A stretch of 64,000 nt of DNA from Escherichia coli (GTDB lineage: Bacteria; Pseudomonadota; Gammaproteobacteria; Enterobacterales; Enterobacteriaceae). The notes under the pieces are model-generated. The model did not search any database and was not told the DNA's origin. It worked only from the letters and a program-made list of their open reading frames with translations. The position numbers and the translations under genes were made by a program. Below, piece after piece: positions 1 through 64,000 of the stretch (positions are counted from its first letter, which is position 1; every line of letters begins with the position of its first letter). The DNA is taken from assembly GCF_044324875.1 (NCBI RefSeq), contig NZ_CP172185.1. One strand, 5' to 3'.

Positions 1-713
1 TCTGGTCGTTGTCTGTTATCCCTGACCACCATTGTTTTTGGCATTGTGAGTCTGATTCCGGATGTATGGCACGGTCGTTTTTTGCCGTATGCCTGCGTGC
101 CTGTGTTCAGTTCAGAGCAATTAACTCATCCGGCATGGAGAATTCCTGTGTGTAATGCGGTAAGAAATGACTGACATGCATGTTATATGTGAAGGGGCGT
201 GAGACGACATAATCAGTATGGTTGTTCTTCTGGTTGTAAAACGCGTTCGTTTTCCGGGATAGATGACGACGAAGTTAACTGACGAATAGGATGTTCCTGA
301 TGGTCTTTTCAGGGAGCGCAGATATACGGAGTAAGAAAAATAATTCCAGAGTAAGGTTGTCTGTTTTTTAACCAGTAAAGTTCCATGCCAGATGTGAAAA
401 CGGGAAACCAACATTCAGTCTGCATGGATGTCTGAAGATGTTGAGAATGTCGGATATGGTACTATATACACATATTTTACTAAGTATTTTTACTAAGCAT
501 TTCAGTAAGTGTTATACACACATTCTCACAAACAATTCTACAAGTGTTTTCATTAAGCATTGCTGTACACATTGCTTTGTATGATACACATCCCGTTTAG
601 TAAATCTTTACGTTAACTAAAATCTGTTTAATGCTGCTGTAAAACTAACCTTCCTGTTTAAGCAATCCATCTGCTATTCGATTTTGCTAATGTGACGTTT
701 AACCTTTCCTGAG

Positions 714-757
714 CTTTTGAGTTTTGAGTTTTGTGGTTTGTGGTTTGTGGTTTGTGT
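714..757. repeat. short tandem repeats: TTTTGAG x2 followed by TTTGTGG x3-4
   Basis: direct reading of bases 711-760 in an AT-rich non-coding stretch. Confidence 0.8.
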
Positions 758-1349
758 TTCGACGTTAGCATGAGAAAAGTATTTTTACGCTAAATCAACC
801 CGAACTTTCCTGAAGTAATCTGACGTTCTTTTCGATGTGCTTACGACGATTCTGTTAAACGACTTTCTGGATGTTTTGATAACGATCAGCCTGAGGTGTG
901 CATTAACGATTCCTGACGTTTTGCTTTTTCATGTAAGGTCATTGTTTTCGTCATGATGTGATTCATCTTGCATTGCGAAAGTGTGATGATTGGTTTTGGT
1001 GTTTTGTCGTGGATGCGGTTTACGTTATCGGTGGTTAAGCGTTTATGGTGTGTTGAAAAGTAACATACTCAAGATAAGAAAATCGATTCTGATGGGGATG
1101 ATCTTGTTACGACGTTATCTGTAAACAGGTTTTCAGCGTGTCATTTCGCATCCGCGATTGAGCGATGTTGTTAAGCTGCAGGTTTGATTTGCATTGTCTG
1201 GATGCGTTTCTGGTGTTTTGTTGATTCGTTTCCCTTCTGACTTTGTCGTTTTTAAATCCATTCGCTGTTGTTGTGTGTTTTTACCCTGCGTGCAGTGAAC
1301 CGCCCCGGGAATCCTGGAGACTAAACTCCCTGAGAAAGAGGTAAACAGA

Positions 1350-1676
1350 ATGACTAAAAATACTCGTTTTTCCCCCGAAGTCCGTCAGAGGGCGATTCGT
1401 ATGGTTCTGGAAAGTCAGGGCGAATATGACTCACAGTGGGCGGCAATTTGTTCCATTGCCCCAAAGATTGGCTGTACACCGGAGACTCTGCGTGTCTGGG
1501 TACGCCAGCATGAGCGGGATACCGGAGGCGGTGATGGCGGGCTCACCACCGCTGAACGTCAGCGTCTGAAAGAGCTGGAACGTGAAAATCGTGAACTGCG
1601 CCGCAGTAACGATATCCTTCGCCAGGCTTCCGCTTATTTTGCGAAGGCGGAGTTCGACCGCCTCTGGAAAAAGTGA
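1350..1676 (+). CDS. IS3-family transposase OrfA (helix-turn-helix, leucine-zipper part)
   Basis: 108-aa [26 protein letters not shown]... typical of IS629/IS3411 OrfA; ends 4 bp into orfB in the -1 frame. Confidence 0.85.
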
Positions 1677-2563
1677 TGCCACTGCTGGATAAGCTGCGTA
1701 AGCTGTACGGGGTCGGACCGGTATGCAGTGAACTACATATTGCCCCGTCAACGTATTACCACTGTCAGCAACAGCGACATCATCCTGATAAACGCAGTGC
1801 CCGTGCGCAGCGCGATGACTGGCTGAAGAAAGAGATACTGCGCGTATACGATGGGAATCATCAGGTATACGGTGTGCGTAAAGTCTGGCGTCAGTTGTTA
1901 CGGGAAGGAATCAGGGTAGCCAGATGTACAGTGGCGCGCCTCATGGCGGTTATGGGACTTGCCGGTGTTCTCCGGGGTAAAAAGGTCCGCACTACCGTCA
2001 GCCGGAAAGCCGTTGCCGCAGGCGACCGCGTAAACCGTCAGTTTGTGGCAGAACGTCCTGACCAGTTGTGGGTGGCTGATTTTACTTACGTCAGCACATG
2101 GCAGGGGGTCGTCTATGTGGCGTTCATCATTGATGTGTTTGCCGGATACATCGTGGGGTGGCGGGTCTCATCGTCTATGGAAACGACATTCGTGCTGGAT
2201 GCTCTGGAGCAGGCGTTATGGGCCCGTCGACCGTCCGGCACAGTCCATCACAGTGATAAAGGTTCTCAGTATGTATCGCTGGCCTACACACAGCGGCTTA
2301 AGGAAGCCGGATTACTGGCATCAACAGGAAGTACTGGTGACTCGTATGACAACGCGATGGCGGAGAGCATCAATGGCCTTTACAAAGCGGAGGTAATACA
2401 CCGTAAGAGCTGGAAAAACCGGACAGAAGTGGAGCTGGCCACACTCACGTGGGTGGACTGGTATAACAATCGACGATTGCTGGAAAGGCTGGGCCATATC
2501 CCACCGGCAGAAGCAGAAAAAGCTTATTATGCTTCCATCGGAAACGATGATCTGGCAGCCTGA
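1673..2563 (+). CDS. IS3-family transposase OrfB (DDE integrase-like catalytic domain)
   Basis: 296-aa ORF with rve-type catalytic region (WVADFTYV..., HSDKGSQY..., DNAMAES); -1 frame relative to orfA. Confidence 0.85.
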
Positions 2564-2677
2564 GTTCACAGATAAAACACTCTCCAGGAAACCCGGGGCG
2601 GTTCACAGGTTTGTCTTTTCGTTCGTAGGGGATTCATTCGCGATTGGCGTTGCGCAATGGTGGGATACGGTAAAGTT

Positions 2678-2722
2678 TTACCGCAGTGATTAATGATGTG
2701 AAGTCAATCCAAATCAATGGAG
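2678..2722 (+). promoter_or_regulatory. conserved 5' leader motif TTACCGCA-TG-TTAATGATGTGAA...GTCAA upstream of a YagK-family gene (copy 1)
   Basis: near-identical motif recurs at 9602-9645 upstream of another YagK-like gene. Confidence 0.45.
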
Positions 2723-2732
2723 ATCTCTCATC

Positions 2733-3464
2733 ATGAACCAACCAATACACAATGCTTACTGGTTATCCCGTTTTGACAGCCTGCTCGACAGTGCCCTGGC
2801 GCAACACCGTGCCGTCTCGTTCATCCGGGTGGATTTACGGTTTCCTGAGTATATGCCTGCCACCATCATGGACTCCGGGCCGGATTCAGCGGTGATTTCC
2901 CGTTTTTTCGCCTCCCTGAAAGCCAAAATTCAGGCTTACCAGCAGCATAAGCGACGTACCAGTCAGCGTGTGCATGCAACCAGCCTGCGTTATTTCTGGT
3001 GCCGGGAGTTCGGAGAGGAAGAAAACAGGAAACATTATCACGTGATATTACTGCTCAACAAAGATACCTGGTGCTCGCTCGGGGATTTCAGCGAACCATC
3101 TTCGCTGGCGGCGATGATCCAGGAGGCATGGTGCAGCGCTCTGCATCTTGAGCCCTGGCAAGGCGATGGTCTGGTCCATTTTTCCAGGTGGAAGCCTTTT
3201 CGTAAACCAGCATCGTCTGATGCCCGTCCTTCTTCCGGTGACACCCCTTTGTCGGGTGGATGTTCTGATACCAGGAAGGCTGCAGACAAAAAGCCGGGTG
3301 AAGCCGCTGTTCTCTGGATCAAGCGTGGTGATGTGGCAGCGATGCAGAAAGCCCGGAAAAGAGCCCGTTATCTCGTGAAAAATCAAACGAAGCAGCATGA
3401 CGGTTCTGGTCAACGTAATTATGGTTGCAGCCGTGGGCCGGGGCGTCTGCTGGATGGCAGGTGA
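2733..3464 (+). CDS. YagK/YfjJ-family protein (inovirus Gp2-like, prophage-associated)
   Basis: 243-aa ORF with VSFIRVDLRFP and HYHVILLLNKD signature segments recalled from CP4 prophage YagK/YfjJ proteins. Confidence 0.6.
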   Translation: MNQPIHNAYWLSRFDSLLDSALAQHRAVSFIRVDLRFPEYMPATIMDSGPDSAVISRFFASLKAKIQAYQQHKRRTSQRVHATSLRYFWCREFGEEENRKHYHVILLLNKDTWCSLGDFSEPSSLAAMIQEAWCSALHLEPWQGDGLVHFSRWKPFRKPASSDARPSSGDTPLSGGCSDTRKAADKKPGEAAVLWIKRGDVAAMQKARKRARYLVKNQTKQHDGSGQRNYGCSRGPGRLLDGR

Positions 3465-3974
3465 AGTCTGTAAAACGGTATCCGGTGCCAGGGGGGGGAT
3501 ATCACGGTAAGGGCGTCAGCCAACGTCTTTCGCTCGTATTCTGATAACCCGTCCTGAAGTCATGTATCTGCTTCCATTCTCATGTTCATATTTCTCTGAC
3601 GCTTTCACTGTCTGTCATCGGAAGTACCGATTTATTTTGGTGCTGCGCACTTACGGCCATTCACGGAAGAGGATTGTGGTGAACAGTAGGAGTCTGGCTG
3701 CTGGCGAGGGAAGGTTCAGGACTGGTATGGGGTTTAGTGCTGGAGGATGACTTTGAATCCCGGATTGACCAGTGAGGGGGCAGTGAGAGGATGCTCTGGT
3801 GTAACAGGTCTGGATTACAAAATATAAAACCGGTTGTACACTCGTAACGGGTAAAAGGATACGGGCAATAACACGTGGTACCCGGTGAGACTGGCTCTTG
3901 TATCACATTACCGGGAATATTCTGGCAGGTGAAATGTTCTGATAAGAATCATCCTGAGGGAGGATACAACGGAT

Positions 3975-4427
3975 ATGAACGTTATTGACAGCCGCATTCG
4001 TGATGTGAAATTTGGTGAAAATGTGAAAGTCGTCATGCCAGTAAACCTCTATGAATGTGAACTGGGGGATGATGTTTTTATCGGTCCCTTTGTGGAAATA
4101 CAGAAGGGATGCATCATTGGCAACCGGAGCCGAATTCAGTCCCACAGTTTCATCTGTGAGAACGTCATTTTAGGTGATGCCTGTTTCATCGGTCATGGCG
4201 TAACTTTTCCTAATGATCTGTTTAAGTGTGGTGGTCCCGATACCTCTGCAGAAAGCTGGATACGCATCGTATTAGGTAACACTGTAACAGTGGGTAGTGG
4301 AGCGACCATTTTAACAACAGAAATTTGCAGTGGAGCTGTGATTGGTGCTGGTAGTGTGGTTACAAAGCCCGTGCTGGTAAAAGGCGTGTATGCGGGTAAT
4401 CCGGCCAGACTTTTGAGAACGCTTTAA
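3975..4427 (+). CDS. hexapeptide-repeat (left-handed beta-helix) acyl/acetyltransferase
   Basis: 150-aa ORF with repeated [LIV]G-x-x-x-x hexapeptide pattern (IGNRSRIQSHSFI, IGHGVTF, VGSGATI, IGAGSVV). Confidence 0.6.
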   Translation: MNVIDSRIRDVKFGENVKVVMPVNLYECELGDDVFIGPFVEIQKGCIIGNRSRIQSHSFICENVILGDACFIGHGVTFPNDLFKCGGPDTSAESWIRIVLGNTVTVGSGATILTTEICSGAVIGAGSVVTKPVLVKGVYAGNPARLLRTL

Positions 4428-4678
4428 TTATTGAATCCAATATTAAACCAGACAGACAGTAAACATAATACTGTTCCGGATATCGCTTGCCGCAGGAACC
4501 TCCTTAACATTCAGGAAAATAAAGCTTTTATTGCTGCTATGTACCATAAGAGACAGAAGTAATTGATTTACCAGTATTACACCTGTTGAAGCTATGGTTA
4601 TTCACCTTTTATTTTTTGAGCAGCGTATTTATACTTCCCGGAGCATTGTTTAAATATAATCGCCCGGGATTGATTCGT

Positions 4679-5584
4679 ATGGCTCTTGAACAGGAAATCG
4701 CAAACCTTGTAAACGAGTTTGTCGCGGCTGGTCGTCCATCCTGTCGTGACCAGACCTTTGATGAACGCCGTGCCGGATATATCGCAAGTACTGCTCTGGC
4801 CGGCGATACAGAAACCCGCGTAAACATCAGTGATGTGATTATTGACGATGTTTTATTGCGCATATTTTCGCCTTTAAACGATGATGGGGTGTTATCCGCA
4901 ATTGTCTATTATCATGGTGGCTGTTTTGTCAGTGGTGGTTTTGTAACCCATGATAATCAGTTGCGACAGCTTGCTTTCCTGAGCGGTTGTCGTGTCATTG
5001 CTGTACAATATCGATTAACGCCGGAACATATTTATCCTGCGGCACATGACGATGCTGAACATGCCGCTAATATTGTGTGGCAACACGCAGAAATGTTGAA
5101 AGTTGATCGCAACAGAATAACGTTAATGGGGGATAGCGCTGGGGGACATCTTGCACTGATAACAGCACTGCGGGTTAAAAACATCGGTCAGTGGTTACCG
5201 CGAAAATTAATACTTATTTACCCTATGCTGGATGCCACAGCATCATGTGATAGTTACAAATTAAACGGTAGTGACTATGTGCTGACAGCAGACACGTTTC
5301 TTAGTGGTTATGAGGCTTATTTTTCCGGTCAGGATTTAGAACATCCGGAAGTGAGTCCATTATTCAGGAATGATTTCAATGGGTTACCACCTGTTCATGT
5401 CATCACAGCGGAATATGACCCATTACGCGATGAAGGTGAGGAACTGTTTTCCCGTATGATTCAACAAGGAGTAAAGTGTACCGCCCAGCGTTATCTCGGT
5501 GTCATTCACGGTTTTTTCCAGCTTGGCGGCATTAGCCAGACAGCCCGTAATCTGATGCAGGATATTTGTGGGATTGTTAAATAA
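4679..5584 (+). CDS. alpha/beta-hydrolase esterase/lipase (Aes-like)
   Basis: HGGG-type oxyanion motif (YYHGGCF) and GDSAGG nucleophile elbow; start placed at first ATG after a TTG-initiated hydrophobic leader. Confidence 0.65.
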   Translation: MALEQEIANLVNEFVAAGRPSCRDQTFDERRAGYIASTALAGDTETRVNISDVIIDDVLLRIFSPLNDDGVLSAIVYYHGGCFVSGGFVTHDNQLRQLAFLSGCRVIAVQYRLTPEHIYPAAHDDAEHAANIVWQHAEMLKVDRNRITLMGDSAGGHLALITALRVKNIGQWLPRKLILIYPMLDATASCDSYKLNGSDYVLTADTFLSGYEAYFSGQDLEHPEVSPLFRNDFNGLPPVHVITAEYDPLRDEGEELFSRMIQQGVKCTAQRYLGVIHGFFQLGGISQTARNLMQDICGIVK

Positions 5585-5830
5585 TCACGTAACAAGCAGC
5601 TACAGGTAAATTAGCTGAGCATGCATCCATCATTTGTCGCTGCGATGCCAGACTTCCGGATGCTCATATGTTGTTTTACTTTTGTCAGCATAAATGCTGC
5701 GTCGGGACTGGTGAATGGAGATAAGCCATTTTATTATCGACGTCAGAGAACATACTCACAATGTCGGTATGTTTCTGAAATTAAGGGTAAGTTTTGCGCT
5801 GATTACAGTATGCGAAGGAGATCTGGCACA

Positions 5831-7423
5831 ATGAATCCCGCTTATATGCAATCCCCCCATTTCCCGGCAGATTTAACATACAGATTATTTCCTCGTAAGC
5901 TTGCGTATCTCATTGACGACTTATATGAAAGTACCCAACTTCCGCTGGATCTCATTTTTAATACTGTACTGGCAACGCTCTCACTCTCCTGTCAGTCATT
6001 GGTTGACGTTGTTCATCCTCACACCAACATGCCGGAACCCTGCTCACTTTATCTGTTGACAATCGCAGAGCCAGGCGCGGGAAAAACAACGATAAACAGA
6101 CTGGTGATGAACCCCTGTTACGACTTTGCCGATCGACTCATTCAACAATACGAAGAGAGAAACAAAGATTATAAAACTGAACTACAGATCTGGAATACCC
6201 GACAGAAAGCTCTTTCTGCCAGTTTAAGAAAGGCTATTAACCGGGGGTATCCGGGAGAACAGGAAGAAGAGGCGCTGCGTAATCACGAAAGAAATAAACC
6301 GACACGTCCGGTTCGACCGAATTTTATCTATGAAGATGTTTCACTTAAAGCGCTTGTGGAAGGACTCAACGAGCATCCGGAGGCGGGAGTTATTTCTGAT
6401 GAAGCGGTAACTTTTTTCAGAAGCTATCTGAAAAATAGTCCTGGTCTGTTGAATAAAGCATGGAGTGGACAACCGTTTGATTTTGGACGGGCTGACGAGA
6501 AATATCATATCACTCCACGCCTGACATTTTCGCTAATGTCCCAACCGGATGTTTTTACGGCTTATATAAATAAAAATGATGTACTGGCCAGGGGAAGCGG
6601 ATTTCTTTCCCGGTTTCTGTTCAGTCAGGTTGTAAGTTCTTCCTGGATACGTGATTATACGAGAGGTGAGTTCAGAACAATACCAACCCTGGAGAATTTT
6701 CATAAAAAGATTAACGGATTTCTGTTAAGCCATAACATTAATTCCCCCGGCATGAGCACCGAAAGGAAGACATTAAAACTTGCGAAGAAAGCGTTGGGGG
6801 AGTGGCAGGAAAACCAGAGTAAGATTGAAAGCAAAGCGCTTGCAGGAGGGGAGTGGGAACACATCAGAGATATTGTTCTGAAAGCAGGTTCTAATATACT
6901 GAGGATAGCGGGTTTATTCACCTTCTATGGCAATAAAGATGCTGAGGAAATTGAATCAATTGCGCTTTTTAACGCCATGCATCTCATGGACTGGTATCTG
7001 GAGGAGGCAAGCGCAATATTTTATCCCATGTCTGAGCGACGCCAGTTTGAGCAGGATGCCTGTGAACTGTATGCATGGATTATGACCCGAATCAGGCAGA
7101 ATAACTGGTGTGCTATCAGGAAAACAGATATTGAAAGATATGGTCCCAATCGACTGAGAAGAGCAGAAAAGCTTACACCTGTACTCAATCAGTTAATTGC
7201 TCAGAATTATTTCTGTATCATCAAAATGCGCTCGCATCAGGCACTTTATGTTTCTGTTCGTAACAATAATGGTTACCTCCTTCCTTTCGGCACAATGTCT
7301 TACGAACCGTTTGATGTTGTACCCTCCTTGTATAGTCATAATGCGAAAATATATCCCGTTAATATTCCACCGGAATTAATCCAGTCATTTGCGTTACCTT
7401 TTTCAGCCTATAACTTATTCTGA
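5831..7423 (+). CDS. P-loop NTPase, DUF3987/YfjI-like (P4 primase-associated helicase-like protein)
   Basis: Walker A AEPGAGKTT; RBS GGAG 10 nt upstream of ATG 5831; architecture recalls CP4-57 YfjI. Confidence 0.5.
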   Translation: MNPAYMQSPHFPADLTYRLFPRKLAYLIDDLYESTQLPLDLIFNTVLATLSLSCQSLVDVVHPHTNMPEPCSLYLLTIAEPGAGKTTINRLVMNPCYDFADRLIQQYEERNKDYKTELQIWNTRQKALSASLRKAINRGYPGEQEEEALRNHERNKPTRPVRPNFIYEDVSLKALVEGLNEHPEAGVISDEAVTFFRSYLKNSPGLLNKAWSGQPFDFGRADEKYHITPRLTFSLMSQPDVFTAYINKNDVLARGSGFLSRFLFSQVVSSSWIRDYTRGEFRTIPTLENFHKKINGFLLSHNINSPGMSTERKTLKLAKKALGEWQENQSKIESKALAGGEWEHIRDIVLKAGSNILRIAGLFTFYGNKDAEEIESIALFNAMHLMDWYLEEASAIFYPMSERRQFEQDACELYAWIMTRIRQNNWCAIRKTDIERYGPNRLRRAEKLTPVLNQLIAQNYFCIIKMRSHQALYVSVRNNNGYLLPFGTMSYEPFDVVPSLYSHNAKIYPVNIPPELIQSFALPFSAYNLF

Positions 7424-8202
7424 AATAAACCAACACAGATGAAACGAAAAAAAACAACATTCATTCGAAGGTTGGTGGTAAGGAGTTTGCATATCCTGCA
7501 TCTGTGCAAATATTCACCAGTTATGGGGCGCGAACGAAAATTTCTCTGAAAAAATCGCTACGGTAGCAACAGTAGCAGCACATGCACCATGTCTGTTATT
7601 TGATTTTGTTTTCATAATGACCTGTTGTCAAAGCTGATTGAATACAGGAGTGTGCGCACTGGTGGAAGAGTGGCTTTCGTTTTTGGTTATTCGAAAGAAA
7701 ATCGAAATATTGTTTTTAACATAGCTGAAGCTAATCATATAACCATATTTTTTGAGTTTTTATATATAACTTTGTTTGATTCTTGTCGTAATGAGTGCTG
7801 GCGTATATGACGATGTCGCTCTCTTTCTGAATAACGAAAGGTTATCAGTCTTTTACTGACAAGAGATGCTGTTCAGGTTTCAATGGGAGATTGAAGAAAA
7901 ACGATTTGATATTTTCCGTGAGAGAATGTCTTGTCAGGTTCATATTCATAACGGATAATTTCTTATTTTCACTCATCAGACATGGATAATTTTAATTTAG
8001 GTTTATTACTATAATTAGTATCTGTTCCTTTATTTTTATCCATCTATCCCTTTATTTTTCATCTATCTATCCTTTTATTATTAGTATCTGTATTTTTATT
8101 ATTGGCATCTGTCTATTTATTTTTATCATTCTCTCCTCTCTGTCTTTACTCTCATTGCTCTTACTCTCATTCTGTTATTTCTACTCGTGTTATCGTGTTC
8201 AC

Positions 8203-8234
8203 TCTATCACTCTATCACTCTATCACTCTATCAC
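8203..8234. repeat. 8-bp tandem repeat TCTATCAC x4 inside a ~300-bp low-complexity AT-rich tract
   Basis: direct reading of 7980-8260. Confidence 0.8.
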
Positions 8235-8985
8235 TCTATCCATCTCTCAATCATAACGATTGTCACTCATATGATACTCAGCCATGTTATTTTCTACTGC
8301 TCTGCTGAGCTTATCTGTCTGTTCTCATCTTCAGTGAAACAGCACCTGATTTTACTCTTATCCATCATGAACTGTCTTTGTTCAACGATGATGGTATGTC
8401 TGATATGTGTTAACCATTTTGATGGGTATCGTTGATTATCCGATGGTTAAGCTTCGATAAGGTTATCCATAGAACAGTGTGGGGTAAGCAACATGATCCC
8501 TGATGATATTTGTTCCGTGTTGTCTTGTTGTTTAAGCGACAGGAAATATGTCAATGGCATGTTTTATTCTGCTGCCGTGAGCCATGCATGTTCTGAAGAA
8601 CAGATTGAATGAGCGCATGTGAGTTTATTACGTTGGCCTTGTACACGTTTTTTTTAGAACCACTGAGAGCAAGTTTGTAGTTTATGATGCTATTGGTCGT
8701 AATATGTTTCTTGAACTTTTGATCGTGGGTTTTTATCTCGTATTTTTCAGCATTTCTCGGTGTTGTATTGCGTCGATATTTTCTTTATTCCCGTTAATAT
8801 CATCTCGTCAGTGTCCATTCCTTTCATCACAATGCGTATCGTTAATAATCTGTTGTATCCATCCGCCTACAGCATGCCTGATAAATACCGTCTGTCAGTT
8901 ATTACCGTTTTAGATCTGATTATGAGCGAAGGTATTCATTCGCTGACAGAACTTAAAACGTCATTAACTTACAGGAGTTATCAGC

Positions 8986-9552
8986 ATGCCTCAGTCTTAC
9001 ACACCAGACTGGTTTTTTACCGCCTTACTTGACCATCACATCGATCAAATGATGGCTCGCTATTCCTGTCTGCGGGCCTTACGGATGGATTTCTTCTACA
9101 GGAAAGAGACGCCTGATTTCTTACAACCTGATCACCGCTGGCTTGAATTGCAGTTGCGTATGCTGCTGGACCAGGTTGAACGGTTTGAAAATATGGTTGG
9201 TTTCTTCTGGGTGATTGAATGGACGGCTGATCATGGTTTTCATGCGCATGTGGTTTTCTGGATCGATCGTCAGAGGGTGAAAAAAATATATCCCTTTGCG
9301 GAGCGGATAACCGAATGCTGGCGGGCTATTACGTATAACTGTGGTTCGGCGCACCGCTGTACATACCAGCCGCATTATGCATACAACATCAACATTCCCG
9401 TGCGCCACAACGATCCTGAAAGCATCGATAATATTCGCGGTGCCCTGCATTATCTGGCGAAAGAAGAGCAAAAAGACGGACTGTGTGCATACGGCTGCAG
9501 CGAAGTGCCTGAACGTCCTGCTGCAGGGCGACCACGCAAGCTTCACGTCTGA
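8986..9552 (+). CDS. YagK/YfjJ-family protein (inovirus Gp2-like)
   Basis: 188-aa ORF, LRMDFFYRKE and FHAHVVFWIDR segments parallel to the 2733 ORF. Confidence 0.55.
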   Translation: MPQSYTPDWFFTALLDHHIDQMMARYSCLRALRMDFFYRKETPDFLQPDHRWLELQLRMLLDQVERFENMVGFFWVIEWTADHGFHAHVVFWIDRQRVKKIYPFAERITECWRAITYNCGSAHRCTYQPHYAYNINIPVRHNDPESIDNIRGALHYLAKEEQKDGLCAYGCSEVPERPAAGRPRKLHV

Positions 9553-9601
9553 AGCTTAAACCCTGAACCTCCGCACCTGGAAACAAGCCATCGGTAAAAA
9601 C

Positions 9602-9645
9602 TTACCGCATTGCTTAATGATGTGAACCGAAGTCAACGGAGTTCA
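9602..9645 (+). promoter_or_regulatory. conserved 5' leader motif (copy 2) upstream of YagK-like gene 9791
   Basis: TTACCGCATTGCTTAATGATGTGAACCGAAGTCAACGGAG matches the 2678-2722 motif. Confidence 0.45.
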
Positions 9646-9790
9646 TTCACCCTGAATGTTCTTTCCTGATATTCCCGCTCAGCGTCGGTTCTTCACCTGT
9701 TCCATCAACCTCATCCGCAGCCTGTAACCCGTCAGCCCATCCATCCCCGGGCAGGACGCGTTGTGGGCTGCGCATAACGGAGCATATCCT

Positions 9791-10366
9791 ATGAATGCTT
9801 TCCCTTATTTCGACGACAGCATGGCCCCCTTCTGGCCTTCGTATCAGAACAAAGTTATTGGCGTTCTTGACCGTGCGCTGCGTGAGCAGTCCGGCTCCCG
9901 GATACGTCGTATCCTGCTTCGTCTGCCGTGGGAACCCGATAACACCTTCAGCAGCCGCAGGACCTGGTTCGGTATGGCCTTTATTGAAACCGTCAGCGAC
10001 CTGATGAATGCAACCCCCGGACGTGACCTCTGCTGGCTCCTGACACGTCATCCTGAAAAGCCGGAATACCACGTGGTGCTGTGCGTCAGGCAGGAGTATT
10101 TCGACGGCCCTGAACTGGATCGGCTGATTCTGGATGCCTGGAGCAACGTGCTGGGCTTCGCCTCACCGGGGGAAGCGGCACCGTATCAGAAGCAGATTAC
10201 CCGGGATGTGCTGCTGGATCCCCGTTCACCGGACTGCGAGGAACTGTTCAGAGACCTGATCTGGGCGTTCAGTGATTTCGCACGTGATCGCCGGGGGGTA
10301 TACGATCCGGAAGCCCGTCACCTCGCCGGTAATCCCTGGTATCCCGGATCAGCAGGACGGCGCTGA
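9791..10366 (+). CDS. YagK/YfjJ-like protein (divergent paralog)
   Basis: RIRRILLRLPWEPD and EYHVVLCVRQEY segments analogous to YagK signature; ATG 9791 follows the conserved leader. Confidence 0.45.
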   Translation: MNAFPYFDDSMAPFWPSYQNKVIGVLDRALREQSGSRIRRILLRLPWEPDNTFSSRRTWFGMAFIETVSDLMNATPGRDLCWLLTRHPEKPEYHVVLCVRQEYFDGPELDRLILDAWSNVLGFASPGEAAPYQKQITRDVLLDPRSPDCEELFRDLIWAFSDFARDRRGVYDPEARHLAGNPWYPGSAGRR

Positions 10367-10430
10367 ACATCATGTTCAGCCGTTCCCCCGAACTTACACA
10401 TCCTTCCATTTCACCGAGGATATTCCGACC

Positions 10431-10664
10431 ATGTTGAGCACAACAACATCCCACGACAGCGTATGGTTGCGTGACGACGATCCCCTGATCGACATGATTT
10501 TCATCACCAGTTTCACCGGCATGACCGACAAATGGTTCTACCAGCTGATGAGCGAAGGCAGGTTCCCGAAGCCCATCAAACTGGGCCGCAGCAGCCGCTG
10601 GTACAGAAGCGAAGTGGAGCAGTGGATGCAGCAGCGCATCGAAGCATCACGGGGAGAAGCATGA
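10431..10664 (+). CDS. AlpA-family phage transcriptional regulator (small HTH protein)
   Basis: 78-aa ORF; FTGMTDKWFYQLMSEGRFPKPIKLGRSSRWYRSEVEQWM matches the AlpA pattern (FPKPxKLG...W...EV..W). Confidence 0.7.
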   Translation: MLSTTTSHDSVWLRDDDPLIDMIFITSFTGMTDKWFYQLMSEGRFPKPIKLGRSSRWYRSEVEQWMQQRIEASRGEA

Positions 10665-10845
10665 AAGGTATTGTGATACCGGTTCGCTGGCAATGTGCAA
10701 ACTGCCGGCGCTGGTATTGTGGTAATCCCCCCTGCCCCTGGTGCTGGCGACCTGCTGCACCGTCTGTCATTCCTCATCCTTCGCTGTAACAGGCATCGTA
10801 CCGGTGCCGGCGTGCTTTCCTGTGCACCGGCACCGGTTCAGAAAC

Positions 10846-11382
10846 ATGCAAAGAGAGCAAATCGTGCAGATAACCGAAACCGTACTTTCAGAGCCGGTGG
10901 AAATCCGGCGTTTTATTCAGCAGGCGGTGGATCACTGGCCGCGTCTGCTGGCCGTTCAGTTCACACTTCATTCAACAGGAGGAAATTGTGACGGGAGGCA
11001 GATTCATGCGTTTTACTGGGCATTTTACCGACAGCTGAATCAGCGAAGCCATACCGGATATCCGTTACTGCCGGTGGTGCTACGCTGGCTGCGGGAAACG
11101 ACAGAAAGCACAGACAGCACCGGGATACGCTGTCTGTTGCTGATCAGCCAGGATCTCATTTGCCCACCAGGATCCGGAATGACGTCTGATGACGCTGATT
11201 CGCACCTTGTGGCGTTACTGCAGCAGGCCGGCACCACACTCACGGCAGAAGGGCACTGTACGGTGGTATGCTGTTACAGGGTGGTGCGTGCAGCCACACC
11301 TGAAGGCGCTGAGTCACTCACGGCATTCAGAAACGCGTGCCTTTCGTTGGCCAGGCCCGTGATGGCCGGCATCATCCGCTAA
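10846..11382 (+). CDS. hypothetical protein, possibly another YagK/YfjJ-like paralog
   Basis: ORF immediately upstream of the helicase; weak resemblance (LAVQFTLH, IRCLLLISQD); start chosen at internal ATG 10846. Confidence 0.3.
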   Translation: MQREQIVQITETVLSEPVEIRRFIQQAVDHWPRLLAVQFTLHSTGGNCDGRQIHAFYWAFYRQLNQRSHTGYPLLPVVLRWLRETTESTDSTGIRCLLLISQDLICPPGSGMTSDDADSHLVALLQQAGTTLTAEGHCTVVCCYRVVRAATPEGAESLTAFRNACLSLARPVMAGIIR

Positions 11383-11508
11383 GCAACATGATGTATCCCG
11401 GTTCAGCCGCTGAAACCGGCTCCTTCAGCAGCAGACCGGTATGAGGTTGTTCCCCCGGACATTCCTTCGTAGAATCCGTGCTGTGTTCGTACTTCCGGAG
11501 CCGTCGCC

Positions 11509-14354
11509 ATGAAAATCTGTCTTTACCATACCCTGAATCCTGAAACGATCCCGGGCTATAAAAAGTTTGCGCAGGCCATTGAGGCAGATAATTTCGCGCA
11601 GGCGGATGTGCGTAAAATTGATACTAATCTCTACCGGGCACGCCTCAGTATCCGGGATCGGTTGTTGTTTTCACTTTACCGTTACCGTGGTGAGACGGTC
11701 TGCCTGGTACTGGAATATCTGCGTAACCATGCTTACCACACGTCACGTTTTCTGCGCAGGAATGTGGTGATCGACGAGGCGCGGCTGCAGCTGCAACCGG
11801 TGCCGGATCCGGCAGATGCAGACGCCGGTACACTGACGTATCTCAACCCCACTCACGGGCGTTTTCACTACCTGGATAAAATGCTCTCTTTTGATGATGA
11901 CCAGCAGGCGCTGTATGAACATCCGATGCCACTGGTGATTGTCGGCTCCGCCGGCAGCGGAAAGACGGCACTGTTACTGGAGAAAATGAAGCAGGCCGGG
12001 GGCGATATTCTGTATCTCAGCCTTTCGTCATTTCTGGTGGAAAAAGCCCGCACACTCTATCACGCATCTGGTGAAGAACATGACGGGCAGACCATTGATT
12101 TTCTGTCGCTGAGCGAGTTTCTGGAAACCCTGCGCATTCCGGAAGGGCGGGAGGTGACGTTCAGTGCGTTCAGCAACTGGCTGCCCCGCAACCGGACCAC
12201 CGCTGCACTGGGCTCTGGCCATACCCTGTATGAGGAATTTCGTGGTGTCATTGGTGCCGTTGCTTCTGACAACGGACCGCTGTCCCGGGAGGCGTATCTG
12301 TCGCTGGGAGTACGTCAGTCACTTTATGATATGGATGACCGTCCGGCGGTTTACGCCCTGTTTGAGCGTTATGTTGCATGGCTGAAACAGTCGCGTCAGT
12401 ATGACAGTAATCTTCTCAGCCACCAGTACCTGCCACTGGCCGGGCACCGTTATGATGTGGTTTTTGTGGATGAAGTGCAGGATATGACGCCTGTGCAGCT
12501 GCGGCTGGTTCTGAAAACCCTGCGTCATCCCGGTCAGTTTGTACTCTGCGGCGATGCCAATCAGATAGTTCATCCCAGCTTTTTTCCTGGAGTGCCCTCA
12601 AAAGCCTCTTTTTCCGGCAGCAACAGAACGAGGCTGCCGTGAATATTCTGCAGGCGAATTACCGTAACGGGCACCATGTCACCGCACTGGCTAACCGGCT
12701 GCTCAGACTTAAACTGGCCCGGTTCAGTGCCATTGACCGGGAAAGTCACCATTTTGTCAGAAGCTGCGGGCAGACGGAAGGCACCATCAGGCTGCTGGAA
12801 GACCGGGAAGCCACCCGCCATGAGCTGAACAGCAAAACCTCCCGCTCAAACCGTGTGGCGGTGATTGTGATGCAGCCGGAGCAGAAAGCACAGGCCCGGC
12901 GCTGGTTCAGTACACCGCTGGTTTTTTCGGTTCAGGAAGTGAAGGGGCTCGAGTACGAAACGGTGATCCTGTACAACATGGTCAGCAGTACCCGTAAGGC
13001 ATTTGATGATATCTGCGAAGGGATCAATCCGGCAGATCCTGAGGGTGAGGTGCGTTATGCCCACCCCCGGGACCGGCAGGATCGTTCAGCAGAAATCTAC
13101 AGGTTTTTCACCAACGCGCTGTATGTTGCGCTCACCCGTGCCACGCACAACGTGTACCTTGTTGAGCAGGAGGTGGCCCATCCGCTGTGGTCCCTGCTGG
13201 CCCTCACGCATCATGAAACGCAACTGGAGCTGCAGGAAGAGATTTCCAGCCGTGATGAGTGGCAGAAAACCGCTCACCTGCTGGAAAAACAGGGGAAGCA
13301 GGAGCAGGTGGACACCATCCGCAGTATGATCCTGCAGGAGTCAGAAGTACCGTGGCAGATCTTCAGCGCAGAGGATGCGCGGCAGTGGAAACAGCAGATC
13401 CTCAGCGGGACGGCGGACAAAGCCACGAAACTGCAGGCGCTGGAATACAGCCTGATTTATTCCCTGTTTCCGCTGTATAATGCGCTGTACCGGGAAGATT
13501 TTAAGCCCACAAGGCAGCCCCGGACCCGGAGCCAGCAGTTACTGGAGCAGAAGTATTTTCGTCCCTACTCAGTGAATAATCCGGTCGCCGTGCTGAGGGA
13601 TATTGAACGTTATGGTGTTGATCACCGCTCGCCGTTTAATCTTACGCCGCTGATGCTGGCAGCCCGGGCGGGGAACACGGCGCTGGTTCAGTTGCTGCTG
13701 GATCGTGGTGCCGATCCCACGCTGACGGCAAATGACGGGCTGGCGGCGTATCATCATGTTCTGTCAGCGGCGGTCAGCACGCCCCGTTATGCGCAGCAGA
13801 AGGGGGCACAACTCTATGCCTTGCCGGGACCGGAAAGCCTGTCACTGCAGGTGGAAGGGCGGCTTGTCAAACTGGACAACCGGCAGATGGCAATGTTTCT
13901 GGTGATCCTGATGCAGGCATTGTTTTACACGCATCTGGGGAATGCTCTGGTTTTTTCAGAAGCCTTCAGTGCGGCACGACTGGCAGAGTGTGTCGCCCAC
14001 TTTCCTGAAGCCCTGCTGCCGGAACGCCGCAGGCGGAGGAATTATATCAGCAGCCAGCTTTCTCAGCATGAAGTTAACAGCAAGAACCCTTATGGAAAAA
14101 AGCTGTTTCTGCGACTGAGGCATGGTCAGTATATTCTTAATCCGGGGCTGAAAATCAGGCAGAATGACGGGTGGTACCCGGTTTACGACTTGCAGTCACC
14201 GGAAGATCTCGGTCATGATTTACAGACGTATCTGCAGGACATGCCCCCGTACATTCTGGAGATTCTGGGGGGCAGGAAGGATGTTTACGAACAAAGTAAG
14301 GGGTCTGTCGGATACTGGGTGGCGATGATCCGCCGTCACAGTGGTGAGCCGTAA
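11509..14354 (+). pseudogene. UvrD/Rep-like SF1 helicase with C-terminal ankyrin repeats, split by a frameshift in a T6 tract (12580-12585)
   Basis: Walker A GSAGSGKT, motif II VFVDEVQD, motif III CGDANQ in frame 1; downstream NYRNG, ALTRATH motifs and ankyrin repeat (LTPLMLAARAGNTALVQLLLDRGADP) in frame 3; adding one T restores one ORF of about 947 aa. Confidence 0.7.
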
Positions 14355-14422
14355 TGTTCCGCACTGCGCGGATATCCTGAAACATGTTCTGTTAATGTTA
14401 CCTGGTTCAGAAGAGATAAACA

Positions 14423-15412
14423 GTGAGCAGCAGGAAAGAGAAAAATACGCCCACGCCGCATGATGCCGCCTTCAGGGCGTTTATGGCCTCAGCAGAGGTG
14501 GCCCGTGATTTTGTTGAACTGCATCTTCCGGCGGAATACCGGCAGTTGTGTGATCTGTCGACGCTGCGGCTGGAGCCCTGTACCTTTGTGGACCAGGATC
14601 TGAAACAGTATGCGTGCGATGCGCTGTTCAGCATGAAGACCGTCAGCGGTGAGGAGGGGTATATTTATTGCCTCGCGGAACACCAGAGTACGGAAAACGC
14701 GTTTATGGCGTTCAGGATGCTCAGATATGCGGTGGCGGCGATGCAGCGTCACTTTGAACAGCACCATGAGCTGCCGCTGGTGATCCCGCTGTTATTCTAC
14801 CACGGTGAGCGGAGCCCGTACCCGTACAGCATGAACTGGCTGGAGTGTTTCAGAAATCCGGAACTTGCTGCTAAAATCTACACCAGACCGTTCCACCTGG
14901 TGGACGTGACGGTACTGGATGACGATGAGATAATGCAACACCGCCGAATGGGGGCACTGACGCTGCTGATGAAACACAGCCGCAGCCGCGACATCATGCT
15001 GCAGATGGACAGGCTGGTTCAGCTGATACAGACTTCACTGAATGAAGAGCTGGCGAAGGCTCTGTTCCACTATCTGCTGAACGGCAGTGAACATGTGACG
15101 GTAAGGTTTTTGCAGACGCTGGCGGAGCGGCTGCCACAGCATGAGGGCAACATAATGACACTGGCTGAACAACTGAAGCAGGAAGGGGAAGTCAAGGGAT
15201 TTGAGCGCGGTATTGCCCAGGGTATGGAGCGCGGTAAGCTAGAAGGCAGAATGGAAGGCAGAATGGAAGGCCGTGCCGAAGGGCGACTCGAAGGACAACT
15301 GGAAGGCAAACTGGAAACGGCGCGTAATATGTTGGCTGAAGGAATGGGGCTTCAGACCATCATGAAAATCACGGGATTGAGTGAAGAACAGCTGAAAAAA
15401 ATCAGCCACTGA
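14423..15412 (+). CDS. Rpn-family recombination-promoting nuclease / putative transposase (YhgA-like, PD-(D/E)xK)
   Basis: 329-aa ORF; N-terminal PHDAAFRAFMASAEVARDF pattern and C-terminal EG(R/K) low-complexity repeats typical of E. coli Rpn proteins. Confidence 0.7.
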   Translation: MSSRKEKNTPTPHDAAFRAFMASAEVARDFVELHLPAEYRQLCDLSTLRLEPCTFVDQDLKQYACDALFSMKTVSGEEGYIYCLAEHQSTENAFMAFRMLRYAVAAMQRHFEQHHELPLVIPLLFYHGERSPYPYSMNWLECFRNPELAAKIYTRPFHLVDVTVLDDDEIMQHRRMGALTLLMKHSRSRDIMLQMDRLVQLIQTSLNEELAKALFHYLLNGSEHVTVRFLQTLAERLPQHEGNIMTLAEQLKQEGEVKGFERGIAQGMERGKLEGRMEGRMEGRAEGRLEGQLEGKLETARNMLAEGMGLQTIMKITGLSEEQLKKISH

Positions 15413-15885
15413 AGCATTGAGGCGTGATGTATAGCACGCCTCGTTCTGTCTGACAGTATTTTGTTTCCTGTGTATTTGGTCGTTTCAGGTCAACCTTTGT
15501 CGGGAGCCTGGCGTTGGTACCTGCTGAGGAAAGAGGGAACTGGACGCAGAGTGACAGTCTGCGAATTGCAGGAAGAGGATGCGAAAGTGTTCGCTTCTTC
15601 CATTGTGTCCCTGATTTAAATTCGGATACTCAAATCTGAAGCGGTGACTCGTATACGTGTGAGTCACCGGGACTACCGCTTGAGTGATGAAAAATAGTCG
15701 TGTTAACGCAAAGCTGAAGTGACACATCTTATTTCAGCGAATGCGTTTGACCGCCTTACTATACACTTTTGAGCATTCTCTTTTCCTGACGGAAACCACG
15801 AAGACGACAATCTTCTCGTCTATAACCTGATATACAAGGCAAAAAACCGTCAAGAGCAGGAGCAGGCGGTCCGCCAGACAGTCCA

Positions 15886-16206
15886 TTGCATAAGGCTATC
15901 AGCTATATCCTGAAACGACCTGATGAGCTGTGCCGTTTTCTGGATGATGGCTCTGTGCCACCGGACAACAATATCTGCGAACGAGCCATCCGCCCGGTCA
16001 CGCTGGGGCGAAAGGCATGGTTATTCGCAGGCTCGCTGATGGCCGGCAAACGCGCGGCACAGATAATGAGTCTTCTGGAAACAGCAAAGCGTAATGGTCT
16101 GGAGCCACATGCCTGGCTGACGGACGTACTGACGCGCCTGCCGGAGTGGCCTGAGGACCGACTGGCTGAGCTGCTGCCTCTTGAGGGATTTACCTTCTCC
16201 GGGTGA
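15886..16206 (+). pseudogene. IS66-family transposase TnpC, C-terminal fragment
   Basis: 106 aa with DNNICERAIRPVTLGRKAWLFAGS, parallel to the C-terminus of the intact TnpC at 23005-24543; no N-terminal part or companion orfs. Confidence 0.75.
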
Positions 16207-16324
16207 CACAACACCTGCCGTCAGGTCTTTGCACACCGGGCCATGGCCTGCTGTCGGGCGTTGAGCGCCTGACAGCGGGTTATTGAGAAAGTCAGTCACC
16301 ATGCGCCTGGCTGACAGTCAGGAC

Positions 16325-16545
16325 CTGCACGTCAGCGCCTCCCTTACCCTGGTCAGGACTTCACTGCCTGCCACAAACTCCCGTGTCAGTACTTCGCGGC
16401 CTGACGCGCTCACCCTACTCAGTCCTTCAGAGCCCGCCTCCGGTACCTGGCAAGGCAGACGCCGGGGCGCAATAAAATAAATCAACCATCGCAGGGCGGC
16501 GATCATTCGCAACAACCGCTGATGACGAGCCCAGAAACGTGTCAA
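16325..16545. repeat. copy A of a ~220-bp diverged non-coding repeat (second copy at 22395-22625)
   Basis: about 75 percent identity to 22395-22625, shared core AATAAAATAAATCA-CCATCGCAGGGCG-CGATCATTCGCA and paired internal direct repeats CCCTGGTCAGGACTTCAC / CCGTGTCAGTACTTCGC. Confidence 0.6.
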
Positions 16546-16554
16546 GACGATTTC

Positions 16555-16689
16555 ACCGGAACCGTTTACCCCAAGCAGAGCGGCAATAGATCCGCCTGGT
16601 ACTGTGAAGGATGCATCGCGCAGTGCTTTCTGCCCGTTTCGCCAGGTGACAGTAACGCCATTAACGACAATACCCGCAGATTGCATCAT
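16555..16689 (-). pseudogene. sitB: sitB 5' fragment (ABC transporter ATPase, truncated inside the Walker A motif)
   Basis: first ~45 codons resemble SitB-type ATPase (SFTVPGGSIAALLGVNGSG) then diverge into repeat A; start overlaps sitA stop. Confidence 0.6.
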
Positions 16690-17603
16690 TACTTCTCCCT
16701 TTTCCCGGCTTTAATTCCCTGCACCAGCGTACTGGTAGTAACCTTCAGAAGGTCGATATACGTAGGTACCGGGCCGTTTTCTGTGCTCAGGGAATCGACA
16801 TAGAGCACACCGCCGTAGTGTGCGCCGGTTTCACGCGCAACCTGACGCGCTGGTTTATCGGAAACCGTACTCTCACTAAATACCGCTGGGATATTATTTT
16901 TCTTCACTATATCAACCACTTTACGTACCTGCTGGGGTGTTCCTTGTTGATCGGCATTTATCGGCCACAGATAAAGCTCTTTTAGCCCCAAATCGCGTGC
17001 GAGATAAGAAAAAGCCCCTTCACTGGTGACCATCCATCTTTTATTCTCAGGGAGTTCAGCAATCTGCTTACGCAGGGGGGCAAGGGTTTGGGTAATCTTG
17101 GCTTTATAAGTATCGGCATTACGTTGGTATGTTTTTGCATTTGCCGGATCGTATTTTATCAACGCATCGCGAATATTATCGACGTAAATCAAAGCATTAT
17201 CTGGCGACATCCAGGCATGAGGGTTAGGTTTTCCCTCGTAGGGGCCTTCGGTGATCCCTACTGGCGTCACACCCGAAGAGACAATCACTTCTGGAACACC
17301 ACTGAGATGCTGGTAAAAGCGCTGGAACCACAATTCCAGATTCATACCGTTGGCGAGAATCAGTTGTGCCCCCTGCGCACGTTTAATATCGCCAGGGGTA
17401 GGCTGATACTCATGAATTTCTGCACCGGGCCTGGTTATGGATGAGACTTCTGCAGCATCTCCAGCCACGTTTTTGGCCATATCTGCGATGATGGTAAATG
17501 TTGTAATGACCTTGAATTTTTCAGTTGCACTCGCCTGAAATGCTATCGAGCAGGTGAGGGCGAGGCACCCCAGGAGCATGGTTACTTTTTTTATTGAGTG
17601 CAT
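16689..17603 (-). CDS. sitA: SitA, periplasmic Mn/Fe-binding protein of the SitABCD ABC transporter
   Basis: 304-aa ORF with signal peptide; recognised as the SitA/cluster A-I metal-binding protein family. Confidence 0.8.
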   Translation of the reverse strand: MHSIKKVTMLLGCLALTCSIAFQASATEKFKVITTFTIIADMAKNVAGDAAEVSSITRPGAEIHEYQPTPGDIKRAQGAQLILANGMNLELWFQRFYQHLSGVPEVIVSSGVTPVGITEGPYEGKPNPHAWMSPDNALIYVDNIRDALIKYDPANAKTYQRNADTYKAKITQTLAPLRKQIAELPENKRWMVTSEGAFSYLARDLGLKELYLWPINADQQGTPQQVRKVVDIVKKNNIPAVFSESTVSDKPARQVARETGAHYGGVLYVDSLSTENGPVPTYIDLLKVTTSTLVQGIKAGKREK

Positions 17604-17635
17604 AATTCAGTACCTATAGTGAGTAAAATTAGAAC

Positions 17636-17657
17636 AAACATAGCAACGGCTATGTTT
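17636..17657 (-). promoter_or_regulatory. MntR operator (palindrome AAACATAGC-AACG-GCTATGTTT) in the sitA promoter
   Basis: perfect inverted repeat matching the E. coli MntR box, 33 bp upstream of the sitA start. Confidence 0.7.
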
Positions 17658-17682
17658 TATAGCATAAGCTATACACAATGCA

Positions 17683-17697
17683 AATGATTATCATTAG
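17683..17697 (-). promoter_or_regulatory. Fur box-like site (AATGATTATCATTAG) in the sitA promoter
   Basis: 13 of 15 match to the core of the Fur consensus GATAATGATAATCATTATC. Confidence 0.55.
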
Positions 17698-18237
17698 TAA
17701 TTCAGACCCCAACACAGGCATTAGGTTGTTTCCTGCTGGCGATGTGGTATTGAGGAAAAGCGTAGGACAGATATCAGGCTTTGAAAGTAAGTGTTAAGTT
17801 AAGCGAACGCCGTATTGACGCTTATTTATTGGTGAGTACTACGTTCCATGGCAGGAGTTCGTCATATAGACGATTATCTCAGTAAACATATTTATCCCTC
17901 CTGATAATTGTCTTTAATGATATGTTTTTATTCTTTTTGAAATAACTCACAAAATGATAATCAGGTCTACACAGAAATGTGATACACATCTTGTTTTTTA
18001 AAGAAGAAAAATGACATTGCTCACATATTTATCTGGGTTTATATAAATAATGTAATTATTGTGAAAAGTAACTATTTGATTTTTAAGTATATATTCGCAA
18101 ATCAAATTAGTTAATATTTCAGAGAAATTAGAAGATCTTCACATTTATAAAATCAGAATGTGATTTTTATCTCGGTTTATTACTTGATGATAAAGTATTA
18201 AAGGTTTTAAATATTATGTTTGTATAGGAGTACAATT

Positions 18238-18696
18238 TTGGATATCTATTTTGACGACAGTTTGCTATCCCTGAATCAGAATTTTACATCTCCAGAAGAT
18301 GGTATTCGTTATGCAGGTGAATTATTGCAGAAATCAGGAGCCTGTACATCTGATTATATTGAAGAAATGATCCACACATATCACGAATTTGGCCCAGTTA
18401 TTGTTCTGGATAATGGTGTGGCGATGCCTCATGCTCGACCAGAAAAGGGAGGATTAAAAAGTGCTTTCTCTGTGGTAGTAACAGAATTTCCAGTGATATT
18501 TCATCATCAGGAGTTTGATCCGGTGAATGTCATTATTGCCATCTGTGCCATAGACTCAGATACACATATTCATCTTATTCAGATTGTAGCTGATTTAATT
18601 GAAAGAAATATTGCGTCTTATGTGAGAAATAGTAGCAAAGAGCAGGTCTTATATTTTATCCAGAAATCAATAGAGAGGACGTTATGCTTAAAATAA
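18238..18696 (+). CDS. PTS EIIA component, ascorbate/mannitol-type (PTS_EIIA_2)
   Basis: active-site region GVAMPHARPEKG; start uncertain (TTG 18220 or TTG 18238 after RBS TAGGAG). Confidence 0.65.
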   Translation: MDIYFDDSLLSLNQNFTSPEDGIRYAGELLQKSGACTSDYIEEMIHTYHEFGPVIVLDNGVAMPHARPEKGGLKSAFSVVVTEFPVIFHHQEFDPVNVIIAICAIDSDTHIHLIQIVADLIERNIASYVRNSSKEQVLYFIQKSIERTLCLK

Positions 18697-18965
18697 GAAC
18701 TGTATGCGGCAATGGGATTGGTAGTTCATTAATGGCAGCGAATAATGTTAAAAAAATTTGTGAGGAAATGGGCATAAAAGCAGATGTAGCCTCGGTCGAT
18801 TTTGCTAACGCAGTTGGGGAAAATGCTGATCTGTATATCACTGTTAAAGAGTTTGCCTCACAATTTCCATCTCAGTATAGAGTCGCTGTGATCCGTAGTT
18901 ATGTACATAAGGTGAAAATTGAAGAGGATGTTAAAGATACTTTACAGAAACTGAGTCAATTCTGA
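18684..18965 (+). CDS. PTS EIIB component (UlaB/SgaB-like)
   Basis: 93-aa ORF with N-terminal CGNGIGSS phospho-cysteine motif. Confidence 0.7.
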   Translation: MLKIRTVCGNGIGSSLMAANNVKKICEEMGIKADVASVDFANAVGENADLYITVKEFASQFPSQYRVAVIRSYVHKVKIEEDVKDTLQKLSQF

Positions 18966-18985
18966 TATTTTACAGGGGGTATATT

Positions 18986-20380
18986 ATGACATCAATTCTT
19001 TTAACTCTTACAGAAATCTTCAGTCAACCAGCCTTCCTTATGGGGATTATTTCTTTGGCTGGATTACTGTCATTACGTTCGCCACTTAATAAATTACTAA
19101 CTGGTACACTGAAACCAATCCTCGGTTATTTAATGTTGAGTGCAGGTGCCGGTGTGATTGTTTCAAATTTAAATCCTCTGGGTGGTATTATCGAAGCTGG
19201 ATTTAATATAAGAGGCGTTATACCTAATAATGAAGCGATCGTATCAGTAGCTCAGAAATTACTTGGTGTGGAAACCATGAGCATTTTATTGCTCGGATTT
19301 ATTTTTAATCTTGTCATTGCACGATTTACTAAATATAAGTACATATTTTTAACAGGACATCATTCATTCTTTTTAGCGTGCTTATTTTCTGCGGTATTAC
19401 AGGCTGCGCATTTTAGTAACGGGGAATTGGTCATTATAGGCGGTTTCCTGCTGGGAGCATGGTCTGCGATTTCTCCAGCAATCGGGCAACGTTATACCAG
19501 ACGAGTGACTGAGGATGGAGGGATTGCCATGGGACACTTTGGCTCCTTGGGTTATTATCTGTCAGCCTGGATTGCAGCGAAAGTTGGTAAAGCAGACACA
19601 TCATTTGCTGATACTGAAATTTCTGAAAAATGGGGCTTCCTGCGTGATACCACAGTGACTACCGGTATTGTAATGGTTGTTATTTATCTGGTATGCAGTA
19701 TTGTTGCTGGTTCCGCATATATCAGTACAATTACCGAGCAGAATCTGGTGACCTTCTCCATCCTGTCCGGTCTACAGTTTGCGGTAGGAGTTGCTATTGT
19801 CTACAGTGGTGTGCGTTTAATCCTAGGCGATCTTGTCCCCGCATTTCAGGGGATTAGCCAGAAACTGATACCGAACTCAATTCCGGCTGTTGACTGTGCG
19901 GTATTCTTCACTTTCAGTCCTACTGCAGTGGTGATTGGCTTTATCTGTTCTTTTTTAGGTGGCCTTGTTGGTATGTTGATACTGGGGGGGGTTGGTATGG
20001 CGCTGATTATCCCTGGCATGGTTCCGCACTTCTTCTGTGGTGGTACCTCTGGTGTATTTGCAGATAAGCTTGGAGGTAAAAAAGGTTGTATTATTGCGTC
20101 GTTTATTGGCGGTATTTTCCTCGCTTTTTTACCCGCAATGTTGTTACCTGCACTGGGAAATCTCGGTTTTGAAAACAGTACCTTTGCAGACTTTGACTTC
20201 GCTGTATGGGGGATTGTTATCGGTGAGGCCTTTACTCACTTCGGACAAATTGCTGTTTATATTATTTGTGCTGTTATGAGCCTGGTATTACTGATCCCGT
20301 TTGCTTTTAAATCCATAAAAGTTGTAGGAAATACAATGAGCTATGAAGAGTTAACGAAAAAAGATTATGCTGACAAGTAA
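18986..20380 (+). CDS. PTS EIIC permease (UlaA/SgaT family)
   Basis: 464-aa polytopic membrane protein directly after EIIB; RBS AGGGGG. Confidence 0.7.
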   Translation: MTSILLTLTEIFSQPAFLMGIISLAGLLSLRSPLNKLLTGTLKPILGYLMLSAGAGVIVSNLNPLGGIIEAGFNIRGVIPNNEAIVSVAQKLLGVETMSILLLGFIFNLVIARFTKYKYIFLTGHHSFFLACLFSAVLQAAHFSNGELVIIGGFLLGAWSAISPAIGQRYTRRVTEDGGIAMGHFGSLGYYLSAWIAAKVGKADTSFADTEISEKWGFLRDTTVTTGIVMVVIYLVCSIVAGSAYISTITEQNLVTFSILSGLQFAVGVAIVYSGVRLILGDLVPAFQGISQKLIPNSIPAVDCAVFFTFSPTAVVIGFICSFLGGLVGMLILGGVGMALIIPGMVPHFFCGGTSGVFADKLGGKKGCIIASFIGGIFLAFLPAMLLPALGNLGFENSTFADFDFAVWGIVIGEAFTHFGQIAVYIICAVMSLVLLIPFAFKSIKVVGNTMSYEELTKKDYADK

Positions 20381-20414
20381 ACACAATATTAGTGTAAAGT
20401 ATTAAGGAGTTGTT

Positions 20415-21386
20415 ATGGCTATAATTACTATAGGACTATCCTGTTTTGACCAGTTTTTTTATATAAACAGATGGCCAAAAGAGAATACTAAAAACTTTTC
20501 CTGTGATTTTATTGAAAGTGGTGGCGGCCCCTGTGCCAATGCAGCATGGTTGCTGGGTTTATGGGGCGAGTGTGTGTACTTCTCAGGCCATCTACAAAAC
20601 GATATCTATGGACAGAAAATTATAGATGAGTTTCATGATGTTGGAGTAAATACAGATTATGTGATTTTCAATAATCAAATGCTTACACCGCTGGCATCTA
20701 TACTAGTGAATCAATTAAATGGTTCAAGAACGATTATAACACGCAAACAGAATTATCCCCCACGAATGACATTTGAAGAAAAGCTGAAAATAGATGAATT
20801 GATTACACATCTGACATATGATGATAAAAAGGAAGTTATTACAATATTAATTGACGGCCATGAACCTGAGTTGAGTGAATATATTATACAGCGAATGCCA
20901 GATGCCCGAGTCGTGATGGACGCAGGCTCTCTTCGGGAGAGTAATTTAAATCTGGCTAAATACACAGACTATCTGGTTGCCAGTGAAAACTTTGCCTGTG
21001 AACTATCTGGAATTGAAAAATTTACATCTGATATACAGTTAAACGAAGCTTTAACAGAACTTAATAAATTGTCCCGAGGTCAGCCCTTTATTACTCTTGG
21101 TGAGAGAGGATGTGCATATCTGAAGAATGGAATACCTACAATATCACCAGCTTTTATTTGTAATGCAATCGATACAACAGGTGCCGGTGATGTTTTTCAT
21201 GGTGCTTTTACGTATGGTGTTCATTACAACTGGCATATTGATAATATTATTTTGTTTGCCAGTCTGGCTGCAGCTATTTCTGTTGAAAAAAAAGGTGTCC
21301 GCGAATCCATACCTGATTTAGCTGATGTCCATAATGCTATAAATCAATATGAAAGAAGTAGAGAAAAATACTTTACTTCATTTTAA
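20415..21386 (+). CDS. PfkB-family carbohydrate kinase
   Basis: 323-aa ORF with DTTGAGDVFHGAF motif. Confidence 0.7.
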   Translation: MAIITIGLSCFDQFFYINRWPKENTKNFSCDFIESGGGPCANAAWLLGLWGECVYFSGHLQNDIYGQKIIDEFHDVGVNTDYVIFNNQMLTPLASILVNQLNGSRTIITRKQNYPPRMTFEEKLKIDELITHLTYDDKKEVITILIDGHEPELSEYIIQRMPDARVVMDAGSLRESNLNLAKYTDYLVASENFACELSGIEKFTSDIQLNEALTELNKLSRGQPFITLGERGCAYLKNGIPTISPAFICNAIDTTGAGDVFHGAFTYGVHYNWHIDNIILFASLAAAISVEKKGVRESIPDLADVHNAINQYERSREKYFTSF

Positions 21387-21409
21387 GTTATACACAAGCA
21401 AGAGGAAAT

Positions 21410-22276
21410 ATGATGTTAGTTTCTATAGAGAATATGCTTAATCGTGCCCTTGTACATCAGTACGCAGTTGGTCAGTTTAATATCAATAACCTGGAGTGGA
21501 CAGGTACTGTGTTAAATGTTGCACAAAAATTACGTTCTCCGGTTATTTTAGGCGTCTCCGGTGGCACTATAAAACATATGCTTGGGCTGAAATGTATTCA
21601 CGATATTGTTGTTAACGCAATGGAATTCCTGGAAATAGATGTGCCGGTGGCTTTACATCTTGATCACGGTCAGTCTTATGAGGCTTGTGAGGCGGCAATT
21701 AAAGCAGGTTTCAGCTCAGTAATGTTTGACGGTTCACATATGCCTTTTGCCGAAAATCTGGCAATAACAAAACGTCTGGTGAAGTATGCCCATCGTCGGG
21801 GAGTATCTGTGGAAGCAGAGCTAGGCACGATTGCAGGAAGTGAAGATGGCATTGTTAATTCCCGAGTGATTTATGCAGATCCTACAGAATGTAAGCAACT
21901 TGTTGAGGAGACAGGAGTGGATTGTCTGGCTGCAGCACTTGGTTCCACACATGGATTATATAAAGGAAAAGCAAAACTCGGTTTTGCGGAAATGGAACAT
22001 ATATCACAGTTGGTAAAAGTACCCCTGGTACTTCATGGGGGCACAGGTATTTCAGATACGGATATGAAAAAAGCTATTTCACTTGGCACAGCAAAAATCA
22101 ATGTTAATACCGAAAATATGTATGCGTGGTGTTTGTCAGTGAAAGAACAGTTTGAACATAAGGGGGAACATGATATTAATGATCCCCGAAAAGTTATTAC
22201 GAAAGGATTGCAGCCAGTTGCAGAACGAGTGGCAGAACGAATGAGCCTGTTCGGCTCTGTTGGACAGTCCCTCTGA
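21410..22276 (+). CDS. class II ketose-bisphosphate aldolase (GatY/KbaY/Fba family)
   Basis: 288-aa ORF with N-terminal QYAVGQFNINNLE and metal-ligand region LHLDHG. Confidence 0.7.
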   Translation: MMLVSIENMLNRALVHQYAVGQFNINNLEWTGTVLNVAQKLRSPVILGVSGGTIKHMLGLKCIHDIVVNAMEFLEIDVPVALHLDHGQSYEACEAAIKAGFSSVMFDGSHMPFAENLAITKRLVKYAHRRGVSVEAELGTIAGSEDGIVNSRVIYADPTECKQLVEETGVDCLAAALGSTHGLYKGKAKLGFAEMEHISQLVKVPLVLHGGTGISDTDMKKAISLGTAKINVNTENMYAWCLSVKEQFEHKGEHDINDPRKVITKGLQPVAERVAERMSLFGSVGQSL

Positions 22277-22394
22277 ACTGTTACAGTTTCCTGCAGGTCG
22301 TCATTCATTCAGGCAATCTGCAGGATTGAACTATATTAGACATCCAGGAATAATTCCCTTCCACAGGGGGCACGGAGGATTGAAATTGCACTGA

Positions 22395-22625
22395 ATGGGG
22401 AATTTGTTAACGTCGCCCTTACCATGGTCAGGATTTCACGCCCTGTTACAAACACTCGTGTCAGTATTTCTTGGCCCTATTCAGTACTCCTCACTACCTG
22501 CCAACGACACCGCTAGGAAAAACGCCCGCGTGTAATAAAATAAATCAGCCATCGCAGGGCGCCGATCATTCGCATGCATCGCTGATGACGCGCCCAAACA
22601 AGCGTCAAGATGAGTTAACCTGAAC
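22395..22625. repeat. copy B of the ~220-bp diverged repeat
   Basis: aligned by eye to 16325-16545; lies between the convergent aldolase gene and the lsrK remnant. Confidence 0.6.
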
Positions 22626-22631
22626 AATTCG

Positions 22632-22968
22632 TTATAAGCCCGGTGCCTTCCACAAAGAAGTTGTCAACCCGTGATCGACCAAGCTCAACTGTTCCTGATA
22701 TACAGCCCGCCATTTTTCGAGCAATTCCTGATAAAGCTCATGTTTTCTTTTGTCCGGAACATGCTACCTTTCCCAGCTCACCAGGCATTCTCCCGTTTCG
22801 TCCATAGATGAGTAGATACCTGCCCCTACACCAGCAGCAATCGCACAGCCCAGTGCCGTTGCCTCTTTGACTACAGGAACATTAACTGGTAGCCCTGACA
22901 CATCAGCCAGAATCTGGCTCCAGAGTTCTCCTTTTGCACCACCTCCCGCAAATACCAGAGATGAAGGG
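22632..22968 (-). pseudogene. lsrK: lsrK (autoinducer-2 kinase, FGGY family) 3' end, distal piece, separated from the rest by the IS66 insertion
   Basis: reverse-strand translation ...[47 protein letters not shown]...[13 protein letters not shown]. Confidence 0.65.
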
Positions 22969-23004
22969 TAAGCGTACAGCGAGGGCCGTATTGACGGGGA
23001 TGTG

Positions 23005-24543
23005 TTATTCAGCTGGCAGTGCTATGCGCCACGGAAGCAGTTCGCTGACCCGGTTGACCGGCCAGTCTGCTATGACGCCAAGCACATGGCGAAGGTAGCT
23101 TTCTGGATCCACGTCATTCAGTTTGCACGTCCCTATCAGGCTGTACAGTAGCGCTCCCCGCTCACCACCATGGCCAGAGCCGAAGAACAGGAAGTTTTTA
23201 CGACCCAGACTTACCGCCCGCAGGGCATTTTCAGCGATGTTGTTGTCGATTTCCACCCAGCCATCGTTCGCATAGTACGTCAGTGCCGGCCACTGGTTAA
23301 GTGCGTACGCGAACGCCTTCGCCAACTCTGAGTGTCGCGACAGGGTCTTCATCTTTTCACGCAACCAGCTTTCCAGGGATTTCAACAGCGGTTTCGTTTT
23401 TCGCTGACGTTCAGCAAGCCGCTGCTCTGCCGGCATTCCCCTTATATCCGCCTCTATGGCGTACAACTGACCGATCTGCTCCAGGGCTTCTTCCGTCAGT
23501 GCTGACGGGATGCGGACGTGCACATCGTGGATCTTTCGGCGGGCATGAGCCCAGCAGGCAGCTTCCGTTATCCCACCATTGCGATACAGCTCGTTGAACC
23601 CGGCGTACGCATCCGCTTGCAGCACACCGCTGAAGCAAGCAAGATGAGTCTGCGGATGGATGCCTTTTCTGTCCGGGCTGTAAGCGAACCACACTGCAGG
23701 TGCCAACGCTGACCCGGCATTGCGGTCATCACGAACATACGCCCACAACCGCCCGGTCTTCGTCTTCTTATTACCCGGCATCAGTACCTGGACCGGGGTA
23801 TCATCGGCATGGAGTTTGCCGTCAGTCATGACATAGCCATGAAGCGCCTCTTCCAGCGGAGACAGCAGCCGGCAGCATGCATCCACCCAGCCCGACAGCA
23901 GTGAACGGCTCAGCTCCACACCTTGCCGGCCGTATATTTCTGACTGGCGATACAGCGGGGTGTGCTCTGCATACTTCGAGGTCAGCACGCGGGCCAGCAG
24001 CCCCGGTCCGGCGATACCCCGCTCGATGGGCCGCGAAGGTGCAGGTGCCTGCACGATGGCATCGCACTGAGTACAGGCATGTTTTTCCCGTACCGTCCGG
24101 ATAACCCGGAAGGCGCTACGCATCAACTCCAGCTGTTCGGCGGTATCCTCGCCCAGATAGCTCAGTGAACCGCCGCAGTTCGGGCAGCACGGCGCCGCAG
24201 GCAACAGTCGCTTTTCGTCACGGGGTAGTGATTCAGGGAACGGCTTACGGATGCGGGTCTGACGCAACGGACGCTGTACTGCCGGGTCATACACCCTACC
24301 AGTCAGCGTATCGCTCTCTTTCTGAAGCCGGTTCAGATCGGCTTCCATTTGTGCGATACGGCGGGAGACTTTTTCGGAACGACTGCCGAAGTTCATCCGG
24401 CGGAGTTTATCCAGCTGCGCCTGCAGATGGTCTATTTCGCGCTCCCGGTTGCTCAGCTTTTCCTGCAGGGCGTGGATCAGCGCTTCCTGTTCGGCCAGGC
24501 GCTGTTTCAGCAGGAAGATGTCGTCAGAAGAGATGTCGTTCAT
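23005..24543 (-). CDS. IS66-family transposase TnpC
   Basis: 512-aa ORF with zinc-finger-like CCPNCGG and C-terminal [12 protein letters not shown] segment. Confidence 0.85.
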
Positions 24544-24592
24544 AAGCCCGTATTTTACCGGGCTTATTCTGTGACAACCAGGATAAAGAGAT

Positions 24593-24940
24593 TTACAGCA
24601 TGGTCAGGGAGGTCAGCAGCCGCTTAGGCTGTCGCCAGTCGATACCTTCCAGCAGCATCGCCAGCTGCGCCTGTGTAAGGAACACTTTGCCATCACGGGC
24701 TGACGGCCAGGCGAAGCGCCCACGCTCCAGCCGTTTGGTCAGGAGGCACAGTCCGTCACCGGTGGACCACAGCAGTTTAACCTGACTGCCGCTGCGGCCC
24801 CGGAAAATGAAAACATGGCCGGACATGGGATCGTCTTTCAGCGCCGTCTGTACTTTCGCAGCCAGGCCGTTGAAGCCATTTCTCATATCGGTGATACCGG
24901 CAACCAGCCAAATTTTGGTCCCGGAAGGTAAAGGGATCAT
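24593..24940 (-). CDS. IS66 Orf2 (TnpB)
   Basis: 115-aa [33 protein letters not shown]... typical IS66 Orf2. Confidence 0.85.
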
Positions 24941-25338
24941 CGCTTCAGTTCCTGTATCAGCAGAGTCAGGAGCTTTTCGCTGACATTGCCATTGAAGCGG
25001 AGCGTCCCGTGCCGGAACGTTACCTCACAGCTGATACTGAGGGTTTCCGGGTCCTCTGCGAGCGATTCTGGCTGTTCGGCAGCTGCATCGAGAGTCACAG
25101 GAAGTAGCTGGGGGCTCTCTGAAGAAGGTAATAGCAGCTTTCCCTCGCGCCATTGTTGTCGCCATTTGAACAACAGATTGGCGTTAATGCCATTTTCAAG
25201 AGCAAGTTTTGAGATGGATATCCCGGGTTCACAGGAGGCAGCAACGAGCTGCTGTTTAAATTCGGGAGGATAATTAGGGCAGCCTTTTCGCCTGCCGGGA
25301 GTCACATTTTTCTGCATATCTGACACTTTGGTTCCCAC
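24937..25338 (-). CDS. IS66 Orf1 (TnpA)
   Basis: 133-aa ORF overlapping Orf2 start by 4 bp. Confidence 0.8.
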   Translation of the reverse strand: MGTKVSDMQKNVTPGRRKGCPNYPPEFKQQLVAASCEPGISISKLALENGINANLLFKWRQQWREGKLLLPSSESPQLLPVTLDAAAEQPESLAEDPETLSISCEVTFRHGTLRFNGNVSEKLLTLLIQELKR

Positions 25339-25409
25339 TACTTATTTGGTGGACACCACTTTGTCTAATTCGTCAGATTCTGACCAGACGGTTCAGGCTG
25401 TACGCTTAC

Positions 25410-25666
25410 GATGAAGGATGGATCCCTGTAAAATCAGCAATCTGCGACAAATTACATGTTGAAACAATGGCTGCATTCTCTTCCAAGGCGCGAAACAAAG
25501 TTGCCTTATTACATTTTTCCGGATCGATCGACAGGTTTAGAAATGAAGGAGCCGCGTGGTACCAACTTTTGAAACGCATCCTGTCAGAGAATATCGGCAT
25601 CACTCCCCATGCTCCTGCTGGTACACGGGAAGCCATTTCCTCCAGTAGTGTATAAGTATCGACTCC
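25410..25666 (-). pseudogene. lsrK: lsrK internal piece (5'-truncated); continues across the IS66 insertion
   Basis: [42 protein letters not shown]... matches the C-terminal third of LsrK; no N-terminal two-thirds present. Confidence 0.6.
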
Positions 25667-25670
25667 CAGA

Positions 25671-25714
25671 CTGCAAAATCGCATCGTGTTCGATCGCCGA
25701 TTCGCATCGCATCC
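25671..25714. mobile_element. solo terminal fragment of an IS21-family element
   Basis: CTGCAAAATCGCATCGTGTTCGATCGCCGATTCGCATC resembles the multi-repeat terminus of the IS21-family element at 33380-33431. Confidence 0.5.
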
Positions 25715-25821
25715 CCTTACCCACAAGTTGAAATAGTAGTATTGTATTGATAAATCATAAATTTTTATGGAGGGGTTATGGATAACTGGATTACTCAGGA
25801 ATTCAAATCGCTGGATACAGG

Positions 25822-26240
25822 GTAAGCGGCTCGCCAGAACCGTATTGATATTTACTGAGAGGTCAGATCAACTTTCCAGGGCAACAGATCGCGTACCCGG
25901 TTTGCCGGCCAGTCCTGGATATGCTCAATAACGTAACGCAGCCATTTTTCTGGCTCCACATTGTTCAGACGGCATGTGCCGATCAGTGAGTACAACACCG
26001 CCGCATGTTCGCCACCGCTGTCGGAACCCGCGAAGAGCCAGTTTTTCCGGCCTACGGCCACTCCCCGTAAGGCGTTCTCTGCGATGTTGTTGTCGATTTC
26101 CGCCTGACCATTATGCAGTACACGTTCAGCGCATCCCACTGTTTCGGCAGGCATGCGAACGCTTTTACTGTATCCGGGTGACGCGACAGTGTTTTCATCT
26201 GTTGCTGTATCCAGTCATACTACGCCAGCATCATTGGTAG
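25822..26240 (-). mobile_element. IS66-family remnant: terminal repeat plus frameshifted tnpC 3' fragment
   Basis: GTAAGCGGCTCGCC terminus at 25822; ORF 25852-26154 with [23 protein letters not shown]; upstream homology continues in another frame. Confidence 0.65.
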
Positions 26241-26306
26241 CACCTGGGCTTTTTTTGCCGCAGGCGCTGGTTCGCAGACTACTAAAATAATACGCGGTTT
26301 TTCATT

Positions 26307-27539
26307 TTACGGACGGGCAGCCAGAAGACACAGTTGAAATGCCACATTATACGATTCCTCAAAGGATTTTAGAGGTAGAAACTCAAATATGGAGTGAAAA
26401 TTATGTGCGCCAGTAAAAAAATTAGGCGTCAAAATTCCTCTGGCTGACAGAACTGCACCATCAGTTCCACCACGCATTGGTATCGGTTTTGGTGTAATTC
26501 CCAGCATATTCATGGACTCAAAGAGTAGATCTACAGCACGTCTGTCTTTGTTTAAAGCATTACTAATATTGCTGTAGATATCAGTGATCGTGAACTCAAC
26601 CCTGGCTGTCGGATATCGGGAAGATATTTTATGTGCAACAGCAGCAATCTGTTGTTTTCTGCGAGTAAAACTGGATTGATCAAAATCACGTATACTTGCC
26701 TGTAACACAGCATTACTTTGTCCGGCATTCATACCATTGAACCAGATATAACCTTCACGACCAGCGGTATTCTCCGGTGTTTCAAGGCGATCAAATTCAT
26801 TTATGTAATCACAGGCCATCAGTAATGGATTAACTAATACATTTTTTGCAGACATCGGATGTGCCGTTACACCAGTAAAACGGATCTCTGCAGATGCAGC
26901 GTTAAAGTTTTCATAAACAATCTCTCCTGACTCGCAACAGTCAATTGTCCAGGCAAAGTCAACAGAAAAACGTTGTAAATCAAGAGACTTAGCTCCACGC
27001 AAGCCTGTTTCCTCATCAGGGACAAATGCAACCACAATATCACCATGCTGATGTTCTGAGGTCAGATTCTCCAGCATAGTCATCACTACCGAAACAGCGG
27101 CTTTATTATCAGCCCCTAGTACACTTGTTCCGTCGCTGAAAATAATGTCTTCCCCCCGATATTTCAGAATTTCGGGATGCTCTTTGACCCGCAGCCAGAT
27201 ATCTTTTTCTGCATTGAGACACAAATCTTCACCTGTAAATTTCAAAATTTGTGGATGAATATCCGGAGATAAACCAACATCTACTGTATCAATATGAGTA
27301 ATGAAACCAATTCGAGGCGCACCCGGAATATTACCTTTTTTCACCGCGGTGACCGTTGCATGCTCATCAACAATAATATCGTCCATATCCAGCAACGCCA
27401 GTTCATCTGCAAGTGTCCGGGCCATCTCATACTGTCCTTGTGTGGACGGAAGGGATGCTGAATTTGGGTCACTCTGGCTACTGATTGAAAGGTAGCGAAA
27501 GAAACGTTGGATTAATTGACTGCTTAATGGGGAGTACAT
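26307..27539 (-). CDS. peptidase T-like tripeptidase (M20B family)
   Basis: motifs GADNKAAV, PDEETGLRGA, RGGTDGA parallel to PepT. Confidence 0.7.
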   Translation of the reverse strand: MYSPLSSQLIQRFFRYLSISSQSDPNSASLPSTQGQYEMARTLADELALLDMDDIIVDEHATVTAVKKGNIPGAPRIGFITHIDTVDVGLSPDIHPQILKFTGEDLCLNAEKDIWLRVKEHPEILKYRGEDIIFSDGTSVLGADNKAAVSVVMTMLENLTSEHQHGDIVVAFVPDEETGLRGAKSLDLQRFSVDFAWTIDCCESGEIVYENFNAASAEIRFTGVTAHPMSAKNVLVNPLLMACDYINEFDRLETPENTAGREGYIWFNGMNAGQSNAVLQASIRDFDQSSFTRRKQQIAAVAHKISSRYPTARVEFTITDIYSNISNALNKDRRAVDLLFESMNMLGITPKPIPMRGGTDGAVLSARGILTPNFFTGAHNFHSIFEFLPLKSFEESYNVAFQLCLLAARP

Positions 27540-27657
27540 AACTTTTCCTTCTTTTTTTGTGTTATGAGGTGAATGCAATACGCATTTAATGTTATTTATT
27601 AATCTGTAACCGATGCGGATTCATCACTCCATATTGTCAAAGAAAACAGGAAAAGTC

Positions 27658-29250
27658 ATGGTAAGAAGATTAGCGACTATTGCACCGTTACTGGTTGCGT
27701 TGGGTGTAAGCTCAACTGTTTATGCAAAGACACTGGTTTACTGCTCTGAAGGCTCACCTGAGAGTTTTAATCCTCAGCTTTATACTTCGGGGACCAGTGT
27801 TGATGCAAGTGCTGTTCCGGTGTATAACCGACTGGTTGATTTTAAGGTGGGCACTACTGTGCTGGTTCCCAGCCTGGCTGAACGATGGGAAATCAGTGGT
27901 GACGGGAAAGCATATACTTTTTATCTGCGTAAAGGCGTTAAATTTCACAGTAATAAATACTTTACTCCAACGCGAGAGTTTAATGCTGATGATGTTATTT
28001 TTTCATTTATGCGCCAGAAGGATCCTGGTCATCCATATCACCAGGTTTCTGGTGGAACGTATTCTAATTTTGAAAGTCTGGAATTCAGTTCACTCATAAC
28101 CAGTATCGACAGAGTTGATGATCATACAGTTCGCTTTAATCTTTCACATCCGGAGGCTCCCTTTATTGCTGATTTAGCCTGGTATTTTGCTTCTGTTTTA
28201 TCCGCTGAATATGCTGATGCTATGCTTAAAGCCGGAACACCTGAACGGGTTGATATGAATCCAATTGGGACAGGGCCATATCAACTCAAACAATATCAGA
28301 AAGATTCGCGTATTTTATTTACGGCTTTTGATGATTACTGGGAGGGGAAAGCAAAACTGGAACGCATTGTTTTCAGTATCACACCAGATTCCTCAGTGCG
28401 TCTGGCTAAACTGGAGAAAAATGAGTGTCAGGTGATGCCGTTTCCTAATCCATCAGATCTTTCCAGAATCAAAAAAAATCCGGCTCTTAAATTGATGAGT
28501 AAAGCCGGACTTAATACAGGTTTTCTTGCTTTCAATACGCAAAAAGCTCCTCTGGATAATGTAAAAGTTCGTCAGGCACTGGCAACAGCAATTAATAAAA
28601 ATGCCATTATAGATGCTGTATTTCAGGGGACTGGTAGTGCTGCTAAAAATCTGCTGCCACCAGGAGTATGGAGTGCAGACAGTGAATTGAAAGATTATGA
28701 ATATGATCCAGAAAAAGCCAGATCATTGCTAAAAGAAGCTGGTTTTGATAATGGAATGACTATTGATCTTTGGGCGATGCCAGTTCAACGCCCTTATAAC
28801 CCAAACGCTAAACGAATGGCCGAAATGATTCAGGCTGACTGGGCAAAAGTGGGAGTAAAAACAAACATTATCACTTTTGAATGGGGGGAATATCTTAATC
28901 GTATAAAGAACGGAGAGCATCAGGCTGCGTTGATGGGATGGACAACCGCAACAGGTGATCCTGATAATTTTTTTGGTCCACTCTTTACCTGCACTTCTGC
29001 TAACGGTGGTTCTAATTCCGCGAAGTGGTGCTACAAACCTTTCGATGAAATTATTTCTCAGGCTAAAGTAATAACTGATCAGGAAAAACGAGCAGTGCTC
29101 TATAAAAAAGCACAACAGATGATGCATGAACAAATACCAGCGGTGATGATTGCACATTCCACCATTTTTGAACCAATACGCAGTGAAGTCACAGGTTATG
29201 AAATAGATCCATTTGGTAAACATATTTTTTATCAGGTTGATATAAAATAA
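27658..29250 (+). CDS. ABC transporter periplasmic substrate-binding protein, family 5 (DppA/OppA-like peptide-binding)
   Basis: signal peptide plus SBP_bac_5-like length and composition; no permease or ATPase genes adjacent. Confidence 0.65.
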   Translation: MVRRLATIAPLLVALGVSSTVYAKTLVYCSEGSPESFNPQLYTSGTSVDASAVPVYNRLVDFKVGTTVLVPSLAERWEISGDGKAYTFYLRKGVKFHSNKYFTPTREFNADDVIFSFMRQKDPGHPYHQVSGGTYSNFESLEFSSLITSIDRVDDHTVRFNLSHPEAPFIADLAWYFASVLSAEYADAMLKAGTPERVDMNPIGTGPYQLKQYQKDSRILFTAFDDYWEGKAKLERIVFSITPDSSVRLAKLEKNECQVMPFPNPSDLSRIKKNPALKLMSKAGLNTGFLAFNTQKAPLDNVKVRQALATAINKNAIIDAVFQGTGSAAKNLLPPGVWSADSELKDYEYDPEKARSLLKEAGFDNGMTIDLWAMPVQRPYNPNAKRMAEMIQADWAKVGVKTNIITFEWGEYLNRIKNGEHQAALMGWTTATGDPDNFFGPLFTCTSANGGSNSAKWCYKPFDEIISQAKVITDQEKRAVLYKKAQQMMHEQIPAVMIAHSTIFEPIRSEVTGYEIDPFGKHIFYQVDIK

Positions 29251-30349
29251 CAGGTGTAAGCTCCGTCTGTGACGTCTGGTGATAGTTGTCCAGTCTGGTA
29301 ACAATAGCGTCCATCTATACAGATGGACGCGAATGATGAATTTTCAGACAACAAGATATTGATGGTTTTCGTTTTTATCTGCCCGACGCATTACGTCTAA
29401 TATTCGAAGAACAATTATCTGTCTGGTTAATCGCTCATCAGTCAGGGCTAAGTCATTTCACCATCACGATTTCTTTTAACGATTACCCGAATGAGCAAAG
29501 TGAGGATGATGCCATGACGCAGGTCAGAGCGACCAGCACCGCGACAATTAATAAAACAGGAAGGCTGCGCGTTTCAGACAGTGATGTCAACATAAACTAT
29601 CAGTAACGTTAACTGCATCAGAAGCACAAGTATGGATTTTGCCATTGTGCAGAACGACTTGTCCATGGGAAATAATAAATTTAATAAAAAAAGAAAGATA
29701 TGGTTGCAAATAGTATAATATCCCGGGCAACGATCCTGATTTTCTCAATACATGTTTTCCTCACGTATTTGTTCTTCAAAGAGCAATCAGCATCTGTTAC
29801 TGAATGGTTGTTATAAGCATTAAAAGAATAACGGGAAGTCGGTGACGTGGGGATATGTCGCGTGTTGAATTATACAAAGGGCCGACATCTTCATGGTGTC
29901 GGCCAGTCATAAGTGCCAGATATTAACCGTCAGTTACAGGGGGTAACCGCAGGAAACAGGCTACGCTCCGGGTAACGGGTTATCAATAGTTACTTATTTG
30001 CTTAATTTAATTAATTTTGTTCTGCGTCATTGCGTTTCCTTACTGGTATAAATAATGATCGATTGCTTTTCGCATGAGCATCAGAATTTGTCGTAATTTG
30101 AGGTACTGTCGCTGCACATGCAGGAATATGGTTCTGTCAGCGACAGATTGCCGTTGCTGACCGGAATGTTCAGGCTGGATGGTGATATTACAACTGATAT
30201 TGCTGTGCTGATGGCAGAATGGTAAACGTTAAGTGCGCGTTCCAGGCAATGAAGGCAAACACGTCATGACAGCAACGCAAAACAAACCAAGAACGCGCAG
30301 TATTTTTTATCCCGAATGAAAGCGATTGTCCATATCCGGTAATAAATAT

Positions 30350-30601
30350 TCAGCAGTATGTAAAGTGCGGTTTGCCCGGCTCTGGTGGAAGGGGCTCCAG
30401 ATACACATCATCAACAAACACACACGGGAAGTTATCCACCGGGCAGCCTGCACGGTCAGCCATATCCCGCAGCGTCACACTGTGCTTCGCGACATCAATA
30501 AACACAACATCCGGTTCCATTTCATCGGGGATTCGCGTTGCGTGATGCATGATGCGATGGACTGAAGGGCAGTGCCGGTAACCAAAAACACGTATACGCA
30601 T
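30350..30601 (-). CDS. glutaredoxin-like small protein (putative)
   Basis: 83-aa ORF MRIRVFGYRHCPS... with a glutaredoxin-like beta1-CPxx layout; weak. Confidence 0.3.
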   Translation of the reverse strand: MRIRVFGYRHCPSVHRIMHHATRIPDEMEPDVVFIDVAKHSVTLRDMADRAGCPVDNFPCVFVDDVYLEPLPPEPGKPHFTYC

Positions 30602-30891
30602 GATGTACCTCCTGGTTGCAGGGTGACTGTATCATCAGACCTTATCATGCGTTTAAAAAATGTCCGGCAACTCACACTTTTCGGTAAGGAGGTGGCTATT
30701 ACTGCAAATGATGATGTCTCGGTTTTTATTTTTTATTCAATATTTTCATCCTGTTATTGTTATTATGTTTGTCCATACCCTGTGTGGTTCCCTGCGTATT
30801 CCGCTCTATTCGATCACGGATTGGCATCGAAGTCCGATCAGCGATTCGCATCCATTCGATCAACCGGGAACTTAACTTTTTCTACCGCTTT

Positions 30892-31647
30892 TTAACGCGT
30901 TTTTTCGCTGCTTTCCACTACCGGGGGATTTTTCCTCAGTGACTCTCCCTGAAGGACCACTCGGTGTGAGTTATGTACCAGTCTGTCCAGGATGGCATCT
31001 GCTGTTGTTGGGTTCTCCATCAGACCATGCCATTTATCTACCGGGAACTGGCTTACCACTATCGTGCTGCTTTGTCCGTAACGATCCTCTATGAGCTCCA
31101 GAAGGTCATTACACTGGGCGTTACTTAACTGTTCCAGCCCCAGATCGTCCAGGATTAGAACCTGTATTTTTTGCAACTGTTTCAGATATTTCAGCCAGCT
31201 GCCATCAACACGTCCCTGAGCCAGTTGTTCCAGTAATCGCCCGGTTCTACAGTACCGGACGCTGTGTTTCTGTCGACATGCCTGTTCGCCCAGCGCATTG
31301 GCTATCCAGCTCTTGCCACATCCTGTCGGACCGGTTATCAGCAGGTTTTTCCTGTGGGTTATGTAGTGGCCGTTCAGCAGTTCTCTCATCTGTTCAGCCC
31401 GCAGACCTCTTGAGGCCGGATAGCGCAGCCCTTCCGGTGTTGCCTGGTATTTCAGGCCGGCATTTTTTCTCAACCGTGCCACACGGCTGTTTTCCCTGCT
31501 CAGAAGCTCGTCATCAACCAGCAGCGTCAGCCTTTCCTCGAACGACAGTTCGTCGTAGGTCTGAGGCGTTTCCCGCTGCCGTATCAGGCTCCCGGCCATC
31601 GCCGGGAGTTTCAGTTGGGTCAGTTTGTTTAACAGGTTATCACTCAT
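30892..31647 (-). CDS. IS21-family helper ATPase IstB
   Basis: Walker A GPTGCGKS, Walker B ILDDLG; start placed at MSDNLL inside the longer listed ORF. Confidence 0.8.
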   Translation of the reverse strand: MSDNLLNKLTQLKLPAMAGSLIRQRETPQTYDELSFEERLTLLVDDELLSRENSRVARLRKNAGLKYQATPEGLRYPASRGLRAEQMRELLNGHYITHRKNLLITGPTGCGKSWIANALGEQACRQKHSVRYCRTGRLLEQLAQGRVDGSWLKYLKQLQKIQVLILDDLGLEQLSNAQCNDLLELIEDRYGQSSTIVVSQFPVDKWHGLMENPTTADAILDRLVHNSHRVVLQGESLRKNPPVVESSEKTR

Positions 31648-31663
31648 ACTGTTGTTCCTTCTG

Positions 31664-41870: not shown

Positions 41871-43043
41871 AAAATTTCCTATTTAAAGGTCAGGTGTTAA
41901 TGCTGACATGCGATTTTGAGACGTATAAATAGTCCTTGTCTATTATATTCTTATCAATTTTATTTTCAATGTTTTTATCTTCTTTTTATACACTCTTAAA
42001 AAGAACCGATTTTATTACCTGAGCATGTAATGTAAAAGTATATGTGTGATGATTAAAGTTTTTATCCTTATTTTTCCTGTAAGGACGAGCTTTCCGTGGT
42101 TGCTGTTCTCGTATGTATGCGGGGTATTACTTTCACTAATGGTTAAAATTCTTTCCTTCCGGTTAAAGCATTCATGTGTTTGTATTTTTCTTTGCTATTT
42201 GTTTTTTAGTACAGAATTTAATTAGTGTGGTTGTGATTTTTGTTGATATCACCACGCGCATTTTATATGAAATAGCCACATAACTTTCAACAAAATATAA
42301 AAATAAAATTATGCTATAGTAAACAACAGATTTTTATGTTTATGAAAGATGACCACTTTTTTAATTTGACTGAATTTTTTAAGATGCTTTTGAGTTGTGA
42401 AATATATTTTTCTTTATTGCTTTTTGGAATGTTGACGGGGCGTAGTTATGATTAATATAACAGAAGTTTCAGGAACGCTTTTTTCTTTTAAATGCCTGCG
42501 CATGACTTGTTCAATAATGTGTTTTCATCATATTTTTTTGGCATCAATACAATAATTAAAGATATAACGTTAAAATATTATTTATTGGCTTTTCCTGATG
42601 GAGTAAAAACAAATGTAACAACTAACTGCATGATAAATAAGTAGAATGGTCAGTATCATGTATATTATTTGGGTATAAGTGGTATTTGTAAAGAATCAGT
42701 TGTGTTACTCCGGAATATATCTCTTTGAGAGAGCAGAAGTGAAACAGATATTCTCTTGAAAGTATTGCATTATCGTTACCGTTTTTATATCAGAGGCTGA
42801 AAATACGTATTTTTATAAACAGGGTGGAGGCATTTTTGTGTTATGTATGGATTTTCAAACCGGGTGAATCATCCAGACAGGTAATAATATAATAAGAAAT
42901 GTTGCTGCCAGGCTAAAACAGGAACGTGTACTTCTGTGAAAATGTTGATGCGAAGCTACCATTATTTGGGGTAGGGTATCTTCGCTCATCAGATGATATT
43001 GAATATGGTCGCCTGAAATCAGAAATTAAAAAATACAAATGGT

Positions 43044-43070
43044 AGTTAACTCCCCACCAACCGCTGTGGT
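43044..43070 (-). terminator. perfect 11-bp stem / 5-nt loop hairpin downstream of the integrase gene
   Basis: CCCCACCAACC-GCTGT-GGTTGGTGGGG; T-rich sequence follows on the minus strand after a ~20-nt gap. Confidence 0.45.
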
Positions 43071-43087
43071 TGGTGGGGGGGGATGGC

Positions 43088-44281
43088 TTATTTCGTTTGT
43101 ACGTTTTTCTCCATAAGTGAATCAATGTAATCAGCGTACCACTGCATCATTTCACGACGTCCATCGAGATACAGGGCATGATTATAGGTACCCCTGATGG
43201 AGTTTTTATCCACATGCGCTAACTGCATTTCAATCCAGGCAGAATTAAAGCCCTGTTCGTGCAGAATTGTGCTCATTGTGTGACGAAAACCATGGCCGGT
43301 TGCTCTGCCATCGTAACCGATGCGTTTTAGTACCATATTGATGCTGGCTTCACTCATCGGTTTGTTAACATCGCAACGTCCGGGGAATATAAGGCGATAC
43401 TGCCCGGTAAAACGATGCAATTCCTGCAGCAGTGAAATGGCCTGGCGTGACAGAGGAACAATATGATGCCTGCGCATTTTCATTCGCTCTTCAGGGATAT
43501 GCCAGAGTGCGTTGTCAGAATCAATTTCTGACCATTCGGCCAGCCGCAATTCAATCGTTCTGAGTCCGGTCAGCATCAGCAGGCTCGTCGCCATACGGGT
43601 GACAGGACTGCCATGATAGTCAGCGAGCTTCCGGAGAAAAACAGGAAGTTCATCCGCTCTCAGATGGGGAAAATGTGCGGTTTTTGGTGCCGCCAGCGTA
43701 CTGGTCAGTTCTGATGCAGGATTGACAGTGGCACGTCCTGTGGCAATGGCATAACGGAAAATCTGATTGCAGTATTGACGGACCTTGCGTAATTTTTCCA
43801 GAGAGCCACGTTTTTCAATACGACGCAAAATCTCCAGCATTTCCAGCGGGAGGATATCAGTCACGCTCCGGTTGCTCAGATACGGGAAAACGTCTTTATC
43901 CAGCGCTTCCAGTACGCTTCTGGCGTAACTGTCAGACCATGATAAAGATTTATGATGATGCCATTCCATTGCGAGAGCATGAAAGGTGTTGGTGACAGAG
44001 ATTTTCTGAGAGAGTTTTTCCCTTCGCTTCTTTTCACCGGGATCTCCACCCTCGGATATAATTTTTCGTGCATCGTCGCGTCTGGTTCTGGCTTCAGCAA
44101 GGGAGACGTCAGGATAGACGCCGAGGGACAGTTTTTTCTCCTTTCCTGCTGTTCTGTACTTAAGGCGCCAGTAGCGTGCTCCCGTGGTTTTTACCAGCAG
44201 ATATAAACCACGTTCATCAGAAAGTTTATAATCTTTGTCTTTAGGTCTTGCCGTTTCGACCTGTCTGGCTGTAAGTGCCAT
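43088..44281 (-). CDS. P4-type tyrosine integrase
   Basis: N-terminal LTARQVETARPKDKDYKLSDERGLYL arm-binding domain; catalytic R...HxxR...Y region (GHGFRHT, RGTYNHA). Confidence 0.85.
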   Translation of the reverse strand: MALTARQVETARPKDKDYKLSDERGLYLLVKTTGARYWRLKYRTAGKEKKLSLGVYPDVSLAEARTRRDDARKIISEGGDPGEKKRREKLSQKISVTNTFHALAMEWHHHKSLSWSDSYARSVLEALDKDVFPYLSNRSVTDILPLEMLEILRRIEKRGSLEKLRKVRQYCNQIFRYAIATGRATVNPASELTSTLAAPKTAHFPHLRADELPVFLRKLADYHGSPVTRMATSLLMLTGLRTIELRLAEWSEIDSDNALWHIPEERMKMRRHHIVPLSRQAISLLQELHRFTGQYRLIFPGRCDVNKPMSEASINMVLKRIGYDGRATGHGFRHTMSTILHEQGFNSAWIEMQLAHVDKNSIRGTYNHALYLDGRREMMQWYADYIDSLMEKNVQTK

Positions 44282-44457
44282 ATGGGGGCCCCTTAAACTG
44301 ACCGAACACAATGAGCCCCCAAATGTGCCCCCATTTAATGCTTGATTCAGGGGGTGTTCAATAGAATTCGGTGGAGTTCAAAATGTCCGGAACGATTATA
44401 AATCAGTGATTATACATGAATTTCGTGGAGTGCGGGGGATGTGTGTAGAAGTGAAGG

Positions 44458-44510
44458 TGGTGCCCTGACTCGGAATCGAACCAAGGAAACGGGGATTTTC
44501 AATCCCCGTG
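44458..44510 (-). tRNA. partial tRNA-Phe (3' 53 nt: anticodon stem-loop GAA through CCA); attachment-site repeat, not a complete gene
   Basis: minus strand CACGGGGATTGAAAATCCCCGTTTCCTTGGTTCGATTCCGAGTCAGGGCACCA; 3 mismatches to E. coli tRNA-Phe; no acceptor/D-arm 5' half upstream. Confidence 0.7.
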
Positions 44511-44558
44511 CCATAATTGGCTGTGTCAGTTGGTTACACACCATTGAGGTGTGTACTA

Positions 44559-45437
44559 ATGAAAATACTGCCCGTTGTCTCCACAAAAGGTGGCGAAGGT
44601 AAATCAACACAATCCGCAAACCTGGCTGGTTTTCTCGCCGATGCAGGTATCCGTACCCTGCTGATTGACGGAGATCATGCTCAGCCCACGGCAAGCAACA
44701 TCTTTCCGCTGACATATGAAGCGTCAGCCGGTCTTTTTGAGTTGCTGATGCGCACGGCTGACCTCAGTCATCCCGATAACATCATTTCCCGCACGGCTAT
44801 CGACGGACTCGATCTGATAGTCTCCAATGACCCTCATGAGCAGTTAAAAACTGCGATGCTTCACGCCCCGGATGGTCGTCTGCGCCTCCGGAATGTCCTG
44901 CAGCATCCGCTTTTTCTGAACAACTACGATGTCATTGTAGTTGATTCTCAGGGAGCACGTTCTGTCATGCTCGAAATGATTGTGCTGTCGGCCACTGATT
45001 CGGTTGTCGGGATGGTCAATCCGGTACTCCCTGATGTGCGCGAGTTTATTCGGGGCACTGTCAATGTTATGGAGAACCTGCTGCCTTACCGGGAGCTGGG
45101 GATACCCCTGCCGAAAGTACGCACGCTGGTTAACTGCATGGATTATACGGCACTGGCCAGGAAGACGCTGGATGAGCTGGCCGGAATTATTCAGACCGGT
45201 CGTTACAGCAGACAGTTACCTGAAGGTGCGGTTTCCCTTCTTTCCACACAGATTTACGACCTGAATATTTACAAGCAGGGGCATGCGGCTGGTCAACCCG
45301 TACATCGTCTCGAAAAAGAATCCACACGTCGCAGTGATTCCGCGCTTGTCACGATGCACAGCCTGGCCTGTGAACTCTTTCCTGAGTGGAAACAGGCGTT
45401 TGACGGGCTGCTGGCGAACGGGGGAATACGTCAGTGA
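44559..45437 (+). CDS. ParA/Soj-family partition ATPase (ICE left-end gene)
   Basis: deviant Walker A KGGEGKST at N-terminus. Confidence 0.8.
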   Translation: MKILPVVSTKGGEGKSTQSANLAGFLADAGIRTLLIDGDHAQPTASNIFPLTYEASAGLFELLMRTADLSHPDNIISRTAIDGLDLIVSNDPHEQLKTAMLHAPDGRLRLRNVLQHPLFLNNYDVIVVDSQGARSVMLEMIVLSATDSVVGMVNPVLPDVREFIRGTVNVMENLLPYRELGIPLPKVRTLVNCMDYTALARKTLDELAGIIQTGRYSRQLPEGAVSLLSTQIYDLNIYKQGHAAGQPVHRLEKESTRRSDSALVTMHSLACELFPEWKQAFDGLLANGGIRQ

Positions 45438-45504
45438 TTCAGGTTAAGCGAGAACCATGCAGCTCCGTTACCCTGGCTTATGGACGTTATCAATACCGGA
45501 CAAT

Positions 45505-46020
45505 ATGACGAGAAGGATTAACCCTATGAATAACAGCAGCAATACCACAACCCGTAATACGCTTTCACCCGTTGAGTCAGCCTGTCATGCCTTACTGGAT
45601 TTTATTGCCCGGGAAGTTTTTGAGAATAAAGCACCGGAAGAGGACGTCAGGGAACGTTGCAAAGTATTTACAGCGCTGCTTAACGAAGGATTTAAAGCCC
45701 TGCTTGATGAGGCAGGGCTGAATCTGTCAAACCTTCGTAAACAGTGTGAGGAACTGGAATCTCAGATAACCAGACTTGATTCTCAGTCCGATGCTATTTG
45801 TCGCAGAGGTGCTCAAATTGAACGCTTCATTGGTCACCATTTACCTTTTTTCGATTTGAACAAAGTTTTTGATACTGCCAGTCAGTCATGTGAACCAGCG
45901 CCTTCTCCGGCTCAGTCGGCTGTGTCCAGTAGTCAGCCCAGTAATCTGTCAGAGCAAGGGACATCTCAGCGGGTGTCATCTGTTCAACCGTTGCAGGGAG
46001 CCAGTGATGTTGATGAATAA
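45505..46020 (+). CDS. hypothetical ICE protein
   Basis: ORF with low-complexity Ser/Gln tail; start uncertain. Confidence 0.35.
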   Translation: MTRRINPMNNSSNTTTRNTLSPVESACHALLDFIAREVFENKAPEEDVRERCKVFTALLNEGFKALLDEAGLNLSNLRKQCEELESQITRLDSQSDAICRRGAQIERFIGHHLPFFDLNKVFDTASQSCEPAPSPAQSAVSSSQPSNLSEQGTSQRVSSVQPLQGASDVDE

Positions 46021-46378
46021 GAGCAAACTTAACGGCTTGTTGAACGCTGATACTGTTATCGTCCAGAAAAAACCAGCGGCGGCTGTTAATCAGCCAGTGT
46101 CCGAGCCAGCAAAGTCGGTAAGCGAGCTTCCGGTCAGCTCCGGGAAAGATTTCTGTTCCCTGGTCAAAGAAGGTTTTGCACCGTTCCACATCGTCGGTGC
46201 TCATACCTCCGACTTTCCAGTTTTCATAATATTTTGCCATGTTGCCATCCTCATCATGGTTGTTATCAATGCCGGACGGCAGTTGCTGATGATTTGTGTT
46301 CATAAGGTATTTCTCTTCGTAAACATGTTGATTATGAGCGCAAATATGCTGTACGTACCTTCTGACCGGGGTCGGCAA
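45827..46378 (-). CDS. hypothetical protein (antisense-overlapping candidate)
   Basis: 183-aa Trp-rich ORF overlapping the 3' end of 45505-46020; only one of the two is likely fully real. Confidence 0.3.
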   Translation of the reverse strand: MPTPVRRYVQHICAHNQHVYEEKYLMNTNHQQLPSGIDNNHDEDGNMAKYYENWKVGGMSTDDVERCKTFFDQGTEIFPGADRKLAYRLCWLGHWLINSRRWFFLDDNSISVQQAVKFALIHQHHWLPATVEQMTPAEMSLALTDYWADYWTQPTEPEKALVHMTDWQYQKLCSNRKKVNGDQ

Positions 46379-46511
46379 ACTTACCGGTCGGAAAATGTAC
46401 AGAAAGTTATGGGCCTTTTATGCCCTGCAACTGTTCGTCCGGCACCCGTTTTCGTTTTTTTGCATGGTGGGTTTGCTGTGAAACAGGCTCCGTTTGCCCG
46501 GGAGGTGGCGT

Positions 46512-47900
46512 ATGTCTGAACGCTATATTCCACGCTCCGTTGATGCAGAGCAGGCCGTGCTGGGCGGCCTGATGCTCGATAATGAACGCTGGGATGAGGT
46601 GGTACTGATGCTCCGGGGGGAGGATTTTTCTCTGGCCGCACACCGGGTGATATTCCGCACCATGTCAGAGCTGGCAACCAGCGGTCAGCCGTTCGACCTC
46701 ATCACGCTGAGTGAGCATATTGAGAAAACAAACAATATTGAGGCACTGGGTGGTTTCGCTTATCTGGCTGAACTCAGCAAAAATACGCCTTCTGCAGCCA
46801 ATATTATCGCTTATGCCCGTATTGTTGCTGAAAAGAGCATGCTGCGTCAGTTGCAGGAGACGGGGAATGCGCTGATTACGGATGTGGCCGCACCGGATGC
46901 GACACCACGCACTGTTCTTGAATCCGCTGAACGTCGGCTCTTTTCACTTTCACAGACTGGCATGTTGCATGAGCGATGTGAAGTCAGTCTCACCTCGGCT
47001 ATGGAGCTGGCGCTGCGTCAACTGGAAGAGGGACTGAACGCCGGCGGGATGACGGGCACGCCCACGGGATTTGATGAACTGGATGAGATGACCTGTGGTC
47101 TGCAGCCCGGCGACCTCATTCTTCTGGCTGCACGCCCGTCTATGGGGAAAACAGCGCTGGGCCTTACCTTCTGTCTTAATGCCCTGTGTAACCGGACCGA
47201 TGAAACGGTATTTCTTTTCAGTATCGAAATGTCCCGGGAGCAGCTGATTCTGCGTGTCCTGTCAATGCTCTCCAGGGTGGAGCTGACACGTCTTCGCAGC
47301 AGCATGATGGATGATGAAGAGTGGGCGAGAGTCACGGCAACCATGGGACGCTTCATGAATGAAGCGTCATTCATCGGAGATGGAAACCGCCTGATAATTG
47401 ATGACACCTCCTTCCAGACGCCGTCATCGCTGCGTGCCAGCGCCCGTCGTTATGTCCGTCTGTATGGCAGACCTTCCCTGATAATGGTTGATTACCTCCA
47501 GCTGATTCGTTCTCCGGACCAGGAGAACCGAACGCAGGAAATTGCGGAAATATCCCGCGCCCTTAAGGCGTTAGGTAAAGAGCTGGGATGCCCGGTACTG
47601 GCACTGTCTCAGCTTAACCGTCAGGTGGAGCAGCGGGCGGATAAGCGCCCCAATAACGGTGACCTGCGTGATTCCGGGGCGCTGGAGCAGGATGCTGACC
47701 TCATTATGTTTATTTACCGTGATGAGGTTTATAACTCTGGCACGCTGGATAAGGGCGTTGCTGAAATCATTGTGAGCAAACAGCGGCAGGGGCCAACCGG
47801 AACGATACGGGTGAACTTCGACGGCCGCTACACCCTGTTTTCACCGTTTGAACGTGGATGGAATTTTGACCGTGCCGGAGGAAATGCGTATGTCAATTAA
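46512..47900 (+). CDS. DnaB-like replicative helicase
   Basis: N-terminal DAEQAVLGGLMLDNERW, Walker A GKTALGLTF, RecA-like C-terminal domain. Confidence 0.8.
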   Translation: MSERYIPRSVDAEQAVLGGLMLDNERWDEVVLMLRGEDFSLAAHRVIFRTMSELATSGQPFDLITLSEHIEKTNNIEALGGFAYLAELSKNTPSAANIIAYARIVAEKSMLRQLQETGNALITDVAAPDATPRTVLESAERRLFSLSQTGMLHERCEVSLTSAMELALRQLEEGLNAGGMTGTPTGFDELDEMTCGLQPGDLILLAARPSMGKTALGLTFCLNALCNRTDETVFLFSIEMSREQLILRVLSMLSRVELTRLRSSMMDDEEWARVTATMGRFMNEASFIGDGNRLIIDDTSFQTPSSLRASARRYVRLYGRPSLIMVDYLQLIRSPDQENRTQEIAEISRALKALGKELGCPVLALSQLNRQVEQRADKRPNNGDLRDSGALEQDADLIMFIYRDEVYNSGTLDKGVAEIIVSKQRQGPTGTIRVNFDGRYTLFSPFERGWNFDRAGGNAYVN

Positions 47901-49539
47901 ACGAAATCATTCCGTTGATCTGGGAGCTGCCATCATGCAACCGGGCCGTCAGACCAGCACGACGGGTAACGTGGTGGCGCTGGGGGAAACACCGATGATT
48001 CTGACGCTGGATCAACTGCGCCCCAACCCGGATAACCCGAGGACCACGCGTAATCCCCGGTACGACGATATTAAAAGTTCAATTTTCTCCCGTGGACTGG
48101 ATACGGTGCCCAAAGTCACCCGGATACCTGAGAGTGAGCCGGATATCTATATTTTCAGCGATGGTGGTAACACGCGATATCAGATCCTGAAAGAGCTGTG
48201 GGAGGAGACCGGCGATCAGCGTTTCTATCGTATTCATGTGCTTTTCAAGCCATGGCCGGGACGGCTTCAGTGCGTCATTGGTCACCTGGCTGAGAATGAA
48301 GTCAGGGGCGAACTGACGTTTATTGAAAAGGCCCGGGGTATCCATAACGCCCGGATGATTTATGAGGAGTCGATGCAGCGAACCGTGACGATCAGGGAAC
48401 TGGCGTCACTGCTGACGGATGAAGGACTTCCGGTAAGCCACTCATCTGTCAGCAGGATGGAGCATACTCTGAAATATCTGTATCCGTGGATCCCCGATCT
48501 TCTGGAATCAGGATTAGGAAGACCGCAGATCAATTCACTGTTGTCTCTCCGGCAGGATGCGGAACGCATCTGGGGACAGTTTGCGGTGGCAACAGAGAAC
48601 GGGGCGGATTTTGACCGCGTGTTTGGTGAATGCTGCAGCAAATTCAATTCACCGGAGCTCTGGTCACTGGAGATGTTCCGGGATGAGCTGATTGGTGATC
48701 TGCTGAAAGCGTTACCACATCCGGTGCTGGATTATGACCGCTGGTTGCTTGAACTGGATCCGCGGGAGCGTAACCGACGTCACCATTTTGGCGAACCTGA
48801 GCCGGTGCTCATTCCCGCAGACAGTGATGCGATGCCAGAGCCTGCGACTGACGGTGTGTCGGCAGTGACGGCGGAGAAGAACAGCGGAAGGGAGCAGTCT
48901 GTGATTTCCGCACCGGCTGACCATGACACAGTCATGAATACGGAGCAATCCCCGGCTGGAAAGGCGGAGAGTTCAGTTATCGAACAACGCGAAGAACGCC
49001 GTAGAAAGGAAGTCCAGCCGGATATGTATGGTGGTGAAGAAACATACAGCGGCGATTACGAAGAGGATGGCGATACCCGTGATGCTGCGGATCTGCCGGT
49101 AACGTCACCGGAAGAGGGGGCTCAGCAGAGCAGCGGTGAAATATTCAGTGAGCCGGTATTCAGTGTTGGTGAACTGGATGATATCGAATATCTGCAGAAT
49201 GAGGCATTTCACCTGGCATGGGAGCTGGCGTCACACACAGGCTGTGTCGATGAGCTGGCTATGGACAGGGAAAGCGAACTGTCTGCGGGATTCGGCGCGG
49301 CAGAGGCGAATTGTTCTCCGGTCATGGCATTTCTTGTCAGGCTGACCGGTGAGGAGGTTCTGCGGGTTAATCCGGTTTCTCTTGATGCACTGATGATTGG
49401 TGGCAGTACTGAAGAAGAGCCACCACTGCTGGATGATGAGCATGCCGGGAAGTTACTCCGTCTGCTTGGGGTGTTGCGTCGTCTGCGGGGGCTGCAGCGC
49501 CAGGTGGAAGAAGAGAACGTGGAGGGGCGTGATGAATAA
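47884..49539 (+). CDS. ParB-like nuclease-domain protein (ICE ParB family)
   Basis: ParB N-terminal-domain-like region (LRPNPDNPR) then long acidic C-terminal half. Confidence 0.6.
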   Translation: MRMSIKRNHSVDLGAAIMQPGRQTSTTGNVVALGETPMILTLDQLRPNPDNPRTTRNPRYDDIKSSIFSRGLDTVPKVTRIPESEPDIYIFSDGGNTRYQILKELWEETGDQRFYRIHVLFKPWPGRLQCVIGHLAENEVRGELTFIEKARGIHNARMIYEESMQRTVTIRELASLLTDEGLPVSHSSVSRMEHTLKYLYPWIPDLLESGLGRPQINSLLSLRQDAERIWGQFAVATENGADFDRVFGECCSKFNSPELWSLEMFRDELIGDLLKALPHPVLDYDRWLLELDPRERNRRHHFGEPEPVLIPADSDAMPEPATDGVSAVTAEKNSGREQSVISAPADHDTVMNTEQSPAGKAESSVIEQREERRRKEVQPDMYGGEETYSGDYEEDGDTRDAADLPVTSPEEGAQQSSGEIFSEPVFSVGELDDIEYLQNEAFHLAWELASHTGCVDELAMDRESELSAGFGAAEANCSPVMAFLVRLTGEEVLRVNPVSLDALMIGGSTEEEPPLLDDEHAGKLLRLLGVLRRLRGLQRQVEEENVEGRDE

Positions 49540-50263
49540 TGATGCAGCACGTCAGGAGCAACTGATTAAACGGATAAGAAAACTGCTGGCGCTGAGCCGG
49601 AATAACAGTAATCCACATGAGGCAGGTCAGGCTCTTTCCCGCGCACAGGCGCTGATGCGGAAGCATGGTATCACCGAACTGGATGCTGATATTTCGGTGA
49701 TAAAAACCTCATCATCAAAGGGAGCACCGTCAGAAGCGGAAAAAGTTCCGGTATGGATGGGGCGTCTTATGAATGTTGTTGCAGGGGCATTCGGATGCCA
49801 TACATACCTGGACTGGCGTATCACAACCGGAGGATACTGGCGGCGGATTGTCACATTTTATGGTTTTGGGGAGCGTCCGGTTGTGGCTGCGTATGCCTTT
49901 GATGTTCTCTGCCGGCAGATGCAAAAGGCGACAAAAGAGTATCTCTCAACCCAGAGCCGGAAATTAAAACACTCAACCCGTCGTGCAAGAGCTGCGATGT
50001 TTCGTGACGGCTGGGTTTATGGGGTGCGTGATGTGGTGGATGCATTCCGGCTCACGGAAGATGAGACGCGTGTAATGAATACGTGGCTGCAGAACCAGCA
50101 ATTTGAGGGAATGGTCGTCTTCCGGGAGGTAAAGGACTGCCATGGCGGTGACCATGCACGCTGGCAGGGATACAACGAGGGGAAAAAGGCAACGCTGAAT
50201 CACGGTGTTGGTTCCCGGGATCTGAGACCGGAAAGCCTGATATCGGGCGGAGGTGAGGTATGA
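49532..50263 (+). CDS. hypothetical ICE protein
   Basis: start overlaps parB-like stop; conserved ICE backbone position. Confidence 0.45.
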   Translation: MNNDAARQEQLIKRIRKLLALSRNNSNPHEAGQALSRAQALMRKHGITELDADISVIKTSSSKGAPSEAEKVPVWMGRLMNVVAGAFGCHTYLDWRITTGGYWRRIVTFYGFGERPVVAAYAFDVLCRQMQKATKEYLSTQSRKLKHSTRRARAAMFRDGWVYGVRDVVDAFRLTEDETRVMNTWLQNQQFEGMVVFREVKDCHGGDHARWQGYNEGKKATLNHGVGSRDLRPESLISGGGEV

Positions 50264-50838
50264 GTAACAACTTATCACAGGCCACCAACGGGCTGTTGAT
50301 GCAACTGGTGATGGATCTCAAGAGTGGCTATCTGCGGCGATGTGAAGCGCTGGGGCTTTCCCGGGAAGAAATGCAGATGCTGCAGGGGCTGAGCATTGAA
50401 GAAATTCACTATCTGTCAAATTCAGAAGTGTCGGTGCTGCGGCTGGATATTAACCACAACAATCTTGTGCGCATGTTGCAGCAGGCGCGGACTGAACAGA
50501 AACGTCTGCAGCGAATCGATCGCGCTCTGGCGCTGGGTGGGTCTATCGAACTCATGGCGTTTTATTTTGGTCTTTCCAGCGTGGATGTGGCTGCGCGGCG
50601 TCGTATCTCCGGTATTGATGTTCGTCCCGGAAGGGGGATCACCCTGAGTGACGATGAGAATTCTGAACTCTGGCGGTTGTGGCAGAAAGCCGGGATCAAT
50701 GATGTGGAGAGTGTGGATGGGCTGGATGTCATGATGCTTTGTGCTGAACAGATGAACATTCCACTGACGGCCATCTGGCATGCCGTCAGAGGGTGGCATA
50801 CAACCGGAAATCCGGATCAGGTAAGGAGTGCGTCATGA
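50260..50838 (+). CDS. pathogenicity-island replication protein, STY4526/YPO1902-like (assignment by gene order and recollection)
   Basis: 192-aa ORF translationally coupled to neighbours. Confidence 0.4.
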   Translation: MSNNLSQATNGLLMQLVMDLKSGYLRRCEALGLSREEMQMLQGLSIEEIHYLSNSEVSVLRLDINHNNLVRMLQQARTEQKRLQRIDRALALGGSIELMAFYFGLSSVDVAARRRISGIDVRPGRGITLSDDENSELWRLWQKAGINDVESVDGLDVMMLCAEQMNIPLTAIWHAVRGWHTTGNPDQVRSAS

Positions 50839-51083
50839 AGATGACAGAACTGGTTCCCGGAGTGCTGACAAGTCCGGGCGTCCCTCCCACCAGTCAGCGT
50901 AAGGCGGTTGAACTGGTCAATCGCTTCCGTCGTGGAGAGCGGAATTATCATGAACTGAAGGAAAGAGGATTTGGTTATTTCAAGATTGATGTTGGTCCTG
51001 ACTGGCGGTTACTGAGCCGGAATAAAGGGCTGACCTGGGCCCTGTTGAGTCATGAACGATACAACAACATGAGACTGAAGTGA
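50835..51083 (+). CDS. small hypothetical protein
   Basis: ATG 50835 preceded by AAGGAG. Confidence 0.4.
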   Translation: MKMTELVPGVLTSPGVPPTSQRKAVELVNRFRRGERNYHELKERGFGYFKIDVGPDWRLLSRNKGLTWALLSHERYNNMRLK

Positions 51084-51092
51084 GGTGGAAAG

Positions 51093-51350
51093 ATGAGTAA
51101 TGCAGCAAGACTCCAGCTGGGTTTTTCTCCGTTTTCAAAAACTATCGTGCTGGCAAAAATGCGTAATCTTGACGACGGAACCAGTCTTCGTGTCGGTAAT
51201 GATCCCGGTCGCGATGTAACCAATGAGGCGGCTCAGCTTGTCTGGCATCTGGTCATGGCAGAAGGTGGTGAAATTATGTGGGAAATGGACGATGGCTCCC
51301 GCATGGTGCTGAAGGCTGAAAGTCAGGAGGCAACCAGTGAGCAAGATTAA
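51093..51350 (+). CDS. small hypothetical protein
   Basis: 85-aa ORF. Confidence 0.35.
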   Translation: MSNAARLQLGFSPFSKTIVLAKMRNLDDGTSLRVGNDPGRDVTNEAAQLVWHLVMAEGGEIMWEMDDGSRMVLKAESQEATSEQD

Positions 51351-51945
51351 CTACCAGGCACTGCGTGAGGCGGCAGAGCAGGCAATGCATGACGACTGGG
51401 GATTTGACACGGATCTTTTCCATGAGCTGGTAACACCATCGATTGTGCAGGCACTGCTGGATGAACGGGAAGCCCAAAGCAAACACGTAGCTGAACTGGA
51501 GGCTAATTTATCGGCGATGACCGAAGACCACCAGAAAGCGACTGAGTCAATTAAGCAGGCTGATTCGGCTGTTAAGTTGGCACACGAGACGTTTTCGGCG
51601 CTGGCGGCGGAGAATGCAAAGCTGAAGAAGTTCTGCAAAGACGCTGCATTCGATGCCGATTACGAAGCAGAGTCAGGTATGGAGCGTGGTGGATTCAGTG
51701 ATGCGCTTAACGAAATCAAAATCACAGCCACCGACGCTTTCCTGGCTGAAGTACGGGCGCAGGGGGTGGATGCTGCTATAGACGCTGCAAAAAATCTGGT
51801 GGCTCAGGAATATGAGTATAAGGATTTCAAAGCGGCGCAGAGTGATTGCTGTATGTTTCCTGGTTCAGACCTGGTAGGGAAGGTTGAAATGACCGAGTGG
51901 TTAGTTGACTTTGCCGCAGAGCTTCGCAAAGGAGGCAACCAGTGA
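51337..51945 (+). CDS. hypothetical protein (N-terminal KINYQALREAAE module)
   Basis: shares N-terminal module with the next ORF. Confidence 0.45.
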   Translation: MSKINYQALREAAEQAMHDDWGFDTDLFHELVTPSIVQALLDEREAQSKHVAELEANLSAMTEDHQKATESIKQADSAVKLAHETFSALAAENAKLKKFCKDAAFDADYEAESGMERGGFSDALNEIKITATDAFLAEVRAQGVDAAIDAAKNLVAQEYEYKDFKAAQSDCCMFPGSDLVGKVEMTEWLVDFAAELRKGGNQ

Positions 51946-52256
51946 ACAAGATTGACTATCAGGCACTGCGTGAGGCGGCAGAAGCAATAAAAATAGCAGC
52001 CACACCACAAAAATTGCTGGCATTTCGTATGAAAGTCACACCTCAGGTTGTGCTGGCGCTGCTGGATGAGCTGGAAACCAAAGAAGAACAGCGAGCTAAC
52101 TTGCAGGGACCAGAAGGATTGATTAAAGCAGTGCGCTTCTATGAACAGGTTAAGCGTGAAAATCCGCCAGTCGAAACCGGAGTATGGAAAGACGCTGTTG
52201 ACTGGGTGCTCAAAGAGGCTTGCCAGGCTGTAAACATTGGCATCAAAGGAGAGTGA
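51942..52256 (+). CDS. hypothetical protein (paralogous N-terminal module; C-terminal module duplicated at 53322-53513)
   Basis: MNKIDYQALREAAE... and ...PEGLIKAVRFYEQVKRENPPVETG. Confidence 0.45.
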   Translation: MNKIDYQALREAAEAIKIAATPQKLLAFRMKVTPQVVLALLDELETKEEQRANLQGPEGLIKAVRFYEQVKRENPPVETGVWKDAVDWVLKEACQAVNIGIKGE

Positions 52257-52258
52257 GA

Positions 52259-52750
52259 GTGCAGATTTCACCGGTTACTCTTCGTGTTGCGAAGGCGTTT
52301 ATATCCAGACATCACCGACACAATAAACCCCCGGTGGGGCATAAATTCAGCATTGGTCTGAGAAATGATGCCGGAGAATTGATAGGTGTGGCGACAGCCG
52401 GTCGACCTGTAGCACGACATTTGGATGATGGATTAACGCTTGAAGTAAATCGCACATGTACCACAGGAGAACGCAACGCTAACAGCGCGCTTTATGGTGC
52501 TGTCTGGCGGGCAGCAAAAGCTATGGGTTATCAACGTTGTATTACGTACACCCGGGCAGATGAATCAGGAGCATCTCTTCGCGCAACTGGTTTTGTTCGT
52601 GTGAAAGAGCTTCCTCCAAGAAAAAGCTGGGCGGAATCAAGCGTCGCCCTGCGGAGTAAACGCGATCCAGTCGGAAACGGTGGTGTTCCTCGTGTGCTCT
52701 GGGAAATCAGGAGAATGAGTACCACTGGTATTCGCATCAAAGGAGAGTGA
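52259..52750 (+). CDS. hypothetical protein
   Basis: GTG start just after previous stop; ends with GIRIKGE. Confidence 0.4.
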   Translation: MQISPVTLRVAKAFISRHHRHNKPPVGHKFSIGLRNDAGELIGVATAGRPVARHLDDGLTLEVNRTCTTGERNANSALYGAVWRAAKAMGYQRCITYTRADESGASLRATGFVRVKELPPRKSWAESSVALRSKRDPVGNGGVPRVLWEIRRMSTTGIRIKGE

Positions 52751-52751
52751 T

Positions 52752-53267
52752 ATGGCGTTAACACACCACGAACTCTGTCAGATTGCGTACAAGTTCCTTA
52801 AGCGCAACGGGTTCAAGGTTTGCTTTCATGACCGCTTTATAGCTGTAACCAGTACCGGAGAACAGCCAGATGCTATGGGATTCAGAAATTCAGCATCATG
52901 CCTGATAGAGGCGAAGTGTTCTCGTGCTGACTTGTTGGCAGATAGAAAAAAGCGTTTCCGTAAAAATCCCTCACTTGGCATGGGCGACTGGCGATTCTTT
53001 ATTAGTGAGCCGGAAATTATTTCAGTTGAGGATTTACCTCCCGGCTGGGGATTACTTCACGTTGTTAACGGAAGAGTACGGAAAGTACATGGATGGCCCA
53101 GGGGTAATTGCTGTTGGGGTAATCCTGACGATAAGCCATTTACTGGGAATAAGCAGGTTGAATGCGATTACATGTTATCTGCATTAAGGCGCATGGAGCT
53201 AAGAGGACACCTTAATGAAATATATGACGGTGTAATTGTTAATAAGAAAGAAGGAAACGCAGCATGA
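52752..53267 (+). CDS. hypothetical protein, possible PD-(D/E)xK nuclease-like
   Basis: D...E-x-K arrangement (QPDAMGF ... IEAKCS); inference only. Confidence 0.35.
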   Translation: MALTHHELCQIAYKFLKRNGFKVCFHDRFIAVTSTGEQPDAMGFRNSASCLIEAKCSRADLLADRKKRFRKNPSLGMGDWRFFISEPEIISVEDLPPGWGLLHVVNGRVRKVHGWPRGNCCWGNPDDKPFTGNKQVECDYMLSALRRMELRGHLNEIYDGVIVNKKEGNAA

Positions 53268-53321
53268 CCACTTTAACCGACAAAGAACTAATTAAAGAAA
53301 TCAGAGAGCGAATACCCCGCC

Positions 53322-53513
53322 TTGCCAGCGTCGGTAGTGCCTGAAGGACTGGTTAAAGCAGTGCGTTTCTATGAACAGGTAAAGCGTGAGAATCCGCCAG
53401 TCGAAACCGGAGCATGGAAATACGCTGTTGACTGGGTATTACAGGAAGCATGTCAGGCTGTTCATTGGTGCCGACAGATATCAGCCCTTCAGGAACAGGA
53501 GAATCATTCATGA
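53322..53513 (+). pseudogene. partial duplicate of the C-terminal module of ORF 51942-52256
   Basis: about 85 percent nucleotide identity to 52113-52240; lacks the N-terminal module. Confidence 0.4.
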
Positions 53514-53725
53514 GAAAAATCAGTGGAATGTTGAATCTGGAGAAGGCCAGGATGCAGTTGCGTGTTTTGTTATCTGGACCTGTTCCTGCAATCACTCCGA
53601 TGGCGCATGCCGTGGCAATAAAAGTTGTGCTTGATGCTCTGGATGCGAGTGAGCGGAGGGTGGCTGAACTGGAACAGGTCTGCACTGCCGCGGGTATTCG
53701 TATCAAAGGGGAACAAGTGAAATGA
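53510..53725 (+). CDS. small hypothetical protein
   Basis: RBS AGGAG before ATG 53510; ends GIRIKGE-like. Confidence 0.35.
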   Translation: MRKISGMLNLEKARMQLRVLLSGPVPAITPMAHAVAIKVVLDALDASERRVAELEQVCTAAGIRIKGEQVK

Positions 53726-53943
53726 AACGGAAAATGCAGACAATTTCGGGTCCTGTGATTATCGACAGTAATGAGGTGACACAGTTTTACCCGGACCATG
53801 AAAGTGGAGGGGAACTCACCGCTGTTGAGTACCTTGCTGACGGGGGAAGAATCACCGCGAGGGTGAGGCACTCTTTTTATCAGGTTGCTGCGGCACTTGC
53901 CGGGGCATGGCGTGCGGATGATGCATCAAAAAGCGGTGGGTGA
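53722..53943 (+). CDS. small hypothetical protein
   Basis: 73-aa ORF. Confidence 0.3.
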   Translation: MKRKMQTISGPVIIDSNEVTQFYPDHESGGELTAVEYLADGGRITARVRHSFYQVAAALAGAWRADDASKSGG

Positions 53944-54203
53944 GGACTGTGCCGGAATGATTGTCTGTTCCGAAGCTGCTGAGCCGCGACATAAATTTTT
54001 TATGTTGCGGTGAAGCAGCCGACAAACGAAGAGCGTCAGCGTATCAACAGTTAAGGAAAATATCTTCTGAAGCCGGACGCGACAGTCAGTCCGGTGGTGC
54101 TCGTGTGGTGAAGTGTTTAGCCTGCATCTTTGACAGGGTTCAGTTATAAGCATTTCGGAAACCGTTCCCCGGGGCAGTCTGCCGGGATTTAAGGAGTTTA
54201 TTT

Positions 54204-55469
54204 ATGGCGCTACCTGCAGAAAGCCTTATTGCGCATACGCTCAGAAAAATGAAGGCCAGCATGGCAGAGAAAGCCAGTCGTGAGGACGGGAGGATACGCA
54301 GTGGGCTGTTGTTTACCGGCAATGTTCACGATTCGTATCCCCGCAGGCTGTTGCTGGATACGCGCCTTTCTCCCCTTGATAAAACTGCGTGGATGATGAT
54401 TCGTCTGCATGCCCTGAATAATGAGGGCGCAGTATTTCCGACGTACGATGAACTGCAGTTACAACTGGCATCTCCCGGGCGCGGGAAGGCGTCCCGTGAA
54501 ACAGTGAGCCGGGTGCTGACAATGCTGCGGCTTACGGGCTGGCTGAGTCTGTGTAAGCGGGTCAGGGATGAAAAAGGGCGGGTCCGGGGGAATATTTACG
54601 CCCTGCATGATGAGCCACTGACCTGCTGTGATGCAGAAAAGTTTGACCCACGATACCTGGATATGGTTCTGGATACTGTGAGCAGGAGCCGGAACAAGAC
54701 AATCCGGCACACAGCCAGTGAAGTGCTCAGTGATATCAAAAATGAGCCCGGTATGCGGCATTACCACAGCCATATCACTCTGTTTGAATCGCGTATGGGG
54801 GCAGCACAGACACCTGGTCAGCTGGCGGCGCGTCAGCGGGTGAACCCGATGGTGAATGAAAACACAGGCAGAGAGAGTGGTTCGGATTCCGTACATACCC
54901 CTGCACCTGTCGTGCAGGTAAACGAACTCAGTGATCCATTAATCGAACTCAGTGAAAAACAGGAAATGAGCCCACTCAGTTCGGATTCCGTACTGCCTGA
55001 AAAATCAGCAACTTATTACTCGGTTCGGAAACCGAACAATTACGTACGTAATATCACACACAGTGTGATTAAAAATACGTACGTATTGCCTGAGTCGGTG
55101 AAATCGCAAATCAGCGCAGAAGACACGGACATGCTGACAAAACAACTGCAGGCGTTGCCGGAAGAACTGGCAGGTAGTGTGCTGAGCAGCCTGTTACAGA
55201 TGCTCAGCAAAAACACGCTCCAGAATCCGGTTGGCTGGATGCTGGCTGTGATGAAACTTGCGCGTGAGGGACGTTTTAATACGCCGGATATGTCCGTGCA
55301 TGAATCCCGGTCGCCAGCCCGTGCACCATATCAGCCTGTGTACAACCGTGATGAACGTGAACGTCGTCGCGGGAAAGTGGCGTCACCTGAAACGGTGAGC
55401 AACATTGTCGCAGAATTCCGGGCCAGCCTGAAACGTGCAAATGCTGCCCGTCTGGCGGCGCGTGTGTGA
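54204..55469 (+). CDS. ICE/pathogenicity-island replication initiator-like protein (STY4528-like)
   Basis: 421-aa ORF immediately followed by an iteron array. Confidence 0.5.
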   Translation: MALPAESLIAHTLRKMKASMAEKASREDGRIRSGLLFTGNVHDSYPRRLLLDTRLSPLDKTAWMMIRLHALNNEGAVFPTYDELQLQLASPGRGKASRETVSRVLTMLRLTGWLSLCKRVRDEKGRVRGNIYALHDEPLTCCDAEKFDPRYLDMVLDTVSRSRNKTIRHTASEVLSDIKNEPGMRHYHSHITLFESRMGAAQTPGQLAARQRVNPMVNENTGRESGSDSVHTPAPVVQVNELSDPLIELSEKQEMSPLSSDSVLPEKSATYYSVRKPNNYVRNITHSVIKNTYVLPESVKSQISAEDTDMLTKQLQALPEELAGSVLSSLLQMLSKNTLQNPVGWMLAVMKLAREGRFNTPDMSVHESRSPARAPYQPVYNRDERERRRGKVASPETVSNIVAEFRASLKRANAARLAARV

Positions 55470-55483
55470 TGGTTAAAAGTCAA

Positions 55484-55803
55484 TCTATGGCGCTACTGGC
55501 ACCATAGTACAAAAAATAAGCGATGGTGCCACTGGCACCATAGTACAAAAAATGAGCGATGGTGCCACTGGCACCACGGTATAAAAAATGAGCGATGGTG
55601 CCACTGGCACCACGGTATAAAAAATGAGCGATGGTGACGCTGGCACCATAGTACAAAAAATAAGCGATGGTGCCACTGGCACCACGGTACAAAAAATAAG
55701 CGATGGTGCCACTGGCACCATAGTACAAAAAATGAGCGATGGTGCCACTGGCACCATAGTACAAAAAATGAGCGATGGTGCCACTGGCACCATAGTATAA
55801 AAA
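55484..55803. repeat. iteron array: ~9 tandem 36-bp units each containing palindrome GGTGCC-ACT-GGCACC
   Basis: period 36 bp measured between successive GCGATGGTGCC starts (55520, 55556, 55592...). Confidence 0.85.
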
Positions 55804-55935
55804 CGAACGCAATTCATACGCTCAATCCCGTTAATTTTAAAAGGTTCAAATCTGTTTTCCTGTTGTTGTTAATCCGGTTCTTTCTGACGATCTCACACTC
55901 AACTGGTGTTATTTCTGGTACTGAGTGGAGGTCAT

Positions 55936-56616
55936 ATGACTGATGAGAAAAAGACTGAACCTGGCGTGTTAAAAAGCTCCCTGACAATTAATATTCACAC
56001 TTATTACGCTATTCGGTTGTGGAACGGTCGCAAGCCTGAGACTGGTGCTGATAAGTCGGAACGTCGGCGCAGGATCATTGGCATGCCCGGGGTTATTTCC
56101 CGTGCGGGTATCGCAACAAAAGATTCTGAGAACAATAATCCGTGGGCGGATGAATTTTTGTTCAGCCTTGAGGAAAAGCTGAATCACTCAAAGCAAAAGA
56201 TTAATGACCTGGTTGAGCAGTTAAATGATGTTTTACGGGATGTGCCAGGGGATATTTGTATTTCTGAAATATCATCAACCAGTCCAGTAAATATTGGTGT
56301 GCACAGTCGTTCACCTCTTGGTTACAAATGTGTATGGCTGCTTGTCGGGTACGATGAACTGGTGCTTAAAGCCTTTCAGGCTTTCCACTATGGACTGATT
56401 GCCCGATCACGTCGTGATGAAATACTTAATGCCGGAGGGCATGCTGTACGTCAGATTTGTGCTCTTGCCCAGGGATATAAAACTGTACCTGCAACGAGGG
56501 GTGATATTTCTTCTGGCTCACAAAAAGGAAAAGATGCGATCAGCCGCTATGGCATGCCTGATCCTGACATCCTTACCGGGAAGAAACGGTCCTCCTTTTC
56601 TGCACCGCTGAAATAA
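55936..56616 (+). CDS. conserved ICE protein (PFL_4669-like, putative)
   Basis: ORF immediately upstream of topB as in SPI-7/PFGI-1-type ICEs. Confidence 0.4.
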   Translation: MTDEKKTEPGVLKSSLTINIHTYYAIRLWNGRKPETGADKSERRRRIIGMPGVISRAGIATKDSENNNPWADEFLFSLEEKLNHSKQKINDLVEQLNDVLRDVPGDICISEISSTSPVNIGVHSRSPLGYKCVWLLVGYDELVLKAFQAFHYGLIARSRRDEILNAGGHAVRQICALAQGYKTVPATRGDISSGSQKGKDAISRYGMPDPDILTGKKRSSFSAPLK

Positions 56617-56628
56617 TCTGGTAACTCT

Positions 56629-58647
56629 ATGCGTCTCTATTTATGTGAAAAACCTTCACAGGCCGCTGATATAGCCAGAGTACTTGGGGCTGCCAGACGT
56701 GGTGATGGTGCGATTGAAGGTAAGGACTTTGTTGTGACCTGGGCCTTTGGTCACTTGCTGGAGCAGGCGCCACCGGAGGCGTATGGTGAACAGTTTGGCA
56801 GCCCCTGGAAAATTGACGTTTTGCCGGTCTTTCCTAAACAGTGGAAGATGGTGGTGAAGGATAATGTCGGGAAGCAGTTTAATGTGATCAGCCGCCTTCT
56901 CCGTAAGACTGATGAAGTGGTGATTGCCACTGACGCCGATCGTGAAGGCGAAATTATCGCAAGGGAACTGCTGGATTATTGTGGTTATACCGGCGTTGTG
57001 CGCCGTCTCTGGCTGTCCGCACTGGATGAGAGCAGTATCAGGGAGGCGCTGGACAGAATACTGCCCGGAGAGGAGACCGAGAAGTTATATGAAGCCGGTA
57101 AGGGACGCAGCCGGGCTGACTGGCTGACGGGGATCAACCTGACGCGTCTGTATACCCTGAAAGCCAGGGGGTGTGGTGTGTCCGGCGTCCTCTCTGTTGG
57201 CAGGGTGCAGACGCCCACGCTTGCGATGGTGGTCAGACGGGACGCGGAAATAAAAAATTTTATTCCGGTACCTTACTGGCAACTGTATCTCTGGCTGGAG
57301 AAGGATAATGTGCGTTTTCGTACCACCTGGATTGCGGCAGCGCAGTACTGCGATACTGAAAAACGGTGTGTGAATGTGCAGGCGGCAACAGCCGTCCTGT
57401 CACAGTGTCGTCAGGCAGGTGTTGCTGTTGTCAGGGATGTCAGCAGCAGACGGGAGAAAAAGCAGCCTCCGCTGTGTTTTTCGCTCGGAACGTTGCAGGA
57501 GGTCTGTTCGCGCAAATTTGGCCTCGGAGCGCAGGCTGTTCTTGATATAGCCCAGTCGCTGTACGAAAAGCATAAGGCGACAACATATCCGCGTACAGAT
57601 TGCGGTTATCTGCCGGTATCAATGCACAAAGAAGTGCCTGACGTACTGGCGGCGCTGGAAAAAACCGATCCGGATATTGCCACGGAGCTGGCAAAACTCA
57701 GTCCTGATATTGTGTCGGGGATCTGGAACGACAGGAAGATCACCGCGCATCATGCGATAATCCCCACCCGTCAGCCGTTTAATATTGTGGCGCTGAGTGA
57801 TAATGAGCTTAAGGTGTACCGGTTAATTCGTCAGCATTATCTGGCTCAGTTTTTACCCATGCAGGAGTCGGATGTCACAGAGGCCACATTTCTTGTTGCG
57901 GGGCAGTTGTTCGGAACGCGGGGACGGGTGGAGGTTGTCAGGGGATGGCGTGCGCTTTTTGTGTCAGATTCGGCGGGAGAGGAAGAGGATGTTGCAGACG
58001 ATGAGCAGGCGATGCCCCTTCCCGTACTGGCAAAAGGTGATGAATGTCGTCCTGCTGAAGCTGAACTCAAAGAGATGCAGACCACGCCACCACGTCATTA
58101 TACGGAAGGCACGCTGATTGCGGCGATGAAAAATGCTGCGGGTATGGTGAGTGATCCGGCACTGAAAAAAGTGTTACGCGAAAATGCGGGGCTGGGTACT
58201 GAAGCGACCCGCGCAGAAATACTGGAAACGTTGTTCACCCGCAAATATATCGAGAAGCAGGGTAAGCATATCCGTGCCACGCAACTGGGGGCGGAGCTGA
58301 TAGCGGGATTGCCGGAGGCGCTGACCAGTCCGGGAACAACGGCGCTGTGGGAACAGGCTCTGGATGATATTGCACAGGGTAAACTGTCACTGTCGTCATT
58401 TATGGAGAAGCAGAAACAGTGGCTTAACCACCTGGTGGCCGGTGCAAGGCAGCAGCCACTGCAGATCACGGCACCGGTTACGCCTGCATGCCCTCTTTGC
58501 AGGGGAAGAATGCGGAAGGTGAAGATGAAAAGCGGGAAAGGGGAATTCTGGAGTTGTCAGCGTTATCCGGAGTGTAAGGGAGTGATTTCAGAGCAGAAAC
58601 CGACATCCGGGAAACGGGGCGGCAGAAAAATTAAAAAGCGTGGATGA
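56629..58647 (+). CDS. topB: DNA topoisomerase III
   Basis: Toprim N-terminus (LYLCEKPSQA), catalytic Tyr region, C-terminal zinc ribbon CPLCRG...CQRYPEC. Confidence 0.85.
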   Translation: MRLYLCEKPSQAADIARVLGAARRGDGAIEGKDFVVTWAFGHLLEQAPPEAYGEQFGSPWKIDVLPVFPKQWKMVVKDNVGKQFNVISRLLRKTDEVVIATDADREGEIIARELLDYCGYTGVVRRLWLSALDESSIREALDRILPGEETEKLYEAGKGRSRADWLTGINLTRLYTLKARGCGVSGVLSVGRVQTPTLAMVVRRDAEIKNFIPVPYWQLYLWLEKDNVRFRTTWIAAAQYCDTEKRCVNVQAATAVLSQCRQAGVAVVRDVSSRREKKQPPLCFSLGTLQEVCSRKFGLGAQAVLDIAQSLYEKHKATTYPRTDCGYLPVSMHKEVPDVLAALEKTDPDIATELAKLSPDIVSGIWNDRKITAHHAIIPTRQPFNIVALSDNELKVYRLIRQHYLAQFLPMQESDVTEATFLVAGQLFGTRGRVEVVRGWRALFVSDSAGEEEDVADDEQAMPLPVLAKGDECRPAEAELKEMQTTPPRHYTEGTLIAAMKNAAGMVSDPALKKVLRENAGLGTEATRAEILETLFTRKYIEKQGKHIRATQLGAELIAGLPEALTSPGTTALWEQALDDIAQGKLSLSSFMEKQKQWLNHLVAGARQQPLQITAPVTPACPLCRGRMRKVKMKSGKGEFWSCQRYPECKGVISEQKPTSGKRGGRKIKKRG

Positions 58648-58847
58648 TGATTACATGCTTTTTTTTATTTGTTAAAGTGCATACGCTTTGATGCGTACCC
58701 TGCTGACCACAGTAAAGAGCGGGCAGCTCTTCGGTCCGGTGATCGGCTCTACACACCAGCTGGATCACAAGGCGCATAAACTCCGTGAAAACCGCGCCGG
58801 GAGAAATCCCCGGAGACTGATGAGATAAACTACAGGGCTGGTAACCC

Positions 58848-58880
58848 CGGGCACCGTTTTTACGGTGCCCTTTTTATTTT
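58848..58880 (+). terminator. Rho-independent terminator
   Basis: CGGGCACCG-TTTTTA-CGGTGCCC followed by TTTTTATTTT. Confidence 0.7.
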
Positions 58881-58927
58881 GGTATTGACTTTCTTTGTGT
58901 GAGCTTTAAATATGGCAGGGCTAACTT

Positions 58928-59110
58928 GTCGCTCCGGCGACCACCAATGTTCCATAGTGGCCTGTGAGGAACGCCTTCGGGTGGCCCATGTCGCTTCAGC
59001 GACCACCAATGTTCCATGTGGCCTGTGAGGAACGCCTTCGGGTGGCCCACGTCGCTCCGGCGACCACCAATGCTTCATCTGACCTGTGAGGAGCGCCTTC
59101 GGGTGGTCAG
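58928..59110. repeat. three tandem ~61-bp repeats
   Basis: GTCGCTCCGGCGACCACCAATGTTCCAT-GTGGCCTGTGAGGAACGCCTTCGGGTGGCCCA x3 with a few substitutions. Confidence 0.8.
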
Positions 59111-59357
59111 TTTTACACCTCCTGAGCCTGAAAGGAGCTGTGCGTACTGAAGGGATATATTCCCGGAAGTACGGGCAAATCTGCACACCTTTGAGAGCAG
59201 ATGTCACTGCGGTTTTCCGTGATGATGAAGGCTTTTTTTACTGCACAGACAGCCGGAAATTCAGCTGATTCCGGCATCCCCGACGGGAACTATCACTCCC
59301 GTCAGGGCTGGTGATGTTCTCCGTCATATCTTTTTTTCACTCCATGGAGAAATCATC

Positions 59358-59822
59358 ATGTCTGCAACTAACTCTACTTCTGCAAAAACTGAATACTTCA
59401 ACCTGACCATGAAAGGTCTTGGGTATCTCAGCAATGTACGTCAGGTTAACCATCAGAACGGTTCGTTCCTCAGCTGTGTGATTAACGCACTGAGTGGACC
59501 AACGGACAATCCGTCCTATACGCGTTTTGATGTTACGGTTGCCGGTAAAGAGGCGACCACCCTGATCTCCCGCTGCCAGAAAGCAGTGGATGAGGACCGC
59601 AAGGTACTGCTTGGTTTTACGTTAAGCAACCTTGCCACCGACATTTTCACCCTGAACAAGGGGGAGCATGCCGGTGAGCAACGCGTCAGCCTGAAAGCCC
59701 GCCTGATCAAGGTGGACTGGATAAAAATAGGCCAGGAGCAGGTCTATAAGGCTGAAAAAGCGGAGTCCCAGCCACCGAGCCATGGCACCACAAAACGTGA
59801 ATACGCAGAAGACTCCTTCTGA
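59358..59822 (+). CDS. conserved ICE protein (STY4534-like, putative)
   Basis: 154-aa ORF downstream of the 61-bp repeats. Confidence 0.4.
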   Translation: MSATNSTSAKTEYFNLTMKGLGYLSNVRQVNHQNGSFLSCVINALSGPTDNPSYTRFDVTVAGKEATTLISRCQKAVDEDRKVLLGFTLSNLATDIFTLNKGEHAGEQRVSLKARLIKVDWIKIGQEQVYKAEKAESQPPSHGTTKREYAEDSF

Positions 59823-59921
59823 TCGCGTATTTTTCTCACTGCCTCCCTGATAAAGAAAACAGACCACCATCAGGGAGGTCTGTTTTCTTATTGTGTTTAC
59901 TGAACTTTAAGGAAACAAATT

Positions 59922-60125
59922 ATGACTTCTACAAACGGTATTCTCGCAGCTGCGGCAGGTTATACATTACCTCTGGAAATACTCAAAAGTGGGCGCGGAT
60001 ATTATATTGGCACTCAGTGTTGTGAGGGGCCGGTATCCCGTGAATCAGAAGAGTATTTCAAAAAATATGAGCAGGCTGAGCGGGCGCTGAAAAATGGCAC
60101 CTGGACACAACGTCATGCCTGGTAA
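59922..60125 (+). CDS. small hypothetical protein
   Basis: 67-aa ORF with good spacing to ssb. Confidence 0.35.
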   Translation: MTSTNGILAAAAGYTLPLEILKSGRGYYIGTQCCEGPVSRESEEYFKKYEQAERALKNGTWTQRHAW

Positions 60126-60137
60126 TGAGGAGGTGCT

Positions 60138-60695
60138 ATGGCTTCACGTGGCGTAAACAAAGTTATCCTGATAGGACATCTGGGGCAGGATCCGGATATC
60201 CGGTATTTCCCCAATGGCGGTGGCGTTGTGGCGAATCTGTCACTGGCGACCAGCGACACCTGGCGGGATAAACAGAGCGGTGAAATGAAGGAAGTCACTG
60301 AATGGCACCGCGTTGTTCTCTATGGAAAACTGGCTGAAGTTGCCTGCGAGTACCTGCATAAGGGGTCGCAGGTGTATATAGAAGGCCAGCTTAAAACCCG
60401 TAAATGGTTTGACCAGCAGAATGGTGTGGACCGTTATTCAACTGAGGTTGTTGTGGGCGTGAATGGTGTCATGCAGATGCTGGGTTCATCGCGTCAGCAG
60501 GGCGCTTCCGGTAATGGTGCTTCAGCACCGGCACAAGGGGGCCAGGGACAGCCGCCGAAGACGACCGGACAGACTGGTCGTGCTACCCGGACAACTTCAA
60601 CAGGTAATGGTGCTCCACCTGTGGACTTTGACGATGATATCCCCTTTATGGGGATCGGGTATGGCATGGAACGGCGAATTATTCATGCCATGTAA
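60138..60695 (+). CDS. ssb: single-stranded DNA-binding protein with 15-aa extension past the canonical DDDIPF tail
   Basis: OB-fold N-terminus, Gly/Gln-rich linker, DFDDDIPF followed by [15 protein letters not shown]. Confidence 0.8.
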
Positions 60696-60741
60696 TATTA
60701 ACCATGGGGCGATACGCCCCACTTTTTTATCCGGAGGTTAC

Positions 60742-61734
60742 GTGAGTGAAAAAGTTAACAAAATCACTATGATTCATGACGGGGCGTTAAAGAAGACGCT
60801 TGAAGATCCCGCAGCAGTAAGGGACTTTCTTGAACAGGTCTTGACACACGATCAGATATCCCGCTGTAATCTTGATACAATAGAAGTTGAAAAGAATTCG
60901 TTCGTGACGGAAAGTTTGCGTCAGCATGCCTGTGATGTTTTGATCAGCATGAAGACAAACGACGGCAGGGACGGATACATTTATACCTTAATCGAGCACC
61001 AGAGTTCGCCGGATAAATTCATCCCGCTGCGTATGATGCGATATATCCTGGCTGTAATGGAGCAACATGTTGAAAAGCATAAGTGTGCACCTGTGGTGAT
61101 CCCCGTGCTGTTTTATCATGGTGCAGTGCGGCCATATCCGTATCCGCTGAACTGGGTGGATTGTCTGGATGACCCGGAGTACGGACGTGAGATTTATGGC
61201 GAGTCAAAGCCATTCAGTCTGGTGGATGTCAGTACGCTTGATGATGATGAAATTGAGCAGTATCGCCGGATGGCGGCGCTGATGTACACCATGAAGTCCG
61301 GAACTCAGGGTGATTTGATTGAGCTGATTGGTAAATCGATCACACTGACGGATAAGTATGGCAGCAGCGTTCACCTGAATACGGTGCTTACTTATCTGAT
61401 GGAACTTTACCAGATGGATGTTGCTGAACTTTTTGAAGCAATATCCACACACTATCCCAGCCACAAGGGGGTGATTATGACGATAGCGGAACAACTGGAA
61501 GAGAAAGGCCTTGAGAAAGGCCGTGCTGAAGGTCTTGCTGAAGGCCGTGCTGAAGGCCGTGCTGAAGGTCTTGCTGAAGGTCTTGCTGAAGGCCGTGCTG
61601 AAGAGCGTCAAAAAGCGCTTGCAGAAACCTATGCATCTGTCCGTCGCATGAGTGATATGGGGATGTCAACAGAAGTTATTAAGCAAGCTCTTCAGCTTTC
61701 TGATGAACAGATTCAGGAAGCGCTTAATAATTAA
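60742..61734 (+). CDS. Rpn-family recombination-promoting nuclease / putative transposase (second paralog)
   Basis: GTG start after GGAGG; parallel to 14423-15412 incl. C-terminal (AEG[RL])n repeats. Confidence 0.7.
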   Translation: MSEKVNKITMIHDGALKKTLEDPAAVRDFLEQVLTHDQISRCNLDTIEVEKNSFVTESLRQHACDVLISMKTNDGRDGYIYTLIEHQSSPDKFIPLRMMRYILAVMEQHVEKHKCAPVVIPVLFYHGAVRPYPYPLNWVDCLDDPEYGREIYGESKPFSLVDVSTLDDDEIEQYRRMAALMYTMKSGTQGDLIELIGKSITLTDKYGSSVHLNTVLTYLMELYQMDVAELFEAISTHYPSHKGVIMTIAEQLEEKGLEKGRAEGLAEGRAEGRAEGLAEGLAEGRAEERQKALAETYASVRRMSDMGMSTEVIKQALQLSDEQIQEALNN

Positions 61735-61924
61735 CCTCACATCGTAATGATGTGGCAGAGCGCGACTGATGCGTCAGAATGCGTGATGCCCTGTGAACAC
61801 AGCGCCTGCCATTGTGCAGGCGTTTTTTTTGTCAACCGGAAATCAGTTGTTCATTGAGCCTCCCCTCACTTCTTCTGCAAATTGACCTCTGACTTTATCA
61901 CTTCACTGCAGAGGTAATTCCCTG

Positions 61925-64000: not shown

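Follow-up and report, generated by a model that had tools for sequence, protein, structure and literature searches.

A mosaic array of phage-type Ead/Ea22 accessory genes at a probable recombination hot spot in the replication/partition operon of a SPI-7-type ICE of Escherichia coli

Introduction

The ea22/ead genes of lambdoid phages lie in the early-left region, between exo and xis. Those of Stx phages are mosaic and follow a common plan, in which a short shared N-terminus is followed by a helical middle and then by a C-terminal part that varies (PMC10834534). The Ea22 proteins of lambda and of an Stx phage are pro-lysogenic and form tetramers (PMC7093339, PMC10834534), and every Ea22 protein closes with K/RGE, a motif "of unknown significance" (PMC7093339). 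[quoted passage not shown] 2001 on HK620; both cited in PMC3029335), according to which short conserved gene-boundary sequences lie between non-homologous modules and breakpoints cluster there. Diverged sequences are recombined efficiently by lambda Red (PMC2327257). On the side of conjugative elements, a 5'-end module is described as conserved and as required for transfer of ICEHin1056 (PMC3739013).

Here we describe an array of Ead/Ea22-type accessory genes, of the kind carried by temperate phages, that resides in an ICE. It combines repeated blocks and modules of phage origin with a junction that is linked many-to-many to its neighbours and at which breakpoints fall. We consider it probable (roughly 80%) that these genes occupy a recombination hot spot in the replication/partition operon of a SPI-7-type ICE. 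Mosaicism through boundary sequences is already well known from lambdoid phages, which makes this an incremental advance; here it is found in a different kind of mobile element. As in the lambdoid model, a conserved boundary joins many non-homologous neighbours and breakpoints coincide with it. Unlike in that model, the exchange spans four kinds of element, namely ICE, lambdoid prophages, a P2-like prophage and a P1-like plasmid.

Results and Discussion

Setting and gene content of the array

The window, that is, the whole 64-kb stretch of DNA analysed, is 100% identical to E. coli TUM1886. In the RefSeq annotation of this identical locus, the array is contained in the parA-dnaB-parB...rep-topoIII-ssb operon of a SPI-7-type ICE, where its neighbours are parA, dnaB-PI, parB, DUF2786, DUF2857, an STY4528-type rep, topoisomerase III and ssb. 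It sits between ParE-like/DUF7446 genes and the STY4528-type rep. The SPI-7-type assignment is based on that annotation and on the Pfam domain content of ten further copies, and the backbone signature genes (dnaB-PI, STY4528 rep, STY4534, TIGR037xx ICE proteins, TraD) are present. The surrounding genes match the replication/stabilisation module of the SPI-7/ICEHin1056 type, which as described differs from the present locus in that the latter bears a phage-type Ead array as a variable insert. A limited literature search returned no published description of such an array inside an ICE 5'-end replication module. The first-pass annotation had placed these genes in an "ICE cargo zone", a view that their position within a conserved replication/partition operon does not support. 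Even in an ICE lineage with a backbone identity of only 77%, an Ead-like gene is found at the same spot.

Across the array the G+C content drops from 0.53-0.56 to 0.44-0.50. The genes are closely packed: neighbours either overlap at stop and start (GTGA, ATGA) or are 1-2 nt apart. A promoter scan found no promoter-like site within the array, its sole plus-strand hit being located upstream at 44033-44062. The array comprises two Ead/Ea22-like genes, an XF1762/Mom-like gene, a PD-(D/E)xK gene, a gene remnant and two small conserved ORFs. Its features are as follows.

51093..51350 (+): DUF7446 gene (Pfam PF24233, E=1.7e-15; phrog_1578), conserved in related ICEs
51325..51377 (+): 5' boundary block copy 1; AGGAGG ribosome-binding site, 6 nt, GTG, codons for SKINYQALREAAE
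51337..51945 (+): ORF A, Ead/Ea22-like, 202 aa (PF13935, 50.1 bits; cut-off 27)
51930..51982 (+): 5' boundary block copy 2, from self-alignment and repeat finder
51942..52256 (+): ORF B, Ead/Ea22-like, 104 aa (PF13935, 38.9 bits; cut-off 27)
52110..52231 (+): C-terminal module copy 1, PEGLIKAVRFYEQVKRENPPVETG..., phrog_26213 and phrog_660
52228..52258 (+): 3' junction 1 (ORF B to ORF C), ...GGCATCAAAGGAGAGTGA, GA, GTG
52259..52750 (+): ORF C, XF1762-family (Mom-like), 163 aa, ending in ...TGIRIKGE
52722..52756 (+): 3' junction 2 (ORF C to ORF D), GGTATTCGCATCAAAGGAGAGTGA, T, ATG
52752..53267 (+): ORF D, intact, 171 aa, predicted PD-(D/E)xK fold, without Pfam family
53264..53344 (+): gene remnant, 26 codons, MTTLTDKELIKEIRERIPRLASVGSA and stop, 5' end of another gene
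53322..53513 (+): C-terminal module copy 2, ICE-type tail HWCRQISALQEQENHS, pseudogene remnant
53510..53725 (+): ORF F, 71 aa, conserved in ICE variants with a DUF7446-type flank
53688..53725 (+): 3' junction 3, degenerate copy GGTATTCGTATCAAAGGGGAACAAGTGAAATGA, matching ATCAAAGGRGA
53722..53943 (+): ORF G, 73 aa (phrog_5994, E=7e-26), conserved in ICE variants

On its left side the variable spot is bordered by the DUF7446 gene, whose 3' end shares 14 nt with the start of the first Ead gene. GTGA joins the stop of ORF A to the start of ORF B, and ORF D and the remnant overlap in ATGA. ORF F resembles a minimal Ead (VVLDALDASERRVAELE...AAGIRIKGEQVK), as seen in repeat families D3 and D4 of the repeat finder. 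In the assembly collection, 4361 blocks list a protein identical to it, and it has no family match in Pfam, PHROG or NCBIfam. ORF D, ORF G and the remnant are likewise without a family in Pfam and NCBIfam. ORF G is the final gene ahead of the gap before rep.

Repeated modules within the window

Self-BLAST of positions 51000-54200, together with a repeat finder, reveals significant self-similarity, and the repeated modules proposed in the first-pass annotation are thus real. The shared N-terminal module aligns 51325-51377 with 51930-51982 (53 nt, 94%, E=1.5e-18). This repeat takes in the ribosome-binding site, gives ORFs A and B their first 13 N-terminal residues in common, and continues more weakly in 51430-51477 versus 52035-52082 (77%, E=6e-5). 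The C-terminal module is duplicated at 52110-52231 and 53340-53461 (122 nt, 87% identity, E=1.3e-38) with a spacing of 1230 nt. The second copy had been described as 5'-truncated; the duplication holds, and the copy is actually a pseudogene remnant, lying out of frame behind the 26-codon N-terminal stub (53264-53344) and labelled "missing N-terminus" by PGAP.

The junction repeat is seen in 52236-52256 versus 52730-52750 (95%, E=7e-4) and in 52727-52746 versus 53693-53712 (90%, E=0.03). Three gene ends had been thought to share it. Two do so in exact copies of the 17-mer GCATCAAAGGAGAGTGA, which occurs only at 52240-52256 and 52734-52750; the third, at 53700-53725, is the variant GTATCAAAGGGGAACAAGTGAAATGA with its stop codon three codons later. 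Since the junction is short, and on that count alone, one might consider a chance resemblance or a low-complexity artefact. This reading is refuted, its probability being negligible, by the module E-values of 1e-38 and 1.5e-18, by the 11-mer ATCAAAGGRGA, of which the 64-kb window has 3 occurrences where 0.10 would be expected, a count reached in 0 of 100 shuffles, and by more than 120 exact matches of the 17-mer in viral contigs.

Phage origin of the modules

The modules are temperate-phage early-operon genes of the Ead/Ea22 family (PF13935): Pfam, PHROG and NCBIfam return Ead_Ea22 twice, XF1762 and phage PHROGs. ORFs A and B, which both exceed the Pfam threshold as the lambdoid ea22/ead genes do, display the plan of Stx-phage Ea22, with the shared short N-terminus, helical middle and variable C-terminal part, and have the K/RGE-type ending as well. 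Segments of ORF A match 14 different PHROGs and parts of ORF B match 12. In a lambdoid prophage, ORF D comes after Ead genes, exactly as in the ICE. Several features set the array apart from its phage counterparts. It resides in an ICE replication/partition operon rather than between exo and xis, its C-terminal parts are unrelated by sequence to the solved C-terminal domain of lambda Ea22, and one of its Ead-like genes, ORF B, is derived by deletion. Sequence searches of the PDB return nothing for ORF A and, for ORF B, weak matches to designed helical repeat proteins only, the lambda Ea22 C-terminal domain not being matched.

Of 5426 complete E. coli genomes, 2759 have the modules separately from one another, carried by P1-like plasmids and by prophages of the lambdoid and P2-like types; 324 phage and 684 plasmid records have them too. 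This distribution bears on local tandem duplication followed by divergence, in which the modules would be paralogues that arose in place with no outside input. The adjacency of two Ead-like genes with 94% identical starts, and the presence of the C-terminal module twice in 1.2 kb, are what such a process would leave behind. However, closer relatives exist outside the window (P2-like prophage 96.8%, lambdoid prophage 98%, other ICE 99.8%) than between the in-window copies (87-94%), and the same modules are differently combined in thousands of genomes. On this ranking of identities we rejected duplication in situ, which we regard as very improbable.

Recombinant joints and related ICEs

The tract 52109-52756 is 96.8% identical to a P2-like prophage, and the tract 52724-53275 is 98% identical to a lambdoid prophage. 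The two overlap solely at junction 2, in 52724-52756, and this junction is a resolved recombinant joint.

In related ICEs, the stretch between the flanks that they share with the window is taken up by other gene assortments, in no fewer than four arrangements. Homology to ICE variants L002, L003 and L130 stops at 51375, in the first 5' block, and homology to variant L004 stops at 51980, in the second. Homology restarts at 53334-53340 in all ICE variants, and C-terminal module copy 2 can be assigned from these alignments as their right-hand crossover block. The C-terminal module as such is found behind five different upstream sequences in five proteins, and those of L126 and L003 have N-termini without similarity to the Ead N-terminus.

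Not all joints have this form. The ORF B region is 99.8% identical to variant L131 up to 52101, and the L131 C-terminal module resumes at 52100. ORF B derives from a 245-aa Ead gene through loss of 132 codons, an in-frame internal deletion whose ends share 2-3 nt of microhomology, with the tail swapped to NIGIKGE. Downstream, homology to prophage and ICE relatives stops at 53275, and no block is shared across the joint at 53275-53340. As this joint and the ORF B deletion are not homologous, illegitimate events contribute to the array as well.

Boundary blocks and their linkage to different neighbours

Three short blocks are conserved far past their neighbours. The 5' block of ~55 nt, at Ead 5' ends, holds a ribosome-binding site, the start codon and codons for KI(D/N)YQALREAAE. 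The 3' junction of ~30 nt, GGCATTCGCATCAAAGGAGAGTGA-N-ATG, holds the last codons (AGIRIKGE), a Shine-Dalgarno sequence for the following gene, the stop codon and the next start; in the form GCATCAAAGGAGAGTGA-N-ATG the last three are united, and the conserved core reads CGCTGGCATTCGCATCAAAGGAGAGTGA[T/G]ATG. The third block is the C-terminal module, ~150 nt in length.

At loci chosen by exact match to the junction motif, 114 viral instances of the 3' junction connect at least 30 upstream with at least 37 downstream clusters in 79 combinations. For the 5' block in viral contigs, 50 upstream and 32 downstream clusters occur in 78 combinations. Ungapped comparison was used for the breakpoint test, in which 9136 of 10011 pairs are alike along the whole flank on neither side of the junction. 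Where pairs are alike on one side, similarity breaks within 20 nt of the junction in 415/446 and 355/395 cases.

Such a pattern, with short repeats at cassette-sized spacing that join many different partners, might also be expected from a site-specific cassette system of the integron or shufflon type, the junction serving as the site for a dedicated recombinase. As in integron cassettes, small, promoterless, same-strand genes are exchanged as units at recurring short sequences. Unlike integron cassettes, the array has neither an integrase nor an attC-type imperfect inverted repeat or hairpin. No integrase or invertase is annotated beside the ICE array or among the listed neighbours in the P2-like prophage and the P1-like plasmid, and a repeat scan detected no inverted repeat at the junctions. 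Folding the RNA of the five junction regions gave z-scores between -0.98 and +1.29, no more structure than in shuffled controls, and we dropped an attC-like or regulatory hairpin; neither RNA nor DNA gives a hairpin signal. The junction consists, moreover, of coding sequence with ribosome-binding site, stop and start, and breakpoints have flanking homology (the C-terminal module, the 5' block), as homologous exchange predicts. We therefore hold a dedicated cassette system to be even slightly less probable than duplication in place; the pattern fits homologous recombination at boundary sequences. The first-pass picture of an ICE variable region of shuffled modules stands as a mosaic made by recombination, with the junctions as joining points, but finds no support where it invoked a cargo zone or, in the integron sense, cassette-like recombination.

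The junction as a putative translational signal

Conservation of the junction could instead reflect a function of the peptide (A)GIRIKGE, for example as a degradation or interaction tag, with DNA conservation and many-partner linkage as by-products. K/RGE has been treated in print as a protein motif (PMC7093339), and the conserved stretch begins ~15 nt ahead of the Shine-Dalgarno core, where GGCATTCGCATC encodes AGIRI. As ribosome binding cannot account for this stretch, a peptide role or another signal is possible there. Several observations argue against the peptide as the main cause. The codons, TGA, 1-nt spacer and ATG are nearly fixed, whereas internal [KR]GE codons vary: among gene ends in [KR]GE plus stop that had not been picked by the search, 8 of 14 read AAA-GGA-GAG-TGA-N-ATG, against an expectation of ~1.8% from codon use at internal [KR]GE. 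The motif also closes proteins from more than one family, namely Ead C-terminal domains, the XF1762 protein and ORF F, and a ...KGD variant alters the residue yet retains ribosome-binding site, stop and start, as AAAGGAGA-C-TGA-T-ATG. We regard a purely peptide-based explanation as improbable, although less so than the rivals discussed above.

Constraint at the DNA level is, on these comparisons, the better description of the junction, and we infer that it may drive translational coupling to the downstream gene via AAAGGAGAG. A literature search for Ea22 in connection with Shine-Dalgarno sequences or translational coupling found no relevant publication among the matches listed.

ORF C and ORF D

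ORF C scores 201.4 bits against the XF1762 equivalog model of NCBIfam (NF045478, cut-off 50) and matches the PHROG "Mom-like DNA modification protein" (phrog_1384, E=8.5e-42), which likens it to phage Mu Mom and XF1762. It differs from these in an extra tail of ~27 residues with the TGIRIKGE ending. Against Pfam Mom (PF25680) it reaches 22 bits, under the gathering threshold of 27.1; hence, despite the strong PHROG match, we consider it a relative of Mom rather than a member of that family. A literature search found no publications on XF1762.

For ORF D, the D...ExK arrangement noticed in the first pass is borne out, with D40, E53 and K55 invariant across 35 homologues. Its predicted structure has the restriction-endonuclease-like PD-(D/E)xK fold, with the D...(D/E)xK motif on core strands of the model. 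Unlike SPO1766 (PDB 3dnx) and other PD-(D/E)xK nucleases, ORF D is without Pfam or NCBIfam match; comparison with PDB sequences gives E>0.2 only, and the PHROG match is weak ("DNA repair protein", E=0.005). Automated annotation often tags this 171-aa protein as a frameshifted pseudogene.

We infer candidate functions of the array proteins from family or fold. Once the element has entered a cell, they may target the DNA of the host or of a competitor, or influence developmental decisions; unlike a phage, the ICE has no lysogeny decision in the phage sense.

Proposed mechanism

The conserved blocks, being common to lambdoid prophages, P2-like prophages and P1-like plasmids, would supply homology for recombination, and exchange at these blocks would swap the intervening DNA. 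Crossovers with co-resident prophages would probably proceed by homologous recombination, through RecA or phage enzymes of the Red/RecT type, and illegitimate deletions would add remnants.

Conclusions

The array offers a concrete case, at the level of sequence, of genes recently exchanged between prophages and a conjugative element, with one crossover resolved to a 33-nt junction. The K/RGE motif of Ea22 would find a simple explanation as a translated ribosome-binding site/stop/start signal that also marks a mosaic boundary. The network further draws attention to two common, unstudied proteins, the 171-aa PD-(D/E)xK protein and the XF1762 Mom-like protein.

A broader possibility, which we put forward tentatively and consider rather unlikely, is that the junction and the Ead 5' block serve as a homology currency common to several types of temperate phage, to phage-plasmids and to ICEs in Enterobacteriaceae, with a resident Ead-like gene, kept by the ICE in its early operon, as the docking point. 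If so, any element with one Ead-type gene could sample the whole accessory-gene pool by homologous recombination, and the network would be a counterpart of the integron without a recombinase. That pool may include anti-restriction or anti-defence functions, such as those of the Mom-like XF1762 and PD-(D/E)xK proteins.

Genes and repeats of the array

The array is an Ead/Ea22-type mosaic, a kind already known, carried by an unusual host element. It comprises the following features.

Features of the array
51337-51945, plus strand: ORF A, Ead/Ea22-like (PF13935, 50.1 bits)
51942-52256, plus strand: ORF B, Ead/Ea22-like (38.9 bits)
52259-52750, plus strand: ORF C, XF1762 family (201 bits), matching a PHROG named Mom-like
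52752-53267, plus strand: ORF D, 171 aa, no family
53264-53344, plus strand: 26-codon stub
53322-53513, plus strand: C-terminal module copy, out of frame
53510-53725, plus strand: ORF F
53722-53943, plus strand: ORF G

Overlaps occur at 51942 (GTGA), at 53264, 53510 and 53722 (ATGA) and at 51337 (14 nt); genes without overlap are spaced by 1-2 nt, and translation may be coupled across the junctions. No promoter-like sites were found inside the array, the scanned plus-strand one lying upstream at 44033-44062.

The first-pass annotation had described repeated N- and C-terminal modules and three gene ends with a shared junction. Formal alignment bears out the modules; at the gene ends, the exact 17-mer is present at two, the third being a variant. 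The 11-mer ATCAAAGGRGA occurs 3 times in the 64 kb, with 0.10 expected.

Repeats within the window (copies, identity, E value)
C-terminal module: 52110-52231 and 53340-53461, 87%, 1e-38
N-terminal module with ribosome-binding site: 51325-51377 and 51930-51982, 94%, 1.5e-18
Junction: 52236-52256 and 52730-52750, 95%, 7e-4
Junction, variant copy: 52727-52746 and 53693-53712, 90%, 0.03

ORF D has 304 homologues across Enterobacterales, none with a Pfam domain covering that part. Residues D40, E53 and K55 are invariant in an alignment of 35 sequences, and the AlphaFold2 model (pLDDT 83.7) predicts a PD-(D/E)xK fold, in agreement with the original suggestion of such a protein. In many genomes, including the compared loci L002, L003, L005, L127 and L244, RefSeq lists it as a "frameshifted" pseudogene of 179 nt. 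As the 171-aa frame is intact and conserved across Enterobacterales, the pseudogene call seems to be an artefact of annotation, probably a systematic one for a family lacking a Pfam model.

Setting within the ICE

The host element is an integrating conjugative element (ICE) of the SPI-7 type, and the array occupies part of its conserved replication/partition operon, towards the end that carries parA. The window matches the chromosome of E. coli TUM1886 (NZ_CP128970.1) at 100% identity; window position 51000 is position 910513 of that record. In RefSeq order, parA, dnaB-PI, parB, DUF2786, DUF2857, ParE-like and DUF7446 genes lie to the left; to the right follow an STY4528-type rep, a PFL_4669-family gene, topoisomerase III, ssb and then pilus and transfer genes. 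All annotated ICE genes around the array are on the plus strand. This gene order places the array within the parA...rep operon and not, as proposed at first, in a cargo zone. The initial observation was confirmed; its interpretation was right only in part. The backbone flank of DUF2857, ParE-like and DUF7446 genes is present in 65 of 5426 genomes, chromosomal in every case. The array has a G+C content of 0.44-0.50, against 0.53-0.56 for the backbone.

Several other features of this region were noted. The ParE-like toxin-domain gene of the operon (50835-51083; PF24732, E=9.5e-18) overlaps the upstream DUF2857 gene, has no evident annotated antitoxin partner and is kept in every ICE lineage examined. 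ORF G and rep are separated by 260 nt of non-coding sequence, in which a 45-nt imperfect palindrome (53975-54019, 76% self-complementary) could be an operator or promoter-region element for rep. Immediately 3' of rep, a 36-bp tandem repeat (55487-55803; 8.8 copies, 92% matches), most units of which contain the palindrome ATGGTGCCAGTGGCACCAT, resembles iterons or an ICE origin. The repeat is covered by a minus-strand "hypothetical protein" in RefSeq and in gene-caller output; the length of this ORF is not the same in all ICE copies (122 vs 278 aa), suggesting repeat-number variation and no real gene. The PFL_4669-family protein 3' of rep has a Pfam AcaB domain (PF08900; ICE variants L130-L139), its gene lying ~2.5 kb downstream of ORF F at ~55.9-56.6 kb. 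The parA end adjoins a kps group-2-type capsule gene cluster and an IS110 transposase fragment (positions 1-13300 of compared locus L001, window ~31-44.3 kb), which locates the ICE beside the capsule locus. A gene beside ssb in the ICE codes for an Rpn-family recombination-promoting nuclease (L001 29995-30987), which could bear on how readily the ICE recombines.

Mosaic boundaries

The 3' junction and the 5' block are general mosaic boundaries. The exact 17-mer occurs in >120 viral contigs among the matches listed. Clustering of 300 nt on each side of the 114 usable viral instances among those matches gave 30 upstream and 37 downstream clusters in 79 combinations. What they share is the island CGCTGGCATTCGCATCAAAGGAGAGTGA[T/G]ATG, encoding ...AGIRIKGE, a stop, one base and the next start. 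The breakpoints are centred on this junction, as seen from 10011 pairs of 142 unique instances. Where only the upstream sides were alike, similarity was gone within 20 nt past the stop in 415 of 446 pairs; where only the downstream sides were alike, it was gone within 20 nt ahead of the 17-mer in 355 of 395. For most pairs (9136/10011), neither flank was alike over its whole length of 280+ nt. The 5' block AAAGGAGGCAaCCAGTGAGCAAAATTAACTATCAGGCACTGCGTGAGGCGGCAGA behaves similarly, its 115 instances joining 50 upstream and 32 downstream clusters in 78 combinations.

Sources of the modules

The modules are of phage origin. Of 5426 complete E. coli genomes, 2759 contain pieces of the 3.2-kb region, as do 324 phage records, mostly of Stx-converting and other lambdoid phages, and 684 plasmid records; the complete arrangement is found in only two genomes. 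A P2-like prophage of strain N31 matches window 52109-52756 (first module copy, XF1762 and junction) at 96.8% identity and has this tract between replication endonuclease/ParM genes and a portal gene. For window 52724-53275 (junction and ORF D), a 98% identical counterpart belongs to a lambdoid prophage beside mlrA in strain SCU-105, upstream of xis and int in a region that also has two Ead genes. The two tracts share only the 33-nt junction 52724-52756, the signature of a crossover inside it. Among plasmids, a 91-kb phd/doc plasmid, which looks P1-like, carries three Ead genes and XF1762, and another has ORF D adjoining a mobilisation gene and traL. Simple local duplication might be read from the in-window paralogues, which are 87-94% identical, but every module has a closer copy in another element, which argues against it.

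Variants at the hot spot

Related ICEs were compared over the interval from DUF7446 to ORF F.

Gene content of the interval in ICE variants
L130, L132, L134: Ead244, D, 140-aa gene
L131: A, Ead245
L135: Ead222, Ead244, D, 140-aa gene
L136-L138: A, B, XF1762, D, remnant (window type)
L133, L139 and others: degraded versions of other arrangements

Homology breaks at 51375-51380 and 51980 (5' block end), 52725 (junction), 53275 and 53334-53340 (C-terminal module start). In an alignment of five proteins, the C-terminal module is preceded by five different upstream sequences, and the proteins carrying it in compared loci L126 and L003 have N-termini without similarity to Ead. Relative to the 245-aa Ead of L131, ORF B has an in-frame 132-codon deletion and a swapped tail (HWCRQISALQEQENHS to NIGIKGE, running into XF1762). 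The deletion ends have only 2-3 nt in common; therefore, illegitimate events contributed too.

In the distant ICE lineage of E. coli NC101 (77% backbone identity; L243 5898-6682), two Ead-like genes alone lie between the ParE-like gene and rep, a state that may be the minimal or ancestral form of the hot spot. Their presence at the same spot makes the Ead gene an old resident of the operon, which can serve as docking homology.

Exchange and function

We infer that modules are exchanged by homologous recombination with co-resident prophages. Such exchange would fit the boundary-sequence model (Clark et al. 2001; Susskind and Botstein 1978; both cited in PMC3029335). It would also fit the finding that lambda Red can recombine diverged DNA (PMC2327257). 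The array proteins would act on DNA or on processes of the host early after activation of the element, as suggested by the pro-lysogenic Ea22 of phages (PMC7093339), the Mom-like XF1762 and the nuclease-like ORF D.

Junction constraint and the K/RGE motif

The junction is under DNA-level constraint. AAGGAG lies 6-7 nt ahead of the next start and is thus the Shine-Dalgarno sequence of the downstream gene. To tell DNA-level from peptide-level constraint, we compared codon use at gene ends not selected by search. AAA-GGA-GAG-TGA-N-ATG is used by 8 of 14 unique [KR]GE-stop contexts; at internal [KR]GE sites of the same loci, AAA, GGA and GAG account for 30%, 23% and 26% (jointly ~1.8%). A natural variant, AAAGGAGACTGATATG (compared locus L005, 4430-4660), ends in ...KGD instead of ...KGE and retains the ribosome-binding site, stop and start. 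The island, ~30 nt in total, reaches ~15 nt farther upstream than ribosome binding needs; its total length is near the lower limit of homology usable by E. coli and lambda Red recombination. No RNA structure was predicted at any junction.

KGE-type endings are found on different families, namely Ead C-terminal domains, XF1762 and ORF F. For the Ea22 proteins, Dydecka et al. (PMC7093339) noted at every C-terminus a K/RGE motif "of unknown significance". The simplest reading is that this motif is the translated shadow of the junction signal, and the array thereby gives a small new explanation of the Ea22 K/RGE motif.

What the first reader, a model, noticed from the sequence alone, without database searches (positions are those of the whole stretch)
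55484..55803. 36-bp iteron array (about 9 copies, each with a GGTGCC-ACT-GGCACC palindrome) immediately downstream of the replication-protein gene
Exactly phased 36-bp direct repeats with an internal palindrome begin 15 bp after the stop of the STY4528-like replication protein gene. This is the architecture of an iteron-type origin or a partition centromere; it is not a CRISPR array because there are no spacers. It probably marks the ICE replication origin or a ParB-like binding site.
Basis: seen in the sequence. Interest (0 to 1): 0.5.

Follow-up and report, generated by a model that had tools for sequence, protein, structure and literature searches.

The report
ParB (BisD-type) loading-site array in ICE
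The 36-bp repeat array is real and is most likely a cluster of binding and loading sites for the mobile element's own ParB-like (BisD-type) DNA clamp, not iterons for the neighbouring "replication protein". The repeat sequence and the ParB DNA-reading residues change together across related elements.

Summary
Window 55487-55803 holds 8.8 exactly phased 36-bp units. Seven carry the perfect 19-bp palindrome ATGGTGCCA-C-TGGCACCAT, followed by an A6 tract, and the array starts 15-18 bp after the STY4528-family gene.

Related ICEs carry the same kind of site at the same place, in 1 to about 26 copies, but with at least 15 palindrome variants that stay symmetric. The variants do not track the adjacent STY4528 protein, whose N-terminal 200 residues are virtually identical across three palindrome types. 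They track the ICE's 549-aa ParB-family protein (47890-49539):
- residues 183-190 and 155-163 follow the outer arm bases;
- residues 209-219 follow the inner bases.

Three palindromes predicted in advance from ParB sequence alone were all found. This ParB is a full-length homologue of ICEclc BisD, a CTP-dependent sliding clamp and co-activator. In 46 of 46 ICEclc-type loci, copies of the experimentally validated bisS palindrome lie in the same STY4528/PFL_4669 interval.

The array is therefore an expanded bisS/parS-type site cluster, comparable to F sopC. No origin hallmarks were found. Binding itself was not tested. I rate it a new variant of a known kind, of moderate interest.

The parts
55487..55803 (.). 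36-bp x 8.8 tandem array. Each unit is a 19-bp palindrome (ATGGTGCCA-C-TGGCACCAT) plus a 17-bp spacer with a central A6 tract. Perfect palindrome cores are at 55525, 55561, 55597, 55669, 55705, 55741 and 55777; degenerate cores are at 55489 and 55633. Proposed bisS/parS-type loading-site cluster.
   Evidence: homologous arrays; positional homology to ICEclc bisS
47890..49539 (+). 549-aa ParB-family protein, a BisD-type full-length homologue. It has an N-terminal ParB CTPase fold with GGNTR (92-96) and ENEVR (135-139), an HTH, a disordered linker and a C-terminal helical domain. Proposed cognate binder of the array.
   Evidence: NCBIfam TIGR03764, E 2e-113; AF2 model, pLDDT 85; Foldseek top hits Noc, KorB and ParB-CDP; hhalign to an ICEclc-type BisD-like ORF, E 2e-63, 37% identity, over residues 27-541
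48337..48549 (+). Codons for ParB residues about 150-220: the end of helix 144-162, HTH helices 168-177 and 184-197, and the N-terminus of helix 211-232. This is the specificity cassette that covaries with the palindrome.
   Evidence: secondary structure
50260..50838 (+). DUF2857 protein of the BisC family, the promoter-bound partner of BisD in ICEclc.
   Evidence: Pfam DUF2857, E 1e-65, with a weak FlhD match; PMC7423338 states that BisC carries DUF2857
44559..45437 (+). ParA-family ATPase at the ICE end, a possible partition or positioning partner of the ParB-array complex. The start coordinate is inferred from the 879-nt RefSeq homologues.
   Evidence: ORF; RefSeq annotation of homologous loci
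54204..55469 (+). STY4528-family gene immediately upstream of the array. It is a neighbour, not the specificity partner. It contains a different palindrome, GTTCGG-N3-CCG(A/T)AC, at 54880, 54979 and 55023.
   Evidence: NCBIfam NF040582; lack of covariation; internal palindromes
55936..56616 (+). PFL_4669-family (Pfam AcaB) gene immediately downstream of the array. It is the first transcription unit a clamp sliding downstream would meet.
   Evidence: NCBIfam TIGR03761; Pfam AcaB on homologues

Best explanation
The array is a cluster of seven perfect and two degenerate parS-like sites, equivalent to the 'bisS' sites of ICEclc. The sites serve the ICE's own BisD-type ParB protein, encoded 6 kb upstream.

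Proposed mechanism:
1. A ParB dimer reads each 19-bp palindrome symmetrically. The start of the HTH recognition helix (residues about 183-190, helped by 155-163) reads the outer arm bases. The N-terminus of the next long helix (residues about 209-216, the G210/R211/N215 motif) reads the two inner bases.
2. By analogy with ICEclc BisD and canonical ParB, site binding triggers CTP-dependent clamp closure.
3. The clamps then slide into flanking DNA, mainly downstream with transcription, through PFL_4669/AcaB, topB, STY4534, ssb and the transfer genes.
4. There they co-activate promoters held by the DUF2857 (BisC-like) protein. With ParA they may also position the excised ICE.

Many tandem sites would raise the loading rate or local ParB occupancy, as with the 12 repeats of F sopC.

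Shown here: the repeat anatomy, dyad symmetry kept through compensatory changes, covariation with ParB and not with STY4528, successful prediction of palindromes, the ParB CTPase fold and motifs, full-length homology to BisD, and positional homology with validated bisS.

Inferred: physical binding, CTP clamping, sliding, promoter activation, and the benefit of copy-number expansion.
For: 1. Natural experiment in seven near-identical E. coli ICEs. Four palindromes form a 2x2 set: GGTGCC, GGTGGC, GTTGCC and GTTGGC, each with a matching change in the other arm. ParB differs almost only in residues 150-220, and modularly. The HTH cassette ...SHSSVSRMEH goes with GGTG and ...DASSISRMEN with GTTG. 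GLGRPQ(I/V)NS goes with inner GCC/GGC and GMGSPQVRA with inner GGC/GCC.
2. 74 Enterobacterales loci. Most loci that reach the interval have a 6+3+6 palindrome of the same family just downstream of the STY4528 homologue.
3. Inner-base rule. Inner CG goes with S210-R211 in 10 of 11 cases. Inner GC goes with G210, a small residue at 211 and R215 in 11 of 11. Inner CC goes with G-R/K in 7 of 11.
4. Partial correlation controlling for overall divergence. All top 7-aa windows lie in ParB: 209-219 for the inner bases (r 0.42), and 183-190 (0.43) and 155-163 (0.38) for the outer bases. The maxima for STY4528 are 0.21 and 0.30.
5. Predictions written down in advance for three other E. coli lineages were all correct.
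6. Fold and motifs of a ParB CTPase, full-length homology to a BisD-like protein, and a DUF2857/BisC partner.
7. A scan with the exact ICEclc bisS. In 46 of 46 loci the bisS-like palindromes, usually 2-3 copies about 131 bp apart, lie between the STY4528 and PFL_4669 homologues. The BisD there has GLGRHQ and bisS has CC at the predicted positions.
8. Literature. BisD binds bisS, hydrolyses CTP, and spreads about 50 kb (PMC12409273). In Caulobacter ParB the recognition-helix residue 173 reads the outer position 1 and residue 201, on helix alpha-6, reads the inner position 6 (PMC7383237). That is the same topology as found here.
Against: - There are no binding data for this element, so everything about CTP, sliding and activation is by analogy.
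- One clear mismatch exists. L084 has a GGC-class ParB cassette but a TGTGCC array.
- About ten loci show no recognisable palindrome of this family.
- The 36-bp phasing is about 3.4 helical turns, so neighbouring sites face different sides of the helix. The conserved central A-tract of the spacer is unexplained and could bind another factor.
- Residue-level mapping onto a solved ParB-parS complex was not possible, because PDB sequence matches cover only the CTPase domain.
- The covariation rules were partly derived from the same data they describe. Only the three predictions and the ICEclc pair are independent.
Confidence: 0.85

Rival explanations
1. Pure partition centromere. The array is a sopC-like centromere used only with ParA to segregate or position the excised ICE, with no role in transcription activation.
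For: A ParA gene lies at the ICE end. The tandem palindrome-bearing repeats closely resemble F sopC (established knowledge). The ICEclc authors themselves discuss a partition-like or positioning role.
Against: The protein keeps the whole BisD architecture, including the C-terminal domain, and the BisC-type DUF2857 partner. In ICEclc these serve promoter activation. Disrupting parB in ICEHin1056 lowers transfer up to 100,000-fold, more than a segregation defect would predict. The two roles are not mutually exclusive.
Confidence: 0.2
2. Iteron-type vegetative origin. The repeats are iterons bound by the adjacent STY4528-family 'replication protein' to start ICE replication.
For: The array starts 15-18 bp after the STY4528 stop codon. 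The module also encodes DnaB, TopB and SSB. NCBIfam names the family a replication protein. STY4528 gives weak winged-helix/DnaD_N-like Pfam hints.
Against: STY4528 is 97-98% identical, with a virtually identical N-terminal 200 residues, in ICEs with three different palindromes. It shows no covarying window comparable to ParB. In the Enterobacter and Pantoea ICEs the array sits inside parB, and the STY4528/PFL_4669 spacer has none. The sites are perfect dyads, not directional iterons. The nearest DnaA-box-like match has one mismatch and lies 1.7 kb away, and there is no marked AT-rich unwinding element. One residual possibility remains: STY4528 or a host factor might bind the conserved A-tract spacer.
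Confidence: 0.06
3. Structured-RNA or terminator array. Each unit forms an 8-bp hairpin in a transcript, for example stacked terminators for antisense transcription.
For: The consensus scan lists 10 terminator-like sites on the minus strand against 0.9 expected. Compensatory changes keep the stem.
Against: The T-run starts 6-7 nt after the stem, so the hits are marginal. In most variants the palindrome extends to a single central base, which suits a protein dyad but cannot form an RNA loop. RNA pairing would not explain covariation with ParB residues. No Rfam family matches inside the array.
Confidence: 0.03
4. Protein-coding repeat gene, as RefSeq annotates a 'hypothetical protein' over the array in relatives.
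For: The 36-bp period equals 12 codons, which leaves long ORFs open: 110 aa in two minus-strand frames of the window. PGAP calls CDSs over the arrays.
Against: The annotated strand differs between genomes: minus in L001, L002 and L005, plus in L003 and L006. Several frames are open at once. Variation is dyad-symmetric rather than codon-structured. Copy number changes freely from 1 to 26.
Confidence: 0.02

Closest known systems
bisS sites of ICEclc, bound by the ParB-like CTP clamp and co-activator BisD (Antar et al., NAR 2025, PMC12409273)
   Same: - Same ICE superfamily.
- Homologous full-length protein, 37% identity by hhalign.
- Odd-length palindrome with one central base.
- Same syntenic interval, between the STY4528/orf96323 homologue and the PFL_4669 homologue.
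- A DUF2857/BisC partner is present.
   Different: - ICEclc was described with two isolated 23-bp sites 2 kb apart, and I saw 1-3 copies about 131 bp apart in ICEclc-type contigs. Here there are 9 sites, and up to about 26 in relatives, in a tight 36-bp array with a conserved A-tract spacer and no second downstream site.
- The palindrome sequence is unrelated apart from the inner CC, and it is hypervariable between close relatives.
- Binding and function have not been tested here.
sopC centromere of the F plasmid (12 tandem 43-bp repeats, each with a 7-bp inverted repeat bound by the ParB-family protein SopB); recalled from established knowledge
   Same: Exactly phased tandem repeats, each carrying one dyad site for a ParB-family dimer. 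Copy number exceeds what a single functional site requires.
   Different: - The period is 36 bp, not 43 bp.
- The array lies 6 kb from the parB gene rather than directly after it.
- The cognate protein carries an extra activation domain.
- The element is integrative, not a plasmid.
KorB-OB sites of RK2 (a ParB-CTPase that slides from its sites to regulate promoters together with KorA)
   Same: KorB is among the top structural matches of the N-terminal model. It is likewise a ParB clamp used for transcription control with a promoter-bound partner.
   Different: KorB represses over short distances from dispersed single sites. No tandem array is involved.
   Same: Phased direct repeats next to a gene named as a replication protein.
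   Different: Iterons are directional sites for Rep monomers, usually 17-22 bp, flanked by DnaA boxes and an AT-rich DUE. Here the sites are dyads, they covary with ParB and not with the neighbouring protein, and the origin hallmarks are missing.

Membership tests
parS/bisS-type loading site of a ParB-CTPase (BisD subfamily) | Two-fold symmetric (palindromic) DNA site | tested here: met
   The 19-bp perfect palindrome occurs seven times. Symmetry is kept by compensatory changes in at least 15 variants.
parS/bisS-type loading site of a ParB-CTPase (BisD subfamily) | A cognate ParB-family protein with GxxR and ENxxR CTP-pocket motifs and an HTH, encoded by the same element | tested here: met
   G93-N-T-R96 and E135-N-E-V-R139 are invariant. 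NCBIfam TIGR03764 matches. The AF2 model plus Foldseek hits Noc, KorB and ParB-CDP.
parS/bisS-type loading site of a ParB-CTPase (BisD subfamily) | Site sequence is specified by the HTH region of that protein (co-variation or predictability) | tested here: met
   2x2 modular covariation; partial correlation peaks at ParB 155-163, 183-190 and 209-219; rule table; 3 of 3 advance predictions correct; one exception, L084.
parS/bisS-type loading site of a ParB-CTPase (BisD subfamily) | Same genomic position as the experimentally validated bisS of ICEclc | tested here: met
   In 46 of 46 ICEclc-type contigs the bisS-like palindromes lie between the STY4528 and PFL_4669 homologues.
parS/bisS-type loading site of a ParB-CTPase (BisD subfamily) | BisD architecture (C-terminal activation/dimerisation domain) and a BisC (DUF2857) partner | tested here: met
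   hhalign aligns residues 27-541 to 31-539 of a BisD-like ORF, including the C-terminal helices. tblastn alone aligned only the N-terminal 320 residues. DUF2857 matches at E 1e-65.
parS/bisS-type loading site of a ParB-CTPase (BisD subfamily) | Direct, specific binding; site-stimulated CTP hydrolysis; clamp spreading | not testable with these tools
   This needs EMSA or BLI, a CTPase assay and ChIP-seq.
Iteron-type replication origin | Repeats are bound by, and co-evolve with, the adjacent Rep protein | tested here: not met
   STY4528 is 97-98% identical across three palindrome types. Its best covariation window is weaker than ParB's. In L041, L042 and L046 the array lies inside parB.
Iteron-type replication origin | Flanking DnaA boxes and an AT-rich unwinding element | tested here: not met
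   There is no DnaA box within 1.7 kb, and the window-wide count is not above chance. The lowest GC nearby is 0.385, in the PFL_4669 promoter region.
Iteron-type replication origin | Directional (non-palindromic) repeat units of about 17-22 bp | tested here: not met
   The information-rich, variable part of each unit is a perfect dyad.
Plasmid-type partition centromere (sopC-like) | Tandem ParB-family sites plus a ParA ATPase in the same element | tested here: met
   The array and a ParA gene at 44559-45437 are both present. Whether ParA acts on this complex was not testable.

The most novel reading that the evidence does not exclude
Closely related ICEs of this family keep regulatory and partition circuits that do not cross-react, by switching ParB/site specificity in two independent modules. 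The recognition helix changes with the outer bases, and the 210/211/215 motif changes with the inner bases. They also amplify the cognate site into arrays of up to about 26 copies. This would make the locus a natural, readable 'specificity code' for ParB-CTPase clamps. It would also make it an incompatibility or cross-talk determinant that decides which ICEs can coexist or cross-activate in one cell.
Probability: 0.45. Interest if true: 0.65.

Novelty: new variant of a known kind. Interest (0 to 1): 0.5.

Why it matters
- **Testable cis-site and partner.** The array gives a concrete cis-acting site and protein partner for the SPI-7/PAPI-1/ICEclc superfamily in Enterobacterales. These ICEs carry virulence and resistance cargo, yet their activation circuitry is known only from ICEclc.
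- **A set of matched pairs.** At least 15 natural ParB/site pairs, with a simple two-module correspondence, offer a ready-made system for studying how ParB-CTPase clamps change DNA specificity. They also allow a test of whether co-resident ICEs are insulated from each other.
- **Annotation.** RefSeq currently calls these arrays 'hypothetical protein' genes, and the neighbouring gene's name invites a wrong origin assignment. The array can also interrupt assembly: an N-gap lies inside the L087 array.

Tried and rejected
- **First genome-contig scan.** The scan with the seven near-identical E. coli ParBs found nothing, because the tool picked poorly conserved peptides. Repeating it with a diverse alignment worked.
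- **Raw mutual information.** Mutual information between protein columns and palindrome class was dominated by phylogeny and high-entropy columns in every protein, TopB included. I replaced it with a partial correlation that controls for overall divergence.
- **Pfam on ParB and STY4528.** Nothing significant was found.
- **PDB sequence and profile searches.** Only marginal matches to the CTPase domain appeared. The covarying residues could therefore be placed on ParB-parS structures only by helix topology, not residue by residue.
- **Rfam.** No family matches inside the array.
- **Terminator-like hits.** The minus-strand hits are marginal and do not explain the ParB covariation.
- **Extra palindrome copies.** No further copies of the type-1 palindrome were found elsewhere in the window, such as a second 'bisS-2'-like site.
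- **Literature.** Searches on SPI-7, tandem repeats, 36 bp and STY4528 found no prior description of this array. The held library is incomplete, so this is not proof of absence.

Full report
**Observation**

The array exists as described. Tandem Repeats Finder reports one array at 55487-55803 with period 36, 8.8 copies, 92% matches and no indels. Read in register, nine units are visible. Seven units contain the perfect core GGTGCC-ACT-GGCACC. With its flanks this is a 19-bp palindrome with a single central base, ATGGTGCCA-C-TGGCACCAT. Two units are degenerate (55489 and 55633).

Each palindrome is followed by a 17-bp spacer with a central A6 tract. The upstream ORF (54204-55469) ends 15-18 nt before the first unit. 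The 15-mer, allowing up to 3 mismatches, gives 21 strand-matches in the window against 1.7 expected. Nine array positions account for 18 of them, and the other three are weak.

**Context**

NCBIfam assigns the flanking genes to the SPI-7/PFGI-1/ICEclc class of integrative conjugative elements:
- ParB-family TIGR03764 at 47890-49539
- STY4528 family at 54204-55469
- PFL_4669 family at 55936-56616
- STY4534 family at 59358-59822

The order in the window is int, parA, a small ORF, dnaB, parB, DUF2786, DUF2857, small genes, STY4528, the array, PFL_4669, topB, STY4534, ssb.

**Relatives in E. coli**

Forty-eight of 5,426 complete E. coli genomes match the region. I examined six of them. In every one the same interval holds a 36-bp array, but the copy number is 11, 14, 16, 16, 25 and 26, against 8.8 here. 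One relative whose ParB is 100% identical to the window's has 15.8 copies, so copy number changes quickly. RefSeq annotates the arrays as 'hypothetical protein' CDSs, on different strands in different genomes. This looks like an artefact of a 12-codon period.

**Four palindromes**

The key finding is that these arrays carry four different palindromes:
- GGTGCC-ACT-GGCACC (window, L001, L002)
- GGTGGC-ACT-GCCACC (L004, L005)
- GTTGCC-AGT-GGCAAC (L003)
- GTTGGC-AGT-GCCAAC (L006)

Every change in one arm is matched in the other arm. That is the signature of a dyad-symmetric binding site for a protein dimer.

**Which protein**

The adjacent STY4528 protein is 97-98% identical between the ICEs carrying three of these palindromes. 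Its N-terminal 200 residues, where the weak winged-helix hints lie, are virtually identical. DnaB, ParA and STY4534 have the same protein accession in ICEs with different palindromes. PFL_4669 and TopB are identical in the GTTGCC and GTTGGC ICEs.

The ParB-family protein behaves differently. Its substitutions cluster in residues 150-220 and sort in a 2x2 pattern:
- The cassette ...EESMQRTVTIRELASLLTDEGLPVSHSSVSRMEH goes with outer GGTG.
- The cassette ...EEQLSKSVSMRELSSLLTEQGLPVDASSISRMEN goes with outer GTTG.
- Independently, SGLGRPQ(I/V)NS goes with inner GCC/GGC.
- SGMGSPQVRA goes with inner GGC/GCC.

**Wider sample**

A scan of one genome per species, using a diverse ParB alignment, returned 74 Enterobacterales loci. 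In 49 loci, a 6+3+6 palindrome of the same family follows the STY4528 homologue. The copy number runs from 1 to 9. About ten others show none. Spacing is usually 36 bp, and sometimes 57, 103-119 or 158 bp. At least 15 arm variants occur.

The spacer keeps an A5-6 tract (a T-tract in L043) at a fixed offset even when the palindrome changes. Where cargo is inserted between STY4528 and PFL_4669, copies of the palindrome flank the insertion. In three Enterobacter and Pantoea ICEs the 36-bp array (TGTTGCC-ACT-GGCAACA, 3.5 copies) lies inside the linker-coding part of parB, and the STY4528/PFL_4669 spacer has none. A Salmonella ICE has a single copy.

**Statistics**

Raw mutual information was dominated by phylogeny and was not usable. 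I replaced it with a partial correlation between pairwise window identity and 'same palindrome class', controlling for overall divergence. Among about 880 seven-residue windows of ParB, STY4528 and DUF2857, the top windows are all in ParB:
- 209-219 for the inner dinucleotide (r up to 0.42)
- 183-190 (0.43) and 155-163 (0.38) for the outer four bases

The STY4528 maxima are 0.21 and 0.30. A simple rule fits most dereplicated lineages:
- Inner CG goes with S210-R211 (10 of 11).
- Inner GC goes with G210, a small residue at 211, and R215 (11 of 11).
- Inner CC goes with G210-R/K211 (7 of 11). Three TGTGCC lineages use N/S-V instead.
- There is one outright exception, L084.

**Prediction test**

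Before looking, I wrote down predictions for three other E. coli ICE lineages whose ParBs are only 64-68% identical to the window's. All three were correct:

| Lineage (locus) | Predicted | Found |
|---|---|---|
| P0007 (L087) | GGTGGC | ATGGTGGC-AGT-GCCACCAA, at least 12 copies, with an assembly gap inside the array |
| P0015 (L089/L090) | GTTGCC | GTGTTGCC-AGT-GGCAACAG, 3.5 copies |
| P0057 (L091/L092) | inner GCC, outer probably GCTG | GTGCTGCC-CGG-GGCAGCAT, 5.1 copies |

**What the protein is**

An AlphaFold2 model of residues 1-300 is confident (pLDDT 85). It places helices at 144-162, 168-177, 184-197 and 211-232. Foldseek against the PDB returns Noc, KorB, pNOB8 ParB and the ParB-CDP/CTP structures. 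The GxxR (G93-R96) and ENxxR (E135-R139) CTP-pocket motifs are invariant.

The covarying segments are therefore the end of the helix before the HTH, the start of the recognition helix, and the N-terminus of the next long helix. In Caulobacter ParB, residue 173 in the recognition helix reads the outermost position of the parS half-site, and residue 201 on helix alpha-6 reads inner position 6 (PMC7383237). The topology here is the same. This is an inference from helix order, because PDB sequence matches cover only the CTPase domain.

**Link to ICEclc**

ICEclc BisD is a 550-aa ParB-like protein (G92NTR95, E136NELR140). Its experimentally shown properties are as follows (PMC12409273; BisC carries DUF2857 per PMC7423338):
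- It forms foci on two 'bisS' palindromes, GAGCTATCCCCnGGGGATAGCTC.
- It binds and hydrolyses CTP, and bisS DNA stimulates the hydrolysis.
- It spreads about 50 kb.
- It activates transfer-competence promoters together with BisC.

The window protein is 549 aa with the motifs at the same positions, and a DUF2857 protein lies two genes downstream.

I scanned metagenome contigs with the exact bisS sequence. The ICEclc-type loci have the order ParA, BisD-like ParB (43-45% identity to the window's N-terminal 320 residues), DUF2857, STY4528 homologue, bisS cluster, PFL_4669 homologue, bisS, TopB. In 46 of 46 loci, bisS-like palindromes lie between the STY4528 and PFL_4669 homologues. There are usually two or three copies about 131 bp apart.

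A profile comparison aligns the window family with one such BisD-like ORF over its full length, C-terminal domain included (E 2e-63, 37% identity). These BisD-like proteins carry GLGRHQ, and bisS has CC at the two positions the rule predicts. The window array is therefore the positional and functional homologue of a validated ParB-clamp loading site. Here it is expanded into a tight array.

**Rivals**

- **Iteron origin.** This reading fails three tests: no covariation with STY4528, dyad rather than directional units, and no DnaA boxes or marked AT-rich element. The in-parB arrays also argue against it.
- **Centromere only.** This cannot be separated from the activator-loading reading with sequence alone, and both may be true. 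The retained BisD/BisC architecture and the 100,000-fold transfer defect of a parB mutant in ICEHin1056 favour a regulatory role.
- **RNA hairpin or terminator, and coding.** These readings are weak (strand-inconsistent annotation).

**Open points**

- The L084 mismatch.
- About ten loci without a recognisable palindrome.
- The conserved A-tract spacer.
- The 36-bp spacing, which is not a whole number of helical turns.
- The reason for copy-number expansion in the E. coli lineages.

**Verdict**

The array is a new variant of a known kind, a tandemly amplified, hypervariable bisS/parS-type cluster that co-evolves with a BisD-type ParB. Interest is moderate. The mechanism class is already known. 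The natural two-module specificity switching and its possible role in insulating co-resident ICEs are worth an experiment.

Noticed in passing
window 54880-54894, 54979-54993, 55023-55037 (inside the STY4528 gene); also L013-L086, and L004/L005 5265-5414: A second, conserved palindrome, GTTCGG-N3-CCG(A/T)AC, occurs 3-6 times inside the STY4528-family gene in many ICEs. Its core, TTCGG-N3-CCGAA, is that of the ICEclc 'candidate bisS-3' (CTTCGGAtTCCGAAG) in orf96323, which BisD did not bind. It may be the site of another factor, possibly STY4528 itself.
   Followed up: partly
window 58927-59233: The 61-bp x 2.9 repeat between topB and STY4534 matches two copies of the Rfam STAXI motif (RF01728; 61.6 and 66.3 bits, gathering score 40.5). 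This is a known motif associated with ssb, topoisomerase and integrase genes of mobile elements.
   Followed up: partly
L041, L042, L046 at 11026-11152: In the Enterobacter ludwigii and Pantoea ICEs, a 36-bp x 3.5 array of TGTTGCC-ACT-GGCAACA lies inside the linker-coding region of parB itself. The sites are therefore also translated as a 12-residue peptide repeat.
   Followed up: partly
L001 6081-6665, L002 5424-6326, L003 6042-7007, L005 5848-6459, L006 6070-6648: RefSeq/PGAP annotates the repeat arrays as 'hypothetical protein' CDSs, on different strands in different genomes. These are probably spurious ORFs created by the 12-codon period.
   Followed up: partly
L018, L019, L022, L025, L049, L059, L076 (interval between the STY4528 and PFL_4669 homologues): Where 0.8-3.3 kb of cargo is inserted in this interval, copies of the palindrome lie on both sides of the insertion. 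It looks as if cargo entered within, or split, the site cluster.
   Followed up: no
L014 with L053 (Erwinia psidii); L018 with L082 (Xenorhabdus sp. BG5); L025 with L026 (X. hominickii): Two genomes carry two ICEs of this family with different palindrome/ParB types. One genome carries two identical copies. This fits, but does not prove, selection for circuits that do not cross-react.
   Followed up: no
L084 (Xenorhabdus yunnanensis) 13871-14101: This is an exception to the covariation. ParB has the GLGTPQIR cassette, which elsewhere goes with GGC/GCC, but the array is TGTGCC-CGT-GGCACA and is nearly identical to that of L085. It may reflect recent recombination or a mismatched, defective element.
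   Followed up: partly
window 33302-33424: The 23/47-bp repeats (ATGCCAAACCGTGATCGATTCG) abut the end of an IS21-type istA/istB pair (istA 31664-33310, minus strand). They look like the multiple terminal repeats typical of IS21-family ends, an ordinary feature.
   Followed up: partly
window 61505-61626: The 12-bp repeats (AAGGCCGTGCTG) lie inside the Rpn-family (Transposase_31) gene and encode an AEGLAEGRAEGR-type peptide repeat.
   Followed up: no
L116 7017-7302 and 45 other ICEclc-type contigs (L094-L165): In ICEclc-type elements, the validated bisS upstream of the PFL_4669 homologue is usually one of 2-3 bisS-like palindromes in about 131-bp direct repeats. The parts of the ICEclc paper I read describe only single sites.
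   Followed up: partly

Follow-up and report, generated by a model that had tools for sequence, protein, structure and literature searches.

STAXI RNA repeats between topB and the DUF3577-orf-ssb operon of an SPI-7-type ICE of Escherichia coli

In an SPI-7-type ICE of Escherichia coli, a hairpin and three near-identical tandem repeats follow the topoisomerase gene topB, which raises the question of whether these repeats act as DNA or as RNA, and what they do for the element. An earlier note on this DNA had considered two readings, a second protein-binding DNA array and a structured RNA in the ICE backbone. The 64-kb stretch of DNA analysed here is referred to as the window.

Extent and family of the repeat array

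Tandem Repeats Finder reports a single array at 58927-59106 with a period of 61 nt, 2.9 copies, 90% matches and no indels (score 295). Direct reading places the canonical units behind the terminator at 58927-58988 (62 nt), 58989-59049 (61 nt) and 59050-59110 (61 nt), which agrees with the three near-identical repeats of about 61 bp that had been claimed. The 22-nt core CTGNGAGGANCGCCTTCGGGTG is present in three copies in the window, all of which are located inside the array, and was found in none of 100 shuffles. Loose patterns and the covariance model R1, run over the 64-kb window, gave no further units besides these three, the remaining matches scoring 11.5 bits or less. The feature had been given an extent of 58848-59110; its start and the repeats are real, but the array runs past 59110 with two diverged units up to about 59232, which are followed by a U7 tract, and the Rfam match reaches 59233.

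The STAXI family of Rfam (RF01728) matches the locus twice on the + strand, with 66.3 bits (59050-59233) and 61.6 bits (58927-59049) at a gathering score of 40.5, and matches are confined to the + strand in both E-value mode and gathering mode. In this SPI-7-type ICE of E. coli, the repeats form the core of a STAXI RNA; the family is already known, and the locus is not new. The structured RNA proposed in the earlier note is supported by a + strand Rfam match above threshold and by covarying helices and a pseudoknot, and additionally by a promoter at a fixed upstream distance and a transcript in Pectobacterium (PMC4710047). Weinberg et al. (2010, Genome Biol 11:R31) described STAXI as an RNA of repeated pseudoknots that is found in mobile elements of enterobacteria, close to genes for topoisomerases, Ssb, anti-restriction proteins and integrases. 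The published alignment has matching pseudoknot columns and contains sequences from SPI-7 of S. Typhi and from HAI2 of Pectobacterium (Weinberg 2010); E. coli O157 Sakai is represented in the original seed. STAXI is classed as an sRNA gene, and no function, binding partner or phenotype of the RNA is reported in the open-access literature mentioning STAXI.

The locus shares with the family the sequence and fold of the unit, the pseudoknot, the tandem repetition, the strand relative to the neighbouring genes and the Enterobacterales host range, as well as topoisomerase III and ssb as neighbours in an SPI-7-type ICE. All three units possess the 10-nt 5' internal loop, the UUCG-capped inner stem and the CCAAUG-adjacent pseudoknot of STAXI. 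The family occurs with at least two, usually three units in tandem, and here three canonical and two diverged units are found; it lies next to Ssb, topoisomerase, anti-restriction or integrase genes of Enterobacterales, and here it is located between topB and DUF3577-orf-ssb. In contrast to the Rfam model, which contains the small 5' hairpin once, the hairpin is repeated with every unit in this array, which lengthens the period from 46 to 61. This is why the model breaks the locus up into two matches of about 62-66 bits, whereas single matches of 90-139 bits are obtained elsewhere. Among the 72 arrays examined, only this one has three hairpin-plus-pseudoknot units. As such, the finding matters little, as a curated RNA family is met again in its name-giving genomic context. 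Its residual value is that STAXI has been without known function since 2010, yet it stands ahead of ssb, anti-restriction and integrase-like genes that decide the survival of conjugative elements in a new host.

Fold and covariation of the STAXI units

Each unit consists of a short hairpin (H1) followed by a pseudoknot, in which the five bases right after the invariant CCAAUG pair with the internal loop of a second hairpin, whose inner stem is closed by a UUCG tetraloop. The pseudoknot is formed by GUUCC after CCAAUG and GGAAC in the internal loop. In unit 1 (58927-58988, + strand), the H1 hairpin at 58928-58941 (GUCGC-UCCG-GCGAC) is followed by the linker CCACCAAUG, GUUCC at 58949-58953 pairs with GGAAC at 58968-58972, and the stems are GGCC/GGCC (outer) and GCC-UUCG-GGU (inner); the R1 covariance model matches 58941-58990 with 58.7 bits. 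Unit 2 (58989-59049, + strand) has its H1 at 58990-59003, and GUUCC at 59011-59015 pairs with GGAAC at 59029-59033 (R1 match 59003-59051, 61.1 bits). In unit 3 (59050-59110, + strand), H1 is located at 59051-59064, the pseudoknot is formed by GCUUC at 59072-59076 and GGAGC at 59090-59094, and the outer stem is CUGACC/GGUCAG; its pseudoknot and its outer stem both differ from those of units 1 and 2 by compensatory changes (R1 match 59064-59112, 64.1 bits). E. coli strains differ in copy number, with three or two units, and strain FDAARGOS_1300, which lacks unit 2, has exactly one 61-nt unit fewer.

Pairing was assessed across 51 distinct units from 59 loci. Pairing holds in 97.9% of the cells of this sample, and 138 cells show changes on both sides, whereas slid controls reach 32-51% pairing. 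The units were drawn with a pattern fixing 24 bases, which biases the sample to well-conserved units and leaves the fixed columns without information on covariation. Pairing in the pseudoknot helix is 99.6%, with two covarying pairs, and five of the six pairs of the outer stem covary. The blocks CCAATG, CTGNGAG and CGCCTTCGGGTG are invariant, every unit contains CTG, and the internal loop alternates between GAGGA and GAGAA, covarying with its pseudoknot partner. The alignment contains 82 G.U cells, one G.U being invariant, and pairing drops from 97.9% on the + strand to 87.4% on the complement. Since the G.U pairs are limited to one strand, the + strand is the structured one. The CCACC/GGTGG complementarity within the units, which had been noticed earlier, is present in the sequence, but it was rejected as the conserved pairing, as it shows no covariation and is 81.6% paired compared to 81.3% in shuffles. 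Minimum-free-energy folds of the whole region were not used as evidence, because they cannot represent pseudoknots and mispaired neighbouring repeats.

The canonical units are followed by the diverged unit A (59111-59178, + strand; CUCC ... CCUGAAAGGAG), whose inner hairpin, GUACUGAAGGGAUAUAUUCCCGGAAGUAC, is enlarged. It lies inside the Rfam match 59050-59233 and also follows canonical units in other loci. In the diverged unit B (59179-59239, + strand), AUCUGC at 59179-59184 forms a pseudoknot with GCAGAU at 59197-59202, and the Rfam alignment gives an outer stem of CCUUU at 59188-59192 and GAAGG at 59227-59231. The pseudoknot of unit B has at least 6 bp in all of the 26 distinct sequences, whose 5' strands come in 20 versions. 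Directly after unit B lies the U7 tract (59233-59239, + strand), which is likely a weak terminator and the end of the cassette. The helix in front of it is weak, and many other loci lack U7, as does one of the three cassettes of the ICE, which makes a defined 3' end of the STAXI RNA uncertain. The cassette as a whole spans about 58920-59239.

Transcription signals and neighbouring genes

The topB ORF extends from 56629 to 58647, and an intrinsic terminator (58849-58880, + strand) starts 201 nt after its stop codon. It is built from GGGCACCG-TTTTTA-CGGTGCCC and the T-run TTTTTATTTT. The terminator scan gives a stem at 58849-58870 of 9 bp, seven of them G-C, with a 4-nt loop, and this G+C-rich hairpin directly precedes the T-run, as is the case for Rho-independent terminators; the GC hairpin and T-run that had been placed 200 bp after topB are thus found as claimed. 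Equivalent terminators are located just 5' of the STAXI promoter in other topB-linked loci. The terminator closes the topB transcript and insulates the STAXI promoter.

A sigma-70-type promoter follows at 58885-58913 on the + strand, with the -35 box TTGACT (58885-58890), a 17-nt spacer and the -10 box AAATAT (58908-58913). A generic promoter scanner did not flag it, because its -10 box fits the consensus at only three of six positions; the promoter was established by comparison among arrays instead. It matches position for position the TTGAC[AG]-17/18-[GT]AAAAT promoter of other arrays, and a promoter whose -10 box ends 27-33 nt 5' of CCACCAAUG is present in 52 of 62 distinct arrays, while 0.16 would be expected at random positions. 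Transcription would accordingly start near 58920. RNA-seq has detected STAXI RNA at the orthologous site in Pectobacterium, 3' of topB of P. atrosepticum (PMC4710047), and RT-qPCR has detected it in E. coli vesicles, where it was reported to be abundant (PMC12370729).

The 201 nt between topB and the terminator had been regarded as room for a small transcript. This was a fair lead, and what was found there is a conserved pseudoknotted element at 58726-58824 on the + strand, consisting of a hairpin (GUGAUC/GAUCAC) and the stems A (GGCGC/GCGCC), B (CUCCG/CGGAG) and C (GGGA/UCCC), of which A and B cross. Blastn and alignment revealed its conservation in 10 other loci; 97.7% of the cells are paired and 10 pairs are changed on both sides, compared to 31-49% pairing in slid controls. 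The covariance model R2 of the element matches only beside topB-STAXI junctions, and no Rfam family matches 58726-58824 on the + strand. The element is not part of STAXI and apparently unannotated, and it may be a small new motif, for which the basis is nine sequences of one ICE lineage.

Downstream of the cassette lies the leader of the DUF3577 gene (59252-59357, + strand), which contains hairpins at 59252-59275 and 59279-59307 and a Shine-Dalgarno-sequestering hairpin, in which GAUGUUCUCC (59313-59322) pairs with GGAGAAAUCAUC (59346-59357) on the + strand. E. coli variants preserve the pairing of this hairpin via different changes (GUGUUCUCC/GGAGAACAC), and the leader layout recurs in many loci where the downstream gene is at a short distance. 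The operon headed by the STAXI RNA (59358-60730, + strand) comprises a DUF3577/STY4534-family gene (59358-59822), a small ORF (59922-60125) and ssb (60138-60695); these assignments agree with the RefSeq annotation of the identical locus of E. coli TUM1886. From the cassette to the end of ssb, the terminator scan found no site other than the weak U7; the operon terminator at 60705-60721, with its T-run on the + strand, is the first strong one. A Pfam search assigned the product of 59358-59822 to DUF3577 (E 1.4e-58) and gave no match to a toxin family. As for a relationship of DUF3577 to SSB, searches with the single sequence and with a profile gave no PDB sequence match, and hhalign against the ICE's own SSB yielded a probability of 0.3%. 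An AlphaFold model from a 10-sequence alignment had a mean pLDDT of 40.8 and was not used. A homology of DUF3577/STY4534 to InrR of ICEclc, which is encoded in an inrR-ssb cluster, is a lead only.

Possible roles of the STAXI RNA

The STAXI unit is conserved in at least 59 loci of many Enterobacterales genera. According to the earlier note, absence or poor conservation of the repeats in homologous ICEs would have spoken against the proposal; the comparison revealed that they are kept at the same position. The period is 61 nt here and 46 nt in many other arrays. Based on flanking genes called with a crude ORF rule, the gene 3' of the array shares its strand in 50 cases and lies on the opposite strand in four, and the gene 5' of the array is divergent in 16 arrays; therefore, STAXI cannot simply be a 3' UTR. 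The downstream genes are of the Integrase_1 type (26 arrays), DUF3577 (14) or one unknown family (8), and ArdC-like and SSB genes are also found. Their distance to the array ranges from about 85 to more than 1000 nt, a spread that is unusual for a single cis-regulatory mechanism.

Two more near-identical STAXI cassettes are present in the same ICE, one before an integrase-like gene and one before the ArdA operon, and the three cassettes together contain seven canonical units. They are about 97% identical from approximately the transcription start to GAAGGC, and the near-identity stops at the end of unit B, whereas the promoters and downstream leaders are unrelated. STAXI is also carried by small plasmids of 3-5 kb without an element-encoded partner or a downstream partner gene, which points to a host factor; some of these plasmids encode an HUH-type Rep. 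STAXI is not a phage feature in the collections searched, since a phage genome collection gave no match and the IMG/VR viral contigs contained a single locus. The usual companion of STAXI 5' of integrase genes, the EFASI RNA motif (RF02957), has no match anywhere in the window, where a short leader runs straight into the DUF3577 gene. EFASI occurs in other loci and also in another part of this ICE, where it lies some 500 nt behind the second STAXI array and immediately ahead of an integrase-domain gene.

The best overall explanation, to which we give even odds (roughly 50%), is that STAXI RNA is a multivalent platform for a host protein, which regulates transcripts for DNA processing and establishment of the element. 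The sigma-70 promoter would start a new transcript after the topB terminator, whose first approximately 320 nt would be the STAXI cassette, followed by the leader that hides the ribosome-binding site and by the DUF3577-orf-ssb genes. The cassette would thus act as RNA, most likely as a multivalent platform for an Enterobacterales protein at the 5' end of transcripts, i.e., that of ssb here and those of the integrase-like gene and the ArdA operon elsewhere in the same ICE. Recruiting or titrating the host factor might then set which share of the transcripts ends at U7 as a free small RNA and which share is read on and translated. A possible parallel is found in phage T4, where the gene 32 mRNA carries a 5' pseudoknot and is autoregulated by the ssDNA-binding protein. 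By analogy, both systems would place a pseudoknot at the 5' end of an mRNA for an ssDNA-binding protein, before a controlled ribosome-binding site, although STAXI also precedes integrase-like and other genes.

Less likely is a free small RNA that acts in trans as a decoy or anti-defence factor, neutralizing a host nuclease or RNA-binding protein upon entry in the manner of ToxI or a CsrB-like sponge. The toxIN locus is arranged as a promoter, tandem pseudoknot units, a leaky terminator and the next gene. STAXI resembles it in having a promoter, short tandem pseudoknot repeats and a weak terminator before a gene, and a trans-acting RNA would suit the seven canonical units in three cassettes, the association with anti-restriction genes, the 3-5 kb plasmids without a downstream partner gene and the reported abundance in vesicles (PMC12370729). 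However, the STAXI units, at 46-61 nt, are longer than the repeats of ToxI-type RNAs in type III toxin-antitoxin systems and have no sequence relationship to them, and many loci have no strong terminator after the cassette. According to Pfam, no ToxN/AbiQ-, CptN- or TenpN-like endoribonuclease gene lies behind the array; the downstream gene is DUF3577 here and varies among arrays. A sponge of the CsrB/RsmZ type is contradicted by the loop GGA: it is not conserved, as GAA occurs in its place in other units, and it is base-paired within the pseudoknot, so that it is not a CsrA site. The sole CsrB match was to the terminator, with 15 bits compared to 71.

An ssDNA element, in which the + strand folds as DNA during conjugative transfer or rolling-circle replication and serves as a priming or assembly site like ssi or G4-type origins, is improbable. 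At G4-type origins, primase starts at CTG, and CTG is invariant in every STAXI unit; the neighbours topB, ssb, ArdA, ArdC and integrase all handle DNA or ssDNA, and the small plasmids with an HUH-type Rep pass through ssDNA. On rolling-circle plasmids, the displaced strand is normally the rep-sense strand, whereas the structured strand of STAXI plasmid L002 is antisense to rep. An ssDNA role was left open in the original STAXI paper (Weinberg 2010), and the same gene classes, ssb and anti-restriction genes, lie behind ssDNA promoters in the leading regions of plasmids (PMC11541004). With these Frpo/ssi promoters, STAXI also shares the occurrence of several copies per element in one orientation. 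In Frpo, however, a single long and imperfectly paired hairpin of the template (transferred) strand rebuilds the -35 and -10 boxes, whereas in STAXI the sense strand of the flanking genes folds into small pseudoknots, 3' of an ordinary duplex promoter whose hexamers lie in unpaired duplex DNA 5' of the motif. An ssDNA element would not need a duplex sigma-70 promoter at a fixed distance in most arrays, and the C(UUCG)G tetraloop stabilizes RNA but not DNA (Weinberg 2010). A role at the RNA level is favoured over one as ssDNA because of the fixed-distance promoter, the structure on the sense strand, the bounds of the cassette, which coincide with those of the predicted transcript, and the three copies heading three operons.

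Slightly less probable still is antitermination in cis, in which the RNA would bind the transcribing RNA polymerase, like the put RNAs of phage HK022, and allow read-through into the operon. The cassette directly follows the promoter at a fixed distance, is co-oriented with the downstream genes and is followed immediately by a U-run, but the terminator scan found none besides the weak U7 that would have to be overcome before the end of ssb, and neither sequence nor Rfam similarity to known antitermination RNAs was found. A duplex DNA array bound by a protein, i.e., an iteron, centromere or operator array, is very unlikely, although three near-identical direct repeats with invariant blocks in an ICE encoding ParA/ParB and replication proteins invite this reading. 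The second protein-binding array of the earlier note is not supported, as a duplex-DNA site does not explain compensatory changes and G.U pairs tolerated on one strand only; furthermore, helical spacing is not kept between periods of 61 and 46, and the motif occurs on plasmids without any ParB or ICE protein. A neutral tandem duplication or coding repeat without a function of its own, as could be imagined from the variable copy number and from ORFs of 41-115 aa overlapping the array on both strands, is refuted for practical purposes by the comparative data, i.e., the covarying unit in so many loci and genera, and no frame is kept across units, as 61 is not a multiple of three and unit 1 is one base longer.

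It is tempting but rather speculative to regard STAXI cassettes as the 5' module that the members of an "establishment regulon" have in common in enterobacterial ICEs and plasmids, with control via one shared host protein. If this were true, the ssb, integrase-like and ArdA operons would be synchronized or transiently boosted after entry into a new cell, and STAXI would correspond, at the RNA level, to the Frpo ssDNA promoters that F-like plasmids carry. The conserved pseudoknot in the topB 3' region (58726-58824) might belong to this circuit as well, as a part not yet described.

The STAXI array downstream of topB

The earlier note had described a terminator and three tandem repeats after topB, and both were confirmed where it had placed them. 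Tandem Repeats Finder detects one array at 58927..59106 (period 61, 2.9 copies, 90% matches, score 295), and reading of the sequence resolves it into three canonical plus-strand units at 58927-58988 (62 nt), 58989-59049 (61 nt) and 59050-59110 (61 nt). The array is real, rightly placed and more than a product of chance; all three copies of its 22-nt core CTGNGAGGANCGCCTTCGGGTG in the window fall inside the array, and none arose in 100 shuffles. The intrinsic terminator found by a terminator scan has a 9-bp stem with 7 G-C pairs (58849-58870, followed by TTTTTATTTT) and lies 201 nt past the stop codon of the topB ORF (672 aa, 56629..58647).

An Rfam scan of 58000-60000 revealed two plus-strand matches to the STAXI RNA (RF01728, gathering score 40.5 bits), one at 59050-59233 (66.3 bits) and a second at 58927-59049 (61.6 bits), and a scan of the whole window at gathering thresholds returned the same two matches as its only STAXI hits. 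The family is named after Ssbp, Topoisomerase, Antirestriction and XerDC Integrase, and the original description (Weinberg et al. 2010, PMC2864571) was of a pseudoknot present in two or three repeats near such genes in Enterobacteriales. Both SPI-7 of S. Typhi Ty2 and Pectobacterium atrosepticum are represented in the published seed alignment, the latter by three arrays, of which one (602059-602613) adjoins topB; the locus is therefore an ordinary family member in the name-giving context. The array is thus, with a probability of about 0.97, a STAXI RNA. The RNA family is already described, the context is typical and the locus itself is not new, so the remaining interest lies in the function of STAXI and in a small, possibly new motif upstream of the array.

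Fold and extent of the STAXI cassette

Related loci were gathered by scanning a single genome of each species for an exact pattern, which yielded 54 loci from Erwinia, Serratia, Pantoea, Citrobacter, Cedecea, Edwardsiella, Xenorhabdus, Morganella and others, and plasmid and E. coli records were added. Using nhmmer, 72 arrays were found, each with 1-3 canonical units. In A1, the alignment of 51 distinct unit cores, the fold is 97.9% paired compared with 32-51% for slid partners, and 138 cells are changed on both sides; the collecting pattern fixes 24 bases, and the covariation comes wholly from the free columns. The fold established in this way consists of an outer stem (A1 columns 17-22 with 43-48), the inner stem GCC-UUCG-GGU and a pseudoknot (columns 9-13 with 28-32), in which five bases from the G of the invariant CCAAUG onward pair with the internal-loop GRANC. 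The pseudoknot, which varies between GUUCC/GGAAC, GAUCC/GGAUC, GCUUC/GAAGC and GUUUC/GAAAC, is that of the published STAXI alignment. In the window array, compensatory changes set unit 3 apart from units 1 and 2: its pseudoknot is GCUUC/GGAGC where theirs is GUUCC/GGAAC, and its outer stem is CUGACC/GGUCAG. Of the two readings that the earlier note had offered, a structured RNA in the ICE backbone is upheld by the plus-strand Rfam matches and the covarying fold, and in the homologous ICEs compared, the repeats are kept at the same position. The CCACC/GGTGG pairing it had proposed for the units does not hold, being no more paired than shuffles (81.6% versus 81.3%) and not conserved.

The feature also runs beyond the third repeat, where the earlier note had ended it, to about 59239. 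Two diverged plus-strand units follow, both within the Rfam model match: unit A (59111-59178; CUCC ... CCUGAAAGGAG, with a long inner hairpin) and unit B (59179-59232; pseudoknot AUCUGC/GCAGAU, outer stem CCUUU/GAAGG), with a U7 tract (59233-59239, +) directly after unit B. Both trail the canonical units in essentially all loci compared, and the unit B pseudoknot is never shorter than 6 bp among the 26 distinct versions, whose 5' strands take 20 different forms. Most other loci carry the small 5' hairpin once, repeat later units every 46 nt and give a single Rfam STAXI match of 83-139 bits; in the window array, the hairpin recurs with each unit, which is why this locus is split into two matches of ~62-66 bits. 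Unit number is polymorphic, with three units in E. coli G6/7 and two in FDAARGOS_1300. The latter lacks exactly one 61-nt unit, corresponding to 58989-59049, and the intergenic regions of both strains are otherwise about 93% identical.

A coding repeat was rejected, as 61 is no multiple of three and unit 1 is one base longer. Among the short ORFs over the array, one of 115 aa on the minus strand (58860-59207) crosses the repeats and is most likely spurious. The entry 'antisense: ECA0527' given for STAXI in a Pectobacterium paper (PMC4710047) suggests that an ORF through the repeats has been annotated in that genus.

Strand, transcription and flanking elements

The structured strand is the plus strand, which is 97.9% paired compared with 87.4% for its complement; the fold contains 82 G.U cells, including one invariant G.U in the inner stem, and both the Rfam and our own covariance model of the unit match the plus strand only. 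A promoter of the form TTGA[CT]N, 16-18 nt, NANNNT stands ahead of the first hairpin in 52 of 62 distinct arrays, with 27-33 nt between the end of its -10 and CCACCAAUG; random positions in these loci, tested likewise, gave 0.16 hits on average. A -35 box of the TTGAA type occupies this place in several of the other arrays. In the window, the promoter comprises TTGACT (58885-58890), a 17-nt spacer and AAATAT (58908-58913) on the plus strand, which places the transcription start near 58920, about 8 nt ahead of the first hairpin. The next gene of at least 120 aa shares the strand of the array in 50 cases and is opposed to it in 4, and the upstream gene is divergent in 16 arrays; STAXI therefore stands at the head of a transcription unit rather than trailing one. 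Strand-specific RNA-seq recorded a 'STAXI sRNA' in the topB 3' region of P. atrosepticum (PMC4710047), STAXI was amplified from E. coli vesicle RNA (PMC12370729), and the C(UUCG)G tetraloop was used as an argument for RNA in the original STAXI paper (PMC2864571). Taken together, the G.U strand bias, promoter, gene orientation, published RNA and tetraloop make a function at the RNA level very likely. Weinberg et al. (PMC2864571) had left undecided whether STAXI acts as RNA or single-stranded DNA; the latter would require the sense strand to be the one transferred, and it leaves the fixed promoter distance unexplained. The protein-binding array considered in the earlier note was rejected, since a duplex-DNA site explains neither the compensatory changes nor the strand asymmetry nor the period of 61 nt here versus 46 nt elsewhere.

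Downstream of the U7 tract are two leader hairpins (59252-59275 and 59279-59307, +) and a third, in which GAUGUUCUCC (59313-59322, +) sequesters the Shine-Dalgarno region GGAGAAAUCAUC (59346-59357) directly 5' of the AUG of the DUF3577 gene at 59358. Related E. coli ICEs retain this helix with other bases (GUGUUCUCC/GGAGAACAC), and the leader layout recurs ahead of short-distance downstream genes in many STAXI loci. The terminator scan found no terminator beyond the U7 tract until 60705-60721, just past ssb; the unit therefore consists of promoter, STAXI cassette, leader, DUF3577, orf, ssb and terminator. The downstream protein (59358-59822, +) was assigned to DUF3577 (E 1.4e-58; STY4534 family). 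In every homologue, a P/Q-rich tail leads up to a terminal YAE[DN]SF, reminiscent of the acidic tip at the C terminus of bacterial SSB; sequence similarity of the protein to SSB or any PDB entry was not found, and its AlphaFold model was too poor to be used. Across the arrays, the downstream gene is Integrase_1-type in 26 (650-800 nt away, usually with an EFASI RNA between), DUF3577 in 14, one unknown family in 8 and otherwise a singleton, e.g., ArdC-like or SSB; topB lies upstream in 12.

The earlier note had also seen room for a small transcript before the terminator. This space indeed holds a conserved pseudoknotted segment between the topB stop and the terminator (58726-58824, +), for which a convincing promoter was not found. 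The segment is kept at the same position in ten other loci, making 11 in total from one ICE lineage, and folds into a hairpin and a pseudoknot in which GGCGC/GCGCC crosses CUCCG/CGGAG, with GGGA/UCCC nested. Nine sequences are 97.7% paired compared with 31-49% in slid controls, with 10 pairs changed on both sides and covariation in three of four helices. A covariance model of the motif matches at topB-STAXI junctions only, and its plus strand has no Rfam family match. Pantoea/Chimaeribacter-type ICEs lack the motif; there, 54 nt separate the end of topB from the first STAXI unit match, which places the STAXI promoter inside the end of topB. The segment could represent either an element of the 3' UTR or a small RNA whose 3' end is set by the 58849-58880 terminator, and it is possibly a new small motif. 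A weak minus-strand match to the isrK Hfq-binding RNA model (58776-58869; 27.4 bits against a gathering score of 50) coincides in part with the bidirectional terminator hairpin and is probably due to chance.

Other copies of the cassette and its possible role

The STAXI region is 100% identical to the chromosome of E. coli TUM1886, where it lies within an SPI-7-type ICE in the order parA, dnaB-PI, parB, STY4528-family gene, PFL_4669-family gene, topB, STAXI region, STY4534-family gene, orf, ssb, rpn, pilL and transfer genes. The ICE carries multiple copies: beyond the window (locus L061), second and third arrays lie on the same strand at 13564-13736 and 16359-16530. One is followed by an EFASI RNA (L061 14261-14383) and an integrase-domain gene, and the other stands at the head of a series of small genes, ardA among them. 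Over the stretch from approximately the transcription start (GCUAACUUGUCGC) to GAUGAAGGC (GAAGGC), the three cassettes share about 97% identity, whereas no alignment is possible between their promoters or between their downstream leaders; the functional and evolutionary unit therefore coincides with the transcribed cassette. A U-run closes two of the three. STAXI and EFASI also occur on one strand, without an integrase gene, on the E. coli plasmids NZ_CP059920.1 (3140 bp) and NZ_CP100506.1 (5319 bp). The smaller codes for little beyond an HUH-type Rep, and the STAXI-EFASI module takes up about a quarter of it, antisense to rep. As such tiny plasmids carry STAXI, any protein partner is more likely encoded by the host than by the element.

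The likeliest of the roles considered for the cassette is that of a multivalent RNA scaffold to which a host protein would bind. Located where the DNA-processing and establishment transcripts of the element begin, it would set the split between a free RNA of ~320 nt that stops at the U7 tract and an mRNA that reads through and is translated. This specific model is tentative and, taken by itself, less likely than not. Its main rival, a purely trans-acting decoy or anti-defence RNA, is compatible with it. The layout resembles that of ToxI-type antitoxins; however, no toxin gene follows the STAXI array. An antitermination element acting on transcription would have no terminators to act on besides the weak U7 site, and a CsrA sponge was rejected, as the GGA of the loop lacks conservation and is not free.

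The left end of the ICE lies at ~44300, with parA directly after the capsule (kps) cluster and an IS110 fragment; the other end is about 85 kb on, at a tyrosine integrase adjoining tRNA-Phe, so that the window holds only the first ~20 kb. In the chromosomal part upstream of the ICE, an ALIL frameshifting pseudoknot (1631-1747, +, 116 bits) indicates an IS3-family transposase.

Follow-up and report, generated by a model that had tools for sequence, protein, structure and literature searches.

Two members of the Rpn family are encoded in the window, that is, the whole stretch of 64,000 nucleotides of Escherichia coli DNA analyzed here. Both genes are probably RpnL/RpnS gene-within-a-gene toxin-antitoxin (TA) modules, and the copy located in an ICE is likely to be accessory cargo of the interval between ssb and pilL. 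This reading draws on family membership, catalytic residues, the context of the internal start, hypervariability, stand-alone rpnS genes, a slot census, and an allele swap, all of which were observed in the sequences compared here. Toxicity, antitoxin action, repeat-number specificity, and an antiphage or addiction function of the window genes would follow by analogy with the published family.

Kingston et al. 2017 (PMC5350276) characterized RpnA as a non-specific endonuclease that depends on Mg and is stimulated by Ca. The D11A, D63A, E82A, and Q84K substitutions eliminate the RpnA phenotypes, whereas Q84A and R94A alter them (PMC5350276). The rpn genes have been described as gene-within-a-gene TA systems in which RpnL is toxic, and RpnS, translated from an internal start, blocks the cognate RpnL (Zhong et al. 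2023, PMC10400941). M244 of RpnA is a proven internal start, and mutating it together with its ribosome-binding site abolishes RpnA-S. The C-terminal helix shared by the two products contains four-residue repeats that begin 8-20 residues past the RpnS methionine, each unit consisting of one hydrophobic residue and charged residues or Gly; the number of repeats varies by strain and sets the RpnL-RpnS specificity. Some rpn loci (rpnC and rpnE) carry an extra stand-alone rpnS gene. The plasmid-encoded RpnP2, the sole Rpn for which protection has been shown, protects against T-even phages. Neither inverted repeats nor target duplications were detected in the family, from which Zhong et al. concluded that its members are not transposases, and the family has been presented as a TA/antiphage system that hitch-hikes on mobile elements (PMC10400941).

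By analogy, the full-length RpnL encoded in the window would be a PD-(D/E)XK DNA endonuclease that is toxic if unopposed. An 85-residue RpnS would be translated from an in-frame internal ATG (61477 in the ICE-borne rpn and 15155 in its paralog, rpn1) and would pair with the identical C-terminal helix of RpnL, blocking the nuclease. The four-residue repeats would lengthen the shared helix, with the repeat number setting which RpnS neutralizes which RpnL, and slippage or recombination in the underlying 12-bp array could rapidly generate new specificities. The ICE-borne gene would be cargo of an ICEEc2-like (PFGI-1/pKLC102/SPI-7 class) element, in a slot taken mostly by small TA-like or defense-type modules, and its likely benefit would be phage protection of the host, stabilization of the ICE (addiction), or both. 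The repeat tract, left unexplained in the preliminary description of this DNA, is accounted for by the TA/antiphage reading of the Rpn family (PMC10400941).

Two divergent members of the Rpn family

The two genes and the nuclease domain of the ICE-borne copy are located as follows.

60742..61734, + strand: ICE-borne rpn (RpnL, 330 aa), GTG start; PF04754, TIGR01784, WP_073267992.1
60775..61353, + strand: PD-(D/E)XK / Transposase_31 nuclease domain, residues 12-204 of the ICE-borne Rpn (Pfam envelope)
14423..15412, + strand: rpn1, the second Rpn paralog, 329 aa (PF04754, E 6.5e-74)

Both ORFs, 14423-15412 and 60742-61734, were confirmed at these coordinates. An identical RefSeq coding sequence, WP_073267992.1, corresponds to 60742-61734 with the same GTG start and is annotated as [quoted passage not shown]; a GGAGG motif is present at 60733-60737, 5 nt before the GTG at 60742. 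The longer ORF 60463-61734 is a mere upstream extension of the same frame that overlaps ssb.

The two proteins had been described as paralogs sharing an N-terminal nuclease region, and this description holds: PF04754 is present in both, and a 329-residue alignment of the two proteins gives 40% identity (E 2e-85). The PF04754 match spans residues 12-204 of the ICE-borne Rpn (E 5.5e-60) and residues 11-207 of Rpn1 (E 6.5e-74), with bit scores of 202.9 and 248.3 for the two proteins against a cut-off of 21. The TIGR01784 scores are 121.3 bits for the ICE-borne Rpn and 175.7 bits for Rpn1 (cut-off 52.1). Membership of both proteins in the Rpn/YhgA-like family (PF04754, TIGR01784, COG5464) is thus far beyond chance. 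The K-12 equivalog models NF007361 (RpnA) and NF007418 (PRK09956, "ISNCY family transposase") were not reached, with scores of 191-304 bits against the cut-off of 583; the RpnA model scored 191 and 303 bits, and identity to K-12 RpnA is 37% and 51% for the two proteins. Because the equivalog scores fall below the 583-bit cut-off, we consider both proteins to be members of the family but not orthologues of the K-12 proteins.

In an alignment of K-12 RpnA, both window paralogs, and two divergent ICE alleles, the columns of RpnA D11, D63, E82, Q84, and R94 are invariant. The window proteins accordingly resemble RpnA (YhgA) in having the same domain and the same D/E/Q/R core, with a downstream acidic motif that reads LDDDE in the window and PDDE in RpnA. 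The "recombination-promoting" phenotype of RpnA was observed on overexpression (PMC5350276), whereas the window genes were compared with RpnA by sequence only. PADLOC 2.0 returned no significant defense-family match for either window Rpn protein.

The rpn1 gene does not belong to the ICE backbone; its neighbors are a UvrD-like helicase/ankyrin gene and an IS66 remnant. Of 5426 E. coli genomes, 1199 contain relatives of the nuclease part of rpn1, for the most part plasmid-borne and ~75% identical; among the matches listed, homology ends at about position 590-836 of the 990, before or within the C-terminal region.

Candidate internal start and hypervariable repeat array

A methionine aligned with M244 of RpnA is present in both proteins (M246 in the ICE-borne Rpn), and this column is invariant in both window paralogs and the two divergent ICE alleles. 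The corresponding features are listed below.

61477..61734, + strand: candidate intragenic antitoxin ORF RpnS of the ICE-borne rpn, 85 aa, in frame, from M246 (sequence, aligned with RpnA M244)
15155..15412, + strand: candidate RpnS ORF of rpn1, 85 aa, with about ten xxxG repeats (sequence, RpnA M244 alignment)
61505..61603, + strand: 12-bp tandem repeat array encoding four-residue repeats (TRF; find_repeats family D1)

A Shine-Dalgarno-like AAGGGGG at 61465-61471 is located 5 nt upstream of the internal ATG at 61477, and GAGGG at 15143-15147 lies 7 nt upstream of the rpn1 internal ATG at 15155. The N-terminal motif MTIAExL is kept in 12 RpnS sequences, including those of alleles with nuclease domains only 44-49% identical, and the DNA encoding it forms an island of identity inside the otherwise diverged swapped allele described below. 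No internal sigma-70-like promoter above background was detected in the ICE-borne rpn (2 sites vs 2.9 expected in shuffles).

The candidate RpnS of the ICE copy begins with MTIAEQLEEKG, followed by LEKG, RAEG, LAEG, and further units, with repeat unit 1 at RpnS residue 12. This onset, ~11 residues past the methionine, is inside the range of 8-20 residues given for the family (PMC10400941). The C-terminal "E-G-R/L" tract noted in the preliminary description is real in both paralogs, as a 12-bp array that is more degenerate in rpn1. In the ICE-borne rpn, the array (61505/61517-61603) comprises 7.2 copies with 89% match (TRF score 132-160) and encodes LEKG-RAEG-LAEG-RAEG-RAEG-LAEG-LAEG-RAEE. The rpn1 array is more degenerate and spans approximately 15195-15316, with about ten xxxG units. 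K-12 RpnA, in contrast, has no repeat units in the C-terminal helix, compared to 8 in the ICE allele of the window and ~10 in rpn1.

AF2 modeling of the candidate RpnS yielded helices at residues 3-21, 29-60, 65-72, and 76-84, with a mean pLDDT of 69 that drops to ~50 in the repeat helix. The model is thus of moderate confidence and broadly shows one long helix and then two short ones. RpnA-S (PDB 7th0) folds into a bundle of three helices, the first of which is long; in a Foldseek search with the RpnS model, 7th0 was a non-significant match at rank 29 (E 4.9; TM normalized to target 0.62, rmsd 2.0 over 37 columns). A PDB sequence search returned no matches, and a Pfam search with the isolated RpnS regions returned nothing meaningful.

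The number of repeats differs among alleles that are identical in all other respects. The TUM1886 allele is identical to the ICE-borne rpn of the window, and the ICEs of TUM1886, L056, L059, and L058 encode nuclease domains identical to that of the window but have 8, 4, 4, and 3 repeat units, respectively (L056 and L059 are strains E19035 and GF43, and L058 is VTB97420v). The alleles of two further ICEs, L062 and L063, differ by a single LEKG unit. Among E. coli ICEs, rpn lengths of 993, 969, 957, 945, and 933 bp were found, and related rpn alleles are 960, 942, 936, 924, 921, and 909 bp long. When the 34 complete E. coli genomes that match the RpnS region over its full length were sorted by span, five length classes were observed, each offset by a multiple of 12 bp: 1 genome with the length of the window (0 bp), 21 genomes at -24 bp, 7 at -36 bp, 3 at -48 bp, and 2 at -60 bp. 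The 8-unit allele of the window represents the longest and rarest class in this set. All 12 of the 12 ICE rpn alleles are intact ORFs, and every length change keeps the frame.

Six of the ICEs compared contain a stand-alone RpnS-like gene (82-122 aa) in the stretch from rpn to pilL, which in one case bears the annotation "RpnC/YadD family protein." In L062, the stand-alone gene has 2 repeat units vs 6 in the upstream rpn. In L057 and L061, the window-type C-terminus is found on the stand-alone gene, and the upstream rpn has another tail, an arrangement that appears to fit the fusion and deletion events proposed by Zhong et al. (PMC10400941).

Like RpnA-E and RpnP2 (PMC10400941), the window genes combine the PF04754 domain and the tested catalytic residues with the lack of transposon ends, an internal methionine at the RpnA M244 position preceded by a Shine-Dalgarno-like site, repeats that start ~11 residues past this methionine and vary in number by strain, and an optional downstream rpnS. 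They differ from RpnA-E and RpnP2 in that neither window protein is an equivalog of the K-12 paralogs and in that the ICE-borne rpn is found at a fixed location within a conjugative element. RefSeq already assigns the ICE-borne gene to the Rpn family, and its features match the description in the 2023 paper (PMC10400941); in this respect little is added. The ICE alleles do, however, provide a natural allelic series for the RpnL/RpnS model, with identical nucleases carrying 3, 4, or 8 units, and this series also includes an ORF-bounded allele swap and the gain or loss of a stand-alone rpnS.

The ssb-pilL slot and its occupants

The borders of the slot and the predicted terminators around rpn are as follows.

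60138..60695, + strand: ICE ssb, left border of the slot (ORF, RefSeq annotation)
60705..60721, + strand: terminator-like hairpin and T-run, 3' of the ssb stop and 5' of the rpn ribosome-binding site
61801..61830, + strand: intrinsic-terminator-like hairpin and T8, 3' of rpn, in the conserved downstream flank
61925..62503, + strand: pilL2 (PilL of PFGI-1 class ICEs), right border of the slot (ORF, RefSeq annotation)

The ICE-borne rpn is embedded in an ICE of the PFGI-1/SPI-7/pKLC102 class. The class markers PFL_4669, topB, STY4534, ssb, PilL2, and TIGR03759 occur in conserved order in the PGAP annotation of a record 100% identical to 56000-64000. The order in the window, parA, dnaB-PI, parB ... 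STY4528, PFL_4669, topB, STY4534, ssb, the slot, pilL2, and TIGR03759, is that of the ICEEc2/PFGI-1/pKLC102/PAGI-2/SPI-7 class. TUM1886 is 100% identical to the window over 56000-64000, and its upstream 50 kb differs (glc/gsp/kps).

No promoter-like site was found in the 46-bp gap between ssb and rpn. The terminator-like hairpins on both sides of rpn (60705-60721 and 61801-61824), together with the lack of a promoter in the gap, suggest low, read-through expression of RpnL, and this bracketing would match the low RpnL expression reported for the Rpn family. The hairpin at 60705-60721 is kept in the ICE that carries the swapped rpn allele. Several blocks of inter-ICE homology stop at the terminator that follows rpn (query position 5830).

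To examine the slot outside Escherichia, PilL2 was used as the anchor, and 52 related ICE loci were collected from one-genome-per-species assemblies, with flanks of at most 10 kb each; a BLAST query spanning ssb through pilL drew mainly chromosomal and plasmid ssb genes. The genera sampled included Mixta, Serratia, Brenneria, Edwardsiella, Pantoea, Erwinia, Cedecea, and Klebsiella and, further, Citrobacter, Salmonella, Xenorhabdus, Proteus, Pectobacterium, Yersinia, and two Pasteurellaceae. The order topB, STY4534, (hyp67), ssb, pilL is widely kept, with 40 or more loci in other Enterobacterales. The slot was readable, with the upstream anchor present, in 44 of the 52 loci, and in these the distance up to pilL varies between 28 bp and several kb. 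A search with both Rpn proteins (tblastn, flanks of at most 10 kb) detected an Rpn homologue in none of the 52 non-Escherichia loci. The contents of the slot were found to be as follows.

DUF29 protein: 17 loci
DUF4160 and DUF2442 pair: 12-14 loci
Phd/YefM-like and PIN pair: 2 loci (Erwinia psidii, Yersinia similis)
TacA and GNAT pair: 1 locus (Trabulsiella)
DndB-like gene with others: 1 locus
IS4 transposase: 1 locus
Empty: several loci

Given these varied contents across the ICEs of other genera, the ssb-pilL interval is a variable cargo slot with several TA-like occupants. Describing it as a TA/defense slot is partly interpretive, as DUF29 and DUF4160/DUF2442 are not proven TA or defense genes. 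The type II TA cargo (PIN/Phd and TacA/TacT-like) shares with rpn the same slot and the character of small, self-contained modules; unlike rpn, it consists of two separate genes, its toxins are not DNA endonucleases, and it has no repeat-encoded specificity. The ICEs of the PFGI-1/SPI-7 class in other genera thus differ from the window ICE in carrying different slot genes.

Within Escherichia, in contrast to the other genera, an Rpn gene is located directly 3' of ssb in every ICE examined, a set that comprises 14 E. coli loci, contig L069, and contigs encoding a protein that carries the name E. albertii at NCBI. The E. coli matches listed by BLAST (two tables) agree, with Rpn named in each one that covers the slot. 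The closest database relatives of the ICE-borne Rpn that were checked (74% and 46% identity, among the matches listed) are both located in the ssb-pilL slot; the underlying homologue search took in at most 8000 word-sharing candidates and thus samples the species range of the ICE-type Rpn. The Rpn-carrying Escherichia ICEs represent at least four backbone lineages, with backbone identity from 100% down to ~80% (TopB ~66%). A backbone protein identity of 89% goes with 85% identity in the Rpn nuclease domain, a pairing that suggests co-divergence; for backbones that are 80% identical, the value for the nuclease domain is only 47-49%.

The preliminary description had the gene interrupting an otherwise syntenic ICE backbone and proposed a synteny comparison with related ICEs lacking it, with presence at this position in all related ICEs as the refuting condition. 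The outcome is divided. The gene is accessory relative to other genera (0 of 52 loci) and therefore is not backbone of the wider ICE family, but it is present in every Escherichia ICE examined. A recent interruption of the backbone is at odds with the presence of Rpn at the same position in the 14 E. coli loci and the contigs with the protein named as E. albertii. On account of this presence throughout the Escherichia ICEs examined, the gene is long-resident cargo of these elements and not a recent insertion.

In the literature searched, the placement of rpn in a fixed ICE slot does not figure: it is absent from PMC10400941, in which "conjugative" has 0 occurrences, a full-text search found no link between YhgA-like genes and ICEs, and the E. 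coli ICE/pheV literature searched (including PMC13127887) does not mention Rpn. The fixed slot and its genus-specific occupancy are, accordingly, a modest addition, placing an Rpn system in a fixed slot of clinically relevant E. coli ICEs (from avian and extra-intestinal pathogenic strains).

Proposed mobility, a possible function in transfer, and choice of occupant

One ICE, that of strain Br_112, carries a different allele in the same place. Its flanks are 98-100% identical to the window, and its Rpn is merely 44% identical. Divergence extends from 3 bp before the start codon to about a dozen bases past the stop codon. The window and Br_112 have in common the hairpin that follows ssb, the rpn ribosome-binding site, and the terminator downstream of rpn. 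The Br_112 allele is 64-66% identical to alleles of distant ICE lineages and, given this similarity, looks like the product of allele replacement by recombination between ICEs.

These observations bear on the question of whether rpn moves by itself. Under such a scenario, the ICE-borne gene would be an IS-like unit that encodes a "putative transposase" and entered the ssb-pilL interval on its own, with rpn1 as a second copy. The database names "Transposase_31 / ISNCY family transposase," the existence of the same slot without Rpn in other genera, and the occurrence of two rpn copies in one 64-kb window all point that way. Nevertheless, we consider self-transposition poorly supported and extremely unlikely. 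No inverted repeats were found within 60300-62100 or flanking either rpn gene, and no direct repeats resembling target-site duplications were found beside either gene. The alignment of the paralogs with their flanks, proposed earlier as a search for shared ends, revealed no common flanks; the flanks are unrelated, and the two copies are merely 40% identical. The swap in Br_112 is bounded by the ORF, with the ribosome-binding site and both terminators shared, unlike a transposon insertion, and Zhong et al. (PMC10400941) likewise ruled out transposases for the whole Rpn family. The earlier suggestion that the location of the gene reflects Rpn mobility or recombination promotion accordingly finds no backing in inverted repeats, target duplications, or common flanks.

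The main rival to the TA interpretation is a role of Rpn in the life cycle of the ICE itself, as a recombination-promoting nuclease that acts with SSB and topoisomerase III in transfer or establishment; this might involve RecA-independent incorporation of transferred DNA or an attack on the resident DNA of the recipient. Neither this role in general nor these examples of it seem likely to us, but the universal presence of Rpn in Escherichia ICEs keeps the possibility alive: the gene comes immediately after ssb of the topB/STY4534/ssb module, lacks a promoter-like site of its own in the gap, and is found in every Escherichia ICE examined, including lineages as divergent (TopB ~66%) as those of other genera. 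Moreover, overexpressed Rpn proteins increase RecA-independent recombination after conjugation (PMC5350276), and ICEs of this kind drive Hfr-like chromosomal transfer in E. coli (PMC13127887). Against such a role, the lack of Rpn in 52 loci from other genera implies that the ICE life cycle can proceed without it, and rpn evolves far faster than the backbone (48% vs 80% protein identity). The cassette swap in one ICE and the antitoxin-type hypervariability of the repeats are traits of defense or TA cargo, and Rpn goes unmentioned in the E. coli ICE literature searched (including PMC13127887). It could also be argued that the repeats and allele differences reflect neutral slippage in a decaying or functionless gene, with the slot being a tolerant intergenic site, given that a 12-bp tandem array is inherently prone to slippage. 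However, 12 of 12 ICE alleles are intact, with frame-preserving length changes, the divergent alleles that were aligned do not vary in their catalytic residues or in the internal start motif, and rpn is kept in all Escherichia ICE lineages examined. Neutral decay is, therefore, also poorly supported and very improbable.

A further, rather doubtful proposal is that the ssb-pilL interval is a dedicated exchange slot for small TA or defense modules, the occupant of which is set by the genus of the host rather than by the ancestry of the ICE. If so, the ssb-rpn module would spread among co-resident ICEs, and Rpn would have an ICE-linked role in Escherichia, for example, in addiction or competition between elements, possibly being switched on via read-through from the ssb operon during transfer. 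Such a genus-specific TA/defense site would offer a marker and a test bed for the acquisition and exchange of stabilization or immunity genes by ICEs. Compatible with this proposal, Rpn is present in all Escherichia ICE lineages examined, including those with TopB identity of ~66%, and the ICEs of Mixta, Edwardsiella, and Cedecea contain DUF29, DUF4160/DUF2442, or nothing in the slot. In the most distant Escherichia lineages, TopB is 66-67% identical to that of the window, equal to the values for the Rpn-less ICEs of Mixta, Edwardsiella, and Cedecea. Also compatible is the greater similarity of ssb and hyp67 among Escherichia ICEs relative to the remaining backbone: in the same distant lineages, these two genes are 72-79% identical to those of the window vs 56-64% in Mixta, Edwardsiella, and Cedecea.

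Probable allelic replacement of rpn within the ICE backbone

The ICE segment of the window (56000-64000) is 100% identical to a segment of NZ_CP128970.1 from E. coli strain TUM1886. In that genome, the element adjoins the kps capsule and gsp clusters; upstream of it, the sequence is unrelated to that of the window. Therefore, this is one ICE module found in differing genomic surroundings.

A divergent rpn allele was identified in the ICE of E. coli Br_112_kylling (locus L002):
L002 10743-11702, divergent rpn allele

The encoded protein shares only 44% identity with the ICE-borne Rpn of the window, whereas the flanking ICE sequences are 98-100% identical. The two sequences begin and cease to diverge almost exactly at the limits of the rpn ORF, which indicates a cassette-like exchange of alleles.

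Some E. coli ICEs additionally contain, between rpn and pilL, separate genes of 82-122 aa that resemble RpnS, the predicted short C-terminal product of rpn and a candidate antitoxin:
L057 5674-6027, stand-alone RpnS-like gene
L058 9809-10069, stand-alone RpnS-like gene
L060 5122-5490, stand-alone RpnS-like gene
L061 9734-10087, stand-alone RpnS-like gene
L062 4108-4356, stand-alone RpnS-like gene
L063 9184-9432, stand-alone RpnS-like gene

These genes are variously annotated as hypothetical protein, "transposase," or "RpnC/YadD family protein." The C-terminal type of the stand-alone gene differs from that of the upstream rpn in L057 and L061, and in L062 the stand-alone gene contains two four-residue repeat units compared to six in the upstream rpn.

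Variable regions of related ICEs

The interval occupied by rpn in the window was analyzed in 52 ICE loci from other genera (L004-L055), where it runs from ssb or the STY4534-family gene to pilL. DUF29 proteins were found in this slot in 17 loci and DUF4160-DUF2442 pairs in 12-14; its other occupants include:
L036 and L038, Phd/PIN
L040, TacA/GNAT
L031, DndB-like gene
L016, IS4 transposase

DUF29 and DUF4160/DUF2442 occupy the same position as proven toxin-antitoxin modules in sister ICEs, a hint at the function of these uncharacterized families.

topB and the STY4534-family gene are separated by a 710-bp gap that is far less constant among E. coli ICEs than the adjoining genes (in L062 and L063 its identity is 69%) and that contains two matches to an RNA motif:
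58927-59233, + strand, STAXI RNA motif (RF01728)

Both Rfam matches (61.6 and 66.3 bits) exceed the gathering score of 40.5 bits, and three tandem 61-nt units underlie them.

Genomic context of the first rpn paralog

Island fragments form a mosaic in the left 44 kb of the window, for which complete E. coli genomes offer no single close match. The genes surrounding rpn1, the paralog located in this part (14423-15412), are as follows:
11509-14354, + strand, UvrD-like helicase/ankyrin-repeat gene, directly upstream of rpn1
15886-16206, IS66-family transposase remnant, just 3' of rpn1
16689-17603, - strand, sitA of the sitABCD iron/manganese transporter, just 3' of rpn1

The helicase/ankyrin gene comprises two ORFs (11509-12642 and 12639-14354) with a 4-nt overlap and may be a frameshifted or two-part defense-type gene. 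PADLOC detected weak matches to GajB/Nhi-type helicases, and plasmid counterparts of this stretch (~83% identity) are annotated under one gene name.
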